Assembly: GCA_963802185.1 (NCBI GenBank)
Contig: CAWDHU010000015.1
Coordinates: forward strand, 657,781-721,780
Direction: 5' to 3'
DNA: 64,000 nucleotides
Source: an uncultured Bacteroidales bacterium
Lineage (GTDB): Bacteria; Bacteroidota; Bacteroidia; Bacteroidales; UBA4417
Part shown: piece by piece, positions 1-64,000 of the stretch
Numbering within the stretch: position 1 is the first letter of the stretch
Layout: every line of letters starts with the position of its first letter
Notes under the pieces: model-generated
What the model was told of the DNA's origin: nothing
The model's input: the letters and a program-made list of their open reading frames with translations, nothing else
The model's database searches: none
Position numbers and translations under genes: made by a program

Positions 1-948
1 TATGCATATTTAGTTAAACAAGATTATTATGCTTCTCAGAAACAGTATGAGAAAGCCCTGGCTTTTGACGAAAATGACACTATTACACACGAATATCTTT
101 ATTATTGCGGATTATATACAGGTAACTCTGCCTATGCCCGTTTTCATGCAGAAAAGCTAACGAATGATCTGAAAAAAAAATTGGGTATTCATGCTTTTAA
201 CCCAATCGCTTCCATTGACCTGGAATATAATTACAAGTACAATAACAGCAACACCCGTTCGAATCCGTCTTTTTATCGTGGGGGAGTGTATACACAAACG
301 GGTTACAGGATTTCAATATATCAATCTGCTTCGAATTATAAACAAACAGTTGACTCTATACTGATAAAACAGCCTGATTACTTTGCATTGATAAACTGGT
401 CAGTATCATCACATGTTTCTCTTTCTTTGGCATATCATCACCTGAATACTAGTCTGGACGGCTATAAATATCCCGGAAACCTTGCCTTTGGTTTACTTTC
501 GACCCGAATAAATCGTTATTCATTTGGTGTGAACGGCTCATTTTTCAGGTATGGCTTAGGCGACTTTAAGCAAATAGGCGTTCAAGCCGGCGTTAGTTTG
601 CCAGGGAAATCAGGTCTTTATTTTTATTCGTACCTTAGTGGAATGATTGAGAAAGAGACCAGCCGGTTAATATTCTCTCAGTATGCCGGGGTAAAGATTT
701 TTAAATCGCTATGGGCCGAAGGTATTGTTACATTGGGCAATATCCAGAATTATCATGATCACAATGGGCTCTATATCTATAATTCAATCGATCCGACTCT
801 TTTCAGAACCGGATTATCGCTCTACTGGTATATCGGGAAAAATCTGACATTGTATGGTAATTACCTGTACGATACAAAACAAGTTGAACAAACCACAAAT
901 CAATATATACAACAGTCATTTTTAGGAGGACTAATATGGAAACTTTAA
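1..948 (+). CDS. Hypothetical protein, 5'-truncated by the window edge. N-terminal part is TPR-like and the C-terminal part is Tyr/Gly/Asn-rich, possibly a beta-barrel.
   Basis: Frame 1 is open from base 1 into the listed ORF 181..948 with no stop in 1-180. The composition is OMP-like. It overlaps the next gene by 13 nt. Confidence 0.4.
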   Translation, partial: YAYLVKQDYYASQKQYEKALAFDENDTITHEYLYYCGLYTGNSAYARFHAEKLTNDLKKKLGIHAFNPIASIDLEYNYKYNNSNTRSNPSFYRGGVYTQTGYRISIYQSASNYKQTVDSILIKQPDYFALINWSVSSHVSLSLAYHHLNTSLDGYKYPGNLAFGLLSTRINRYSFGVNGSFFRYGLGDFKQIGVQAGVSLPGKSGLYFYSYLSGMIEKETSRLIFSQYAGVKIFKSLWAEGIVTLGNIQNYHDHNGLYIYNSIDPTLFRTGLSLYWYIGKNLTLYGNYLYDTKQVEQTTNQYIQQSFLGGLIWKL

Positions 949-1556
949 GAAGAATTTCGTTTACAACATTGTTAACCATCATGTTTGGATACATTATGGC
1001 ACAGAATACGGCTGCGACCCAGGCAACGTTCGTTAAAAGCTTTGAGGCCGAGAAATCAGGAAATTATACTTCGGCTATCAATACAATGAAGACCATTTAT
1101 CAAGCAGATAACTATATAATCAACATTCGACTTGGATGGCTCTATTACCTGGCAAAGCAATATGCTGAATCCATAAAATATTATGAAAAATCCATTGCGC
1201 TGAAACCCTATGCCATCGAAGCGCGTTTTGGTTGTGTAAAGCCACTTAGTGCTATTGAAAGCTGGGACAAGGTGAAGGCAAACTATTTGGAAATACTCAA
1301 AATTGATCCGCAGAATACACTTGCCAACTATTGGTTAGGCGTAATTTACTATAACCGGAAAGATTTCGTAAACGCAACAAAACTTTTCGAAAAGGTAGTC
1401 AATCTTTATCCCCTGGACTACGATTCAGTAATTATGTTAGCCTGGTCGAAACTAAACTCAGGCAAAACAGCTGATGCGAAGATGTTATTTAATCATGCGC
1501 TTATTCTGCGCCCAAATGACAGTTCAGCGCTTGAAGGATTGAAATTGATTAAGTAA
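936..1556 (+). CDS. Secreted TPR-repeat protein
   Basis: Signal-peptide-like N-terminus (LLTIMFGYIMAQ). Repeated TPR-like A/Y/L patterns (AESIKYYEKSIALKP, ANYWLGVIYYNRKDFVNATKLFEKVV). Confidence 0.6.
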   Translation: METLRRISFTTLLTIMFGYIMAQNTAATQATFVKSFEAEKSGNYTSAINTMKTIYQADNYIINIRLGWLYYLAKQYAESIKYYEKSIALKPYAIEARFGCVKPLSAIESWDKVKANYLEILKIDPQNTLANYWLGVIYYNRKDFVNATKLFEKVVNLYPLDYDSVIMLAWSKLNSGKTADAKMLFNHALILRPNDSSALEGLKLIK

Positions 1557-1645
1557 CTGGTTTTCATGATTTTCTGGCAAAGAATATTTTTTATCGACGT
1601 CTGCAATATGGTAGGGAACTCAGAAGCAGTTTGGATTTCATCTCT

Positions 1646-4273
1646 TTAAAACACAATTAAATACGAGATTTTCAGCATAAAGTCGTTTCGTGGCTGTGTA
1701 TTCCATAGTTCTCTGGCATACTGTCCGAAATTATTTGCTCCGTTTTCTTCCAGCTCGGTGCGGCCTTGCGACCAAACCAGGTAGAGGGAAGAGCCGGTTT
1801 TATATTCCCATCGAAAAACCATATTCGACTTGAATTGCAGGTAATGGAAATCGGGTTTGTAAAATCCATAATCAGCTTCTCCATTCGAATCCTCATCAAT
1901 AAAGTAAGCATTCCAGGTTTCGTTATACGAAATTTCAGTGCTGGTGAACTGGTGATACCTGTCAGGAAATTCAGTAGCTCTGGAATCTGTAATACGTTTA
2001 TAATCCGAATATTCACCTGCAAAAATATAAGGTTGGGCATAATATTGAATAGAAAGCCTGGGTGTTAAACTTACGTTCACCCGCACCGAAAGGTCGTACA
2101 CTTTCCTGTTGAGGCTTGCCATGATATAACGGGGTTCGTTATTCATAGATGTATTATCAACATATTGTATCTGGTTAAAACCAGAGGTATACTGTGGTGT
2201 CAGGGAAAAAAGCAATGTATTGGTTGGTTTGTAGGTTATTACCAGTGAGTACTTATGGCTGTCGCTAAAGTCCTGTTGCCCGAAAGATTGGGAAGTGCTT
2301 AAGCGGAATACTATTTTACTGCGGCTATCCGTTTCGGTATAAACATTAAAGCTAAAAATGGGCGGCACTAGCAAGGCCGGCCCTCCCCATAGTTCACTCC
2401 TTGATAATGTTGTGCCGGCGTAATTAATACCAACTCCTGCAGTAAAGTAGTTTTTAAACTGCCCGTTCATGTTAAAGTCTAAGCCTTTGTTTGTATTCTC
2501 CCAGCCAAAATCCCATGTTATATATTCTGTAAAATTGGCTGAAGCCCATCTGAAAATCCAAAAAGGATTGAATTTCCGGTAACCCAGCCAGAACAACTCT
2601 TGTATCTCATCAGCTTGTTTAAGGAAGCCGACATCATTAAATTCAAGACCCGGCGAACGAAATGTAAGATAACTCATATACTGCCAGTTTCCGGTGCCGG
2701 CTTTTCCGGTTTCGAGAGTTCCTCCGTATCCGCTTAACTGTGTCCGCGTGGGATCATAAGTTATATACGTATTGTCGGGACGCTGATAATACCTTACTGC
2801 AGAAGTTTGTAAATTATTTATAGCTTGCTCACTTCCGAAAACCGACGAAAAAACTGCACGTCCTGAAAGATAGTAAGTTTTATTTTTCCAGAAATGGATT
2901 GCATTTAAGCCTCCCGTATAAGCAGCATCTGGCAGAAAATTAAGTTGCGGCTCTTTGATAAAACGGTTAGTCGCTGTAAAAATACCACCTATAGTAGTTG
3001 TGCCTTTGTTGAAATCCTGCGATGCCCTGGCGATGAGGTAATTGGTCAGAGGTTCAATGCCTTCCTTGTGTCTGACGCCTGCTGAATCGATGGTCGCAAA
3101 TTCATTTTGTGTTACTGATTCAACAATTCCCAATGAAAATCCTTTCTTCGTTTTTCCTGACAATTTGAAGGAACCCAGGATGGTGGTCTGCTCCGGTGCT
3201 TTAACATATATTCCTGAGTCAGGATAAAGTGTCAGTTGTGGTGTTCGCCCGATACGACGCGAATAGAACGGCATGTTCATATTGTTTTCACTGTCTGCGC
3301 CTGTGAGTTTAAAAAGGAAGATATTTTTTCCTTCGACAAAGAAAGGCCTTTTCTCAGGAAAAAACGTTTCAAAAGCCGTTAGGTTTACAACAGCGGGATC
3401 AGCTTCTACTTGTCCAAAGTCCGGATTTATAGTGAAATTAAGTGTAAAATCGTTAGTAACCGCTATTTTGCCATCAAGTCCGACAGCCCCTGAATATTCC
3501 TGCCCGGTTTTAAATGGATTTCCTTCTTCTTTTTTATCGAAGCTGGCTTTGGCATATGTATAGGGTAGTAATTCTATCTCGCGCCTTGGTTTGATGCCAT
3601 CGAGACCTTTTAACTCACCAAACAGGCTAACAAGTCCGGGCGCAGTGCGCGGGACAGGCTGCCAGAGTGAAAGTTCCTGTTTGCGATAAATGTACCTGAA
3701 AATATTTATTCCCCAGTTGTGTTTGTCCAATTTGGCAAAGCGCAATTGCGAAAGTGGAATCCGCATCTCAGCTGTCCAGCCTTGTGCATCAATATTTGTT
3801 GCAGTGTAGTAGATGGCTTCCCAGTTGGGATCAGTTACATTATCGTTTACAAACATGAAATCAAATTGAACCCCGGCCGATGTTATTCCGAAACTAAATG
3901 CTGTCTGCTTATCGTTATAGCTATCAATGGAAATGGCAAGATAATCACCGTCATCTTTATCCCGGCGCGAGAGTCGTCTTACGATCTCGCCCGGAACTGA
4001 GTCAAAGGCCCGGATTACAACATAAAGGTTGTCGTCGTCGTATAAAATTTTGAATTTGGTATTTTGCGACGGAGGTGCTCCGTCATTCGGATCACGTTGT
4101 ACAAAATCGCCCGACCAATCAACTGCATTCCAGGCTGATTCGTCATACTTGCCATCAATTACAGGAGGTTTGTTTGTCAGTCTTTGAGTTTGATATACCT
4201 TGGTTTGAGCATTGATAATAGTAATCAGGCCCACAGTAAATCCAATAAATAAAATAAGTCTGGTATATTTCAT
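1646..4273 (-). CDS. Secreted CBM9-like / DUF5916-family protein
   Basis: 875 aa with a signal peptide. The N-terminal motif PPVIDGKYDESAWNAVDW...FKILYDDDNLYV is typical of the CBM9/DOMON-like domain that precedes the large DUF5916 beta-rich domain in Bacteroidota. Confidence 0.6.
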   Translation of the reverse strand: MKYTRLILFIGFTVGLITIINAQTKVYQTQRLTNKPPVIDGKYDESAWNAVDWSGDFVQRDPNDGAPPSQNTKFKILYDDDNLYVVIRAFDSVPGEIVRRLSRRDKDDGDYLAISIDSYNDKQTAFSFGITSAGVQFDFMFVNDNVTDPNWEAIYYTATNIDAQGWTAEMRIPLSQLRFAKLDKHNWGINIFRYIYRKQELSLWQPVPRTAPGLVSLFGELKGLDGIKPRREIELLPYTYAKASFDKKEEGNPFKTGQEYSGAVGLDGKIAVTNDFTLNFTINPDFGQVEADPAVVNLTAFETFFPEKRPFFVEGKNIFLFKLTGADSENNMNMPFYSRRIGRTPQLTLYPDSGIYVKAPEQTTILGSFKLSGKTKKGFSLGIVESVTQNEFATIDSAGVRHKEGIEPLTNYLIARASQDFNKGTTTIGGIFTATNRFIKEPQLNFLPDAAYTGGLNAIHFWKNKTYYLSGRAVFSSVFGSEQAINNLQTSAVRYYQRPDNTYITYDPTRTQLSGYGGTLETGKAGTGNWQYMSYLTFRSPGLEFNDVGFLKQADEIQELFWLGYRKFNPFWIFRWASANFTEYITWDFGWENTNKGLDFNMNGQFKNYFTAGVGINYAGTTLSRSELWGGPALLVPPIFSFNVYTETDSRSKIVFRLSTSQSFGQQDFSDSHKYSLVITYKPTNTLLFSLTPQYTSGFNQIQYVDNTSMNNEPRYIMASLNRKVYDLSVRVNVSLTPRLSIQYYAQPYIFAGEYSDYKRITDSRATEFPDRYHQFTSTEISYNETWNAYFIDEDSNGEADYGFYKPDFHYLQFKSNMVFRWEYKTGSSLYLVWSQGRTELEENGANNFGQYARELWNTQPRNDFMLKISYLIVF

Positions 4274-4527
4274 GTGAGAATAGATACCCTATCCTTTGCG
4301 CGAAGCAAAAGAACAGAAGTTATAAGTGGTTTGGTACTTTATCCGGAAATTTGAAAAAGGTAATACTTTTTTAAAGATAATATTTTGATTAATTCTGATT
4401 GTGCGAAAATACAAGTAAACGGCTTGAAAAGTATAATCCGGAAATCACTTGTTTTGCCTTCCGTATTTCATTATCTTTGTTTATACACTTTCAGCTCGTT
4501 TGCATATTGATTTTTAAAAGGATAGTT

Positions 4528-5607
4528 ATGCGGAGGTTATCGAAAGTATTTATTTTCGTTCTGATTTTTTTTGTGCTCATTTTCATTGGTATTCTTGCAG
4601 GAATTAGTATTGCAAAGCCTGAAAGGGAACCCTTATTATATAAAGAGCACAAAGGAACAGCAGTTGTCATTACCGGTGCTGCTGCCCGTATTGTGCAGGA
4701 ATCAGCCCTGCTAGAGAATCTGCAAAAAGACGGCTGGCTTCAAAACATTTGTTTTATCTCCGGTACAAGTTCAGGGGCTTTAAACACTGTACTGCTGAAT
4801 GCGATACTCGAAAATAAAATCTCGTGGGACCGATACAATTCCATCCTTTTTAATCTCAATAACGACAGTATTTTTATACGGACCGGCAGATCACTTCCTG
4901 TTAATAATGATCCTTTTCAAAACCTTCTTACCCGGGTTATTAACGACAGCCTTGGCTACATAAAAATAGGTGATCTCCCTATTAATAGTTCCATATCCAT
5001 AAGTGCGGTTGATATGTTGCCTCCGTTTTCAACTACTTACCGCCTGAGTAATTTAAAAATAAATGTTGAAAGCAATCCTGGTTTTAACCTGGTAGAAACA
5101 TTACTGGCGTCAACAGCAATTCCAATTCTATTCCCGCCTGTCCGGTTCCGCGAATCATTCGGGTTGCCAAATTCATCGTTCGTGGATGGAGGTGTTGCTG
5201 AGGATCATATTCCGTATGAAGCAGTTTTGCAGTTTGAGAAATACAGGGGTTTTGGAGTAGATACACTGATAATTGTCAGCCGAAAAAGCGATTCCAGGAG
5301 AGGGATGAACGACGAAATTCAAAATTTCGGTAACAACGACTCCAGGATCTTCGACAAACTAAGTTCATGGATCGACAACCTGGCTTCGAATGGATTTATA
5401 AAGAGCATGAAACAGTTACAACAGAAATATCCTGAACTGGCATCACGTACATATGTTTATATTCCTGATTTTCAGGAAAATTTTGCTCTGCTGGACTTCA
5501 CTAATATGCAGAAACAATACGATGTAACTGCTGCCTGGGCTGAATTGCATAAACCTGTTCCTCTGAATCAATTTCTTGCCGAATATGCCCTGGAAGCTAA
5601 GCAATGA
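4528..5607 (+). CDS. Patatin-like phospholipase
   Basis: GxSxG nucleophile (ISGTSSGALN), catalytic DGG (FVDGGVAED) and an N-terminal TM anchor. Start moved to ATG 4528 (MRRLSKVFIF...) because the 43-codon upstream extension looks non-coding. Confidence 0.8.
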   Translation: MRRLSKVFIFVLIFFVLIFIGILAGISIAKPEREPLLYKEHKGTAVVITGAAARIVQESALLENLQKDGWLQNICFISGTSSGALNTVLLNAILENKISWDRYNSILFNLNNDSIFIRTGRSLPVNNDPFQNLLTRVINDSLGYIKIGDLPINSSISISAVDMLPPFSTTYRLSNLKINVESNPGFNLVETLLASTAIPILFPPVRFRESFGLPNSSFVDGGVAEDHIPYEAVLQFEKYRGFGVDTLIIVSRKSDSRRGMNDEIQNFGNNDSRIFDKLSSWIDNLASNGFIKSMKQLQQKYPELASRTYVYIPDFQENFALLDFTNMQKQYDVTAAWAELHKPVPLNQFLAEYALEAKQ

Positions 5608-5645
5608 TAAGTGGTTGCAACTGTTATTAGACTGCCACAGGAAAA

Positions 5646-5853
5646 ATCCCAAGCCTCAAATTCCAAGTCTTAAATTTCAAACTGGTCCCAAAATCCTTGC
5701 TTGTTCAAGCTATGAAGCTGATGCTCTCCAAATTGATAAGAATAAAAAAAACAGATATTACGTGTAAAGATTTAATTCTTGGGGTTTTGCAATTTTGAAC
5801 TTTGAACTTTGGAATTTGGGTCTAGGAATTTGGACCTTGAAATTTGGACCTTT
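5646..5853. repeat. Quasi-palindromic low-complexity intergenic element. C/A-rich words on the left mirror G/T-rich words on the right.
   Basis: The left arm cccaagcctcaaattccaagtcttaaatttcaaactggtcccaaaatcc is roughly complementary to the right-arm words ttggaatttggg, ggaatttggacc and gaaatttggacc. It lies between convergent genes. Confidence 0.4.
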
Positions 5854-5912
5854 TAAAATTTTATGATATTATTCCACGCTACAAGCAGCACTTAAAAGAT
5901 CCGCGAAATCTG

Positions 5913-6788
5913 TTACTCATACTCAATCCGGATGCGATAGTGTTGTGGAACTTGTTGCCCTGGTCTAGCAGAAAGGATGGATGTTGTCAGAGGCCGCTTT
6001 GATCTGTCGTAAGTACGCTCAATGCTGCTCAATAATTCACCATCTTCAGTTTTTACCTCCTGGAGTATTGTGTTTCCCTCTGAATCATAAGCTGTATAGG
6101 TAATCTCGATACCAGCCGAAGTTTCCTCCATTGATTCAGCTAAGCGGCCTTCGGAATCATAAGTGAATGTATCGCGTTCGGTGAGATGTTTGTCTGCATT
6201 ATAACGTCTCCGGACTGAGGCAACTCCCTGTTCATCATAATTATATAGGATCTGATAATTTTCCTCAGGGGTCCTGAAAATTTCTTCGGTAATTTTACCA
6301 TCCTCATTATAGATGATCTTTCTCTGAGTGATGATTTCGCCTGAAATTTCGTATTCAGTTTCCGATGCTAAATTATCCCCATCGAAAACATTCACAACAT
6401 AGTTTCCTGTTTCGCCATCGCTGTCGATGCTGCGCCTGCTGATCAGCCGGCCTTCCTTGTCATATGTGTATATCAACTGATCGGCTGTTCCATCGAGGTA
6501 ATGAATGTATTCTTTTTCAAGTTGTCCTTCGGCATTATATTCCATGCTGCGGTGTTCGGTAACTTCGTCATCTGTCTCAAGCAATAACTCATCAACTACT
6601 TTTCCATCACTGTTATACGTGTATTTATACTTGTGCTCAACACTGCCATCGGGATGGTATGTAATTGCTTCAAGCGGGAGCCCGGCATCATCAAATTCAG
6701 TAAACTGATGGATATATTCTCTATCCCTGATTTCAGTTTCATCCAAATCCGAAATGTTAACAGCCATATATGACTTTACGTATTTCAT
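5913..6788 (-). CDS. Acidic cytoplasmic YD/RHS-like repeat protein
   Basis: 291 aa with no signal peptide. It has about 7 degenerate repeats of the form Y-x-Y-D/N-x-E/D-G-K/R-L/V (YTYNSDGKVV, YTYDKEGRLI, IIYNEDGKIT, FTYDSEGRLA, TAYDSEGNTI). Confidence 0.5.
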   Translation of the reverse strand: MKYVKSYMAVNISDLDETEIRDREYIHQFTEFDDAGLPLEAITYHPDGSVEHKYKYTYNSDGKVVDELLLETDDEVTEHRSMEYNAEGQLEKEYIHYLDGTADQLIYTYDKEGRLISRRSIDSDGETGNYVVNVFDGDNLASETEYEISGEIITQRKIIYNEDGKITEEIFRTPEENYQILYNYDEQGVASVRRRYNADKHLTERDTFTYDSEGRLAESMEETSAGIEITYTAYDSEGNTILQEVKTEDGELLSSIERTYDRSKRPLTTSILSARPGQQVPQHYRIRIEYE

Positions 6789-7018
6789 AAACAGGATTTT
6801 ATGGGTTTATTAATTTGCTGTCATTTTTTGCAAATATAATAATTAATTTATCTGGCAAAAATTAGATTGATTTGCTCTGTTTGGGTTACTGATATTCGGA
6901 AACAAGACTTGCCTTGGAAGCTTTTGTTGAAATATGCTGTTTCCTTTAGATTCAACTTCACATTCAATTTCTTAATATGCCATTTTTATATAATTTTACC
7001 CGGTTTTAAAATCACATT

Positions 7019-9148
7019 ATGAAGACTTTGGTTATAATTGCTTCAATTACTGCCTCGATGGCAATAATGAGCTGTAAAAACAACACACTTGTGCAGGAAA
7101 AAATTAACTACCCGGTAACAAACAAAGTTGCCCAGACCGATGATTACTTTGGCACCCAGGTTGCTGATCCTTACCGCTGGCTCGAAAACGATACTTCAGC
7201 AGAAACCGCTGCATGGGTTAAAGCGGAGAATAAAGTTACCTCCGATTATCTGGCTAAAATTCCTTTTCGCGATCAGATTCATAAACGGCTCGAAGCACTT
7301 TGGGACTTTCCGAAACTGACGGTTCCATTTAAAAAAGGAGAATGGATATTTTTTGAGAAGAACGAAGGCATGCAAAATCAGAGTGTGATTTATGTTCAAC
7401 AGGGTATAACAGGAGAACCTCGTTTGCTGATCGATCCCAATACACTATCAGCGGATGGTACTGTTGCAGTTGGCGACCTCAGTGTTTCGCACGATGGGAA
7501 ATACCTGGCTTATTCAATTAATAAAGCGGGCAGCGACTGGTCGGAATATGATGTGCTGGATGTTGCGACAGGTAAAAACTTACCCGATAAAATTGAATGG
7601 GTTAAATTTTCGGGTGCCTCGTGGCAGGGTGATGGTTTCTATTACAGCCGGTATGATGCACCGTCAAAAGGCAAAGAACTCTCGAACCGAAATGAATATC
7701 ATAAAGTGTATTTCCATAAAATCGGTACGTCGCAAAGCGAGGACAAACTGATATTCGAAAACCGTAATTTCCCTTTGCGCAACTATTATGCAATGACCAC
7801 TGAGGACGAACACTTCCTTATTCTGTCAGAGAGTGAAGGTACGAGTGGAAACTCACTGTTTTGTAAAGATCTCACAAAACCTGGAGCTCAATTTGTAAAA
7901 ATTGCGCCCGGATACGAAAACGAATACTTTGTTGTCGATAATTTGGGTGACAATTTGTTAGTACTCACTAACGAAAATGCACCAAACCGTAAACTGGTTT
8001 TAATTGACCCTAAATCGCCGGCCGCAAAAAACCGGAAAGATATTATTCCTGAAAAGGAAGAAGTACTTGAGAGTGTTGTTCTTGCAGGTAATCAGATGTT
8101 TGCGCAATATATGAAGGATGCTACGAACCGTATTTATGCCTATGACATGGAGGGTAAACTTCTGCAGGAAGTTCAACTTCCGGGATTGGGAACACTGGAA
8201 GGCTTTAACGGCGAAAAAACTGATAATACAGTGTTTTACGGTTTTACATCATTCACTTTCCCGACGTCCATATTTACTTATGATGTAACAAAGAATGCTT
8301 CGGCTGAATTCTTTAAACCAAAACTTGATTTTGATGCTTCAGTTTATGAAACAAAACAGGTGTTTTATGAAAGCAAGGATAAAACCAAAATACCAATGTT
8401 TATTGTTCATAAAAAGGGATTGAAATTGGATGGTACTAATCCTGTTCTTCTATACGCATATGGCGGTTTCAACATAAGCCTGACGCCCGGTTTCAGTGTA
8501 AGTCGCCTGGTGTTCCTCGAAAACGGAGGTGTGTATTGTATGCCTAACCTCCGTGGTGGAGGTGAATATGGCGAAAAATGGCACGAAGCCGGTACCAAGC
8601 TTAATAAACAAAATGTTTTCGACGATTTTATCACTGCTGCAGAATATCTTATCAGAGAAAAATATACAACACCTGAAAAACTGGCTATCTCGGGAGGATC
8701 GAATGGCGGACTTCTGATTGGTGCCTGTATGACGCAACGCCCTGATCTGTTTAAAGTATGTTTGCCCGCCGTTGGAGTAATGGATATGTTGCGCTATCAT
8801 AAATTTACTATCGGATGGGCCTGGGCCGGCGATTATGGCACAAGCGACGACAGCACACAATTCCCTAACTTATATAGCTATTCGCCTTTACACAACATTA
8901 AGGACAGCGTTTGTTATCCTGCAACCTTAATCACTACGGCAGATCACGATGACCGTGTAGTCCCCGCACATTCATTCAAATTTGCTGCCACACTGCAGGC
9001 AAAACAAGGGTGTAACAATCCTGTTTTGATCCGCATCGAAACCAAAGCCGGGCATGGCAGCGGTAAGCCAACTTCGAAAATTATTGAAGAGGCGGCTGAT
9101 ATATACTCGTTCCTGTTTTACAATATGGGAATTAAACCCCGGTATTAG
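7019..9148 (+). CDS. Prolyl oligopeptidase (S9A family), lipoprotein/secreted form
   Basis: 709 aa. N-terminal propeller region (DPYRWLE), catalytic Ser in GGSNGGLL, and the ADHDDRV and GHG motifs of the Asp/His triad. Confidence 0.9.
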   Translation: MKTLVIIASITASMAIMSCKNNTLVQEKINYPVTNKVAQTDDYFGTQVADPYRWLENDTSAETAAWVKAENKVTSDYLAKIPFRDQIHKRLEALWDFPKLTVPFKKGEWIFFEKNEGMQNQSVIYVQQGITGEPRLLIDPNTLSADGTVAVGDLSVSHDGKYLAYSINKAGSDWSEYDVLDVATGKNLPDKIEWVKFSGASWQGDGFYYSRYDAPSKGKELSNRNEYHKVYFHKIGTSQSEDKLIFENRNFPLRNYYAMTTEDEHFLILSESEGTSGNSLFCKDLTKPGAQFVKIAPGYENEYFVVDNLGDNLLVLTNENAPNRKLVLIDPKSPAAKNRKDIIPEKEEVLESVVLAGNQMFAQYMKDATNRIYAYDMEGKLLQEVQLPGLGTLEGFNGEKTDNTVFYGFTSFTFPTSIFTYDVTKNASAEFFKPKLDFDASVYETKQVFYESKDKTKIPMFIVHKKGLKLDGTNPVLLYAYGGFNISLTPGFSVSRLVFLENGGVYCMPNLRGGGEYGEKWHEAGTKLNKQNVFDDFITAAEYLIREKYTTPEKLAISGGSNGGLLIGACMTQRPDLFKVCLPAVGVMDMLRYHKFTIGWAWAGDYGTSDDSTQFPNLYSYSPLHNIKDSVCYPATLITTADHDDRVVPAHSFKFAATLQAKQGCNNPVLIRIETKAGHGSGKPTSKIIEEAADIYSFLFYNMGIKPRY

Positions 9149-9392
9149 CAGTGAATATGGTGTTTTCCCGAAGTTAATGTTGAGTATGTTTGCGCTAATG
9201 CAAATAACTTATTTTATTTAAGGAATTATAATTTTCCTGAAGAATCAGAATTGATAGATTTCAATCCAAAATTAAACGTAAAATCCAGTGGTCAGGAAAT
9301 TACAAATGGTTTTGAATACCAGGATTGCTGAAATGCCCACTGTAATGCCGGTTAATTGTTCTTAATTTACGATCCTAGCCAGACTGAAACCT

Positions 9393-10745
9393 ATGAGTAC
9401 TACATACCTTTTATTTGCTGTTGTACTTGCAGTTGTATTCCTGCTTTTCCTGGTCCTGAAACTTAAGCTGAATGCATTTATTGCTTTAATTATAACAAGC
9501 ATGCTTGTTGGTATAGCCATGGGTATGCCACTATCAGGAATTTTGGAAAGTATCCAGAAAGGAATGGGAGGCACACTTGGGTTTGTAGCAACTGTTGTTG
9601 GCCTTGGTGCTATTTTTGGACAAATGCTCGAAAGTTCAGGTGGGGCAGAGTCTATGGCCCGTTATCTTGTTAAAAAATTTGGAGAAAAACATGCGCCATT
9701 TGCAATGGTATTGACAGGTTTCTTTGTTGGTATTCCTGTCTTTTTTGATGTTGGGTTTATTATTCTGGTACCAATTATATATGCACTTTCACGTGATACA
9801 AAAAAGTCAGTATTGTTTTATGGTATTCCTTTATTAGCTGGTTTGGCGGTGACGCATTCATTTATACCTCCAACACCCGGTCCCGTGGCAGTTGCCGCAA
9901 TTATTCATGCTCAATTAGGTTATGTTATTCTTTGGGGATTTATACTTGGGATACCAATTGCATTACTTGCAGGTCCGGTTTTTGGCCGGTATATCAGCAA
10001 AAAAATTATAGTTTTCCCTCCTGAAAACAGTGTTGATGTTATTCAAAAGGATCAGAGCGAACTGCCCTCATTTGGTTTAATAATCAGTATTATAGGAATA
10101 CCTTTATTATTGATACTGTTGGCGACAGTAACTGATGTTTTGATTAAAAAAGGATTGATTTCTCCAGGAATTGTTCCTGATGTAATTGGTTTTATCGGAC
10201 ATCCTTTCACCGCACTTACCATTGCAACATTGATTGCCATTTATTTCCTCGGAATAAAAAAAGGGTTTGATAAAAAGGAAATTCTTGATCTAAGCACCAA
10301 GGCACTTGGTCCGGCCGGAATTATTATCCTGATAACCGGTGCAGGTGGCGTTTTAAAGCAGATTTTGGTTGACTCAGGAATCGGTGAAATGATGGCTGAA
10401 TCAATTGCAGATTCTTCATTGCCACCAGTTTTACTCGCCTGGATACTTGCCGCAATTGTTCGTGTTACACAAGGCTCGGCTACAGTTGCAATGATTACTG
10501 CTGCTGGAATTATGGCGCCTGTTTTACCCGTTTTCAATCTGTCGCCAACGCACACAGCATTGGTCGTTCTTGCAATAGCATCAGGAGCAACATTATTATC
10601 GCATGTTAACGACAGTGGTTTTTGGTTGGTTGGAAAGTATTTCAGAATGAATGAAAAACAGACACTTCAATCCTGGACCATCATGGAAACCATAATTTCA
10701 GTTTCAGGTTTAATACTAACATTACTTGTAAGCTCATTAATCTAA
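9393..10745 (+). CDS. GntP-family (gluconate:H+ symporter type) permease
   Basis: 450 aa polytopic membrane protein whose length and motifs are typical of GntP permeases (PPTPGP, GSATVAMITAAGI, DSGFW). Confidence 0.85.
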   Translation: MSTTYLLFAVVLAVVFLLFLVLKLKLNAFIALIITSMLVGIAMGMPLSGILESIQKGMGGTLGFVATVVGLGAIFGQMLESSGGAESMARYLVKKFGEKHAPFAMVLTGFFVGIPVFFDVGFIILVPIIYALSRDTKKSVLFYGIPLLAGLAVTHSFIPPTPGPVAVAAIIHAQLGYVILWGFILGIPIALLAGPVFGRYISKKIIVFPPENSVDVIQKDQSELPSFGLIISIIGIPLLLILLATVTDVLIKKGLISPGIVPDVIGFIGHPFTALTIATLIAIYFLGIKKGFDKKEILDLSTKALGPAGIIILITGAGGVLKQILVDSGIGEMMAESIADSSLPPVLLAWILAAIVRVTQGSATVAMITAAGIMAPVLPVFNLSPTHTALVVLAIASGATLLSHVNDSGFWLVGKYFRMNEKQTLQSWTIMETIISVSGLILTLLVSSLI

Positions 10746-10749
10746 TCTC

Positions 10750-10780
10750 TTCGGGGTTATTTCCCCGAAATTCTGCTTCG
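10750..10780 (+). terminator. Hairpin after the GntP gene
   Basis: ttcgggg-ttattt-ccccgaa lies just after the stop codon. The T-tail is weak. Confidence 0.4.
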
Positions 10781-10993
10781 TTTGGGAAACTAAACTCCTT
10801 ATTGGTTCCTCATCAGCTCGAGGTAGTTCATTTAAATTCTAAACGCTGGTGTTACAAATGAGCGAAGAGGGATATACATCCTGAAAAAGGAAAAAGTTCT
10901 GGAAACAATTGAAGAAGAAATAAATTATAATGCATCGTCACACAATAAATCCTTGCTATTGTAATTATATAGTAAGTAAAACCCTTGGCACCT

Positions 10994-12214
10994 ATGATAA
11001 AAAATTTAAAGACTGGTACTCTGTTTGTTATTCTGTTGTGTGTAATTAGTATTGCAAGCATGCCGGTATTTGCCCAGCAAACTGATAACAGTTCCGATAG
11101 CCTTTATGCAGCACGCCTCATGCAGCAGAATCTTGAATTGTATAACCAGGTTGATAGCCTCAATCTGCTGATTAAAGGATATAAGATCAGTAATGAGAAA
11201 CAGGATAAGCAGGTTGACTCTTTAAGGAAGGCGATTGCACAAATCCTTGCTGATCAGGCTATGTCTATTACTAAAGCAGATACGTTGGCATCGCAGAGGC
11301 TGAAAGTTAAACAGGAGTTGCTGGATGTAAAACAGCAAATGCTGACGTTAAGTACTGAACTTGAACAAAAGTTGCAGTTGTTGCGCGACCAGGAGTTTCA
11401 ACTTACAGATTGTAAGATTAAACTGAAGGAAGCGCAGATGGCGGCTTCACTCAACGAGGCAAAACTGGAAGGGAAGAACAATGTTAATTCAACAAAAGTG
11501 GAAGCAAAAAACCGGGAAATTGCGTATATGCAGGAATCCATTAAAGAGAAAGATCGAATTATCAGTGAAAAAACTGCAGAACTGGCAAAGTATTATAATG
11601 ATAAAAGCACTTCATTACGTATTGTCGACTCACTTTCCCGAACCCTTAACGCCAGGGAACTGGAACTGGTTAAAGTTACCGAGCGGTTAAATATTATTGA
11701 AGGCCAATACAATAAGATGATTGCAGCACAAACAGCAGCCACTGACAGAAAGAAAAAAATTCGTTTTGTCCAGGGAGTAGCTTTGAAATTCTATCGTACT
11801 CCCGATTGGCAGCTGGCACCGCAAAGTTCTTCAACTACTGCAGTGTATGTAATCTCAAATAAGAACGCCGGGAAAATTGAGTTTGACTATCTTACCGGAG
11901 TTAGCCTGGCGTTGTATGACCTGAGCAAGCCCGATGATAAATATACATCTGATATCGGTATGTTCTTTGGATTTGGTGGTACCAACCTGTTCAAGAATTT
12001 CTTTATAGCACCCAGCTATAAGGCATTCGATTTCTTCCATTTTATGATTGGTATGAATATAGCCGAATACAACCAGCTAAAGAGTGGATTTAATGAAGGC
12101 GATGTTTTACCGCCAGGTATGAGCATCCCCACTGTCAAACAATGGAAGGCGAATCTTTTTTTCGGTCTAACCCTTGATTTCGAATTACTTTCGAATATTA
12201 CAAAGAAAATTTAG
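10994..12214 (+). CDS. Secreted coiled-coil protein of unknown function
   Basis: Signal peptide (LLCVISIASMPVFAQ), a ~230 aa heptad-rich Q/K/E/L region, then a ~150 aa hydrophobic/aromatic C-terminal domain. ATG 10994 is preferred over TTG 10985. Confidence 0.5.
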   Translation: MIKNLKTGTLFVILLCVISIASMPVFAQQTDNSSDSLYAARLMQQNLELYNQVDSLNLLIKGYKISNEKQDKQVDSLRKAIAQILADQAMSITKADTLASQRLKVKQELLDVKQQMLTLSTELEQKLQLLRDQEFQLTDCKIKLKEAQMAASLNEAKLEGKNNVNSTKVEAKNREIAYMQESIKEKDRIISEKTAELAKYYNDKSTSLRIVDSLSRTLNARELELVKVTERLNIIEGQYNKMIAAQTAATDRKKKIRFVQGVALKFYRTPDWQLAPQSSSTTAVYVISNKNAGKIEFDYLTGVSLALYDLSKPDDKYTSDIGMFFGFGGTNLFKNFFIAPSYKAFDFFHFMIGMNIAEYNQLKSGFNEGDVLPPGMSIPTVKQWKANLFFGLTLDFELLSNITKKI

Positions 12215-12330
12215 TTTAAGGATTTAGGGATTGGGATTTAGGGTTAAAGGCTAAAGGTTCAAATGCTTTCAAGATTCAAAGTTTAAAGATCAAGGTTTCA
12301 ATGCTTTCGGCGTATAAAAATCCTCCCGTT

Positions 12331-12375
12331 TCCCTATTTTCTATTTCCCTATTTTCTATTTTCCATTTTCTATTT
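12331..12375. repeat. 15-nt pyrimidine-rich tandem repeat (two perfect copies and one imperfect)
   Basis: tccctattttctatt occurs at 12331-12345 and 12346-12360, then ttccattttctattt at 12361-12375. Confidence 0.8.
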
Positions 12376-12410
12376 TTCCTTCAACCCAACAAACTTAACG
12401 AAATTGGCAG

Positions 12411-12418
12411 TATCTTTG
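12411..12418 (+). promoter_or_regulatory. Bacteroidota-type -7 box (TAnnTTTG) for ssrA
   Basis: tatctttg lies 23 nt upstream of the mature tmRNA 5' end. Confidence 0.4.
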
Positions 12419-12440
12419 CACCCCTTTAGTAACACAATCA

Positions 12441-12814
12441 GGGGCTGACCGGTTTTGACAGCAAGGACAGTGGGATTGTAAGCATGCCGGGACTTTGAGT
12501 GAATGGCCCGCTAAAACCAAATACTCACGCCAACTAAATGGCAACAATTACGATTACGCATTAGCCGCTTAATCACAGTATTAACCTGCTAATTGTCCTC
12601 CGGGAAGCCTCGCCATCCGGCGTTCCGCTAAAGGGCATCGAAAAGGGAAGGATAAGGTTGCCGGAGTCCTGACGGCAGCTCGAAAACCAAAGGGAATAAG
12701 GCAAGGATTGGGTGGCTTTTTGCCGGTTCCTGCCCGACAATCAACTAGAAGCTAAGCATGTAGAAAGCGGTTTTGCTGCTTGTTTGGACCCGGGTTCGAC
12801 TCCCGGCAGCTCCA
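12441..12814 (+). ncRNA. ssrA: tmRNA (SsrA)
   Basis: The 5' ggggctg pairs with the 3' cagctcc acceptor stem. There is a T-arm ggttcgactcc and an internal tag reading frame ggc aac aat tac gat tac gca tta gcc gct taa (GNNYDYALAA stop). Confidence 0.9.
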
Positions 12815-12838
12815 CAAACAAGAAACAAAAATGTAGAT

Positions 12839-12878
12839 AAAGCATTGTATATTAAATATATACAATGCTTTGTTTCTT
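12839..12878 (+). terminator. Rho-independent terminator of ssrA
   Basis: 13-bp stem aaagcattgtata/tatacaatgcttt followed by gtttcttt. Confidence 0.7.
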
Positions 12879-13057
12879 TAATACACCCACTATTACACCC
12901 ATATTATTAGTTGTCATAAGACCAATTGAGCACATTGATTTTCAAAAGATTACAACTAATTTGTTTTGAGGTTTAGTATTAATATCTTTGGATCTCAATA
13001 TGTTTCCCAAGTATTTTATCTCTTTTTTCAATCGAACTCATTTAATATACTGTATCC

Positions 13058-14416
13058 CTAAAAGATCAAACTAAACACAGTTTCCTTTCCCGGAACCGAC
13101 CGTACCTGAAGACTTCCACCATGAAGCCGCATAATTTGTCTGGAAAGGCTCAAACCAATACCTGAGCCGTTTTCTCTGGTGGTAAAGAACGGAACAAAAA
13201 TCTGTTCCAGAATTTCATCCGGAATTCCAGGGCCATTGTCGATTACCCGGATCTCGGGGCGATGCTCAGAATTAAACCCGGCAATTACCTGGATTTTACC
13301 TTCCGGGTTCTTTTCGTTGGCTTGCAAAGCATTTTTTGTTAAATTGATAAGCACCTGCGAAATCAGGTTTTCATCAGCGAAAAGCTCCATTTCCGGAGGG
13401 TTGACGGTTACAGTCAGTTTTATTATTTCACTGTTTTCGAGCGAAGTATACAAAACTTTAATCCTTGAGATAAGTTCTTCTACCCGGAAGATTTTCTTGT
13501 CAGGTTTTGGAAGCCGGGTTAGTTTCCTGTATGACTCAACGAACAACATCAGGCCATTTCCTTGTTCTTTAATGACACTCAAGCCTCGCAGTGTAGTCTG
13601 TATGGTTGTTTCGGTTACTTCTTCCGGAAGAGCGGGTCGCCCATCGATCATGAAAAACTGGCATAGACTTTCAGAGAGTGACGTGATTGGGGCAATCGAA
13701 TTCATAATTTCGTGCATCAGTACCCGAATTAGTTTCATCCACGAATCGAATTCTTTTTCATCCAGTTCATTCCGGATATCCTGAATCGTAAGTAAAATCA
13801 ATTCATTATCCTTTGTTTTGAATGAGGTCGCCTTTAATCGATAGTTGCATAGATTCCCCGTTCACTGTAGTAACAGAAACTAATTTCTGCTGAAATGGCT
13901 GAATATTCCTGTATGGACTGAAAGAGGTTACGGTTAACTCTTTCCAGTTGATTGATGTGGGTGAGCACATCAACTCCCAACATTTTCTTTGCAGCCGAGT
14001 TGGCATGAAGTACAAATCCCTTTGTATCGAAAGTCACGATTCCTGTACCCACGTGTTCGAGCAAGGTTTGAAAATATTGTTCCTGTTGACTGCTTTCAAT
14101 CTTTAACTGCTGAATTTGTTTATTGACTTTGTTGAGGCCCTCATAGATTTCACGGATCGGTTTGTCTGTAATATTTGTTGGAAACGTAAGCATCGAGTCC
14201 TCATTTTGAACCGATTCCAGGAAATAGCTTATTTTTCGATTTGTCGAATTCAGATAAATGACCAGGTTGAAAATCACAATTATGACCAGAACAATGCACA
14301 AAAAAATCAAGATTGTCCGATTGGCCGGAAGCCAGCAAAAAACCGGCGATCAGGCTAAATAAAACAATCAGTATAATCCTGAAAATGATTTGAAAATAGA
14401 AGTTTCGTCCGATCAT
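13058..14416 (-). pseudogene. Sensor histidine kinase (TM-PAS-HisKA-HATPase), frame-disrupted
   Basis: One kinase is split over four overlapping ORFs (14416-14201, 14310-13834, 14015-13806, 13801-13058). It has an H-box [11 protein letters not shown] and a G-box DNGPGI...GSGIGLSL. One shift maps to an A7 run at 14300-14306. The start overlaps the RR stop (ATGA). Confidence 0.75.
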
Positions 14417-15777
14417 TGTCCCGATTTTTTTATCTTGTTATAAAGTGTCTGCCTTGTAATTCCAAGCTGGTCAGCGGCAGCGCTAAGGTTTCCATTGTTT
14501 TTTTCAATGGCAAGATTGATCATCCGTTTTTCCATTTCCTCAAGGGTAAGTTCTGTTTCGTTTGTTCTATCCGAAAAAACCTGCTTCATGAAAAAATCAT
14601 CGGCTTTCAAGACATTTCCTTCACTCAAGATGACAGCTTTCTCAATGGTATGCTGCAGTTCGCGGATATTTCCGGGCCACGAATATTTGAGCAGTTTATC
14701 CTGAGCCTGCTGGTTGATTTTCAGACTGGGTTTGCTGTATTTTGAGGAATACTTCTTCAGGAAAAAATCGGTCAGCACCAGTATGTCGTTTCCGCGTTCG
14801 CGCAGTGGCGGAACTTCAATCTGTATGGTGTTGATCCGGTATAGCAGGTCCTCGCGGAATAATCCTTCGTGTACCATGCTTTCCAGTTTTTTATTGGTGG
14901 CGCAAATCAGCCTGATGTCAATCGGGATGGTTTGATTGGAACCGATTCGTGAAATCTGTCGGTTCTGGATAGCAGCCAGTAGTTTTGCCTGAAGATGAAA
15001 AGAAAGATTGCCAATCTCATCCAAAAAAAGACTGCCTTTATCGGCAACTTCAAATTTTCCGGGTCGGTTTTCGCGGGCATCGGTAAACGCGCCCTTCACG
15101 TGACCAAATAATTCGCTTTCAAACAAGGTTTCGGCGATGGCACCCATGTCAACACTTACTAATACTTCATGCGAACGTTCAGACAATCGGTGAATCTCGT
15201 GGGCAATCAATTCTTTCCCGGTTCCGTTCTCTCCGGTAATCAGTACATTGGCATCGGTTTTAGCCACTTTCCGCACCAGATTCAGCATCTGCATCAGTTG
15301 CGGTGACGAGCCAACAATAAATTTTTGTTCGCGGTTTATTTCCGTTTTCAGTCCCTTCTCTTTTTCCTTCAGCTGGCTCACTTCCTTCTTCGACCAGTTG
15401 AGCTGAAGGGCTGATTTCAGGGTTGCCAGTAATTTGTTATTGTCCCAGGGTTTCAGGAAAAAATCGGTTGCCCCCATCTTCAATGCTTTCACGGTCAACT
15501 CAATATCGCCAAAAGCGGTAATCATGACAACCGAAATCTCAGGATTTGATTCTTTGATTCGTCCAAGCCAATAAATACCTTCATTGCCGGTATTTATTCC
15601 TGCATTAAAATTCATGTCGAGAATAACCAGGTTATATTCTTTCTTCCGCAGTTCTGTCGGAATCCGATTGGGATCGGAAAGCGTAGTGACGGTTTGAAAT
15701 TCAGGAGTCAGGAAAATCTCCAATGCACTTAAAATACTCTTGTTGTCGTCAACAATCAGAATGTTTCCTTTTGCCAT
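14413..15777 (-). CDS. Sigma-54-dependent response regulator (REC-AAA+-Fis HTH, NtrC family)
   Basis: Receiver domain (IVDDN...ILDMNF), Walker A GENGTGKE, sigma-54 contact loop GAFTDA, and a C-terminal HTH AADQLGITRQTLYNKIKK. It is intact at 454 aa. Confidence 0.9.
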   Translation of the reverse strand: MAKGNILIVDDNKSILSALEIFLTPEFQTVTTLSDPNRIPTELRKKEYNLVILDMNFNAGINTGNEGIYWLGRIKESNPEISVVMITAFGDIELTVKALKMGATDFFLKPWDNNKLLATLKSALQLNWSKKEVSQLKEKEKGLKTEINREQKFIVGSSPQLMQMLNLVRKVAKTDANVLITGENGTGKELIAHEIHRLSERSHEVLVSVDMGAIAETLFESELFGHVKGAFTDARENRPGKFEVADKGSLFLDEIGNLSFHLQAKLLAAIQNRQISRIGSNQTIPIDIRLICATNKKLESMVHEGLFREDLLYRINTIQIEVPPLRERGNDILVLTDFFLKKYSSKYSKPSLKINQQAQDKLLKYSWPGNIRELQHTIEKAVILSEGNVLKADDFFMKQVFSDRTNETELTLEEMEKRMINLAIEKNNGNLSAAADQLGITRQTLYNKIKKSGQ

Positions 15778-15917
15778 TTTTTTGATTTAAAGGCTAATCT
15801 GATACGAAAAGCCGGGTTTCTATCAGGCGATTTTAGTTTTTTGACTTTTTAGAGTATTCAAAGGTAATTGGCTTTCTCTCCAAAATCAATAGAGTGTCAA
15901 ATCTTTATACAAACCAT

Positions 15918-15934
15918 TGTCAATTATTTTAACT
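15918..15934 (+). promoter_or_regulatory. Candidate UAS half-palindrome (TGTCAA-N5-TTAACT) for the adjacent RR
   Basis: It resembles TGTCAA-N5-TTGACA at 24588 and sits 54 nt upstream of the -24/-12 motif. Extra TGTCAA/TTGAC half-sites occur at 15895 and 15964. Confidence 0.45.
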
Positions 15935-15988
15935 CAGGCAAAGTCGTTGGCATTCTAAGTTGTTGACTGACAATATGTTTACGATTTT

Positions 15989-16004
15989 GGCATTATTCTG
16001 GCAC
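15989..16004 (+). promoter_or_regulatory. Sigma-54 (-24/-12) promoter of the exporter operon
   Basis: TGGCATTATTCTGGCA has GG and GC at the spacing of the consensus TGGCACG-N4-TTGCW. Confidence 0.6.
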
Positions 16005-16179
16005 ATTCTTTTCAAATATGCAGAAGAATGAAACGAACGCTTGATTTTTGCAAGGGAACGCGGTTATGGGAGTGAGCCCAAAGGAAGATGGAATAGGAAG
16101 AACGAGGGCCGGAATCCGAAGAAAATATTTGAATAACGCATTTCGGGGCCGGAATTGTAGCTTCAAATTTTTTTACGTG

Positions 16180-17438
16180 ATGGGAATGGATAGAATCTTA
16201 GAAAAGAAAAAAGGCCTGAGACCAAGACAAATCATCTGGATAGCCGGAGGATTGGCATTCGCCTTTTTGTTGTACAAAGTAATTTTTGCTGAAACCGGCC
16301 CAACCTTCAGGGCTGAAAAAGACAAGCTAACCATCAGTACAGTGGAAGACGGCTTGTTTAACGACTACATCACAGTAATTGGCCAGGTTGAACCAATCAC
16401 TACTATTTATCTGGATGCTATCGAAAGTGGGCAGATTCAGGAACGTTTCATCGAAGAAGGATCGATGGTTCAGAAAGGCGACGTGATTCTTCGCCTCGAA
16501 AACCGCCAGTTGTATCAAACCATCCTGAACAGTGAAGCTGCTCTGGCCGAAAAGGAAAACTACCTGCGAAATACGCGCATCAGTTTCGAAACAGAGTTGA
16601 TACAGTCGCGCAAAAATATACTTGACAGCCGGTACCGCCTGAACCGTAAAAAACGTTCGTTCGAGCAGAACAAAGCTCTTTTCGACGAACAGCTGATTTC
16701 GAAAGAAGATTATCTGCAGGCCAAAGAAGATTACGAATATGAAGAGAATATGCTCGAAATCAATAAAGTGAAAGCCAAAAACGATTCACTGATCCGGTTG
16801 ACCTCGATGCAATCACTGGAAACCGACCTGGTAAAAATGCGTCAGATGTTGGTGCTGGTACGCGAACGACTCGATAACCTGAACGTGAAAGCTCCGGTTA
16901 ACGGTCAGCTTGGGAATGCTTGAATGCCGAAATCGGACAGCGAGTCAATGAAGGCCAGCGCATTGGACAAATTAACGTACTCGATAATTTTAAAATCAAT
17001 GCCCTGATTGATGAACATTACATCGACCGCGTGGTTCGGGACCTTCCGGCTACTTTAGACCGCAATGGGACCAATTTCAACCTGAAAGTCAGGAAAGTAT
17101 ATCCTGAAGTGCGCAATGGTCAATTTAAAATCGATGTGGTATTTGATGGCACAACACCCGATAATATCCGCACCGGCCAAAGCTACCACATCAAGCTTGA
17201 ACTGGGCGAATCGGGCAAAGCAGTATTACTGCCACGAGGCGGATTCTTCCAAAGTACCGGGGGTCAATGGGTGTTTGTGCTGAACGAAGACGGAACCGAG
17301 GCAACCAAACGCAATATCAGGATCGGCAAACAAAATCCACAGTATTACGAAGTACTTGAAGGCCTCAAAGCCGGTGAACAAGTCATCACTTCAGGGTACG
17401 AAATGTTTGGAACGAACGACAGGATTGTGTTGAAGTAG
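16180..17438 (+). pseudogene. HlyD/MacA-type periplasmic adaptor subunit, one frameshift near 16915-16925
   Basis: ORFs 16048..16923 and 16920..17438 together form one adaptor: TM anchor, coiled coil, and a C-terminal beta domain (PVNGQLGN / NAEIGQRVNEGQRIGQI). The likely start is MGMDRILEKKKG at 16180. Confidence 0.75.
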
Positions 17439-17591
17439 CAGAAAAGACAATGGGCAGAGAGTTCATAACTTGAATCCGGTAGTAGTAATGATAAGATAAA
17501 ACTTTGTATATTATTTTCATAACTTAAATACATTTAGCAAACATTAATTTGTAATTTTAACGAGATAAAACTTCTAATAAAAATAAAAACA

Positions 17592-18291
17592 ATGATCAGA
17601 ACAGTAAATTTAAACAAAGTGTTCCGCACCGAAGAGATTGAAACCAGTGCGTTGAACGAGGTGAACCTTCACATACAAAAGGGCGAATTTGTAGCCATCA
17701 TGGGACCTTCGGGTTGCGGCAAATCAACTTTACTAAATATTATCGGCCTGTTGGACAATCCAACTTCAGGTGAAGTATTATTTCGACAGTCAGGAAGTAG
17801 GCGATTTTAAAGAACGCAACCGCACTTTGCTCCGAAAAGGCAATATTGGCTTCGTGTTCCAGAGTTTTAACCTGATCGATGAGCGTAACGTGTATGAAAA
17901 TGTGGAACTTCCGCTCATCTACCTGAAATTGAGCGCTAAAGAGCGCAAGGAAATGGTCGAAAAAGTGCTGGAACGTATGAAAATAAGTCACCGGAAGAAA
18001 CACTTCCCGCAACAATTATCCGGAGGACAGCAGCAGCGTGTGGCCATTGCGCGTGCAGTGGTTGCCAATCCAAAACTGATTCTGGCCGATGAGCCAACCG
18101 GAAACCTCGATTCGAAAAACGGTCTGGAAGTGATGAAACTGCTCACGGAACTCAACCGCGAAGGAACCACCATCGTGATGGTGACACACTCCATGCACGA
18201 TTCAGAATTTGCACACCGGGTGGTGAATCTGTTCGACGGGCAAATTATTACTGAGGAAGTGAAAAAGCAGATGGGAGAAATGCTGGTCTAA
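17592..18291 (+). pseudogene. ABC transporter ATP-binding protein (MacB/LolD type), one frameshift near 17768-17772
   Basis: Walker [10 protein letters not shown] lies in ORF 17592..17810. The signature LSGGQQQRVAIARA and Walker B LILADEPTGNLD lie in ORF 17770..18291. Confidence 0.8.
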
Positions 18292-18362
18292 ATAGTCTTG
18301 AATGAACATTATACGTGATTAACTGAAGCCCAGGATTTTGAAAACCCAAACGATATCAGTCC

Positions 18363-20727
18363 ATGCAAAACATATTTAAATCAACTTACCGGAATTTCAT
18401 CAGGAAACCAACCACCAACCTTATCAACCTGATTGGGCTGGCAGTGAGTTTAGCCTTGGTTATCGTATTGTCGGTTTATTCGTACAGCGAACTGACCACC
18501 GACAATTACCATAAGAACGGCGATCGGGTTTATCTTTTCGCCGATATGAATGGTCAATTGCATATGCCTGCAATATTAAAAGACCAGATCGATCTGAATA
18601 TTCCGGAAGTCGAATCAACCGTAAGGATGGCCAGCACATGGGAAACTCCTGTATTCCAGGTCGGAGATCGTGAACCGATAACTTCGGATCTTGTTTTTGC
18701 AGACGAGGATTTCTTCCAACTATTCACCTACCGACCGGTTGAAGGCAATCTCGAAACTTCGTTGAAAGAACCCATGACCATTGTTCTTACCAAAACTCTT
18801 GGCCAAAAAACTTTTTGGAAACGAACCAGCACTGGGCAAAACGGTGAAGCTGAACAACGATAAAGAACTAACAGTTTCAGCAGTTATTAATGAGCCTGAA
18901 GCCAATTCAAGCCTGTCTTTCAGCGCGTTAACCTCAATTGCCACGCGCAAAATTGTTCTTCCCACTGATGGCGAGTTTACTGATTGGGGATGGTGCAGTT
19001 TCCTGACATTCACACTTTTAAAAGAAGGAACTAACCCGGATGAAACTGCGAAAAAGATCATCGCTCTTTTCCCGAAGAACGATCAGGAGAAATACTCTAA
19101 ATTGAAACTGAATCCATTTGGGAAAATCTATTTTTCCAAATTTGCACTTGGTGGAACCAATTATCTGCATTGTGGCGACAAACGAAAAGTAATGATCCTG
19201 ATGATGGTGGCAGCACTGGTACTGATGATTGCATTGGTCAATTTTATTAACATTTCTTCTTCACAATGGATGGAGAAAATCAGGCAAACAGGTGTTCAAA
19301 AGTGTTTGGCGCTGGTAATGTGAACATCCTCATAAATTCACTTTCCGAAGCCTTTATTCTGTTTTTGATGTCGCTTTTTTTTGCAATCCTGATCGTTCGG
19401 GCTCTATTCCCATTCATCAGTAGCATTACCGGAATTCAGTTCAATATTCAATTGCTTTACAAGCCTTCTTTCCTGATGGTTTCCATTGCCGTAACTTTTA
19501 TCCTTAGTATGGTTTTCAGTATTATTCCAGCCTTACGCATCTCCTCGTCGAAAGCAGTTGACAACCTGAAGAAAACAGTTGCAAGGGGTTCTAAAAATTC
19601 CTTTTCCCAGGGACTTCTGGTGACTACCCAATTTGTAATTGCTATTGTGCTAATCGCTTTTACCATTTTGGTTCAAAAGCAGGTTAACTTTGGAAGTAGC
19701 AAACTGGGATTTTATCAGAAAAACATAATAGGTATCAAGTTAACACCACAGTTGAACGGGAAAAAAGAGGTGCTCAAAAAGTTGCTACAGGACAAACCTA
19801 CTGTTACAGAAATCTCGTTTACTCAATATTACCCGGGAAACATGCTTTCGAACTGGAGAACAAATCAGGAAATAAACGGCGTGAGAAAAGAACTCAGTTT
19901 TGATACATTTAATGCTGATGCCAACTTCTGTTCAATGATAGGATTACAACTTATACAAGGACGCTTTTTCTTAGAAGACCTGGCTACCGACCAGCATAAA
20001 ATGATTGTGAATGAAAGCTTCCTTCGGGAAAACAAAATAGACAATCCGATTGGCGCTAAATTCATGATGGGCTTTGGTATGGATGCAGGCCTTTCCGAAA
20101 TAATCGGTGTAGTAAAAGATTTTCATTACAAAGCGGTCAACCAGCCCATCATAGCGTTGGTCATACAAAATGAACCGGATGCATCCTATTGCCTTGTCAA
20201 ACTGCAAACCAACGATTTCACTTCACTGCATACAACCATTCAGGATATCAAAAAAGTAACCAAAGACCTTTCTCCTTCTTTTCCGGTCGAAATCACCTTT
20301 TTCGATCAGGCTATTGAGAATATGTATAAATCGGAATTACAATTTCAACACACCTTTTCACTGTTTGCCGGAATGCGCTATTGTGATCTGTTGCATGGGA
20401 ATTTTCGCCATGTCGCTGTTTGCTTGTCAGCGCCGGATCAAGGAGATCGGCATTCGTAAGGTAAACGGAGCCCGTATTTCAGAAGTAATGACAATGCTGA
20501 ACCGCGACTTTGTGAAATGGGTTGCCATTGCCTTTGTAGTTGCCACGCCCATTGCCTGGTTCATCATGAACAAATGGCTCGAAAGTTTTGCCTACAAAAC
20601 TGACTTGAGTTGGTGGATTTTTGCCCTGGCTGGAATACTGGCCCTGGGAATTGCGCTATTGACGGTGAGCTGGCAAAGCTGGAAAGCAGCGACAAGGAAC
20701 CCGGTGGAAGTATTGAGGTATGAGTAG
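18363..20727 (+). pseudogene. MacB-like FtsX-domain ABC permease (~788 aa), three frameshifts
   Basis: Four overlapping ORFs (18363-18863, 18781-19323, 19266-20459, 20314-20727) read as one permease. The shifts are near 18800, 19298-19301 (an A4 run) and 20367-20382. The C-terminal FtsX motif is EIGIRKVNGA. Confidence 0.8.
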
Positions 20728-20750
20728 CCATTCAAATTAAAAATGAAATT

Positions 20751-23139
20751 ATGAAGAAAGTTAGAAATATTTTCAGGCATCTTATTCGCCGGGGATTGAC
20801 CACTTCGTTTGTGTTGATCAGTTTTACGTTGGCCTTTAGCTGTTGCATTTTAGTGTACCTTTTTGTTGCCGATGAGTTGTCATTCGATAAGCACAATGCA
20901 AATTTTGCCCATATCTACCGACTAAACCTACAGTCGAAAGACAAAACTTATAAGAGTTGTTCGTTCCCGGCTGTTTTCGAGGAAAAGTTCATCAAAATTC
21001 CGGGTATTGAAAAGTACGCAAGGCTTCAGTCCTATATGGGGGAAAATTTTATTTCGATTGATAATACAACTTTTACAGCAACCAGTTTCTTGTTTGCCGA
21101 TCCAGAAATCCTTGATATTCTTCAATTTGATTTCCTTATGGGCAACCCTAAAGAAGCTTTGGCGAAGCCGTTGAATGTTATAATCAGCCAATCGACTGCG
21201 CAAAAATATTTTGGCAATACCAATCCAATAGGAAAGATAATCAGGCAGGACGATCAGGATTTTACGGTTTCAGCAGTTGTGAAAGACCTGCCCAGGCAAT
21301 CGCATTTTACCATGAATTTCCTTGCCCCTGTGGCGAGCTATCAGATAAAAAACGACGACTTGCTTACAAAATGGTACATACAAGCTTTCCGTTTCTATTT
21401 GCTGATCCCGGATGGGGTAAACAAGAAGGAAGTAGAAACCCAATTAGCCAATCTTTATGCCGAAGGGAATGGAATTGACAAAAACAAGCGGGAGTTTGAT
21501 ATGTACCTGGAGCCTTTAAGTGATATTCATCTGAAGTCGGTTGGCACACGTTGGGATAACGCCATTAAAGGCGATATTCAAGTAGTTTATGGATTGTGTA
21601 TCGTTGCGTTGCTCATTCTGGGAATAGCCATTGCCAACTACATCAATATGCTGACCGCCGATTGCCGGCGAAAAGCAAAAGAAACCAGCATACAACGGGT
21701 GAATGGAGCTTCAGGATATAACATTATTGCCGATCAGGTTCTTGAAACATCGATTTTCCTTCTGTTTGCCTTTCTGTTGTCAATGGTATTAACTTTTCAG
21801 ATGTTGCCGGTTGTCAATAACTTAAGCGGCAAATTATTGTCGGTTAATTGGTCGGTGCTGATACCCGGCCTGGCTTTGCTTGCCACGTCCATCATTTTAT
21901 CTGCCATCTATCCAATACTATTCCTGAATTCCATAAAACCTGTTGAAGCCCTTAAAAACCAGATCAACATCATCAAGGTTAAAAGTCAGCAAAAACAGCA
22001 ATGGTTAAGAGGCGCTCTGGTTACCTTCCAATTGGCCATAGCCACCCTGTTAATTGCTTCAACTATTGTGATCAACAACCAGCTACAGTTGGTTATGAAT
22101 GCAAAAACAGGCTTCGATAAAGAAAATACCCTTATCGTTTACAACCCGTATACTGAAGGTATGAATGAACGTTATGATCTGTTCAGGCAAAAACTGAGCA
22201 ATGTGCCCATGATAAAAAGTATCGGTGTTGCACAAAATGCCCCTGGCAATACCATCAATAATTTTTCTCCTGCCTGGTTGCCTGATCAGAAAAATCAAAA
22301 AGCTGACCTTGGCCAAATTTCCGTTGACTACGATTTTCTGCAAACAATAGGTGCAAAATTTGTGGCTGGCCGCAATTTCGACATCAATGTTGCAAGCGAT
22401 AAAACAACAGGGATGATCATTAACCAATCAGCCGTTAGAGCGCTCAATTTAACCGATCCTATAGGTAAAAAAATTGTCGTCCAGAACAATGTTGATACTC
22501 CCAACAATGAACTTGAGGTAATTGGAGTGATCGAAGACATGCAATATTTCACCCTGCGTGAAGCTTCGAAACCAGTAATGTACTATATCAAGGATTGGGG
22601 CAGGTATGAAATTGCCTTGAAACTGGGCAGCGGTAATTATTCTGCAACATTAAAGCAGATTGAAACCATCTGGAAAGAAATAGCTCCTCAATGGCCAATT
22701 CAGCTACCAGTTTTTGGATGAAAGAATCAACAATAATTACAGATCGGAAATAAACACGGGAAAAATAATAACCGGGCTGTCAGGCATTTCCATTTTCCTT
22801 TCCATTCTGGGAATATTGGGTATGATCCTGATTACCATACAGCAACGCACCAAGGAGATTGGAATCCGCAAGGTGAATGGTGCCCAAATCTCCGAAGTAT
22901 TGATGATGCTGAACAAAGACTTTGTAAAATGGGTAGCCATTGCTTTTGTAATTGCCACGCCCATTGCGTGGTATGCTATGCACAAATGGCTCGAAAACTT
23001 TGCCTACAAAACTGAATTGAGCTGGTGGATTTTTGCCTTGGCAGGATTAATTGCATTGGGAATTTCATTGCTTACTGTGAGTTGGCAAAGTTGGAAAGCG
23101 GCCACAAGGAATCCGGTAGAGGCGTTGAGATATGAATAA
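20751..23139 (+). pseudogene. MacB-like FtsX-domain ABC permease paralog (~796 aa), one frameshift near 22701-22705
   Basis: ORFs 20751..22721 and 22714..23139 join as ...WPIQ/YQFLDERINNNY. The C-terminus is almost identical to that of the preceding paralog (EIGIRKVNGAQISEV...AATRNPVEALRYE). Confidence 0.8.
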
Positions 23140-23278
23140 CCGAGTATTTAATTTCAATGATGAAGTAATTTTAATATGTTTTCAGGTATTCATCAACCGA
23201 TCGAACATGAATTCGCATGAGTTGCCACGAAAGGCTTAACTCGATTCCGGAAAATACTCTTTTCTCGATTTAATGAAA

Positions 23279-23305
23279 GGCTGTCATTTTGTGACGGTCT
23301 TTTTC
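23279..23305 (+). terminator. Rho-independent terminator of the exporter operon
   Basis: ggctgtca-ttttg-tgacggtc followed by ttttt. Confidence 0.65.
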
Positions 23306-23369
23306 CTTTTCACGCTCCTTCTGCAACTTGATTCTTTCTTTAGCCAGCTGTAAATAGTGTCAGGGTAAT

Positions 23370-23386
23370 TGCCAATTTATTTGACA
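23370..23386 (+). promoter_or_regulatory. Candidate UAS (TGCCAA-N5-TTGACA)
   Basis: Imperfect palindrome located 53 nt upstream of the -24/-12 motif. Confidence 0.5.
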
Positions 23387-23439
23387 CATTCAAACCTCAG
23401 AAGATTTACAATACACTGATATTGAGCATATAAAGCTTT

Positions 23440-23455
23440 TGGCATGAATCTGGCA
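23440..23455 (+). promoter_or_regulatory. Sigma-54 (-24/-12) promoter
   Basis: TGGCATGAATCTGGCA lies 80 nt upstream of ATG 23536. Confidence 0.6.
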
Positions 23456-23535
23456 TCCAGAAATACTAAAAGACAAAATCGAAACAAAATTTAGGTTTCA
23501 AAAAAATAACTTATTTATCTTTAACACTCAAAATC

Positions 23536-24342
23536 ATGAACACAATAACCAATTATCAGGAATCAGAAAACTTAGGAACAATCAGAAAATCTCTTTTGGC
23601 ATTACTGATGATGAAAAATAAATTGATTTTTGTATTAACATTTCTGATTTCAGTAGTGATTGTGAGGATTCTTATGATCAGATACTTTATTGATATTAGT
23701 CCCATAGTTGTTGCTATAGCTTTTATATTGATTCTACGTGATAAGTTTTCGGACTTACGTTTACGGCTGTTTAATCCTTTGTCATTCATTGTAATTATAT
23801 TAATTACTTATGTTGTATTGTTTTTAACGATTTCTAATTCAGTCCTACTTTAAATTCAGTGAATTTTCGTTCATTACTGATAAAGGTACAATAATAGGAT
23901 ATTTTTTGTCTGCAATAATTATGTGGGATTTACAGAGGAAACTGCCTGGCGTGGTTATTTATTTAGCAAATTAAAAGATTTGACCTGGTTTCAAATTACG
24001 ATAATTATTAACCTGATTTGGGCAATCTGGCATATCCCATCTCATTTTAATGTCCTTGAGGGTCATATCTGGATAAGTTTTCCTTTATTTATTGTGACGT
24101 GTTTTGAGCTTGGAATCATTATGCAATATTTGAGAGTAAAGACAGATTCTGTTATTCCATGTATTCTTTTTCATGCATTATTTATATTTCCATTAATGTT
24201 GGCTGGTTTAAAAACTAAAGTTTTATATTTAGGGAGTTTTCCATACATTATTATGTTACTGTTGTTGTTGCCAATAACTATTTATTGCTATAGAGCAGGA
24301 CAAAGAATCCATGAAAAACAAAACAACAGGGCAAAACGATAG
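23536..24342 (+). pseudogene. CPBP-family (CAAX/Abi-like) intramembrane glutamic protease, two frame disruptions
   Basis: The N-terminal TM part is ORF 23536..23853 and the catalytic part is ORF 23923..24342. The catalytic part carries EExxxR (FTEETAWRG), FxxxH (AIWHIP) and a later FHALF. The linking segment reads only in another frame (KFSEFSFITDKGTIIGYFLSAII, 23852-23922). Confidence 0.65.
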
Positions 24343-24494
24343 CACAATGCTTAATTTCGCGCCAAACTAACCCCCAAAAAAGCTTTGGCTAAGCCCTTGA
24401 TGTTATCCTAAACCGACCGGCCATGAAGTCGAATGATTTGCCGCGACAGGCTCAACCCTATTCCTAGAAATAATCTGACCTCGAATTAATGAAA

Positions 24495-24522
24495 GACTGT
24501 CACTTAATGACGGTCTTTTTTT
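24495..24522 (+). terminator. Rho-independent terminator after the CPBP gene
   Basis: gactgtca-cttaa-tgacggtc followed by ttttttt. Confidence 0.65.
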
Positions 24523-24587
24523 CTTTTCACGCACCTTCTATTACTTGATTCTTTCTTTAGCCATCTGTAAAATATCACCAGGGTAAT

Positions 24588-24604
24588 TGTCAATTTATTT
24601 GACA
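24588..24604 (+). promoter_or_regulatory. Candidate UAS, perfect palindrome TGTCAA-N5-TTGACA
   Basis: tgtcaatttatttgaca lies 53 nt upstream of the -24/-12 motif. Confidence 0.55.
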
Positions 24605-24657
24605 CATTCAAACCTTAACAACTTCGCAACACACTGATAATGAAGAAATAAAATTTT

Positions 24658-24673
24658 TGGCATGAATCTGGCA
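24658..24673 (+). promoter_or_regulatory. Sigma-54 (-24/-12) promoter
   Basis: TGGCATGAATCTGGCA lies 81 nt upstream of ATG 24755. Confidence 0.6.
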
Positions 24674-24754
24674 TCCTGAAATACTACAAGACAAAATGAA
24701 AACAAACAACAGGTTTAGAAAACAAAAACATATTAATCTTAAACCCTTAAAATC

Positions 24755-27233
24755 ATGACAACAACAATCAATTATCATCAATCAGAAAACCGGGGAACAA
24801 TCAGAAAATCTCTTTTGGCATTACTGATGATAGTTTTGTTTACAACACTGGCTTTCAGTCAGAAACTTATCACAAACCGTAAGAGGCACTATACTTGATG
24901 CCGACAGTAAATTGCCGCTGATAGGCGCTACAGTTATAATACCTGGTACCGACCCGTTAATTGGTGCGACAACTGATTTAGACGGTAAGTTCAGACTGGA
25001 AAACATACCAATAGGCAGAATTACAATCCAATTGTCCTACATGGGTTACGATCCTGTAACAATTCCAAACATTGAAGTGAATTCGGGTAAGGAGGTCGTT
25101 TTAAATCAAAGCATGCAGGAATCGGCAATAAAACTGGATGAAATTGTAGTATCGGGCCGAAAAAAAGGAGAAGCAATAAACGACATGTCTCAGTTAAGTT
25201 TACATTCCATTACACTTGAAGAAACTAAACGTTTTACCGGGGGAATGGACGATCCTGCCCGCGTAGTTTCCAGTTTTGCAGGAGTAGCCAGTACGCCCAA
25301 TGGCAGCAGCGATATTATAGTACGCGGAAATTCACCCAAATACATGCAATGGCGTTTGGAAGGAGCAGAAATTTCGAGTCCTTACCATATGGATGATCAA
25401 AATGCTTCGTTTGGAGCCCTTACAGCCCTGAATAATAATTTATTAGCCACCTCCGATTTTTATACAGGGGCTTTTTCGTCAGAATATGGCGATGCATTAT
25501 CGTGTGTTTACGATGTAAAACTCCGGTCGGGAAATAACGAAAAGTTTGAAGCAACCGGCGGGATTGGCTTAATGGGTACAGAACTTACCCTTGAAGGTCC
25601 GCTTAAAAAGGGATATGCAGGCTCATGCCTGTTTAATTACAGGTACTCTACAATTTCGCTGATTAAAGAGCTGGGGCTGGTGGATGTGCCCGGAGGTGTG
25701 AATTACCAGGATGCAACCTTTAAAGTAGTTCTGCCTACTAAAAAAACAGGTACTTTTTCCATCTATGGGTTGGGTGGTTTAAGTGGTGTTTCAATGGAGA
25801 ATATGGGGCCAACAGGCCTGTCAACACCAGGCAGACCAGTCACAAACGCTCTTGTCAGCCGAGATTTTTACAAGGCAAATTATCTGGCTAATCTTGGAAT
25901 GAACCATGTTTTATCGCTTAACGAAAAAAGCTTTATTAAAACGTCATTTAATTATTCGGGAACTGGTATGGACGATGATATTTATGAGAAGGATACAATA
26001 AAAACATATAACAATATTGATGAATTTACTGGTGATTCCATTTCTCCCAGAACACAAATGCTTCAAGGCAGGATTGTGAATTCAGCAATCAGGGGGGCAA
26101 CTACTTACAGCAATAAAATCGATGAAAAAAATAAAATTCAAATAGGTACAAAATACACGCTTTATAACTTCAATTACAATCAAAACATCTATAGCAGTGA
26201 GGTAGATTCCATGGTTAACGTAAATGACTTTAAAAATAATTTAAGTACAATAAATAATTTTATAAACTGGAAACACAGCTTTAATGATAAAATGGTTGTT
26301 GTGGCAGGTATACATAACATGAATGTTTTAAACAAAAATATAAGCACGATTGAACCAAGATTAAGTATTAACTGGAATATGAATGAAACCAATTCGCTGC
26401 ATGCAGGATACGGTATGCACAGCACCACAGAAAGTATACATAATTATTTTACAAAAATCCCGCAAGCAGATGGCAGTTTTATTGAGCCAAATAAAAATCT
26501 CGGATTGTTAAAAGCCCATCATTATGTATTGGGCTATGAAAAACGCTTCACGGAAAATTTAGTGGGGAAAATTGAGGTTTACTACCAGTCGCTTTACAAT
26601 TTGCCGGTCGAAAATAACGACAGCAGTTATTATTGCACCATTAACGAGGGCATCGATTTTAAATATGTTGAACTGGTTAATAAAGGCACAGGTAAAAACT
26701 ACGGCGTGGAAATGTCCATCGAACGGTTTTTTGATAATAATTTCTACTTTTTGCTAAATGGATCGTTATTCGATTCGAAATACAAATCCTTGGAAGGAGT
26801 GTGGCGAAATACCCGGTATAATAACAAATATATTGTAAATATTTTAGGTGGAAAAGAGTTTAAAAATCTTGGTAAAAAACAAAACCAGACCCTGGCAGTA
26901 AATACGAAAATATTCTTCGAAGGTGGCCAACGGTATATTCCGCTTCTGAGAGATGCCCAGGGAAATGTAGCTGTTGAACCCGAAAACGACAGATATTTTG
27001 ACTATAGCAAAGCATATAATGATAAACTTGACAACATATTTTACCTGAATTTATCGGTCAGCTACAAGTTAAATAAACCCAGGGCTACACATGAAATTTT
27101 TCTGGATCTGATGAACCTTACAAACAATCAGGCCAGAATGACTGAATATTATGATGAGAGCAAACCTGACAAAGTTGGCTATACTACTTCATTTGGATTT
27201 TTCCCAAACTTAATGTACCGGGTATATTTTTAA
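24755..27233 (+). pseudogene. TonB-dependent receptor (CarboxypepD_reg-like domain, plug, barrel) with a frameshift just after the signal peptide (~24866-24870)
   Basis: ATG 24755 encodes MTTTINYHQSENRGTIRKSLLALLMIVLFTTLAFSQKL and then stops. The main ORF (listed as 24912..27233) is open further upstream as SQTVRGTILDADSKLPLIGATVII. The C-terminus NLMYRVYF is typical of a TBDR. Confidence 0.8.
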
Positions 27234-27263
27234 GATTGTTAAAACGCGCAAACTCAAAATGCA

Positions 27264-28544
27264 ATGAAAATTTTCCTTATTTCTTTACTGATTCTTATTC
27301 CCGGTATTCTTACTGCCCAGGAATGTAAGATTGATTTGCGCAACTTGGCACAACCGGATATTACTATGAGCCAGTTAAATAAATTCGGTCAGAGCAAAAT
27401 TTTTAAAATTGTTTTATCTGAAGGTTTTGATACCATAGCCAATAAGGATATTATCAATCAGTTATCGCAATGGTTTTTAAATCAGAACTCCCAGATTGAC
27501 ATAATAAATGTTAACGACGTTAAAAAGCTAGAGGATAGCTGCCACTATCTGATTATTGGCTTAACACGCAAACTAAATGATCTTTCGGTTTTTGATTTAC
27601 CCGTAAAGATTAACGATAACAAATGTACCCTTGGAACAATTGAACTTACAGAAGATTGCGATGCAATAACAGTGACTAACGAAAAGGCAAACTGTACAGC
27701 TGTAATTGGTAATTCATACGAAGCGTTAAGGTATATGTCATCCGGGCGTTTTCTGGGATTATATGATTATTATATTCTCAGGAATAATAAAATGGGCTAT
27801 CTGGGTAATTTGAAGGAAAATAAATTTACAGCAGATAGCCTTGTGGATTTGGCACTTATCCGAATTAAAAACTACACTCAAACAATTGATAATAAATATA
27901 TAGAATCTTGTTTTTCGTGTAAATACAAAACGGTTAGCCAGTTTCAGGGTTCGATAGATGCCTTAATAGATTCATTTGATAATTTCTGCAGGCTTTATGA
28001 AGTAGAGAAACCATCCCAAAAACTAAAATTCTTTATACATAGTGATCAACTGGAGATAAATATCGTCAGCGGTGACCCAAAACCCGGTTCGACCGGAGGA
28101 ATCGTGATCGACAGTCTGATTCATACAGTTGGGTTAGATGAGGAGCTGTTAACACATGAAGGAGTTCATTATATATTTAATTCCAATTTAAAGAGTCCAA
28201 ATGCTTTTTTTAACGAAGGTATTCCTTTGTCTTTTGCGTTGTTTCAACATTCTGAGCGTATCACGAATGATTGTAAATTAATTCAAGACAATTTAGAAAT
28301 AGAAGATTTAGTAACCGGAAAAACAGGATTCTGGAACGCACCATATAAAAACGGGCAATGTTTATCATATCCAATATCAGGCCTTTTTGTAAAATTCTTA
28401 CTGGATAAATATGGGATTGAAAAGTTAAAGAGATATTATCAATTTTCGGATGTAGCTGAAGGCTTTAAGGCTGTTTATAATGCAGAACTCCCAATAATGG
28501 TAAAAGAATGGAAAAATTATGTGCTGAAAAATATTTCTAGTTAA
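27264..28544 (+). CDS. Secreted HExxH protein, peptidase-MA-like (putative zincin)
   Basis: Signal peptide (LLILIPGILTAQ). Motif THEGVHYIF followed 15 residues later by NEGIPLSFA, which resembles the HExxH...EG arrangement of MA-clan peptidases. Confidence 0.45.
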   Translation: MKIFLISLLILIPGILTAQECKIDLRNLAQPDITMSQLNKFGQSKIFKIVLSEGFDTIANKDIINQLSQWFLNQNSQIDIINVNDVKKLEDSCHYLIIGLTRKLNDLSVFDLPVKINDNKCTLGTIELTEDCDAITVTNEKANCTAVIGNSYEALRYMSSGRFLGLYDYYILRNNKMGYLGNLKENKFTADSLVDLALIRIKNYTQTIDNKYIESCFSCKYKTVSQFQGSIDALIDSFDNFCRLYEVEKPSQKLKFFIHSDQLEINIVSGDPKPGSTGGIVIDSLIHTVGLDEELLTHEGVHYIFNSNLKSPNAFFNEGIPLSFALFQHSERITNDCKLIQDNLEIEDLVTGKTGFWNAPYKNGQCLSYPISGLFVKFLLDKYGIEKLKRYYQFSDVAEGFKAVYNAELPIMVKEWKNYVLKNISS

Positions 28545-28574
28545 AAAGAAAGAAAATTAAATAACAAGATTGCC

Positions 28575-29291
28575 ATGAAAATCGAAACAATTAAAACGAA
28601 AGGTTTTGCAATTTCAGTTATTGCATTTCCGGTAATGTTGCTCGCAGGGTTTTTAATGCACCCTAATCTCCTGAAGCTGGAGGCGCTGCAAACGGTTGAA
28701 CAACTGGTTGGAAGGTTTCATAATCAGCCTATATACCACATCGGGCACTTAATTGTAATGTTTACCGTCCCTGTCATAATGATAGCTTTGATTAGTTTCA
28801 TGAATGTATTGAACGGAACAGGCAAAAAGTTAGGTTTTTGGGGTGGAATAATAGGTTTGTTTGGAGCATTCATCTTAGCAGTCGATAAAGGCGCTTTATG
28901 TTTGGTGCTTTCGGCATTCGATACCTTGCCGGAAGATCAGTTTAAGGAGTTCGTTCCATTCCTCAGTGTTATTGTAAACAAAGCAGGAATGCTTTGGGTG
29001 GTTTGGCTGTTGCCATTATTGCCGGTTGGAGCAGCCATACAGGCATTCGGGCTGATGAAAGAGAAATTTATCAGCAAATGGCAGGGCGTATGTATTATTG
29101 TCGGCCTTCTGTTGTTGAACAACCCCGATATAGAATTAATCAGCTCCATCGGCGCTTTGCTGATGTGCGCGGGATATATTCCGTGGGGTGTTAGAATTCT
29201 TCAGGGAAGAATGAAATGTTTCTCAATAACTTGCCCTATATACGACACAAAAAAAGATAGAAACTTTAAATGCCTGAAGCCATGTGGATAG
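28575..29291 (+). CDS. Polytopic membrane protein with a Cys-rich C-terminal tail
   Basis: About 6 hydrophobic segments. The tail is CFSITCPIYDTKKDRNFKCLKPCG. Confidence 0.45.
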   Translation: MKIETIKTKGFAISVIAFPVMLLAGFLMHPNLLKLEALQTVEQLVGRFHNQPIYHIGHLIVMFTVPVIMIALISFMNVLNGTGKKLGFWGGIIGLFGAFILAVDKGALCLVLSAFDTLPEDQFKEFVPFLSVIVNKAGMLWVVWLLPLLPVGAAIQAFGLMKEKFISKWQGVCIIVGLLLLNNPDIELISSIGALLMCAGYIPWGVRILQGRMKCFSITCPIYDTKKDRNFKCLKPCG

Positions 29292-29428
29292 TTATTGGAA
29301 TAGTTACCATTTGGACGATAATTAAACGAAAGCAAAAAGGGAAAAGTGATGGATTAAACCACACTGTTGACAGCGTCAAAGCCTGACAGAAAGAAACCAA
29401 TGTTCACAATTTTATAAACAAAACGACA

Positions 29429-30697
29429 ATGAAAAATATAACACATATTCTTTTCCTGCTTCTTATAGCACAACTTTCATTCGCCCAATCCAACGAAAAA
29501 ACGAAAATATTTATAGAATGTACAAACTCATGGCTTTGCGATTTTGATTACCTGCGAACCGAATTAAGCATGGTTGATTTTGTGCGTGACCGATTTATGT
29601 CCGATGTACATGTGCAGGTAAATACACAATTCAACAGTTCGGGCAGCGAGCAAAACACCGTTATATTTAAAGGCCAGAATACTTTTTTGAATCAGGACGA
29701 CACGCTTGCTTATTTTAATGAATCCACGTTGAGTGAAGATGAGAAAAGAAAAAAAATGGCAAAAAGCATAACCCTGGGTTTGATAAAATACATTTCACAT
29801 ACCGAAGCCGCTAATAACATTGTAATTACCTACAACAAGCCTTCAAATACAGATACAGTTAATTCTGTGAAACAAACAGATCCATGGAATTATTGGATAA
29901 TAAGTTTGGGTGCAAGCGGTTTTTTTAACGGCGATGCAAATTATAAATCTCAGAGCATCAATGGTTATATGTTTGCTGACCGGGAAACTGAAGAAACAAA
30001 AACTAACATTGGCGTATCTTATAATTACAGTAAAAACGAGTTTGTGATTTCTGACGAAGAAACAGTAGTAAATGTAAAACCACAAACAAACGGATATGTA
30101 AATTTTATAAATAAAATAAATCAGCATTGGGGCTATGGGATATTCAGCACCTATGTAAATAGCGAATTTTCCAATTATGACATCAAGCTAAGTGTAATTC
30201 CTAAAGTTGAATATGATGTTTTTAAGTACAAAGACTTTAATAATCAGCGCGTTGTAATTAATTATGGTTTGGGAATTCAGTACAATAATTATAAAGACAC
30301 CACCCTGTTCTTCAAAACAGAAGAATCTTTGTTGGTTCAGAATGCAGCTGTTATAAGTTCCTTTAACAAACCGTGGGGAAGTATAAATGTTGGGGCATTC
30401 TACAACAGCTATCTGCACGACCTTACTAAATATTCACTTTCCTTTTCCGGTGCTGTTAACTGGAATATTTTTAAGGGACTAAAATTTGCTGTTGGTGGCA
30501 GTTATGATATTACCCATAACTTAATTCAGCTTTCGAAGGAGGGTGCTTCCCGTGACGAGGTTCTGCTGCAGCAAAAGCAACTTGAAAGTCAGTACAGCTA
30601 TTTTTTCGGAGTAGGTATAAGTTACCAGTTTGGAAGCAAGTTTAACAATTACATTAATCCTGCTTTTAAAGGCTTAAGTTGGGGACTAAGCTTTTAA
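29429..30697 (+). CDS. Putative outer-membrane beta-barrel protein
   Basis: Signal peptide (LLLIAQLSFAQ), alternating aromatic/Gly/Asn beta-strand pattern, and a C-terminal ...SWGLSF. Confidence 0.5.
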   Translation: MKNITHILFLLLIAQLSFAQSNEKTKIFIECTNSWLCDFDYLRTELSMVDFVRDRFMSDVHVQVNTQFNSSGSEQNTVIFKGQNTFLNQDDTLAYFNESTLSEDEKRKKMAKSITLGLIKYISHTEAANNIVITYNKPSNTDTVNSVKQTDPWNYWIISLGASGFFNGDANYKSQSINGYMFADRETEETKTNIGVSYNYSKNEFVISDEETVVNVKPQTNGYVNFINKINQHWGYGIFSTYVNSEFSNYDIKLSVIPKVEYDVFKYKDFNNQRVVINYGLGIQYNNYKDTTLFFKTEESLLVQNAAVISSFNKPWGSINVGAFYNSYLHDLTKYSLSFSGAVNWNIFKGLKFAVGGSYDITHNLIQLSKEGASRDEVLLQQKQLESQYSYFFGVGISYQFGSKFNNYINPAFKGLSWGLSF

Positions 30698-30801
30698 TTC
30701 CTAATTTTATAATTCAAACAAATAAGATTATTGCTTTTGTAGTTCGTAAAAGTGTTGGCATTAAAATCGGGACGGACCATCAAACTTAAATAACAGATAA
30801 T

Positions 30802-31731
30802 ATGGAAATGATGAAAGCAATTATTTGCACCAAATACGGACCACCTGAAGTACTTCAGGTAAAAGAAGTCGCGAAACCATTGCCAAAGCACAATGAAGTG
30901 CTGGTAGAAATAGTTGCAACTTCAGTAACAGCAAGTGATTGTATTATCAGGGGTTTCAAATTGCCTGTTAAAATGTGGATTCCTGCACGTTTGGCTTTGG
31001 GTTTAACAAAACCAAGAAAACCTATTTTAGGACTTGTATTCTCTGGAGTGGTTGAAAAAGTTGGTGTGAGTGTAACTCAATTTAAAAAGGGCGATAAAGT
31101 GTTTGCCCATACATTATTTCAATTCGGCGCTTACGCTGAATATATATGTGTTGCCGCGACCAGCGCAATTGCCCTGATGCCTTCCAATACATCATTTGAA
31201 GAAGCAGCCGCAATTCCTTTTGGCGGAACTTTAGCCTTATATTATCTGGAAAAAGCAAATATTCAGAAAGGGCAGAAAGTTCTGATTTATGGGGCTTCGG
31301 GAGCAACAGGCACTTCAGCAGTACAGCTTGCCAGGCATTTTGGCGCAGAAGTCACAGGTGTGTGCAGCACAGCTATTCTGGAATTAGTCAGATCCTTAGG
31401 TGCTGATACAGTAATTGACTACACAAAGGAGGATTTTACAGACTCCGGAAAGCATTATGATTTAATATTTGATGCCGTCGGAAAGAAAAAGAGTTCACAT
31501 TTGCTTTATAAAAAAGCCTTAAATCCCAATGGGAAATTCTTATCAGTTGATGATGATAGTCCCGGGAAACAGGCGGTTTGTAAGGCTAATCTGAATATCC
31601 TCAAAAAACTTACTGAGAATGGCATATTAAAACCTGTTGTAGGCAGAATTTATCCATTGGATCAAACAAAAGAGGCTCATAGGTATGTTGACAAAGGTCA
31701 TAAAAAAGGGAATGTAATTATTACTATTTAG
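30802..31731 (+). CDS. NAD(P)H-dependent quinone oxidoreductase / zinc-type alcohol dehydrogenase-like (MDR family)
   Basis: MKAIICTKYGPPEVLQ, nucleotide-binding LIYGASGATGTSAVQLA, and a C-terminal [19 protein letters not shown]. Confidence 0.85.
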   Translation: MEMMKAIICTKYGPPEVLQVKEVAKPLPKHNEVLVEIVATSVTASDCIIRGFKLPVKMWIPARLALGLTKPRKPILGLVFSGVVEKVGVSVTQFKKGDKVFAHTLFQFGAYAEYICVAATSAIALMPSNTSFEEAAAIPFGGTLALYYLEKANIQKGQKVLIYGASGATGTSAVQLARHFGAEVTGVCSTAILELVRSLGADTVIDYTKEDFTDSGKHYDLIFDAVGKKKSSHLLYKKALNPNGKFLSVDDDSPGKQAVCKANLNILKKLTENGILKPVVGRIYPLDQTKEAHRYVDKGHKKGNVIITI

Positions 31732-31741
31732 TTTAAAAAGC

Positions 31742-32374
31742 ATGAAATCAACAAAAAAAATTGCAATAATTGTCGGGCTACTATTTTTAGTTTCGACATT
31801 AACGTTTATGATAGGAAGTAACCTGATACAATCTTTTTTAATTGATAAAGCTCAAAATAAATCCCCATTAATTACGGGTGTTATTCTTGAAATCATTTGT
31901 GGAGTTGCTATTTTTGGCATTGGAGTTTTGATGTTTCCGATATTAAAACTGTTTAACAAAAGATTAGCTCTTGGATATGTTGTTTTCAGGGTTATTGAGT
32001 GCACAATTATAATTGTTGGGGGCATTTACTTATTATCTCTGTTAAAATTAATGTGGAAGTACGAAATGATAATTTTTGTTTTCACCGCATTAGGCGGGCT
32101 TATGTTTTCATATTTACTATTTCAGTCAAAACTTATTCCACGATATTTTTCTGGACTTGGAATAATAGGGTATGTAATATTATTGCTCGGAGTTATGTTG
32201 GATATGTTTAACATTTTTAATATTAACGATGGTGCAGGTATGCTTATATATCTTCCAGGTGGATTATTTGAATTATTTCTTCCGATATGGCTTTTTATAA
32301 AAGGTTTTAATTCATCAGCAATCGTTTCAGTGTACGACAAAACATACAGACAATCAAACCTTAATGTGAGATAA
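31742..32374 (+). CDS. DUF4386-like membrane protein
   Basis: 210 aa with 5-6 TM segments and the composition of that family. It is sandwiched between two MDR oxidoreductase paralogs. Confidence 0.45.
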   Translation: MKSTKKIAIIVGLLFLVSTLTFMIGSNLIQSFLIDKAQNKSPLITGVILEIICGVAIFGIGVLMFPILKLFNKRLALGYVVFRVIECTIIIVGGIYLLSLLKLMWKYEMIIFVFTALGGLMFSYLLFQSKLIPRYFSGLGIIGYVILLLGVMLDMFNIFNINDGAGMLIYLPGGLFELFLPIWLFIKGFNSSAIVSVYDKTYRQSNLNVR

Positions 32375-32375
32375 T

Positions 32376-33318
32376 ATGCAAAAGATGAAAGCAGTTATTT
32401 GCACCAAATACGGACCACCGGAAGTCCTGCATTTAAGAGAAGTTGAAAAACCTGTTCCAAAAGATAATGAAGTACTGATAAAAGTAATTGCAACAACAGT
32501 ACACATTGGCGACACTAAGATCCGGCGATTAGAGCCCGGTATGGGACCCGTCAAAGATTTCTTTTTCAAGCCCATGATGCGGTTCATGTTGGGTTTCAAA
32601 GGACCAAGAAATAAAATACTTGGAATGGAACTGGCCGGAGACGTGGAAGAAGTAGGCAAAGACGTAACGCAGTTTAAGCCAGGCGATCCCGTTTTTGCAT
32701 CCACTGAATTCAGAATGGGAGCGTATGTCGAGTATTGCTGTATTCCTGAAAACGGGATTCTTGGCAATAAAACCAACCAACATGACTTACGAGGAAGCCG
32801 CACCGGTTTCCAATGGTGGATTAACAGCCTTGATAAGTCTTCGGAAAGCAAATATTCAGAAGGGGCAAAAGGTACTGATCTATGGTGCTTCCGGTAGTGT
32901 TGGTACTTATGCAGTGCAGATTGCCAAACACTTTGGGGCAGAGGTTACAGGAGTATGCAGCACTGCGAATCTGGAAATGGTTAAATCCCTTGGTGCCGAT
33001 AAGCTTATCGATTACACCCGGGAAGATTTTACACAAAGCAGTGATACTTATGACGTTATTTTTGATGCTGTAGCCAAGATTGCATCTTCAAAACGTAAGA
33101 AAGCTTTGAAAAAGTCTGGAATCTATCTAAGCGCTCATGATTTGTCAGGCAATATAAAGCTAAAGGTTAAAGACCTGATTTATCTCAAAGAACTCTGCGA
33201 GGCTGGAAAGCTAAAAACAGTCATTGACAAACGCTACCCAATGGAGCAGATAGTTGAGGCTCACAGGTATGTTGACAAAGGACACAAAAAAGGAAATGTT
33301 GTGATCACAATAGAATAA
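32376..33318 (+). pseudogene. Second MDR quinone oxidoreductase paralog, frameshift near 32760-32766
   Basis: ORF 32376..32897 (N-terminal half) and ORF 32695..33318 (C-terminal half, [17 protein letters not shown]...[20 protein letters not shown]) align end to end with 30802..31731. Confidence 0.8.
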
Positions 33319-33444
33319 TTATAAAAATGAAACGAAAGCAAAAAAAATATTGATTGTAATTCTTGGATTGATAGTCATTCCAATAGTAGGATTTAAAATT
33401 TGCTTTGAAATTAGTAATGCTGTCTATAATAAAAAATTAAACAT

Positions 33445-34284
33445 ATGGTTGACAACAATGAATTAGCAGTTCAGATTGAGAGTTCAATTGAAAACAAAAC
33501 TCTGAAAATGAATGGATATGAAATCCATTACAATGTATCAGGAAAGGAGAATAATGATCTGATTGTATTTTTACATCCTGCTTTTTCTGACCATCGGGCA
33601 TTTGATCAACAAATTGATTACTTCTCAAAAGATTATAGAGTTATTACCATTGATTTAATAGGACACGGATTATCAAAAGCAAATAAATCAAAAGATAAAA
33701 TTGATGCATCTTCAGAACACATTCGTAAAATTCTTGATTTTGAAGGGAATGATAGAGCACATCTTGTTGGAGTTTCGATGGGTTCACTAATTGCACAATA
33801 TTTTGCACTTCAATACCCTGATAAAGTAAAATCTTTAACAGCATTAGGAGGTTATGAAATAAACAAAGAAAATAAGGAAGTTGAAAAAAAACAGAGGGCT
33901 TCAAATTTGGGTTTGTTATTCAGGGCGGTGTTTTCAATGAAATCATTTAGAAAGAAAACTGCAGAAATAACGTGCATAACAAAAAAAGGACAAGCCTTAT
34001 TTTATGAAACTTCCAGCTTTTATGAAAGAAAATCATTTATGGTTATGCAGGGACTTCAAAATGTTATTAAAGACAGAAAGAATATCAAACCAAAATATCC
34101 AACATTGATAGTAACAGCTGAATTTGATATAGAATTAGCAAAGAAACTGGCAAAAGAGTGGCATACAAATTCGGAAAATAGTGAATATTTTATGATTAAA
34201 AATGCCGGGCATTGCGCTAATTTGGATAAACCATCAGAATTCAATAGACTCGTAAAGGAGTTTATAGATAGATCTAATAAATAA
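33445..34284 (+). CDS. Alpha/beta-fold hydrolase
   Basis: HPAFSDHRAF oxyanion region, nucleophile elbow LVGVSMGS, and a C-terminal AGHCANLDKP (catalytic His). Confidence 0.8.
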   Translation: MVDNNELAVQIESSIENKTLKMNGYEIHYNVSGKENNDLIVFLHPAFSDHRAFDQQIDYFSKDYRVITIDLIGHGLSKANKSKDKIDASSEHIRKILDFEGNDRAHLVGVSMGSLIAQYFALQYPDKVKSLTALGGYEINKENKEVEKKQRASNLGLLFRAVFSMKSFRKKTAEITCITKKGQALFYETSSFYERKSFMVMQGLQNVIKDRKNIKPKYPTLIVTAEFDIELAKKLAKEWHTNSENSEYFMIKNAGHCANLDKPSEFNRLVKEFIDRSNK

Positions 34285-34348
34285 CTACGCCTGATAAGTA
34301 AGTCTATAAAAAATCTGGATGATATTTTAAACTTAACAAAAGGTAATT

Positions 34349-35836
34349 ATGAAAAAGAAAGTATTAATAATCGGTGGTGGAGTTGCCGGCTTATCAGCCG
34401 GGATTTATTCCGCGATGAATGGTTTTGATACCGAAATTATTGAATTGCACAATGTAGCCGGTGGACAATGTACGGCATGGGAACGCAAAAAGTATCGTTT
34501 CGATTATTGTCTGCATTGGCTGGTAGGTACTTCGAAAGGCGCTTTTCATGAAATATGGAAAGAAACCAATGTTATTAATAACGAAACCGAGATAATTGAC
34601 CACGAAGTACATTCTCAGCTATTTGATAAAGACAGGAATAAATTAATTATATATACAAATATCGACCGTTGGGAAAAATACCTTCTCGAAATGGCACCTG
34701 AAGATAAAAAAGCTATCCAAAGAATGTGCAACGATATGCGTAAAAGCGGTTTATTAGAACCTTTTGCGTTACCACCCGAACTTCGTAATCCGCTCGACTA
34801 TATCAGGATAATTCCAACGATGCTTCCAATTCTTATACTGGTTAAAAAATTCGGAAGGTTAACCTGTAAAGAGTATTTTGACAAACTTGACTTTAAAACT
34901 GAAAAAATAAAATCGTTTTTTGATGAATTCTACGGCGAAAGAAATTATTCCGCATTGGGTTTTATTTTTATGCTTGCTTGGTTTAATCAAAAAAATGCGG
35001 GCTATATAAAAGGTGGTTCTTATCCATTGGCTCAGCGAATGGTCGAAAAATTCGAAAGACTTGGCGGTAGAATTTCATACAACAAGAGAGTTGAAAAAAT
35101 CAGTGTTGAAAAGAACATGGCTAAAGGTGTGATTTTAACTGATGGAACAAAGATTTCATCCGATTATGTAATCAGCACTGCCGACGGTTATACTACCATC
35201 TATAAAATGCTGGAAGGAAAATACATTTCTAAAAAAATCGATTTTGCCTACAAAAACTGGGAATTATTTACACCGCTTGTCCAGGTTTCGTTCGGAATTA
35301 ATAAAGTGGTTGAATATGCATCTCCGATTACTATAAATATTTCAAAAGATCTGAAAATAGGAAGAACCCAATTGGAATACGGCTATTCGATAATGAATTA
35401 TTCGTACGACACAACCATGGCGCCCGAAGGAAAAACTTCAATTGTTATGCGCTACGACAGCCCCTGGAAACTTTGGGAAAATTTGGAAGGAGATGAATAT
35501 AAAAATGAAAAACTTCAGATAGAAAAAGATGCCACCGGATTTTTGGAATTAGAATATCCGGGTATTACTCAATATATTGAAGTAATTGATGTAGCAACAC
35601 CTAAAACCGATGTTCGTTATACAGGAGTAAAAGATGGTGCTTACGAAGGGTTTATGCCTTCGAAGGAAAATATGATGAAATCGCTGGATATGCAGCTTCC
35701 TAAACTTAAAAATTTCCTGATGGCAGGACAATGGCTATTCCCGGGCGGCGGATTACCTCCATCAGCACAAACAGGTAAATGGTCAGTTCAATTGATTTGT
35801 AAAAAAGAGAAACAAAAATTTATCTCTGACAAATAA
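34349..35836 (+). CDS. FAD-dependent oxidoreductase of the phytoene-desaturase (CrtI-like) family
   Basis: N-terminal dinucleotide fold VLIIGGGVAGLSAG...E...GGQC. 495 aa with family-typical length and C-terminus. Confidence 0.75.
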   Translation: MKKKVLIIGGGVAGLSAGIYSAMNGFDTEIIELHNVAGGQCTAWERKKYRFDYCLHWLVGTSKGAFHEIWKETNVINNETEIIDHEVHSQLFDKDRNKLIIYTNIDRWEKYLLEMAPEDKKAIQRMCNDMRKSGLLEPFALPPELRNPLDYIRIIPTMLPILILVKKFGRLTCKEYFDKLDFKTEKIKSFFDEFYGERNYSALGFIFMLAWFNQKNAGYIKGGSYPLAQRMVEKFERLGGRISYNKRVEKISVEKNMAKGVILTDGTKISSDYVISTADGYTTIYKMLEGKYISKKIDFAYKNWELFTPLVQVSFGINKVVEYASPITINISKDLKIGRTQLEYGYSIMNYSYDTTMAPEGKTSIVMRYDSPWKLWENLEGDEYKNEKLQIEKDATGFLELEYPGITQYIEVIDVATPKTDVRYTGVKDGAYEGFMPSKENMMKSLDMQLPKLKNFLMAGQWLFPGGGLPPSAQTGKWSVQLICKKEKQKFISDK

Positions 35837-35873
35837 GAAAAAATGAAAAAATCATCCATTAAACATAATTGAT

Positions 35874-36840
35874 ATGAAACGACAAATTATTCTGACAACA
35901 TTGCTAATTTCTCTTTTCATTAGCGCAAAGGCCCAAACTGATTCTGCAATAGATAGTTTATTAAACCAGTATGTTTTATCATCGGCAAATCCAAATGCCG
36001 GAGATATTGGCAGGTGTAATTGATTGTAATACTGGTATTTTAAAAACCTTTTCAAACGGAGCAATTGACAAGGGAAATGATTTACGCCTGGTCTGTCCGG
36101 GTTCGAAACCTGCAATCAGCTATCTGATTTTGAAAAACGGGTTAAATATTCAATCTACGATTGATAAATGGTTTCCACTGGATCGAGGCTATAAAATGTC
36201 TGACAAAATCACTATTAAAATGCTACTGTCGAATACCAGTGGGATCAATGATTATGTTGCATTGTTATTCAATTGCAAGCGAGTCGGCAATGCTCAGTTA
36301 ACCATTGATACAGCTTACAAAAACAAAGAATTGGCATTTAATCCGGGGGAATCTGTTCTGTATTCAAACACGGGTTTTAATATGGCCGGGATTATTTTAG
36401 AAAAGGAAACCGGGAAAACTGTCGATAAATTATTATCCGAACAGTTTAAAGGAATTTCACCTTCCATACGAATGGATGATGGGAATGGGAATTATCCAAA
36501 AGGATACATGCCCTGGCCTTATCATTATAGCTTATCCTCTTATTCCGGTGGTATGATCGGGACAATTGAAGATTATTTAAGAATGATGGCTTATATAAGT
36601 GAACAACCCGAATTTAAAATAATGAAAGATTGGGTTAAGGTTGTAAATGGATGGGGGCATGGTCTTGGGATTGAAGGTGAAGGGAATAAAGTTATTTATC
36701 CGGGTAATTCCGGCGCAAACTTGTCCTGGTTAGTCATGGTTGATTCGAAGATTATCTATGTTCATACAGCAAATGAATTAGATTATATAAAGTTCCAGGG
36801 ATTGCTGGATAATGTGATTCCATTACTTACTAAACTTTAA
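35874..36840 (+). pseudogene. Serine hydrolase / beta-lactamase-family protein, frameshift near 36000
   Basis: The signal-peptide ORF from ATG 35874 (MKRQIILTTLLISLFISAKAQ...) stops at 36023. The body continues in ORF 35971..36840 (ILAGVID..., LLSNTSGI, YSNTGFNMAGIILE). Confidence 0.6.
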
Positions 36841-37453
36841 TAAACACGCAGGTAACAGTATATTTATTTTAATTGGATTGATGAAGCGTTTGGCAGGTTC
36901 ACTACTTTTTGTTAAACTTTTCAAACATGTGGCAAATCAAGTTTCAAACTCCCAAACACAACAAATACGCAAATCATTGGGTACAATTATACTGAACGGC
37001 ACAAACGGTAAGAATAAAATTTAGTTGTTGGTTTCAAATTGACCGCAGATGAAAGATAAGCGCTCTTATCTTCCAATCACCAATCTGGTTTCTATAACCG
37101 AGTGGGTTAGGCGAAAATACATTTGCTAAAAAAAACCGCGCTTGGAATCACCCAGGCGTTCCATTTTTACAATACCGGCTCGCGGGTACCAGATTTTAAT
37201 TAAGAATACACCTCAAATTAATATCAGTTTATTAAAACAATTTCTGAGGACTCCACCAAAGTAAAATTGATATGAGAAAGCACTGTATTGAAAAAATATG
37301 GTGCTTTTTCTATAAAACACTCGCTTTTCTGTCATAGATACTATCACTAATTCAGGTTGAATTAGTAAGTTTGCAGATAAATAACAAGCAATTATACATT
37401 ACGTCCATCGGAAGGTTCGCACCGTAAGTGTATAAGTTATTATTGATATAGTT

Positions 37454-38110
37454 ATGCAGAATATAAAAATGTATACTAAGCGGGAAGAAAAGGCTAATTA
37501 CCTGACTCATTTCGTCGGAGTGTTGATGGCATTAGCAGCTATAGTCGTATTATTAAATAAATCAATTGTAGCCGGGAATGTGTGGGCAACTGTTGCATAT
37601 TCTATATATGGATTTGGTATGCTGGCTTGTATGTTGTCGTCCACAATATACCACTATGCCAGGGAACCAAAACGAAAGGCTGTTTTACGTCATTTCGATC
37701 ATGCGAGCATTTATGTGCTTATTGCATCTACCTATTCGCCTTTCACCCTGATATTGTTACGAAACGAAGGCCTGTGGGGCTGGGGGCTTTTTGTCCTGAT
37801 CTGGCTGACAGCACTTATAGGTATAGGGTTTAGCTTAGGTACTCTCAAAGCAAACAGTAACCTTAAAACAGCTTCATACGTAATTATGGGTTCGGCTGTA
37901 TTAATCGCTATCAAACCCTTTATTGACGTTGCCCGGGCAGAAGATTGCCTTGCCGTTTTGTATTGGCTGGGAGCCGGCGGAGTATTTTATATTACAGGTG
38001 CCTTCTTCTATGCTTTAGCAAAACGCGAATTTGTACACACAGTATTCCACGTGTTTGTGCTTATGGGTTTGGTAAGTCATATTGTTGCAGTTTTCCTGAT
38101 TCCGCTATAA
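37454..38110 (+). CDS. Hemolysin III / PAQR-family membrane protein
   Basis: 7-TM protein with the N-terminal EEKANYLTH motif, HFDHASIYVLIA, and a C-terminal HVFVLMG. The alternative start ATG 37469 is possible. Confidence 0.85.
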   Translation: MQNIKMYTKREEKANYLTHFVGVLMALAAIVVLLNKSIVAGNVWATVAYSIYGFGMLACMLSSTIYHYAREPKRKAVLRHFDHASIYVLIASTYSPFTLILLRNEGLWGWGLFVLIWLTALIGIGFSLGTLKANSNLKTASYVIMGSAVLIAIKPFIDVARAEDCLAVLYWLGAGGVFYITGAFFYALAKREFVHTVFHVFVLMGLVSHIVAVFLIPL

Positions 38111-38193
38111 GTAACTCTTTTCATTATTATTAAAAGATTATCTGACGCGCCAGCCTTTAAGAATAGTTTCTGATTTTTCTGGAGTATTGATTA

Positions 38194-38829
38194 TTACTTA
38201 TTTGCTGGTTTGGAAGACATCGCCCGATCCCGTAACAAACTAATTGTATTCAACGGCATTTGAGTGACAAGCATGTTGTATAGCCAGGGTGGCACATTTC
38301 CTCCCAGGTATACATACCCTTGGAGTACAACATGCATCTTACTATTATCTATAGGTTGAACTGACCATTTTTGCCAGTATCTATTAATACGAACTAATCC
38401 AGGATTTTCAGGCATTTTATTTAGTATTGGTTTTGACGTAACAGTATAAATATGGGCAGCTGAATCCATTTTTATCATTGATTCCACTACCAGGTCGCGA
38501 TCCGTAACCGGCCACGGCATATTATAGATAAAATAATATTGGATGAACTTCTGATCTTCATGTTCAAGAATTTCAATTTTAGTAAAGTCCTCTCCCCACC
38601 AGTCAAAATTCTTGGCTGTACCTAACAAAGTGCATACTTTCTCCATTGGGGCATTAATATTAGCTTCACCTTTATATGATTTCAGAGGGCTGTTATTTTC
38701 TACTCTTGTGTAGATTCGTATCCCATCTTGTTCTTTAACGAAAGTCCATGGCTGCGCATTAAGACTGTTAACAAAAAACTGTGTTATTACAGATAGGAAG
38801 ATGCTGGGCAGAAAAACAAAGGATTTCAT
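38194..38829 (-). CDS. Secreted START/SRPBCC-like lipid-binding domain protein
   Basis: Signal peptide, then W-x-x-V-K-E-x-D-G-I-x-I-Y-x-R... and the later motifs WPVTDRD and NRYWQKW that are typical of START-like domains. Confidence 0.5.
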   Translation of the reverse strand: MKSFVFLPSIFLSVITQFFVNSLNAQPWTFVKEQDGIRIYTRVENNSPLKSYKGEANINAPMEKVCTLLGTAKNFDWWGEDFTKIEILEHEDQKFIQYYFIYNMPWPVTDRDLVVESMIKMDSAAHIYTVTSKPILNKMPENPGLVRINRYWQKWSVQPIDNSKMHVVLQGYVYLGGNVPPWLYNMLVTQMPLNTISLLRDRAMSSKPANK

Positions 38830-38994
38830 TTTGTAATCGACTTAAACATAATTGGACGAATTATTTTCAGTAAATAGAAAGAAGCAGACCTGACAGGAAT
38901 TATTTTATTTAAATAACTTCTCCGTACCACAGGTAAAGTACTTTAAAAACACCCCTGATAATCAAAATACACATCTTTTTTGTGTAGGTCATAT

Positions 38995-39108
38995 TTACGC
39001 CGGAGCCAAACAGGGCTTTACCTTTTGCTCTATTTCAGAAGCAATTTTTCCAGTTTTTCCACAGCCTGCAGTAGGGTTAACCACCATATGCATATTGTTG
39101 TTATTCAT
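38995..39108 (-). pseudogene. 37-codon relic resembling the N-terminus of a DAGK/YegS-type lipid kinase
   Basis: MNNNNMHMVVNPTAGCGKTGKIASEIEQKV matches the (I/V)(I/V)NPxAGxGK signature. The ORF stops after 37 aa. Confidence 0.3.
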
Positions 39109-39127
39109 GATGTTAGATTATAGAGTT

Positions 39128-39895
39128 CTATTTTAAGGGAATGCTACTAATCAACAAGTTCTTTACTTCAGGTACGCTATCTGATGATGCTGTGTGGTGC
39201 CAGAGACAAATAATTTCACTCAGTTTTAAACCATATGTATTTGAATATGCCCGATATTGGGGAGTGAGATCAGTGCAACTCTGGCAATAAGCTGTTCCGG
39301 CATAAAGTTGACGGGCAAGCTGATGTTCAATGGCAACATTGTCAGTATACCTTTCAACGTTGTACACATACTTTTTAGATAAAAGATATTTGAGGGCAAA
39401 TTTCATGGTTTGAGCATTATTCATTTGATCATATGTAAGCATATGAGCCACCTCGTGAGCAATGAATCCTATTCGGACATCTTCCGATAATTCAGCAATG
39501 GGCAAACCTTTTTCTTTTCCCGTATTGTTGTTGATGATAATCCGGTATGTACGGTTTTCCTTTCTCATAAATAAGTTCCGAAAGCATGGCCTGGAATTCA
39601 TGGTCTGTTTTATTGAAGTGTAATAAACTTTAATTTTCTTGCCTTGAAGTTCCGGGTAATAGGATAATACAAACTGAACATCCGTCAAGAGATCCGGATA
39701 TTTTTCAGATGAAGACCCAACCTGGCATAAAAGCGGTAACCGGCCGCCGGAAACTGTTTCTAAACTTAAGGATTCCTGAAAAAACAACAATGAATCGTTC
39801 GGTGAGTATCCTTTGCAGTAAAATGTTTTTTCAAAATCGGGTTGGGCTAAAGTGCTATTAAACAGCAGAATAAATAAGCTTGAAAATATTAGCAT
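39128..39895 (-). CDS. Secreted HExxH protein (putative metallopeptidase), unknown family
   Basis: Signal peptide from ATG 39895 (MLIFSSLFILLFNSTLAQ). Motif IGFIAHEVAHMLTY. Confidence 0.45.
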   Translation of the reverse strand: MLIFSSLFILLFNSTLAQPDFEKTFYCKGYSPNDSLLFFQESLSLETVSGGRLPLLCQVGSSSEKYPDLLTDVQFVLSYYPELQGKKIKVYYTSIKQTMNSRPCFRNLFMRKENRTYRIIINNNTGKEKGLPIAELSEDVRIGFIAHEVAHMLTYDQMNNAQTMKFALKYLLSKKYVYNVERYTDNVAIEHQLARQLYAGTAYCQSCTDLTPQYRAYSNTYGLKLSEIICLWHHTASSDSVPEVKNLLISSIPLK

Positions 39896-40114
39896 GATCT
39901 TAATGGGAAGGACGGGCCTGGATTCGATCGCTTCCGGGAAGCTGAGATTTATATGGCGGACTGACATAACAATAGCTGTATTAAATTTTAACACCAGACA
40001 AACTATAATGAAACTAAACGGATTGAGGGAAAGGCCGTGAATTTTTCTCACATGCGTGAGAGGCCTTGATCAGAAAGAAAACTTGCTCAGATTAAGTCTG
40101 ATGCAGGTAGATTC

Positions 40115-40837
40115 TTATTTACACTTCTGATCATACACAAAAACATGAGCTGCTACATCGCTCCATTTTATTTTATCTCCCTGGTAGTAAGCGATCATTT
40201 CAGGACAATCACCATTAAGCTCCTTAAAATCCTTTTTATAATCACCTTTTGTAACTTTTACTGCTTTTTGATCTCCTTTTACACAAAAATATGATTTATC
40301 CATACCACCGGTAACGTTGATCATTCCAACACTTAAACCCATGGTTTTATTGCCATCATCACAGGCATATACTTTTATTTTACTGTCAAAACCAGGATTT
40401 AGCAGCTGAAAGAGAATGGATTTATCTGATTTCTTTGCTGATTGAGCTGTTTCGAAGATTATATATTCCCGATTTATAATTTCCTCGAAGTTAGTATTTG
40501 TCGCTTCTTTTATGGATGAACCAGAAGAAGTTACCAAGGTTATTTTTGCCAGATCAAAGGCCTTTATTTTCACTAAAACACACTCTTCAGGTTTAAACTT
40601 AACTTTATCTCCATTTTCCAGTTTTATAGTTAGTTTAGTCAATCCACTGCTTCCGCCGGAAGCTCCTGATAGTGTGCCGGTTATCACTTCACCGGATGCC
40701 AAGGTTACGATGCATTCATTGCCATATAAAGTGGAGAATCCTTCACCTTCTATTTCTTTTATGAATTCCTGGTCGAAAACAAATTTGGTTCCCAGTACTG
40801 CCAGGATAATACTGCAAAATACTAAAATTCTTTTCAT
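40115..40837 (-). CDS. Secreted hypothetical protein
   Basis: Signal peptide from ATG 40837 (MKRILVFCSIILAVLG). Beta-rich, K/G-rich sequence with no recognisable motif. Confidence 0.4.
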   Translation of the reverse strand: MKRILVFCSIILAVLGTKFVFDQEFIKEIEGEGFSTLYGNECIVTLASGEVITGTLSGASGGSSGLTKLTIKLENGDKVKFKPEECVLVKIKAFDLAKITLVTSSGSSIKEATNTNFEEIINREYIIFETAQSAKKSDKSILFQLLNPGFDSKIKVYACDDGNKTMGLSVGMINVTGGMDKSYFCVKGDQKAVKVTKGDYKKDFKELNGDCPEMIAYYQGDKIKWSDVAAHVFVYDQKCK

Positions 40838-41132
40838 GACTTTAAAGGTTTTAAAATAAGGCAATGGGTTAATTAGATTTATTTTTTTAAGCCATTTATT
40901 GAAATCTTCAAATCATTCTGGTTAGATAAAAGGGTCTTAATTGTGAGAGAATTTTTGTTTTGAATGCAAGCTGATATTTTTTCATTTTTATTTGATTCTG
41001 ATACATCTTGTGAAAAGTAGCAATGCAGTTTTGAATTTAAACTACAATGATGGATAGCGAGTATTAATTATTCTGCTTTATTTACGATGATTAGAGTTGT
41101 TAAAGAACTCAATGAGCAAGGATTATAGTGAA

Positions 41133-41867
41133 TCATAGTTTTAATCCAAATGCAAAGAATAGATTCAGATGACTAAAATTGATTTTGCTTTCAGGAAAAA
41201 TTTGTGAATTACCCCCAAAATTTTCAGATGTATAGGGCCCCATTTTGCAGTCAGTAGTTAAAAGGTAGTTTGCACCAATCTTACCAAATGTCCCGGTGCG
41301 GTCCCATAACTTTAAATTTAAACCGGTAAATAACCCTAAAGAGTATATAGTGTATTGTTCCTCTGATACCGGTGATCCTAACTCGTATTTATCACATGAA
41401 TTGACCATCACAGCAGGCCCAGCCTGAATTTCCAGGTAATCTTTCACTTCATAAGTATAAAAAGGAATTATAGAAATATTAGACAAATGGACATCCAAAT
41501 ATCCATTAACAGAAGAGTACCCCTTTACTTCACCAAAACCTGAGTAGTTTACCATGATTCCTAGTTGACTTCTTTTTGCTATTGGGTAACTAAAGTCAAT
41601 TTGTGTGGTAAAACCTGCACTTGAATAAATTGGATATGTAATATAATCTTTACTGTTTTTAAATATTTTTATCCAAACTTTCTCAGTATAACTATAGCCG
41701 TACTTTCTCATTAAATCCCCCATTTGCATTTGGGGACCTGAGCAGTTTATACCAATTCCGAATTCAACTTTCAATTTTTTGTCGGATTTGGCTTCCTGGG
41801 CTGATGCGGTAAACATCATACAGTTTATTGCAACAATCGCTAACAATAGCAAACAATGTGTTTTCAT
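41133..41867 (-). CDS. Outer-membrane beta-barrel protein (paralog of 46593..47354)
   Basis: Signal peptide ending ASAQ, beta-strand periodicity, and a C-terminal ...FFAFGLKL. Its 5' flank is homologous to the flank of the other OMP gene. Confidence 0.5.
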   Translation of the reverse strand: MKTHCLLLLAIVAINCMMFTASAQEAKSDKKLKVEFGIGINCSGPQMQMGDLMRKYGYSYTEKVWIKIFKNSKDYITYPIYSSAGFTTQIDFSYPIAKRSQLGIMVNYSGFGEVKGYSSVNGYLDVHLSNISIIPFYTYEVKDYLEIQAGPAVMVNSCDKYELGSPVSEEQYTIYSLGLFTGLNLKLWDRTGTFGKIGANYLLTTDCKMGPYTSENFGGNSQIFPESKINFSHLNLFFAFGLKL

Positions 41868-41910
41868 GGTATTTGGTTTTTAATGTTTGATTTTTACTTG
41901 TAAAAAGAAA

Positions 41911-41926
41911 TTCAACAACCAGGCCA
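41911..41926 (-). promoter_or_regulatory. Sigma-54-like -24/-12 element with a non-canonical -12 (TGGCCTGGTTGTTGAA on the minus strand)
   Basis: It is conserved with 47383..47398, lies ~48 nt upstream of ATG 41867, and sits exactly 65 nt from the palindrome. Confidence 0.35.
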
Positions 41927-41991
41927 GACGATGCAATTATCAGATATACAGATATATAATAGTTTTTTTGAGTGGGAAGCTGAAATTCTTT

Positions 41992-42008
41992 TGTAGCGTT
42001 TCGCTACA
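41992..42008. promoter_or_regulatory. Perfect palindrome TGTAGCG-N3-CGCTACA (candidate UAS), plus an extra half-site CGCTACA at 42025-42031
   Basis: tgtagcgtttcgctaca is identical to 47464..47480. Confidence 0.55.
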
Positions 42009-42089
42009 TTTTATTGTTTCAGATCGCTACACTTAAGTTTACTTCCCTAATAATTGATGCTTACCATATTTATGATATTGATTTGCAAA

Positions 42090-42410
42090 GCAGAAAACCG
42101 ATCGGATTTGTAATATATCGGATGTTAATAATGACTCAGATAGGGGTGTTTACAGCAGAGTTTGTATTGAAAAGACTATTTTGCAGAGTTTATATCTTGT
42201 CAAATCTTGTATTTATTCATTGATGCAATCAGAAACCAAATGTGATGTGATCCTGTTCAGCAGGAATATTGCCAGGAACATTATTCCTGTCAATGAAGGT
42301 CTGAAATGGATTGTGAAAATTCTGCAGGTTGATCCCGAAGCATGGGGAATAAAAATAACTGCTTATTGTAAAACAGGTGTAATCGTTGAGGTTATTAAAT
42401 GGAACTGAAT
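42090..42410 (+). pseudogene. Decayed relic of a sigma-54 response-regulator receiver domain
   Basis: It aligns in frame to codons 1-110 of RR 47561. The ATG is replaced by cag, the acidic pocket VVDDD has become DVNND, and the phospho-acceptor LLDMNF has become LFSRNI. It retains EGLKWIVKILQVDPE...ITAY and is truncated by a stop at 42408. Confidence 0.7.
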
Positions 42411-42482
42411 GCCTGGTTTGCCATGATAATCTTTGCCATACGAAGTAGGAGATTGAGTGCTCTTTCTGCCATTTTTTTACCT

Positions 42483-42686
42483 CTATGGTAAGTGATTCTT
42501 TCTGTATATCTGGACTCCCAGTATGATCGCAGAACTAATTACTACAATAAATAAAATTATCAAGCCAGTTAAATATCCATTGCCATATTTTGTAAGCCGG
42601 TGAACGTCCATTACTAATATCCGGACAATTTTGAAGGATAGAACTAAAGCAAAAAACAAGATTAGCGAAAAGATAGTTTTTTTCAT
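42483..42686 (-). CDS. Small two-TM membrane protein
   Basis: 67 aa with two hydrophobic helices. No homology is recognisable by eye. Confidence 0.3.
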   Translation of the reverse strand: MKKTIFSLILFFALVLSFKIVRILVMDVHRLTKYGNGYLTGLIILFIVVISSAIILGVQIYRKNHLP

Positions 42687-42727
42687 AACACTGATGGATT
42701 AGAAATATTGTTTTCAAAACATTCACA

Positions 42728-42765
42728 ATAGAGAGAGAGGAAATTTCTATTTCCTCTCTCTCTAT
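42728..42765 (-). terminator. 17-bp perfect hairpin downstream of the Bor-like gene
   Basis: atagagagagaggaaat-ttct-atttcctctctctctat. Confidence 0.55.
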
Positions 42766-42773
42766 CCAATTAA

Positions 42774-43079
42774 TTATTTTTGGACTGTGGTTGTCGTTGG
42801 AGTGTATATTCCAAAAGTTAAACCAGCTACCAATCCATTTACAAATGATTGACTGGTTTTTACACTATAATCTTTGGTTTCGCCAGCCAATTGTTTAGGG
42901 TTCGAAACTCCCACAGGGATTAAGCCAAAAAGGACATAACTATTCCATTTTTTAACTTCTTGGGTTCCTTTGGCCCCTTCACCGACTATGGTGGTATATG
43001 TATAACATGAAGTTAACATGCATGAGCATAAGATTGCTCCAATTAACAATTTGAAGATTTTTGTTTTCATTGTTGTCAT
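42774..43079 (-). CDS. Bor/Iss-family small lipoprotein
   Basis: Lipobox LTSC. The pattern CYTYTTIVG...KWN.Y.LFGLIP...Y.V.T.QSF.NGL...TFGIYTPTT is typical of the Bor family. Alternative start at 43070. Confidence 0.55.
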   Translation of the reverse strand: MTTMKTKIFKLLIGAILCSCMLTSCYTYTTIVGEGAKGTQEVKKWNSYVLFGLIPVGVSNPKQLAGETKDYSVKTSQSFVNGLVAGLTFGIYTPTTTTVQK

Positions 43080-43171
43080 ATGAAGTTTGATGTATATAAT
43101 TGTTTAAATTATTTTGAGTCATTTGCTTTTTCATCAGTAGTTATATCTGACAAATAGCATTTCTTTCAGTG

Positions 43172-44521
43172 TTAATTCAAATTAATATGGAGTTGGTTAT
43201 CAGCAGGAGGCAGGTCTGTCCAGATGCTATACAATGCCCCATCAAGTGGAGGCGGAAATGTACCAATTGTCTGAAGTAATTCTGGAGAGGGTGACTCATC
43301 TCCTGCGTAGTGTGCCATCCAGCCATCCCTGAAGTATGGTGCCAGATAGGATGCCGTTTCCTCATCTAATCCATATGAAGCACTTAAAACATATGCGAAA
43401 TACCCATCAAAGTGACTGCTCAGAAACACATTGGAATAGTCGGTGAAACTCATGCCTCCTGGTAAAGAATAGTTAATGGATGTAACCCAATTGGTGTTTA
43501 TGTCCATACTTTGCTTAGTGAGGGTAACCAGACGGTATGGGCTTGGAGGTGTAACCAGGGAGCCGGTTTCAATATCATATAAAACATCGCTGCCTTTCGT
43601 ACCCATCATGGTGATATCATTTGCATGATAATGACCAGTGAACATTATTTTCAGACCAGCAGCCATCAACCTTGGCCCATCCTCTAAATAATTATCTGTC
43701 ACATAACCGGGATCCAATTGTTGTTCCCCCATATAATGTTCAACAATTCCATGATGCATCATGCTGAGTACAGTTATGTTCTTTTGTTTGGCTTCCTGTA
43801 ATTTTCCTAAAATCCATGTCATGGTTTCCGGCTTGATTACTCCGGATACTAGGGCCAGGTTAGTATTGTCGTAATATTTGCAATCATCAATACCCAGAAT
43901 CCATAATCCGTTATAAGGCTGACTAATGTAAGTTAGCGAATTTGGATCTCGGCAGATGGCGTTTTTATACCCGAAATTGCCATAAATTTTAGGAAAATCA
44001 CTTACCTTGATACTGGGAGCTTTGCTTTCGTTATCTCCGTTATATATCCGGGCTTCAGGGTTATTGATATCATGATTTCCGGGTATTACAAATACTTTAA
44101 TCCCACAGTCGGCAAGTTGTTGAAGCATACTGGCTAAGGCTTCATGGCACACTTTTTCGCCATCCTTTGTCAGGTCGCCAGGAATTAGCACGATATCCGG
44201 TTTATCACGTTTTAATTGCGAAATCACTTTCCTTAAAATAGGATCACTGTATTCAAGTAATTTCGGGTCGGCCGCGAGGTAGGCCTGAAATGCTTCACCA
44301 TTTGCTGCACCATTCTTTAGCAGCGAAGGTGACATATAATGAATATCCGACACCACAGCAATTTTTATCTGGAGTGGTTTGCATTTCAACGCATTGTAGC
44401 CATCATCTGTTGCCTGTGGTGAATTATCTGCCAGGTAATCTTTCGTACAGGCTGCTACAACGAAGATCATTAGTATTAGAATCAAAAATTTCAGCTTTTT
44501 CATAAGTTTTGGTTTTAACAA
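43172..44521 (-). CDS. Calcineurin-like metallophosphoesterase lipoprotein
   Basis: Lipobox VVAAC. Motifs SDIHY, GDLTKDGE, GNHD, MMHHG and GHYHAN. Alternative start at 44503. Confidence 0.8.
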   Translation of the reverse strand: MLKPKLMKKLKFLILILMIFVVAACTKDYLADNSPQATDDGYNALKCKPLQIKIAVVSDIHYMSPSLLKNGAANGEAFQAYLAADPKLLEYSDPILRKVISQLKRDKPDIVLIPGDLTKDGEKVCHEALASMLQQLADCGIKVFVIPGNHDINNPEARIYNGDNESKAPSIKVSDFPKIYGNFGYKNAICRDPNSLTYISQPYNGLWILGIDDCKYYDNTNLALVSGVIKPETMTWILGKLQEAKQKNITVLSMMHHGIVEHYMGEQQLDPGYVTDNYLEDGPRLMAAGLKIMFTGHYHANDITMMGTKGSDVLYDIETGSLVTPPSPYRLVTLTKQSMDINTNWVTSINYSLPGGMSFTDYSNVFLSSHFDGYFAYVLSASYGLDEETASYLAPYFRDGWMAHYAGDESPSPELLQTIGTFPPPLDGALYSIWTDLPPADNQLHINLN

Positions 44522-44755
44522 TTAAACAGTGTATTAATGATTGATTCAACATTAGATAAAATGATATCGACTTGAAAATAGAAAGAAGTTAATTGACAAT
44601 TCGCTGAATAGCGTAAGGCTTCTAGAGGGTTTGCTCGTTAAGCCCTTGGAAGTGCATTCATGAGAAAATAGTGTAGAACCAGTAATCAAAAAAGTACACC
44701 AAGAGACGCTATGCATGTTATTCGGTAATATTCAATAATAGGTCCACTCAAACCA

Positions 44756-45589
44756 TTATACTGGACTGCCAACAAACAGAATATAATTTTCCTTTTTCTT
44801 GAGCATATTCGTATTGTAACCTGTATGCACAACAGCGTAAAACCTGTACCCTAAATAATTTATCCAGGTTTTGAAATTCTCACGCCTGACCCATTTTGAA
44901 CTGCCCTGGTATCCTTGTATAATATGGCTTGTGATATTCTCCCTGTACTCAATTTTTAAGCCTGAACCTGCAAACGATGAGATGTAATCTGACTCTTCCC
45001 AATGGTTAAAAGCCATCTTGTTTTTCCACCCTTTCGAAAGATACTTCCGGTTTGGAAATATATTCACAATGTCAGCAATTACAAATTCCCCTGATGGTTT
45101 CAGTACACGACTAACCTGTTTGAGGAACAATTCTTTATGTGGATAATGAAAAGCACTCTCGATGCAAATCAGCACATCGATTGAATGATCACTTATGGTA
45201 TCAAGCTTTTGTGCATCATCTACTTTGAAATCAATATTTTTCTGACCGGCTTTGTGTTGAAGTGCTATTGAAATATTATCCGGATTCAAATCAATTCCGG
45301 TAAGGTTCAGGGGCGATCTGGTATCAGAAATATACATGGACTGAATACCATTTCCACATCCTACTTCCAACACTTTTTTATTTGCTAGCCCTTCAATATG
45401 CGAGAGACAATAATTGGTAAGATTCTCCTGCCGCTTTTCAAGTGATTCAAAATCTTCCGTGTAGAAAGGATAGTGGAGCATCAGATGCTTCCCGAAAAGC
45501 TGGAGGTAGACATCATTGATCGATACATAATAATCCCGGACCGAATAGGCCGCTGAAATTAAACTTGGTCTTTTTACAATCTTTTTCAT
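44756..45589 (-). CDS. Class I SAM-dependent methyltransferase
   Basis: Motif I VLEVGCGNG, post-I GIDLN, and motif II/III DVLICIESAFHY...LKPSGEF. Confidence 0.8.
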   Translation of the reverse strand: MKKIVKRPSLISAAYSVRDYYVSINDVYLQLFGKHLMLHYPFYTEDFESLEKRQENLTNYCLSHIEGLANKKVLEVGCGNGIQSMYISDTRSPLNLTGIDLNPDNISIALQHKAGQKNIDFKVDDAQKLDTISDHSIDVLICIESAFHYPHKELFLKQVSRVLKPSGEFVIADIVNIFPNRKYLSKGWKNKMAFNHWEESDYISSFAGSGLKIEYRENITSHIIQGYQGSSKWVRRENFKTWINYLGYRFYAVVHTGYNTNMLKKKENYILFVGSPV

Positions 45590-45756
45590 TTTTTTAGAGT
45601 GTTTTGGTTAATGAAAGTAAATTTTGACTTTATAATTAACATTTAACAATTCCTAATTTGAATAATCAATGATATGGTTATCCTTATTTTATGAGTCAGA
45701 AATATATTTTTTCCGGACATCTGTATCTGCAAAACAATTAGGGAGAATTACAAGCT

Positions 45757-46608
45757 TTACTCATTAATACGTTTAAACTCGTACCCGATTTCACCATTAT
45801 TTATTCTTAAACTTAAATAGCCAGCATTACTCAGACCATCTTCCAGGGCATCAACTACTATATAAGTGGTAACTCCAAATACTTTAACATCCTTTTCGTG
45901 GTCATGCCCTGTAATAACCATATCGACATTATTCCTGGCAAATAAATCCATTAAAAAAACTAATTCTTCCTCCACCAGGTTGGTGCTCTCTGTTTTCCTG
46001 GGTCTGAACAGATTGATATGTGTAATTACAATGCATCGACGGAAGGAAGAACGCATAGTTTGCAGAATCTGAGTGAACCATTCAGTTTGTAGCTTTCCTA
46101 GAGTGCCTCCGCCTGTATCAAGACAGATAAACAGATCTGTACCTGAAGGTGTTATTACAGTAAAATAATAACTGGAAGAACCAAATCTGGAATAAAACTC
46201 TTCCCAGCCGTTATGCCACAGATCATGATTACCTGCGAGATAGAATGATCTCAGGGAATCATTCTTTGGGAAATGTTTCTCAAATTCATTATAGTCCTCA
46301 GCTTTACCACCATTAAGATCGCCATCAATTATAACCGCTGCCGGTTTAACGGATAGTGAAATGTTTAAGAACTTGTCAAGATTAATTGTAGTACCAACAT
46401 GAATATCAGCCATTGTTAAAATTGTATAGTCTTCCGATTCGACATTTATTTCGGTGTAAGGATGATTCATGTTCCATTCCATTGATTCATGGAAACGCTT
46501 ATCGACCGGTTCACTTGAGCTGGTGGGACCTTCTACTTTCCCACAGGCTGTTACCAATAAAGCCATAGCTGCAATAAGCAGCGATTTTTGATTTAATTGA
46601 CATTCCAT
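45757..46608 (-). CDS. Calcineurin-like metallophosphoesterase lipoprotein
   Basis: Lipobox LVTAC. Motifs ADIHVG, GDLNGG, GNHD, ITHIN and GHDHE. It overlaps the upstream OMP gene by 16 nt. Confidence 0.75.
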   Translation of the reverse strand: MECQLNQKSLLIAAMALLVTACGKVEGPTSSSEPVDKRFHESMEWNMNHPYTEINVESEDYTILTMADIHVGTTINLDKFLNISLSVKPAAVIIDGDLNGGKAEDYNEFEKHFPKNDSLRSFYLAGNHDLWHNGWEEFYSRFGSSSYYFTVITPSGTDLFICLDTGGGTLGKLQTEWFTQILQTMRSSFRRCIVITHINLFRPRKTESTNLVEEELVFLMDLFARNNVDMVITGHDHEKDVKVFGVTTYIVVDALEDGLSNAGYLSLRINNGEIGYEFKRINE

Positions 46609-47354
46609 TGTACACCTCCTCTGATTACGAAACCAAAATAATTTGAACAGATATTTGTTACCCCTGCATTCTTATACCATCCTTCAGCAAACAGGCAAAC
46701 CTGAGTACTTAATTTGTAGTAACCTTTCAGATTAACATAGGGGTTTGTTTCCTGGTTAATCATAAAATGATCAATGTTAGTCAAGGTTACTCCTGCATTC
46801 CATTTGTAGTCTGATGGTTTGATATTATAACCGAATGAATATAACAGGTTAAAATTCTCATGAATTTTTAATGCATCTTTTCCAATTTCATAGTCCTTCA
46901 ATGCTTTTCTCCTAAAACTATACGTCCTGGAGTTGGTACCGATCCGTAAGTCAAAATGATTGCTATTCATCGAGATAACAAAGCCATAATTTGTTTCCTG
47001 AAGAAGCCGGGAGGCACTTGTCCACAACCAGAATCCGTGTATACCAAGCAGAGTGTTTTTTATTTTGAACTCCCTTGAACCATCAATCCGATAACCTGAT
47101 AGAGTAATATTATTACCATTAAGCAGGTTAGTCTGAAGTCCTGCATTCAGCTTATAATTCCCTGATATGTACTGTCCAAGGAATGCAGACTTTATAAACA
47201 TGCCATCAGAAACAGAATTTCTGGCAACATCGGCATAAATAGTTAAACCAGGCTGTGCAACCACATTTACCCTGATTATAATAAGAATGATGATCAAAAC
47301 TCCTGTAATTTTATGCGAATGGCCTTGTGAACTCATGGGAACCAGGTTTTTCAT
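46593..47354 (-). CDS. Outer-membrane beta-barrel protein
   Basis: Start taken at ATG 47354 (MKNLVPMSS...), which aligns with the paralog start at 41867. It has a signal/TM segment and beta-strand periodicity. Confidence 0.5.
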   Translation of the reverse strand: MKNLVPMSSQGHSHKITGVLIIILIIIRVNVVAQPGLTIYADVARNSVSDGMFIKSAFLGQYISGNYKLNAGLQTNLLNGNNITLSGYRIDGSREFKIKNTLLGIHGFWLWTSASRLLQETNYGFVISMNSNHFDLRIGTNSRTYSFRRKALKDYEIGKDALKIHENFNLLYSFGYNIKPSDYKWNAGVTLTNIDHFMINQETNPYVNLKGYYKLSTQVCLFAEGWYKNAGVTNICSNYFGFVIRGGVQWNVN

Positions 47355-47382
47355 TGTTTGGTTTGTTGGTGCTAAATAGAAA

Positions 47383-47398
47383 TTCAACAATCAGACCA
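47383..47398 (-). promoter_or_regulatory. Sigma-54-like -24/-12 element with a non-canonical -12 (TGGTCTGATTGTTGAA on the minus strand)
   Basis: It is conserved with 41911..41926 and lies 65 nt from the palindrome. Confidence 0.35.
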
Positions 47399-47463
47399 CC
47401 TGATGTATATATCTAATATTCAGTCGTATAAGTGATTATGTGGATTGTTGTTAAAAATTTATT

Positions 47464-47480
47464 TGTAGCGTTTCGCTACA
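47464..47480. promoter_or_regulatory. Perfect palindrome TGTAGCG-N3-CGCTACA (candidate UAS/operator), plus a half-site at 47497-47503
   Basis: It lies in the divergent region between the OMP operon and the RR-HK operon. Confidence 0.55.
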
Positions 47481-47560
47481 TTTTTTTGTTTCAGATCGCT
47501 ACACTTATTATCTTTACACATCTTTGTGTCTTCGCATTTTATTATTATTAATTTGCAAAC

Positions 47561-48952
47561 ATGAAACCAGACCGGTTTTGCAATCTATTGGTTGTTGATG
47601 ATGACACAGATGTTCTGTTCACAGCAAAGCTTTTATTCAAAGGATTGTTTGGCAAGGTCGATACTCTGGCACGCCCTTCATTTATTCCTGATTGCCTTCG
47701 CGATTGCAAGTATGATCTGATCCTTCTCGATATGAATTTTACCCGTGGAATTACCTCGGGAAAAGAAGGACTCGAATGGCTGGCGAAAATATTGGAGATT
47801 GATCCTGAGGTCCGCGTAATCGTAACCACTGCTTACGGGGAAATAGATTTAGCTGTTCAGGCTATGAAACTTGGTGCGGTTGATTTTATCATCAAACCCT
47901 GGAATAAAGCACAACTGATTGCTACTATCAGGAATGTATTTGCAAAGGACAAAATAATCAGTGTATCCAATGGTCATAAAAGCAAACCCACTGATTCCCG
48001 TCATCATGCAAATAGCAGATACCCCGAAATTTTTACACGTTCGGCTAGCATGAAGCAGGTTATTGAAACCATAAAAACTGTTGCATCCACAGATGCCAAT
48101 ATACTGATATTAGGTGAAAATGGTACTGGTAAGGAGCTGGTAGCCTGGTCGTTGCATTCTCAATCATTACGAAAGCAACAAGCATTTGTGCATGTTGACT
48201 TAGGTGCTATTCCCGAAACTCTGTTCGAAGCTGAGTTATTCGGGCATATCCGAGGTGCTTTTACAGATGCAAAAGAAGACAGAACCGGAAGATTTGAAGC
48301 AGCTTCGGGTGGAACATTATTTCTTGACGAGATCGGTAACCTTAGTATGCCAATGCAGGCTAAACTTCTGACTGCTGTTCAAAACAGGGAAATTATTAAA
48401 ATTGGAACCAATCATCCTGTAAATATAAATGTGAGGTTGATTTCAGCAACCAATATGCCTTTATATCAAATGGCGGAATCATTTGAATTCAGGCAGGACT
48501 TGCTTTATCGCCTGAACACTGTTGAGATTATATTGCCTCCACTGAGAGACCGTAAAGAAGATATTGAACTCTTAGCAGACTTTTTTATAAAACAATTTTC
48601 AGAACAGTATAGTAAACAAGGAATTAGCATAAGTGAAGATGCCCTTGAAGTTATGAAACTATACAACTGGCCTGGGAATATCCGTGAGCTGGCTCACGTA
48701 ATCGAAAGGGCAATCATACTTAATAAAAGCGGAATCCTTAAGCCTGAAGATTTTACTTTGAAAGTAAAAGCACAAGCAGTACTGGTTCTTGATGAACCAA
48801 TCGTCAGCATAGGAGATTATGAGAGAAAAGTTATTTCAAATGCATTAAGTAAATATAACGGAAACCTTTCCAGGGCTGCTGACGATTTAGGAGTTGCCAG
48901 GACCACATTATACAGGAAGATATCACGGTTCGGACCGGAATTCTGGAAATAA
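47561..48952 (+). CDS. Sigma-54-dependent response regulator (REC-AAA+-Fis HTH)
   Basis: VVDDD...LLDMNF receiver, Walker A GENGTGKE, GAFTDA loop, and HTH AADDLGVARTTLYRKI. Confidence 0.9.
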   Translation: MKPDRFCNLLVVDDDTDVLFTAKLLFKGLFGKVDTLARPSFIPDCLRDCKYDLILLDMNFTRGITSGKEGLEWLAKILEIDPEVRVIVTTAYGEIDLAVQAMKLGAVDFIIKPWNKAQLIATIRNVFAKDKIISVSNGHKSKPTDSRHHANSRYPEIFTRSASMKQVIETIKTVASTDANILILGENGTGKELVAWSLHSQSLRKQQAFVHVDLGAIPETLFEAELFGHIRGAFTDAKEDRTGRFEAASGGTLFLDEIGNLSMPMQAKLLTAVQNREIIKIGTNHPVNINVRLISATNMPLYQMAESFEFRQDLLYRLNTVEIILPPLRDRKEDIELLADFFIKQFSEQYSKQGISISEDALEVMKLYNWPGNIRELAHVIERAIILNKSGILKPEDFTLKVKAQAVLVLDEPIVSIGDYERKVISNALSKYNGNLSRAADDLGVARTTLYRKISRFGPEFWK

Positions 48953-49015
48953 CCAATTCGAAAAATACTCAATGAGTTTTAATTTTAGATCATACTATTT
49001 ATAAAAACAGGAATT

Positions 49016-50431
49016 ATGAAGAAAGTATGGAATTATATTTCCAATCTCGGTCTAAGGGAAGATGAGGACGAGTTGATGCGGCGGTCAATTATGCTCAGTA
49101 ACAAGTTAAACTTTGTGATGTTGATTTTGACGGTATTGCTTTTTGCTACGGTTGTTCCTGTAATGCTTATTACCCATGATCCGATGTCATATGGTACACT
49201 CAGGGTTGCTATTCTATTAGGTTTCACTTTGCTGAACCTTGCAGTTGCCGGTTTTGGATTTCCTAAACTCAGCAGGCTATTACTTATATATATGCCTCCT
49301 GTTATTTTCCTGCTTGGTCCTACTTTTATAGGTTATGTTGAAGAAGAAAGCTATACCTATTATCCTTATATTCTTGTTTGTACATCAGTCATTCCCCAAC
49401 TGCTTCTGAATCCTAAAAAGGAAAAGTTGTTGTTCTGGTTGTCCATGATCTATTATTTTGCATTGATACTGAGTATTGATTGGTTAATGATTCACTTTGA
49501 AACAAACTATTTCCCGATTGTCGACAGAATAAATACTTTTTATCCTTTTTATAAAATTGCCCAGATTACACTTTTTATCTTCATTAATGCCTGTATATTT
49601 TATCTCCGGTTGCTTAATTTCCGTTTTGAAGAAGAGTTGCAACAGAAAAACCGGGAGTTGGACGAACAGAATCGGGAACTAATAATTCAAAAAAATGAAA
49701 TCGCGAGCCAGAAAGATGAACTTGTAAGCAAAGAAACAAGTACCTGGCAAAAACTGATAAATATTATTTCTCATGAAATAGTAAACTCTGCTATACCTAT
49801 CACAAACCTGGCAGGAATGAGCAGCCAGATGCTTGAAGACGAGTCGGGAACTGTGCTGAAGCCTTCCAGGATAGGGGAGGAGGCAATTGAGGATATTCAT
49901 CACGGGCTCAAGATAATCGAATCAAGAACCCGGGCCCTGGTAAATTTTGTAACATCTACTAAAAGCCTCACCCAGATTCCGAAACCAGTAATCAGGCAAA
50001 TAAGTGTCAGGGAGTTATTCGACAGGATTGCAATTCTGTTCCAGCCCAGGTTTAAAGATAAAGGGATTCAATATGAAAAACACATTACTCCTCCAGATCT
50101 TAAATTTGAAGCTGACCTGGAGCTTATTGAAAATGTGATAATAAATCTGATTCAAAATGCAATGGAGGCGATGGAAGAAATCGCAGATCCCAGGCTTTCA
50201 TTTGTGGCAGAAACATCCGAACTGAACCAGGTTCAGATATCCATAACCGACAATGGAAAAGGCATAAGTGCTGACGCTATGGAAAGGATTTTCCTTCCAT
50301 ACTATTCAACAAAACCAAATAATTCAGGTATAGGACTGAGTTTGTCACAGCAAATAATGTTGTTGCATAAAGCCCGGCTGGAGGTGATCTCACAACCTGG
50401 TGAGGGAGCCACCTTTACAATGATATTCTGA
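49016..50431 (+). CDS. Membrane sensor histidine kinase (multi-TM N-terminus, coiled coil, HisKA, HATPase)
   Basis: About 6 TM segments, H-box ISHEIVNSAIPITNL, N-box LIQNAMEA, and G-boxes DNGKGI and NSGIGLSL. Confidence 0.85.
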   Translation: MKKVWNYISNLGLREDEDELMRRSIMLSNKLNFVMLILTVLLFATVVPVMLITHDPMSYGTLRVAILLGFTLLNLAVAGFGFPKLSRLLLIYMPPVIFLLGPTFIGYVEEESYTYYPYILVCTSVIPQLLLNPKKEKLLFWLSMIYYFALILSIDWLMIHFETNYFPIVDRINTFYPFYKIAQITLFIFINACIFYLRLLNFRFEEELQQKNRELDEQNRELIIQKNEIASQKDELVSKETSTWQKLINIISHEIVNSAIPITNLAGMSSQMLEDESGTVLKPSRIGEEAIEDIHHGLKIIESRTRALVNFVTSTKSLTQIPKPVIRQISVRELFDRIAILFQPRFKDKGIQYEKHITPPDLKFEADLELIENVIINLIQNAMEAMEEIADPRLSFVAETSELNQVQISITDNGKGISADAMERIFLPYYSTKPNNSGIGLSLSQQIMLLHKARLEVISQPGEGATFTMIF

Positions 50432-50635
50432 CAAAGTAATAATTTCAAATCCTATTAATTACTGAAGGCTGGAGGAACAACTCTTTATTATTGAAATCTT
50501 AATCTCTTAAGAGCCAGCAATAAATATATTTGCCAGGTACGGATTGAACATCTGAGTCTAAGCAATAGAATTCTCCTTATATTGAAATAAGACATCACCT
50601 CAATCTTTAAAATGCCACCACTATAAGCCAATCCT

Positions 50636-51991
50636 ATGAAGAAAACTCTAACATTGGTTTTTGTTTTGTCCGGATTTATATTGTCGCAAATACCGGTATT
50701 GGCACAGGATGAAAAAACAAAAAAGGAAGCAAAAATACCCACCGGTTTTTCATTCGGCGCTCTGCCAACCGTTTCATACGATGCTGATATGGGATTTCAA
50801 TATGGTGGCCTGGTAAGTTTGTACGATTATGGCGATGGCAAATTGTATCCATCATATAAGCAAATGATGAAAGCGGAAATTTCGCGTTATACCAAGGGTT
50901 CAGGAACCAACCAATTGTTTTATGATGCCAAGAATCTTTTACCGAATCATTTACGGCTTACAGCCGATTTGAGTTATCTCACTGAAAGAGCACTTGATTT
51001 TTATGGGTTTAACGGCTATCAGAGTAGATATTCGCCGGAATTCATTGATGAAGGATCACCTGATTACATAACTCGGGTATTTTATCGTGAGTCCCGCAAA
51101 ATGTTTCGCTTTACTGTTGACCTTCAGGGACAATTATCAGGCGAACATCTTCACTGGCTGGTTGGTCTTGGTATTATGAATATGAAAACCGGCCGTGTTG
51201 ACTTTGCTGCTATCAATAAAAGGAAAGATGATAAAGATAAGCTGGTAGACACCACTACCCTTTTTGATGATTACGTTGCATGGGGCATCATCACTGAAGC
51301 TGAAAAAGACGGGGGAAGCGCCAATTTCGTAAAAACAGGCATTGTGTATGATACCCGCGACAACGAAGCCAATTCTATGAAAGGAATGTGGAGTGAAGCG
51401 CTTATAACATATGCCCCAAAATTCTTTTTCAACCCTGAATTTTCATATGCTAAATTGGTATTGATACACAGGCAGTATTTTACGATTATAAAGGACAAAC
51501 TTTCATTTGTTTACCGGCTTGGTTACCAGGGAACCATTGGTGGTAAGGCACCATTTTTTATGCAACCATATATGATGAGTTCTTATTCTGCCATCACAAA
51601 TCCTGATGGTCTTGGGGGAGGCAACTCATTACGGGGCATAATGCGCGACAGGATTGTAGGAGACGGCATTGCTTATGGAAATATAGAGTTACGATGGAAA
51701 TTTCTTAAAACCCATGTTGGGAAACAAAACCTGTATTTTGCATTAAATGGTTTCTCCGATTTCGGACTAGTTGTTCAACAAGTGAAGTTTGATAAATTAA
51801 AAATTAACGATGAAGATCAGGCAACTTATTTTGATTTCTCATTCGAAAAAGACAAGTTGCATCCCGGCATTGGAGCCGGATTAAGGATTGCTTTAAATGA
51901 AAACTTTATACTTGCTGCCGATTATGGTTTTGCTTTGAATAAACAGGATGGCATTAAAGGACTTTATGTAACTGTTGGAAATTTATTTTAG
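50636..51991 (+). CDS. Omp85/BamA-like outer-membrane protein without POTRA repeats
   Basis: Signal peptide and a C-terminal barrel with LRG...G.......E.R motifs (NSLRGIMRDRIVGDGIAYGNIELRW), ending in ...GNLF. Confidence 0.55.
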   Translation: MKKTLTLVFVLSGFILSQIPVLAQDEKTKKEAKIPTGFSFGALPTVSYDADMGFQYGGLVSLYDYGDGKLYPSYKQMMKAEISRYTKGSGTNQLFYDAKNLLPNHLRLTADLSYLTERALDFYGFNGYQSRYSPEFIDEGSPDYITRVFYRESRKMFRFTVDLQGQLSGEHLHWLVGLGIMNMKTGRVDFAAINKRKDDKDKLVDTTTLFDDYVAWGIITEAEKDGGSANFVKTGIVYDTRDNEANSMKGMWSEALITYAPKFFFNPEFSYAKLVLIHRQYFTIIKDKLSFVYRLGYQGTIGGKAPFFMQPYMMSSYSAITNPDGLGGGNSLRGIMRDRIVGDGIAYGNIELRWKFLKTHVGKQNLYFALNGFSDFGLVVQQVKFDKLKINDEDQATYFDFSFEKDKLHPGIGAGLRIALNENFILAADYGFALNKQDGIKGLYVTVGNLF

Positions 51992-52084
51992 CACAGGGTA
52001 ATTATAATTATACTTTAAACATTCTTCAGGTTTTCAAGATCCACTTGCGGGAAATATGCAGAAAGTGTCTACTATATAAGGTTC

Positions 52085-52945
52085 TTACCTATTCCTTATA
52101 TATTGGCTTGGAGTTATTCCTTTTATTTTTTTAAATTGTTCGTTGAAATTTGAGACATTATTGAACCCGCTTTCATAACATATGCCTGAAATATTCATTT
52201 TGTTTTCAATTAATAGTTTACAGGCATGACCTACTCTTATTTCGTTTAAAACCGTATGAAATGATTTCTTTGTATGCTTTTTAAAATACCTGCAAAATGA
52301 GGTGGGGGTCATACCTATAATATCTGATACCGTATTAAGGGATATGTTTTGGTGAAAATTCTCAATCATATAGCGGTGTGCCTTATCAAAACGATCAAAA
52401 TCAGCTGATTTTCTGATTTTTGAATATCCCGGACTGGCTAATAACTGTTTCTCTTTGGTTTTAGACATAACATCAAGTAATTCAATGAGCTTTACCAGCT
52501 TTTCAATGCCCTTCGTACGAATTATCCCTTTCATCAGCGCTTCTATATCCGTTCGGGCAGTGCCCGTAAATTTTATTCCAAACTGAGAATCATACAGCAA
52601 TTGATTAATCCCATGCATTTCGGGCAAAACTGCGAGTGAACTTTTAAAAATCTCATGATTAAAGTGCACTACCAATACCCGGGCTACTAATCCGGGTATA
52701 TTCTTTTGGTAGATCGGATCACTTTTCCAAACGTGTGGCAGATTAGCTCCAATCAACCCAACATCTCCATCTCCAAATTGCTCGGAATGATCTCCAACAA
52801 AACGGGAACCGGTACTTTTTTCGATATAAATTATTTCTGTTTCCGGATGGTAATGCCATGGTACATCTAAACAAGGCACTTCAACCTCTAAGAAATTAAT
52901 ACTGTACTCTGATTCTTTTGTCAGTTTTTCATAAAATACATCCAT
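52085..52945 (-). CDS. AraC-family transcriptional regulator (cupin-like sensor plus 2x HTH)
   Basis: The N-terminus WHYHPETEIIYI looks like a cupin. The C-terminus has the AraC signature (ISGICYESGFNNVSNFNEQFKKIKGITPSQY). Confidence 0.85.
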   Translation of the reverse strand: MDVFYEKLTKESEYSINFLEVEVPCLDVPWHYHPETEIIYIEKSTGSRFVGDHSEQFGDGDVGLIGANLPHVWKSDPIYQKNIPGLVARVLVVHFNHEIFKSSLAVLPEMHGINQLLYDSQFGIKFTGTARTDIEALMKGIIRTKGIEKLVKLIELLDVMSKTKEKQLLASPGYSKIRKSADFDRFDKAHRYMIENFHQNISLNTVSDIIGMTPTSFCRYFKKHTKKSFHTVLNEIRVGHACKLLIENKMNISGICYESGFNNVSNFNEQFKKIKGITPSQYIRNR

Positions 52946-53508
52946 CTTACTATCTGGTTTAATTTAAAGTTTGTAAATATATGATAAATTACCATTAAAT
53001 GCTGAAAATATACTTGTATTCCTTACCTGATTCTGCATATACATTTGTTATCTCATTATACCAGACATAATTGGAAGAATCACCTGCTTTTTTTTTGTAG
53101 CATCTCATTTTATTTAGCTCTCTTATTTTAGGAAATTCAGTACCAGGAATTGATGAATGTATCAAATACCAATTTCCCAAACTATAAATGAATGATGAAC
53201 TAAAATAAAATCATATATAAAATACTGGTTAACAGCTAAATGCCAAATATTTGATGCAATAAAGATGTAATTAACAAATGAAATTGATGAACATTTGAAG
53301 TACTTCTAAATATTGAATTGAGACAGTGTCATATTAAATTTGCTTTAATTAAATAAAATGGAAATAAATACACTAATAAAATCTGAACCAATTATTTTTA
53401 AATTATCATTAGAAAACCGTACTTAAAATTTATTACCAAATCAACCAATTAATACAAATCAATCCAACAATTCACCAATTATTAACCCCAACAACCAAAA
53501 TTCAATTT

Positions 53509-56500
53509 ATGAAAAAAAATCTCTACAATTACATGCACTGCGGCATAAGATGCAAAGTGCTGATGCTTACCGGGATTTTATGGCTGAGCGCATTTACGCT
53601 TGTTTTTGCACAACAAACGAAGACCGTAACAGGTGTTGTGTATGATCAATCCAATGCTACCTTACCCGGAGCAACAATTATGGTTAAAGGAACTACCAAT
53701 GGCACAACTACCGATGTGGAAGGAAAATTTACCCTACAGGTACCTGCTGATGCAACAACACTCGTTGTTTCCTTTATCGGTATGGTATCGCAGGACGTAG
53801 CCATTACCTCCGAACCGTTAAAGTCACACTCAGTACTGAGGCAACCAACCTGGATCAGGTTATTGTAGTAGGATATGGTGTCAAGAAGAAAAGTCTTGTA
53901 ACCGGTTCTATTTCCTCAGTTAAAGCAAAAGATCTGCAAGCCACTGCTTCTTCAAGAGCTGACCAGGCTATCCAGGGAAAAGTTTCAGGTGTTATGGTAT
54001 TGCCAACATCAGGCTCACCGGGTGCGGGTTCCAAAATCAGGATCAGGGGAACCAACTCAAACTCAAATTCGAACCCTTTGTATATTGTTGACGGTATGAA
54101 AACCGGGGATATTAATAACATCGATCCAGGTGATATTGAATCAATGGAAGTTTTGAAAGATGCTGCATCATCTGCAATATATGGAACCGAAGGTGCAAAT
54201 GGAGTTATATTATTAACCACAAAATCTGGTAAAGCAGGTAAAGGAGTAGTTAATTATGATTTCCAGTATGGCACCCAAAGTGTAAAAACTGACATGAAAA
54301 TGATGGATGCGACACAATACAAACAGTGGATGACCGAATCAGGCCAGGTAACCCAGGATCGTTTCGGAGCCAATACTGATTGGTTAAGTGAAACTTTCCA
54401 GACAGCTCCTATGCAAAAACACCATATTTCTTTTTCAGGTGGCAATGATAAAACTACCTATATGCTTTCAGGTTCTTATCTTACCCAGGATGGTATAGTT
54501 GGCGGTGATAAAGCCAATTACAAAAGATATACATCAAGGCTGAATTTAAAAAGCGATGTAAAAAAATGGCTCGAAGTTGGAGGTAATTTCAGTTATAGCC
54601 ATTCGAACCAGAAAAATGTAGGACAAGATGATGAATATAGAAGTCTGGTAAACAGCGCTTTGTTAATTGACCCGTTAACTCCGGTTCTTTATTCAGGAAC
54701 CCCTGCTAATGTACAGTCACTTTTAGATCAGGGATACGTTATTGTTAAAAATAGTAATGGTGATTATTATGGCTTAACAGAAAATGTATCGGGAGAAATG
54801 TCAAATCCCGTAGCAACACTTCAAACTTATCATAATACTACAGAGCAAGACAAATTGATGGGAACCGGTTATGTAACAGTAAAACCTTTTAATGGGTTTT
54901 CCTTTACTTCCAGGATAGGTCTTGATCTGACTTATCAAAATCAACACATATGGACTCCCCTTTATTATTTCTCAACTGAAAACCAAAATGGTACAACCAA
55001 TGTTTCCGATAACCTGAATAAATGGAATACCTGGTTATGGGAGAATTTTGCCACTTATAGCAAAGATTTTGGCGATCATTCTTTGACATTACTGGCTGGA
55101 TATTCTGCCCAGGAGCTTAAAGCTGATGTATACACTATGTATTCAGCACCAATGGTTGCCGAAGGCGATCAATATGCAAACCAGGGATCAACTACATCCG
55201 ACCTGTATGACAGAACCGGAGGTACTCCTTATGGAAACACTATGGCATCCATGTTTGGACGTCTTTCCTACAGTTACAAGGGAAAATATTTATTGGAAGG
55301 TTCAGTCCGCAGGGATGGAGCAAGCCAATTCCCAACTGATTCAAAATATGCAACTTTCCCTGCAGTTTCTGCCGGATGGGTTGTAAACAATGAAGACTTC
55401 TTTACAACAAAAGCTATTTCTTATTTAAAAATAAGAGCAAGTTGGGGCGCCAACGGAAGCAGATCAAACCTTCCCGGAAATGAGGATAAAGAATTATGGA
55501 CACTTGCAGGTATCAAGTATCCGGATCCAACCGGAACTTACCAGCCTGGTGCACAAATTGCCAAATTAGTGAATAAGGAATTGTTATGGGAAAGAACCGA
55601 AATGGCTGATATCGGAGTTGATGTCAGGTTATTAAATAATAAAGTCAACTTCACTGCTGACTGGTATAACAAAAACACCAAAAACCTGATTGCTCTGGGT
55701 ACTTTCCCTATGTCAACCGGAGGAGGTATGCCTTTTGTTAACGCTGGAACTGTTAATAATAAAGGATTTGAATTTGAACTCGGCTATACAAACCTGGATA
55801 ATGACTTTACCTATGGTGCTAGTCTGAACATGTCTACCTTGAAAAATGAAGTAACCCAGTTGGATGTTAATGCCCCGGTTGCCGGAGCAAATGTTCGTGG
55901 ATATAATTTAACATGGTTCGAAGAAGGACAGCCTATCTGGTATTTCAAAGGGTATAAGACCGATGGTATTTTCAATGATAAAGCTGAAGCTGACGCATAC
56001 AATGCAAAATATGGAACTACTTTCCAGGCCGGTGATCCAATCGTTGTGGATGCAAATTTAGATAACACTATCTCACCTTCAGACCAGACTTATATCGGCA
56101 GCCCGCAGCCTTCGTTAATTTATGGAGGTAACATTTCATTGGGATACAAAGGATTTGATTTCAACCTGGCATTCCAGGGTGTTTCAGGCAATGATATTTT
56201 CATGGCGTGGTACCGTACCGACAGGAGTTTGTCAAATAAACCAGCCTATTTATTTGAAGACAGGTGGACTCCTACAAACACAAATGCCAGCTCTCCAAGA
56301 GCAGATAATAACAGCGATTATGTTTACCGCAGCGACCTGATGATTTCCAATGGATCATACATGAGAATCAAACAAATCCAGTTAGGTTACACAATAGCTA
56401 AAGACATTACTGCTAAATTCGGAGTCAGTTCGCTCAGGGCATATATCTCCTTCGACGATTATTTTACTTTTACCAAGTACAAAGGATTGGATCCTGAAGC

Positions 56501-56591
56501 CGGTAGTAACAATAATCAAAGCCAGGGCGTAGATAGAGGTCTGTACCCGATTGCTGCCAAGATGTTATTTGGTCTTTCAGCTAGTTTCTAA
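53509..56591 (+). pseudogene. SusC/RagA-family TonB-linked outer-membrane receptor, frameshift at the A3 run 53820-53822
   Basis: ORF 53509..53868 holds the signal peptide and the CarboxypepD_reg-like domain. The main ORF (listed from 53994) is open upstream as VTLSTEATNLDQVIVVGYGVKKKSLVTGSISSV (TonB box/plug). It ends ...LFGLSASF. Confidence 0.85.
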
Positions 56592-56610
56592 TCTCAAAAA
56601 ACGATAAACC

Positions 56611-58170
56611 ATGAAAAAAATAATATATAGCATAATGCTTGTACTCGCCTTTGCAGGTTGCAGTAAAGATTTTTTAGAAGTTGCACCGGTTGGACAGCTC
56701 TCCAGCGACAATTTTCTGAAAAATGACAATGATGTGAAACTCGCCACTATGGGGGTTTATAATAAAATCCAGGGAGCCTATTCCTCCGGTTCCTGGACCA
56801 GTGTGTATTTTATGAAAAACCTTCCGGCTGACGATACCAAGTGTGCCGGACCAAATGCTGGTGATACTCCTGAATATCAGTATCTTGATGATTTTAATAT
56901 TACATCTGACAATACCAAGATTGCAGCCATCTGGACTAATTTTTACAGTATCATTAATTCCTGTAATACAATTATTAGTAATGTCGGAGCAAACACTGCA
57001 GCTACAGCCGGAATGAAGACCATGGTGGGAGAAGCAAAGGCTTTGAGAGCTTATACTTACCTCGACCTTGTAATTATGTTTGGCGGGGTTCCATTAATGA
57101 CCGTAAATCCTGCATCAACTTCAGAGTTCAATCTGCCACGTGCAACTGCTGAAGAAGTTTATGCCCAGATCGAAACAGATTTAAAAGATGCAATTGCTGT
57201 TTTACCTGTGAAGAGTGCTTACGCTCAGGTTGATAAGTTCCGTTTTTCAAAAGGTACCGCTCAGGCTTTGCTTGGTAAAGCATACCTGTATCAAAAGAAA
57301 TATTCAGATGCAGCCACAGTATTAGGTGCTTGTATTGCCAGCAATGAGTATAGCCTTGAACCGGATTATACTACCATATGGTCAAAATCCAAAGAATTTG
57401 GAGTTGAATCCATTTTTGAAATTTCCTATACATCACAGGAGAATTACGGCTGGGGCAATTTCCCATGGGGTGGTGGTAACGAAAGCAATATTGAAATGCA
57501 GCTCGAAGGCCCACGTACTGACGGTGATGGTGCATTTGACTTTTCAAACCTGGATCTTTCTAAAGTTAATATCCAAGGTGGATGGGGATTTAACCTGCCT
57601 TCGAAGAAAATTGGTGATCTTTTATATTCAAATCCTGCTGACAAGCGCATTAAAGGTTCAGTACTTTCTGAAGCTGATTTTTTCGCAGCAGGCGGAGCTT
57701 ACCAGGTTGGTGAATATCCATACGACTATGAAGGTTACATCAGGCTGAAATATGCTTGTAAAGCAACTGAAACCACTGATCCGGCTACTGGACAGCCCGA
57801 ATTAAACTACGGTTCCAACTACAGGATCATTCGTTATGCTGATGTTTTATTAATGGCAGCTGAAGCTTATAACAAAAGCACTCCCGCAAATGATGCTGCT
57901 GCTCAGGCAGAACTGAAAAAAATAACTGACAGGGCAGGAATTGCAGCTCATACAGAAACAGGAACAGCCCTATTTGATCAGATTGTGATTGAAAGAGCAA
58001 AAGAACTGTGTTTCGAGGACAGCCGCTACTGGGATTTAGTCCGTTGGGGAATGTCTTCAGAACAACAAGCAGGTTTTGTTCCAGGCAAGCATGAATTATT
58101 TCCTATTCCTCTGAATGAGATTCTATCTAACACGGCTATGAGTGAAGCAGATCAAAATCCCGGATACTAA
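56611..58170 (+). CDS. SusD/RagB-family nutrient-binding lipoprotein
   Basis: Lipobox FAGC, the TPR-like SusD core (ALRAYTYLDLVIMFGGVPL, RYADVLLMAAEA, ERAKELCFEDSRYWDLVRW), and a position immediately downstream of SusC. Confidence 0.85.
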   Translation: MKKIIYSIMLVLAFAGCSKDFLEVAPVGQLSSDNFLKNDNDVKLATMGVYNKIQGAYSSGSWTSVYFMKNLPADDTKCAGPNAGDTPEYQYLDDFNITSDNTKIAAIWTNFYSIINSCNTIISNVGANTAATAGMKTMVGEAKALRAYTYLDLVIMFGGVPLMTVNPASTSEFNLPRATAEEVYAQIETDLKDAIAVLPVKSAYAQVDKFRFSKGTAQALLGKAYLYQKKYSDAATVLGACIASNEYSLEPDYTTIWSKSKEFGVESIFEISYTSQENYGWGNFPWGGGNESNIEMQLEGPRTDGDGAFDFSNLDLSKVNIQGGWGFNLPSKKIGDLLYSNPADKRIKGSVLSEADFFAAGGAYQVGEYPYDYEGYIRLKYACKATETTDPATGQPELNYGSNYRIIRYADVLLMAAEAYNKSTPANDAAAQAELKKITDRAGIAAHTETGTALFDQIVIERAKELCFEDSRYWDLVRWGMSSEQQAGFVPGKHELFPIPLNEILSNTAMSEADQNPGY

Positions 58171-58191
58171 ATAAACCGGGAAAGTACAATT

Positions 58192-58309
58192 AAAAAGGAG
58201 GTTGGCAGGGTAACTATTTTTCATAGACTTTGAGGTTTATATTTAAAATTAGTTCTCATTTCAATTTGGTTGGTTGGCTGAGCGGGTTGCCCTGTTCAGC
58301 CTCCTTTTT
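58192..58309 (+). terminator. Long-range imperfect stem-loop ending in a T-run after susD
   Basis: aaaaaggaggttggcagggtaac (58192-58214) pairs with gttgccctgttcagcctccttttt (58286-58309). The loop is ~70 nt. Confidence 0.4.
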
Positions 58310-58670
58310 AATATCTCAATACTTTTAGCAGTGGACAAATAGTTTTCTCAAAATTGTTCTTATTCATTCCTGGACAAATTTTGTGGGAACTTTACGTGGC
58401 TGCTTTATTAAGGTCAGTTATAAGTAGCAAAAAAAAATCAAAAAATAGTACATACAATTACGAAAATAGGATTAGTTAGTTTAATCCAAAAACTTAATTT
58501 TTGCAGTTTCAAATTAGAATAATGGCAAAAAACTGTGCTTAAATTCATATGAGAAAAAATAGCATAAATACATTTTATTGTCCTGAACAGTAAGTAAAAA
58601 AAACTAAAAATAAGCTATACTATTTAGCTTGTAACACGGCGTCAGTGCTTTACAGTTTAATCTCATCCCA

Positions 58671-60284
58671 ATGAATTCAATCAATCAAAAACTAAAATTT
58701 ACTGAGAAAGTCGGTTATGCACTTGGCGACGGGGCTGCAAACATTGCCTGGCGTGGGGTTTCCACTTTCTTATTTATCTTCTATACTGATGTGTTTGGGA
58801 TAAATCCAGCTGCTGTGGGAATGCTTTTATTAATTGCCAGGTTTAGTGATGGTGTGAGCGATGTAGCTATGGGAGTGATCGGTGACAGAACGAACAGCAA
58901 ATATGGTAAATTCCGTCCCTGGATATTATGGTCGGCTATTCCGCTTGGAGTTATACTTTCGTTGCTATTCATGAGCCCGAACTTAAGTGAGACAGGGAAA
59001 ATTATTTATGCCTATACAACCTATATAATCTTTACACTGGTTTATACTGCTAACAACATTCCTTACGGTGCGCTTATGGCTGTAATGACCGGTGACGATA
59101 AGGAGCGTACCAGCCTGGGTTCGTACCGCATGGTTGGTGCTTTTACCGGTGGAATGCTGGTGCAGGGTGCTTTGTTGTTCCTGGTAGCCAATTTTGGAAA
59201 TATTAACCCAACTATTGCAGTCGACAAGCTGGATGCAAAAAAATACGAAGTAACTGTATCCACTACCGAAGATGTTAAAAATGTAAACATCAAAACCAAA
59301 AATGGAATTGCCATGTTTACCTGGGCCGGTTCACAAATTGCCGACAGTCTCAATGTCCCGACTCAAGGGAAAAGTTTCTCAATGGTGGCAAGAAAGGATT
59401 ATTCCTTTATTGTGACCGGTGAAGAAAACATTAACACCAGGAGCATTTCCATCATTGACCAGAAAAAAGGATATAGTTATTCCATTTATTTATTGTCGGT
59501 TTTCCTGTCTTTGGCTCTGATTATAACGTTTTTAACCACGAAGGAACGGGTAACCCCGCCAAAAGCACAGAAAAGCAATCTGAGTAAAGATTTAAAAGAT
59601 TTGATCCGAAACAAGCCCTGGCTGATTTTATTGGGGATTGGATTATTATTCCAGGTTTACAACTCAATTAAACAAGGAATTGTTGTAATTTATTTCGCAC
59701 ATTATCTGCATAATCAGCTGCTTGCTGCATCGTTTATGATTGCTTTAATGATAGCATCTATCGGAGGCGCAATGGTAACAGCTCCACTGGCAAAACGACT
59801 GGGTAAGCGTAACTTGTTTATCTATGCCTTTATCTTTTCAGGTGCTGTAAATGCATTGCTTGTTTTTTGCGGCCCTGGAAATTTAGGAAGCATTTTCGCT
59901 TTAGGAATAATTTCCGAGTTTGGCGCTGCCATATTCCCGACATTGTTTTTTGCCATGCTTGGCGATGCTGCCGATTACTCTGAGTTTAAAAACGGGCGGA
60001 GAGCTACAGGACTAATCTATTCCGCTGGTTCTTTCTCAACCAAGTTTGGTGGGGGTGTCGCTGGCGCTATTATTGGTTTTGTTTTAGCCGCATTTCATTA
60101 CAATGGTCAGGACGAAGTTGCTATTCAGGGTGCAGTTCCCGGAATTATTATGCTTATGAGTTGGATTCCGGCAATTGTAGCCTTTATCGCTGCCGGGTTT
60201 ATGACACTCTATCCTTTGACCCAAAAGAAAATGGATGAAATCACTACAGAGTTGAACAACCGAAGGGTTAACGAATTGGCTTAA
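58671..60284 (+). CDS. GPH-family (MelB/XynP-like) glycoside:cation symporter with an ~90 aa loop insertion
   Basis: N-terminal signature KVGYALGDGAANIAW...FYTDVFG...D.V.D...G...DRT.SKYGKFRPW. 537 aa. Confidence 0.8.
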   Translation: MNSINQKLKFTEKVGYALGDGAANIAWRGVSTFLFIFYTDVFGINPAAVGMLLLIARFSDGVSDVAMGVIGDRTNSKYGKFRPWILWSAIPLGVILSLLFMSPNLSETGKIIYAYTTYIIFTLVYTANNIPYGALMAVMTGDDKERTSLGSYRMVGAFTGGMLVQGALLFLVANFGNINPTIAVDKLDAKKYEVTVSTTEDVKNVNIKTKNGIAMFTWAGSQIADSLNVPTQGKSFSMVARKDYSFIVTGEENINTRSISIIDQKKGYSYSIYLLSVFLSLALIITFLTTKERVTPPKAQKSNLSKDLKDLIRNKPWLILLGIGLLFQVYNSIKQGIVVIYFAHYLHNQLLAASFMIALMIASIGGAMVTAPLAKRLGKRNLFIYAFIFSGAVNALLVFCGPGNLGSIFALGIISEFGAAIFPTLFFAMLGDAADYSEFKNGRRATGLIYSAGSFSTKFGGGVAGAIIGFVLAAFHYNGQDEVAIQGAVPGIIMLMSWIPAIVAFIAAGFMTLYPLTQKKMDEITTELNNRRVNELA

Positions 60285-60333
60285 ATGGTAAGCACAGTTT
60301 AAAAGGAAATATCGAATATAATATAATTAAGAC

Positions 60334-62772
60334 ATGAAATTCGGACATTTTGACGACAAAAACCGTGAGTATGTGATCACCAACCCACAAACGCCGTGGC
60401 CATGGATCAACTACCTGGGCAATGAAGATTTCTTTTCTTTGATCTCCAATACTGCCGGAGGGTATTCTTTTTATAAAGATGCAAAATTCCGGCGGTTAAC
60501 ACGCTATCGTTACAATAACGTTCCAATGGACAGCGGTGGCCGTTATTTTTACATTAAAGATGAAGAAACAACCTGGTCGCCGGGATGGAAACCTTGCAAA
60601 ACATCGCTCGACAGTTACGAATGCCGTCATGGAATGAATTATACATCTATCCAGGGCGAGAAAAATAGTGTAACAGCAAAGGTTCTTTTCTTTGTGCCTC
60701 TAAAAACTTGGGCCGAAGTTCAAATGCTCACGCTCACCAACAACTCATTGGGAGTTAAGAAATTAAAAATCTTTTCATTTATTGAATGGGCCATGTGGAA
60801 TGCGGCAGCCGACATGGAAAATTTCCAGCGTAACTTTTCTACCGGAGAAGTGGAAATTGAAGGTTCAGTTATTTATCACAAAACTGAATACAGAGAGCGT
60901 CGCAACCATTATGCTTATTATTCAGTTAATACTCCAATTTCAGGCTTTGATACCGATCGCGAAACATTCTTCGGCTTATACAATGGTTTCGACGAACCAC
61001 AGGTTGTTTCTGAAGGTAATCCTACCAACACTGTAGCTCACGGCTGGTCGCCAATCGCATCCCATTGCATCGAGGTAGAACTTCAACCCGGCGAATCGAA
61101 AGATTTTGTGTTTGTTTTAGGTTACGTTGAAAATGAGGAAGACGAAAAATGGGAATCGAAAAATATCATCAACAAGACTAAAGCCAAAGAAACGATAGCC
61201 AGATTCAACACTGCAGCAAAAGTAGATACTGCATTTTTGGAATTGCGTGCATACTGGGATAATTTGCTGAGTGCTTACAATGTTAACTCAGGCGACGAAA
61301 AACTCGACCGCATGGTGAACATCTGGAACCAATACCAGTGCATGATCACTTTCAACTTCTCCCGTTCGGCTTCTTTTTTCGAAAGCGGAATCGGGCGTGG
61401 AATGGGTTTCCGCGACTCGAACCAGGATTTGATTGGTTTCGTTCACCAGATACCAGAACGTGCCCGCGAACGGATTATAGATATTGCTTCTACACAATTC
61501 CCTGATGGTGGCTGTTATCATCAGTATCAGCCATTAACCAAAAGAGGAAATAACGACATTGGCGGAGGTTTTAACGACGACCCTATGTGGTTGATACTAG
61601 GAACTATCAGCTATATTAAAGAAACAGGCGATTTCACCATACTTGATGAAATGGTCCCGTTCGACAATGACATGAATTTAGCGAAAACTTTGTTCGATCA
61701 CCTTACAGTTTCTTTCGACCACGTGGTGAATAACCTCGGCCCTCACGGCTTGCCTTTAATTGGAAGAGCCGATTGGAACGACTGTCTGAACCTGAATTGT
61801 TTCTCAAAAGATCCGAATGAGTCGTTTCAAACTACTGAAAACAAATCAGAAGGTTCAAAAGCTGAATCATTGATGATTGCTGGCCTGTTTGTGATTTATG
61901 GCCGCGATTATGTAACCCTTTGCAAAAAACTGGGTAAAACAAATGAGGCACAGCGTGCTCAATCACACATTGATTCCATGGTTACCGCAGTGAAAAAACA
62001 CGGCTGGGATGGCGAATGGTTTCTGCGTGCCTACGATTATTATGGCAACAAAATAGGCAGCAACGAAAACGAGGAAGGTAAAATATTTATTGAATCGAAT
62101 GGCATGTGTACTATGGCTGGAATAGGTAAAGAAGAAGGCCTTTGCAACAAAGCACTTGACTCGGTAAACGAACGCCTGGATTCGAAGTATGGTATTGTTC
62201 TTAATAATCCTGCATTTACTAAATATTACATCGAATATGGTGAAATATCAACCTATCCGGCAGGATATAAAGAGAATGCAGGTATTTTCTGCCACAACAA
62301 CCCATGGATCATGATTGGCGAAACTGTTGTTGGCAACGGCAACCGTGCATGGGAGTATTACCGTAAAATATGTCCGTCGTACCTCGAAGATATCAGCGAA
62401 TTACACAAGACCGAGCCTTATGTGTATGCTCAGATGATTGCAGGCAAAGATGCTTTTAAGCCTGGTGAAGCCAAAAACTCGTGGTTAACAGGTACAGCTT
62501 CCTGGAATTTTTATGCTATAACTCAGTTTATCCTTGGTATTCAGCCAGATTATGATGGGCTTAGAGTTGATCCTTGTATTCCAAATGAATGGAAAAGCTA
62601 CAAAATAAACCGAAAATTCAGGGGTGCAACCTACAGGATCGAAATTCAAAATCCTGATGGAAAATCAAAAGGAGTTAAGGAAATTTTGGTTGATGGAAAG
62701 CCACAGGTTTCTAACCTGGTACCTTTATTTAGCAGAGGGACTGAACATGAAGTGATTGTTATAATGGGGTAA
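60334..62772 (+). CDS. GH94 cellobiose (or chitobiose/cellodextrin) phosphorylase
   Basis: 812 aa. The N-terminus [29 protein letters not shown]...[33 protein letters not shown] closely resembles characterised cellobiose phosphorylases. The catalytic region is RADWNDCLN. Confidence 0.85.
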
Positions 62773-62915
62773 GATTTTCATGAATCTCCGCTGCTTTCGG
62801 GTTAAATATTTTTATTATTGAGTCCTGATTCAATTCTGTTTACTAAATTTATAACATGTATTGGTGAAAAGCATCACCTGGATTGGTAAGTTTAATTAGT
62901 AGAAAAACTGTTGCT

Positions 62916-63593
62916 ATGAACAAAAAAAACGATTTTTATTATTCGGTCCTATTCATTACTGTACTGCTCTTTTTAGCATATGGCAGCGCTTTTTCGCAGG
63001 AAAAATACAAAGGCCAGGCATGGAAAGAGAGCATTCAGCAGATTCCAGGCAAAATTCAATGCGAGTTATATGATCAGGGAGGGGAAGGAGTTGCTTATCA
63101 TGATACTGATTCAACTAACAACGGCAGTGGCAGACTCAATCCGGCTGACGGAACATTCCTGAATGAATTCAGAATGAATGAAGGAGTTGATATTTCTTAT
63201 ACCAAAACCGGTGAGGTGGATAATAATCCTTACAATGTGGTTGAGCCAATTATGGGCCAGTTATATACAGGCTGGACGGAACCCGGCGAGTGGATTAATT
63301 ATACGGTAAACGTAAATAAGACAGGCACCTATGAAATTGGCATCATGTATACTGCCAGTGGCGATGGAAGTATTTCATTAGATCTGGATGGGAAAGAACT
63401 GACTAAGGAACTAAAGATTCCTTCCACACGCAATGATAATGAGCCGCTCGCCTGGAGACAATGGCACCATTGGAACCGTATAGATTCATTGGCAACTGTG
63501 AAGCTTAAAAAAGGGATTCATATACTGACATTGAAAACCGTTTCGCACGGAAATATGAATTACGATTACCTTGATTTCAAAATAATAAAATAA
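62916..63593 (+). CDS. Secreted CBM6-like carbohydrate-binding protein with no catalytic domain
   Basis: Signal peptide from ATG 62916 (LLFLAYGSAFSQ). The motifs YDQGGEGVAYHDTD, GWTEPGEWINYTVNV..GTY and NYDYLDF are typical of CBM6. Confidence 0.7.
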   Translation: MNKKNDFYYSVLFITVLLFLAYGSAFSQEKYKGQAWKESIQQIPGKIQCELYDQGGEGVAYHDTDSTNNGSGRLNPADGTFLNEFRMNEGVDISYTKTGEVDNNPYNVVEPIMGQLYTGWTEPGEWINYTVNVNKTGTYEIGIMYTASGDGSISLDLDGKELTKELKIPSTRNDNEPLAWRQWHHWNRIDSLATVKLKKGIHILTLKTVSHGNMNYDYLDFKIIK

Positions 63594-63600
63594 ATTTAGA

Positions 63601-64000
63601 ATGGAATATTCCCATTTCCTGCAAAGCGTGGAACGTATTATCTCTGAAATTGTGGAGTTAATCCCCGATTACACTTCCGATCCGGAAGACTATGGTATTT
63701 CAAATGGGAATGTAGCCATTTGTATAATCAATGAAGATGGTTTGGTTAGTGGAAGACTATTTGGCAATAATAAAATCCGCTCCCGCGAGTCATATAAAGT
63801 AGCATGGACAAAAGCCAGCCAGGTCTGGATCACAGGTTTTAAAACCGGTGAATACGAAACGTTGGTTTACAGCAATCAAATTAATGAAAATGATTATGGC
63901 ATCAGTCGTCCGGATATGATTGGCTGGGAAGGTGGTCAGCCGGTTACTCTTAAGGATGGAACCAGGTTAAGTATTGGCTTTAGCGGATTTCGAGGTAAAA
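63601..64000 (+). CDS. GlcG/DUF336-like protein, 3'-truncated by the window edge
   Basis: An open frame runs from ATG 63601 to the window end and was not listed in the ORF track because it has no stop. The segments AICIINEDGLV and SIGFSGFRG resemble the DUF336 fold. Confidence 0.4.
   Translation, partial: MEYSHFLQSVERIISEIVELIPDYTSDPEDYGISNGNVAICIINEDGLVSGRLFGNNKIRSRESYKVAWTKASQVWITGFKTGEYETLVYSNQINENDYGISRPDMIGWEGGQPVTLKDGTRLSIGFSGFRGK

Follow-up and report, generated by a model that had tools for sequence, protein, structure and literature searches.

In the ZraSR/zraP and NtrBC/glnAp2 systems, two adjacent dyads lie roughly 100–140 bp upstream of a -24/-12 promoter. In E. coli, as reportedly found by Jovanovic, Model and colleagues, the upstream sites (UAS) of PspF are situated between divergently transcribed genes, overlapping the housekeeping-sigma promoter of the activator gene and leading to autoregulation, and an IHF site is said to lie between the pspA UAS and promoter. 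The sigma-54 promoters of Bacteroidetes are of the typical -24/-12 type; in Flavobacterium psychrophilum the mapped transcription start sites (TSSs) of the sigma-54 (SM4) promoters have typical -24/-12 elements, and these promoters precede genes for envelope, chaperone and exported proteins (PMC9723704).

The window, by which we mean the whole 64-kb stretch of DNA analysed here, contains two copies of a module composed of activator-type sites, a fixed spacer of 64–65 bp and a promoter of sigma-54 type whose -12 base is unusual; they lie upstream of two outer-membrane protein genes, OMP1 and OMP2. What is directly observed is the anatomy and conservation of the sequence, the genes it is associated with and the domain architecture of the proteins. 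On this evidence each copy is likely to serve the RR2/HK2 two-component system as a promoter cassette of the enhancer-dependent, sigma-54 class, genuine but rather ordinary. The features of the two copies and of the regulators are as follows.

41911..41926, minus strand: promoter box of copy 1, TGGCCTGGTTGTTGAA, with A at -12 (41912)
41934..41958, minus strand: spacer element of copy 1, TA..CTG..TATC..TTG
41992..42008: site B of copy 1, the same perfect palindrome as in copy 2
42015..42031: site A of copy 1, a degenerate dyad identical at 17/17 positions to that of copy 2 in the copy alignment
42093..42399, plus strand: decayed 5' remnant of an RR2-type gene (REC residues 2-103)
47383..47398, minus strand: promoter box of copy 2, TGGTCTGATTGTTGAA, GG-N10-GA, with A at -12 (47384)
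47406..47430, minus strand: spacer element of copy 2, TA-N5-CTG-N2-TATCtt-N4-tTA, at about -58 to -34
47464..47480: site B of copy 2, perfect dyad TGTAGCG-TTT-CGCTACA, centred about -100 from the predicted TSS
47487..47503: site A of copy 2, degenerate 17-bp dyad, TGTAGCG-ATCT-GAAACA on the minus strand
47509..47516, plus strand: sigma-A -7-like box TATCTTTA, adjoining site A, a candidate promoter element for the RR2-HK2 operon
47561..48952, plus strand: RR2, NtrC-family enhancer-binding response regulator (REC, sigma-54 AAA+, HTH_8)
49016..50431, plus strand: HK2, histidine kinase with five predicted N-terminal transmembrane helices
50636..51991, plus strand: Omp85-family outer-membrane protein, downstream of HK2

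A survey of uncultured Bacteroidales, covering MAGs and metagenomes, found 97 cassettes, 80 of them unique. The survey pattern left the spacer free over 50–80 nt and the -12 base free. In metagenomes it preset TGTAGC/GCTACA (a perfect 6+6 dyad), TGGYCYG, TTG and the GG-N10-G spacing, and family variability at those fixed letters is therefore underestimated; loci anchored on protein homology are free of that constraint and unbiased for DNA. The spacer is 62 nt long in one unique cassette, 63 nt in 7, 64 nt in 56 and 65 nt in 16; 66 unique cassettes carry A at -12 and 14 carry G. All 14 cassettes found via protein homology alone agree on both spacing and -12 base. The distance from the box to the ATG is variable, at 9–155 nt and mostly about 30, and the response-regulator side shows indels among relatives. 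Cassettes lie either beside NtrC-type RR2/HK2 genes or alone. RR2 is the divergent neighbour in the window, in eight genome loci and in most metagenome loci with enough flank, and the orphan cassettes, which have no adjacent regulator, retain sites A and B, the spacer element and the box and have lost the regulator-side -7 box.

The palindrome TGTAGCGTTTCGCTACA occurs exactly at 41992-42008 and 47464-47480, and these are its only matches in the window even at two mismatches (chance expectation 0.08). A third CGCTACA follows 16 nt beyond it, at 42025-42031 and 47497-47503; it lies within site A, which starts 23 bp from the start of site B, and is the strong half of this second, degenerate 17-bp dyad. 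The heptamer itself occurs eight times in the window (2.8 expected), with six of the eight inside the two cassette blocks. The sequence-only reading had described the blocks at 41992-42031 and 47464-47503 as identical: palindrome and third half-site are indeed present in both, but the 40-nt blocks match at 39 positions, the sole mismatch falling in the linker that separates the sites, where 42014 is A and 47486 is T. In the family as a whole, conservation of the palindrome is limited to 6+6 bases (TGTAGC-N5-GCTACA), and in protein-anchored loci this dyad is perfect or one base off; site A, at a fixed offset, has the consensus TGTAGC-N5-GAATCA.

Such a palindrome might also be the hairpin of an intrinsic (bidirectional) transcription terminator and not a protein-binding site. 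A consensus scan marks TGTAGCGTTTCGCTACA, with TTTTATTGTT or TTTTTTTGTT behind it, as terminator-like on the plus strand in both copies, and copy 2 also on the minus strand. Although hairpin and T tract are thus present in the window, no gene ends at the palindrome on either strand, its position being between divergent start codons; a T-rich tail is found in only 18 of the 80 family members, and in most members the stem is 6 bp long and the loop A-rich and 5 nt long; and terminators do not come with a second dyad offset by a constant 23 bp and a promoter at a fixed 64–65 nt. We consider a terminator extremely unlikely, and take the dyads as probable binding sites for RR2, which is encoded next to those of copy 2; their centres lie at about -100 and -123, inside the roughly 80–150 bp usual for the upstream sites of sigma-54 activators.

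On the minus strand, the box TGGYCTGRTTGTTGAA lies exactly 65 nt from the palindrome in both copies, as had been claimed, the gaps being 41927-41991 and 47399-47463. The 21-mers quoted earlier for 41911 and 47383 span 41906-41926 and 47378-47398; the two numbers are the low ends of the 16-mers. The predicted TSSs are at about 41900 for copy 1 (OMP1 start codon at 41867) and about 47372 for copy 2 (OMP2 start codon at 47354). The GG doublet at -24 lies in a TGGCAC-like context, TGGYCYG, in both window copies and all protein-anchored cassettes, and the separation GG-N10-GR is invariant in the latter. Only the G of the GC doublet at -12 is retained: the 80 unique cassettes have TTGA 66 times, TTGG 14 times and TTGC never, so that the non-canonical -12 noted earlier holds for the whole family. 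Scored with a position weight matrix built from 51 catalogued sigma-54 promoters, the copy 1 box has 15.0 bits (rank 3 of 127,964 window positions) and the copy 2 box 8.0 bits (rank 36 of about 128,000), values that are lowered because the -12 C is missing in every member; both are inside the range of catalogued sites, copy 2 at about their 4th percentile. Three of these 51 promoters have GA at -12, three GT and two TC, those with GA or GT including Dbac_2434, Dbac_1014, Dbac_2789, pspA and pspG. GA at -12 is therefore a minority variant already known, and not unprecedented.

The missing C in 80/80 cassettes, together with the low score of copy 2 relative to catalogued promoters, could mean that TGGYCYG-N4-TTGR is bound by another protein as its operator, or recognised by a different sigma factor, with RR2 acting otherwise. 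Against this stands the arrangement as a whole, which is the signature of sigma-54 promoters: GG and G, exactly 10 nt from each other, form a compact two-part element that precedes start codons and follows, at a distance of about 75 nt, the sites of RR2, a sigma-54-type AAA+ activator with the sigma-54 interaction domain. The variants GA and GT, moreover, occur among catalogued promoters. Neither a sigma-70-like box nor a Bacteroidetes TAnnTTTG box was found between box and ATG, and neither an Rfam family nor a sigma-70-type promoter in the cassette region. This alternative is in our view unlikely, and we favour a sigma-54 promoter; rpoN itself is absent from the 64-kb window.

The sequence-only reading had the 65 intervening bases diverging almost completely between the copies, which is not the case: in a gap-free alignment 36/65 (55%) are identical. 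Family-wide, information content reaches about 1.8 bits at the columns of the spacer element, compared to about 0.2–0.6 in neighbouring columns. The element is IHF-like (compare WATCAA-N4-TTR, WATCAANNNNTTR): TATCtt-N4-tTA stands at a fixed position, with an exact match to the IHF consensus in one locus (L007). Classical IHF is chiefly proteobacterial.

The two copies are parts of a duplicated segment of about 390 nt that aligns without gaps, and the RR2-type remnant beside copy 1 identifies this copy as a duplicated divergent-promoter region. The remnant is 65% identical in nucleotides and 31% in amino acids to RR2 residues 2-103, and has lost the start codon and D57. Equal spacing in two copies had been taken to argue for functional constraint. 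Since such copies can share their spacing by common descent, that argument is weak; the constraint itself stands on the family survey, with spacers of 62–65 nt throughout. A purely neutral account, in which spacing and motifs are shared only through a recent segmental duplication and copy 1 is a decaying, functionless relic, would fit the gap-free alignment, the pseudogene and the residual identity of the spacers. In a related contig (L153), too, the two cassettes have near-identical UAS, consistent with a recent duplication, or gene conversion, within that lineage. Relative to the 65% background of the pseudogene flank, however, the UAS block (39/40, P ~9e-7) and the 21-nt box (19/21, P ~0.009) are far better kept; decay has hit the promoter box on the RR side and the coding sequence of the RR but spared the cassette parts; the copy 1 box outscores that of copy 2; and in L065, L153 and L154 OMP1 homologues either adjoin RR2 or follow a cassette. 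We consider neutral decay very unlikely. In our reading copy 1 arose by duplication of the RR2 5' end and the intergenic region, and has retained the cassette essentials only.

The genes on the target side, all on the minus strand, are as follows.

41133..41867, minus strand: OMP1, signal peptide and small beta-barrel, OmpA-TM/OmpW/Ail-like
42774-43079, minus strand: Bor-like lipoprotein
43172-44503, minus strand: second metallophosphoesterase, 443 aa
44756-45589, minus strand: methyltransferase
45757..46608, minus strand: lipoprotein metallophosphoesterase (MPE), overlapping the end of OMP2
46593..47354, minus strand: OMP2, signal peptide and 12-strand beta-barrel, KdgM/NanC/OmpG-like

Both OMP proteins model as outer-membrane beta-barrels (pLDDT 81.5 for OMP2), in agreement with the earlier proposal of two OMP genes, and they are not homologous to each other. 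OMP2 would be the first gene under the copy 2 promoter, and OMP1 would be under that of copy 1. The OMP2-MPE pair is found in 30 of 33 related genome loci, and in the other three the sequence runs out no more than about 100 nt from the OMP2 match. The same-strand genes at 42774..45589 probably share this transcription unit; in other genomes homologues of the 443-aa phosphoesterase have their own cassette, and the Bor gene is linked to the MPE gene in L154. Across the family, cassettes precede at least 10 unrelated, mostly envelope-related gene families, including OMP1, OMP2, another OMP_b-brl protein, two metallophosphoesterase types, a YegS/DAGK lipid kinase, an SDR and DUF2062.

On the regulator side, RR2 consists of REC (3.8e-17), Sigma54_activat (3.6e-63), AAA_lid and HTH_8 (3.4e-11; Pfam E-values), and its best NCBIfam matches are AtoC, ZraR and NtrC, all under their cut-offs. 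Its L1 loop reads GAFTDA and not GAFTGA, as it does in its paralogue RR1 and in all 52 recovered homologues, so that F and T are retained and the fifth residue differs. HK2 has no recognisable sensor domain. The order RR2-HK2-Omp85 is kept in L001. The conserved form of the RR-side -7-like box is GTAAAGATAAT, the consensus of the Bacteroidetes sigma-A -7 element being TAnnTTTG (PMC9723704); RR-adjacent cassettes have 9.1/10 matches to it and orphans 6.0/10 (P = 5e-9). Because site A abuts this box in the RR-adjacent copies, bound RR2 probably also autoregulates its own operon.

We propose that dimers of phosphorylated RR2 would bind the two 17-bp dyads, strongly at site B (TGTAGC-N5-GCTACA) and more weakly at site A (TGTAGC-N5-GAAWCA), and assemble into an active AAA+ ring. 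The spacer element, probably bent or bent by a protein, would carry the ring to RNA polymerase-sigma-54, waiting as a closed complex on TGGYCYG-N4-TTGR with GG at -24 and with GA or GG replacing GC at -12; ATP hydrolysis would then open the promoter, with transcription predicted to start about 12 nt downstream. Copy 2 would drive OMP2, the lipoprotein metallophosphoesterase and probably the genes behind, and copy 1 OMP1. The rigid geometry of 64 +/- 1 bp may keep sites, bend and promoter on fixed helical faces.

Compared with described systems, RR2 shares the REC-AAA+-HTH_8 architecture of ZraSR/zraP and NtrBC/glnAp2, the pair of adjacent dyads upstream of the promoter, and the divergence of an envelope-protein target gene from the regulator operon. 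Their recognition sequences are unrelated to that of RR2, and NtrC sites work at variable distances whereas the RR2 distance is fixed; moreover, the RR2 operon apparently uses a sigma-A-type box and no second sigma-54 promoter, and the L1 loop differs. The pspA system resembles the cassette in its non-GC -12 (TTGT in pspA and pspG) and, as predicted for the cassette, in divergent UAS over the activator promoter and a putative IHF-like element in the spacer. PspF, however, lacks a receiver domain and responds to PspA, not to a kinase; its UAS sequence is unrelated; and in the RR2 family -12 is occupied by a purine, and copies of the cassette stand before many genes. F. psychrophilum belongs to the same phylum as the cassette host, but its SM4 promoters are described as typical, with no cognate enhancer sites defined for them, whereas the RR2 family never has C at -12. 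A further related system is in the window itself.

14413-15777: RR1, the paralogous NtrC-type regulator of system 1, divergent from an efflux/ABC operon

RR1 is 47% identical to RR2 and has the same divergent arrangement. Its upstream sites, however, are of the TGTCAA/TTGTCAAT type, and its promoter, TGGCAY-N5-TGGCA (GG-N10-GC), has retained the GC at -12, both in the window and in three orthologous loci. RR1 has GAFTDA and yet a canonical promoter, and the purine at -12 is therefore specific to the RR2 regulon and not to the clade. A different conserved site and a canonical promoter in the same genome fit the earlier suggestion of mutual insulation between the two activators.

The palindrome TGTAGCGTTTCGCTACA occurs exactly in two places, which were its only matches in the 64 kb with up to two mismatches allowed (0.08 expected). 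In both copies an extra CGCTACA lies 16 nt past the palindrome, and a −24/−12-type box lies on the minus strand exactly 65 nt from it. Copy 1 of this cassette precedes the gene for the outer-membrane protein OMP1; copy 2 precedes that for OMP2, beside the NtrC-type regulator RR2 and the histidine kinase HK2. We consider it quite likely that the cassette works as an enhancer-dependent promoter of this uncharacterised NtrC-type two-component system. The main features are as follows.

41911-41926, minus strand: box TGGCCTGGTTGTTGAA of copy 1
41934-41958: spacer element of copy 1
41992-42008: palindrome (site B) of copy 1
42093-42399, plus strand: RR gene remnant in copy 1, with 65% nucleotide and 31% amino acid identity to RR2 residues 2-103
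47383-47398, minus strand: box TGGTCTGATTGTTGAA of copy 2
47406-47430: spacer element of copy 2
47464-47480: palindrome (site B) of copy 2
47509-47516: RR2 promoter box TATCTTTA, abutting site A
47561-48952: RR2, with REC, sigma-54 AAA+ and HTH_8 domains

Several details of the sequence-only reading need adjustment. The 40-nt blocks described as identical match at 39 of 40 positions, one linker base being different; the 21-mers quoted for the boxes are present, but span 41906-41926 and 47378-47398; and the spacers, said to have diverged almost completely, are identical at 36 of 65 positions without gaps. A scan of the 64 kb revealed no cassettes besides the two copies, and neither an Rfam search at E ≤ 1 nor a sigma-70 scan of the cassette region gave a match. 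A possible third cassette in the window, TGGACCTATTATTGAA (44731-44746, minus strand), upstream of a 443-aa phosphoesterase, was rejected because it lacks upstream activator sites (UAS) and falls below threshold in both PWM and nhmmer scoring. The window has 38.5% GC, contains a SusC/D pair and is Bacteroidota-like, and its closest loci come from Bacteroidales and Prolixibacteraceae MAGs.

RR2 matches no NCBIfam equivalog above its cut-off. HK2 is predicted to span the membrane with five helices and shows no recognised sensor domain; an Omp85-family gene comes after it. OMP2 is modelled as a 12-strand barrel (pLDDT 81.5) nearest to KdgM, NanC and OmpG, and OMP1 as a small OmpA-TM/OmpW/Ail-like barrel (pLDDT 79.9). 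Downstream of OMP2 are genes for a lipoprotein metallophosphoesterase, a methyltransferase, a second phosphoesterase and a Bor-like lipoprotein.

Searching with OMP2-family proteins as anchors yielded 33 genome loci. The pairing of OMP2 with the phosphoesterase is found in 30 of these, and in the remaining three the locus stops no more than about 100 nt from the OMP2 match. In eight of the 33, RR2-HK2 stands upstream of OMP2 in divergent orientation, and all eight (OMP2 identity 46-73%) have a common layout of site A, site B, spacer and box. Site A reads TGTAGCG[AT]TCTGA[AG][AT]CA; site B, 23 nt from it start to start, reads TGTAGC-N5-GCTACA or is one base off; the spacer is 64-65 nt long, and the box is TGGYCYG-N4-TTG[A/G]. 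Site A also forms a 17-bp dyad, although a degenerate one (TGTAGC-N5-GAAWCA), so the CGCTACA that had been taken for a third half-site belongs to a second site, as its strong half. The palindrome core that is conserved family-wide is 6+6 rather than 7+7.

Metagenome contigs were then scanned with TGTAGC-N5-GCTACA-N{50,80}-TGGYCYG-N4-TTG, leaving 31 spacer lengths and the base after TTG free. From the hits we removed a few GC-rich chance matches and an unrelated GC-rich repeat present in about 20 copies. The repeat, TGTAGCACTAYGCTACA ... GGCCAGAGGGCCTGT TGGTCTGCCTGTTG, matches the motif by chance and occurs on many contigs from few samples (loci L034, L038, L043, L046, L047, L049, L051, L074, L083, L103, L107, L112, L116, L118, L124, L127, L139, L141 and L148). 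Once the genome loci and the window were added, the set comprised 97 cassettes, of which 80 are unique. Spacer lengths in the unique set are 62 nt (1), 63 nt (7), 64 nt (56) and 65 nt (16), and the base at −12 is A in 66 and G in 14, never C or T. Lengths are variable outside the module: box and ATG are 9-155 nt apart, and the RR side has indels. The constrained spacing and the −12 purine are therefore properties of the family, not an accident of duplication within the window.

The two copies, alignable over about 390 nt, are a segmental duplication, and their equal spacing, offered in the sequence-only reading as an argument for function, proves nothing alone; the constraint is seen across the 80 unique cassettes. 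The RR gene remnant in copy 1 has lost its start codon, phospho-acceptor Asp and catalytic residues. Its reading frame is nevertheless free of stops over 102 codons, which could be due to chance or to a young age of the remnant. Neutral duplication, by which both copies would be explained without selection, is contradicted by the family-wide persistence of spacing and −12 purine, and also by the copies themselves: against the background identity of about 65% in the pseudogene, 39 of 40 positions of the UAS block (P about 9e-7) and 19 of 21 positions of the box (P about 0.009) are unchanged, a pattern that marks both, on sequence comparison, as selectively kept. Neutral duplication is further contradicted by the placement of OMP1. 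OMP1 has no homology to OMP2 detectable by BLASTP or hhalign, and its homologues adjoin RR2 in L154 and on the P0205 contig, stand behind a second cassette in L153, lie inside the OMP2 operon in L155, and follow a cassette beside a 79%-identical RR2 in L065. This placement argues that copy 1 is functional.

Six loci contain two cassettes (L033, L053, L054, L096, L153 and the window), and the spacer lengths are always equal within a locus (64/64 or 65/65). UAS identity within these loci is 34-44 of 44 and is near-complete solely in the window (43/44) and L153 (44/44), which suggests recent duplication or gene conversion in that lineage. General concerted evolution of UAS copies within genomes was rejected on this restricted distribution. 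A scan also flags the palindrome as terminator-like; as a terminator, however, it would conflict with the gene layout, and a T tail is present in only 18 of 80 relatives, so that this explanation fails.

Cassettes precede at least 10 unrelated gene families, including those listed here.

OMP2: 36 cassettes, RR2 being adjacent to most
YegS/DAGK-type lipid kinase: 18 cassettes, with RR2
443-aa phosphoesterase family: 7 cassettes, five of the seven without adjacent RR2
260-280-aa lipoprotein family: 6 cassettes
OMP_b-brl protein: 4 cassettes
393-aa protein family: 3 cassettes
SDR, DUF2062 and Lcl_C proteins: further cassette-preceded families

The two-component system is widespread in environmental Bacteroidales, and its candidate regulon comprises porin-like OMPs, lipoprotein phosphoesterases, the lipid kinase and other envelope genes. 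Sigma-54 regulons and enhancer sites are almost uncharted in Bacteroidota, and we found nothing specific in the literature on the TGTAGC palindrome or the RR2 regulon. For RR2/HK2 the analysis provides a candidate regulon, a model of the promoter and a predicted recognition site, in which TGTAGC-N5-GCTACA is present twice at a distance of 23 bp, as well as an example of regulon growth by the copying of a small cassette.

Within the spacer, an element TA-N5-CTG-N2-TATCtt-N4-tTA occupies fixed positions, about −58 to −34, in both copies. It resembles the IHF consensus WATCAA-N4-TTR, which is exact in L007, and is probably a bend or protein-bend site. On the RR side of site A is GTAAAGATAAT, the reverse complement of ATTATCTTTAC, which fits the Bacteroidetes sigma-A −7 box TAnnTTTG (PMC9723704). 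This box is retained in RR-adjacent cassettes (9.1/10) and lost in orphans, including copy 1 (6.0/10; P = 5e-9), and is therefore the promoter of RR2-HK2 and not part of the enhancer. Its position right beside site A makes it probable that RR2 autoregulates the RR2-HK2 operon. The 80 variants form a natural dataset of the constrained parts, which are the spacing, the −12 purine, the sites and a single element within the spacer.

The paralogous regulator RR1, about 47% identical to RR2, belongs to system 1, whose sites are of the TGTCAA/TTGTCAAT type and are conserved in its orthologues. Its target promoter is the following.

15988-16003, plus strand: RR1 target promoter TGGCATTATTCTGGCA, TGGCAY-N5-TGGCA in L150-L152, with TGTCAA/TTGTCAAT sites upstream

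Distinct and separately conserved sites fit the proposal that the two systems are insulated. Two identical sigma-54-like boxes TGGCATGAATCTGGCAT at 23440-23456 and 24658-24674 (plus strand; 13.5 bits each with the catalogue PWM) probably represent additional promoters of the RR1 regulon, and TGTCA...TTGACA-type sequences precede the first by about 60-80 nt. RR1 and the membrane-fusion gene are separated in L150-L152 by a TolC-like OEP gene that the window lacks. In the efflux/ABC cluster (16048-23139) several genes are broken into ORFs that adjoin or overlap (membrane-fusion protein, 16048-16923 with 16920-17438; ABC ATPase 17592-17810 and 17770-18291; fragmented FtsX permeases), which are frameshifts arising by assembly error or pseudogenisation.

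That the cassette box is not a sigma-54 promoter appears unlikely. Its GG and G are exactly 10 nt apart, it lies about 75 nt downstream of the predicted sites of a sigma-54-type AAA+ activator and, in most cases, about 30 nt ahead of the start codon, and neither a sigma-70 nor a TAnnTTTG sequence offers an alternative between box and ATG. With a PWM from 51 catalogued promoters the two boxes score 15.0 and 8.0 bits, which places them third and 36th among about 128,000 positions. The point against a sigma-54 promoter is that the −12 C of the sigma-54 consensus is absent from the family. Two other candidates were rejected: TGGTTTCATGTTTGCA (47554-47569, minus strand) overlaps the RR2 start codon and is upstream of the UAS, while TGGCAGTATCTTTGCA (12405-12420) precedes a tmRNA gene (12441-12815, plus strand; tag peptide GNNYDYALAA) and is most likely an ordinary housekeeping promoter, since it holds the Bacteroidetes sigma-A −7 box TATCTTTG.

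The sequence comparisons single out the invariant −12 purine, the rigid 64 ± 1 bp geometry with its conserved spacer element, and duplication before many envelope genes. It is conceivable, although we think it rather unlikely, that the RR2 regulon represents a distinct, hard-wired class of sigma-54 cassette, in which the purine alters the fork-junction “lock” on the closed complex, enhancer, bend and promoter are held in rigid geometry, and a portable module of about 125 bp, copied repeatedly and sometimes along with a stub of the regulator gene, recruits unrelated envelope genes in Bacteroidales. In such a class the purine would stand in place of the near-universal C at −12. Structural studies show the closed complex held by Region I and the HTH at the −12 region, where the activator L1 loops also come near the DNA (PMC7057263, PMC3844500), and one might speculate that the purine tunes basal silence or activator dependence. 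RR1 (residues 222-234), RR2 (residues 225-237) and all 52 homologues recovered in L001-L147 carry GAFTDA in place of the canonical GAFTGA, which looks like a clade-wide variant of the sigma-54-contact motif. A link between GAFTDA and the purine was rejected: RR1 shares the L1 variant and has a canonical promoter, so the variant does not explain the purine.

A −12 other than GC is not without precedent: among compiled sigma-54 promoters, GA is found in Dbac_2434, Dbac_1014 and Dbac_2789, and GT in pspA and pspG (PMC12316311); the doublets in the 51-site sample are 43 GC, 3 GA, 3 GT and 2 TC. The canonical TGGCAY-N5-YTGCW occurs at three sites in 870 kb of related loci, too few to define a clade consensus. 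F. psychrophilum sigma-54 promoters are typical (PMC9723704), and the RR1 system of the same genome keeps its canonical promoter in three orthologous loci; the −12 deviation is therefore not a property of the clade. A non-C −12 beside a canonical GC promoter in one genome offers a testable handle on the role of the −12 C in vivo.
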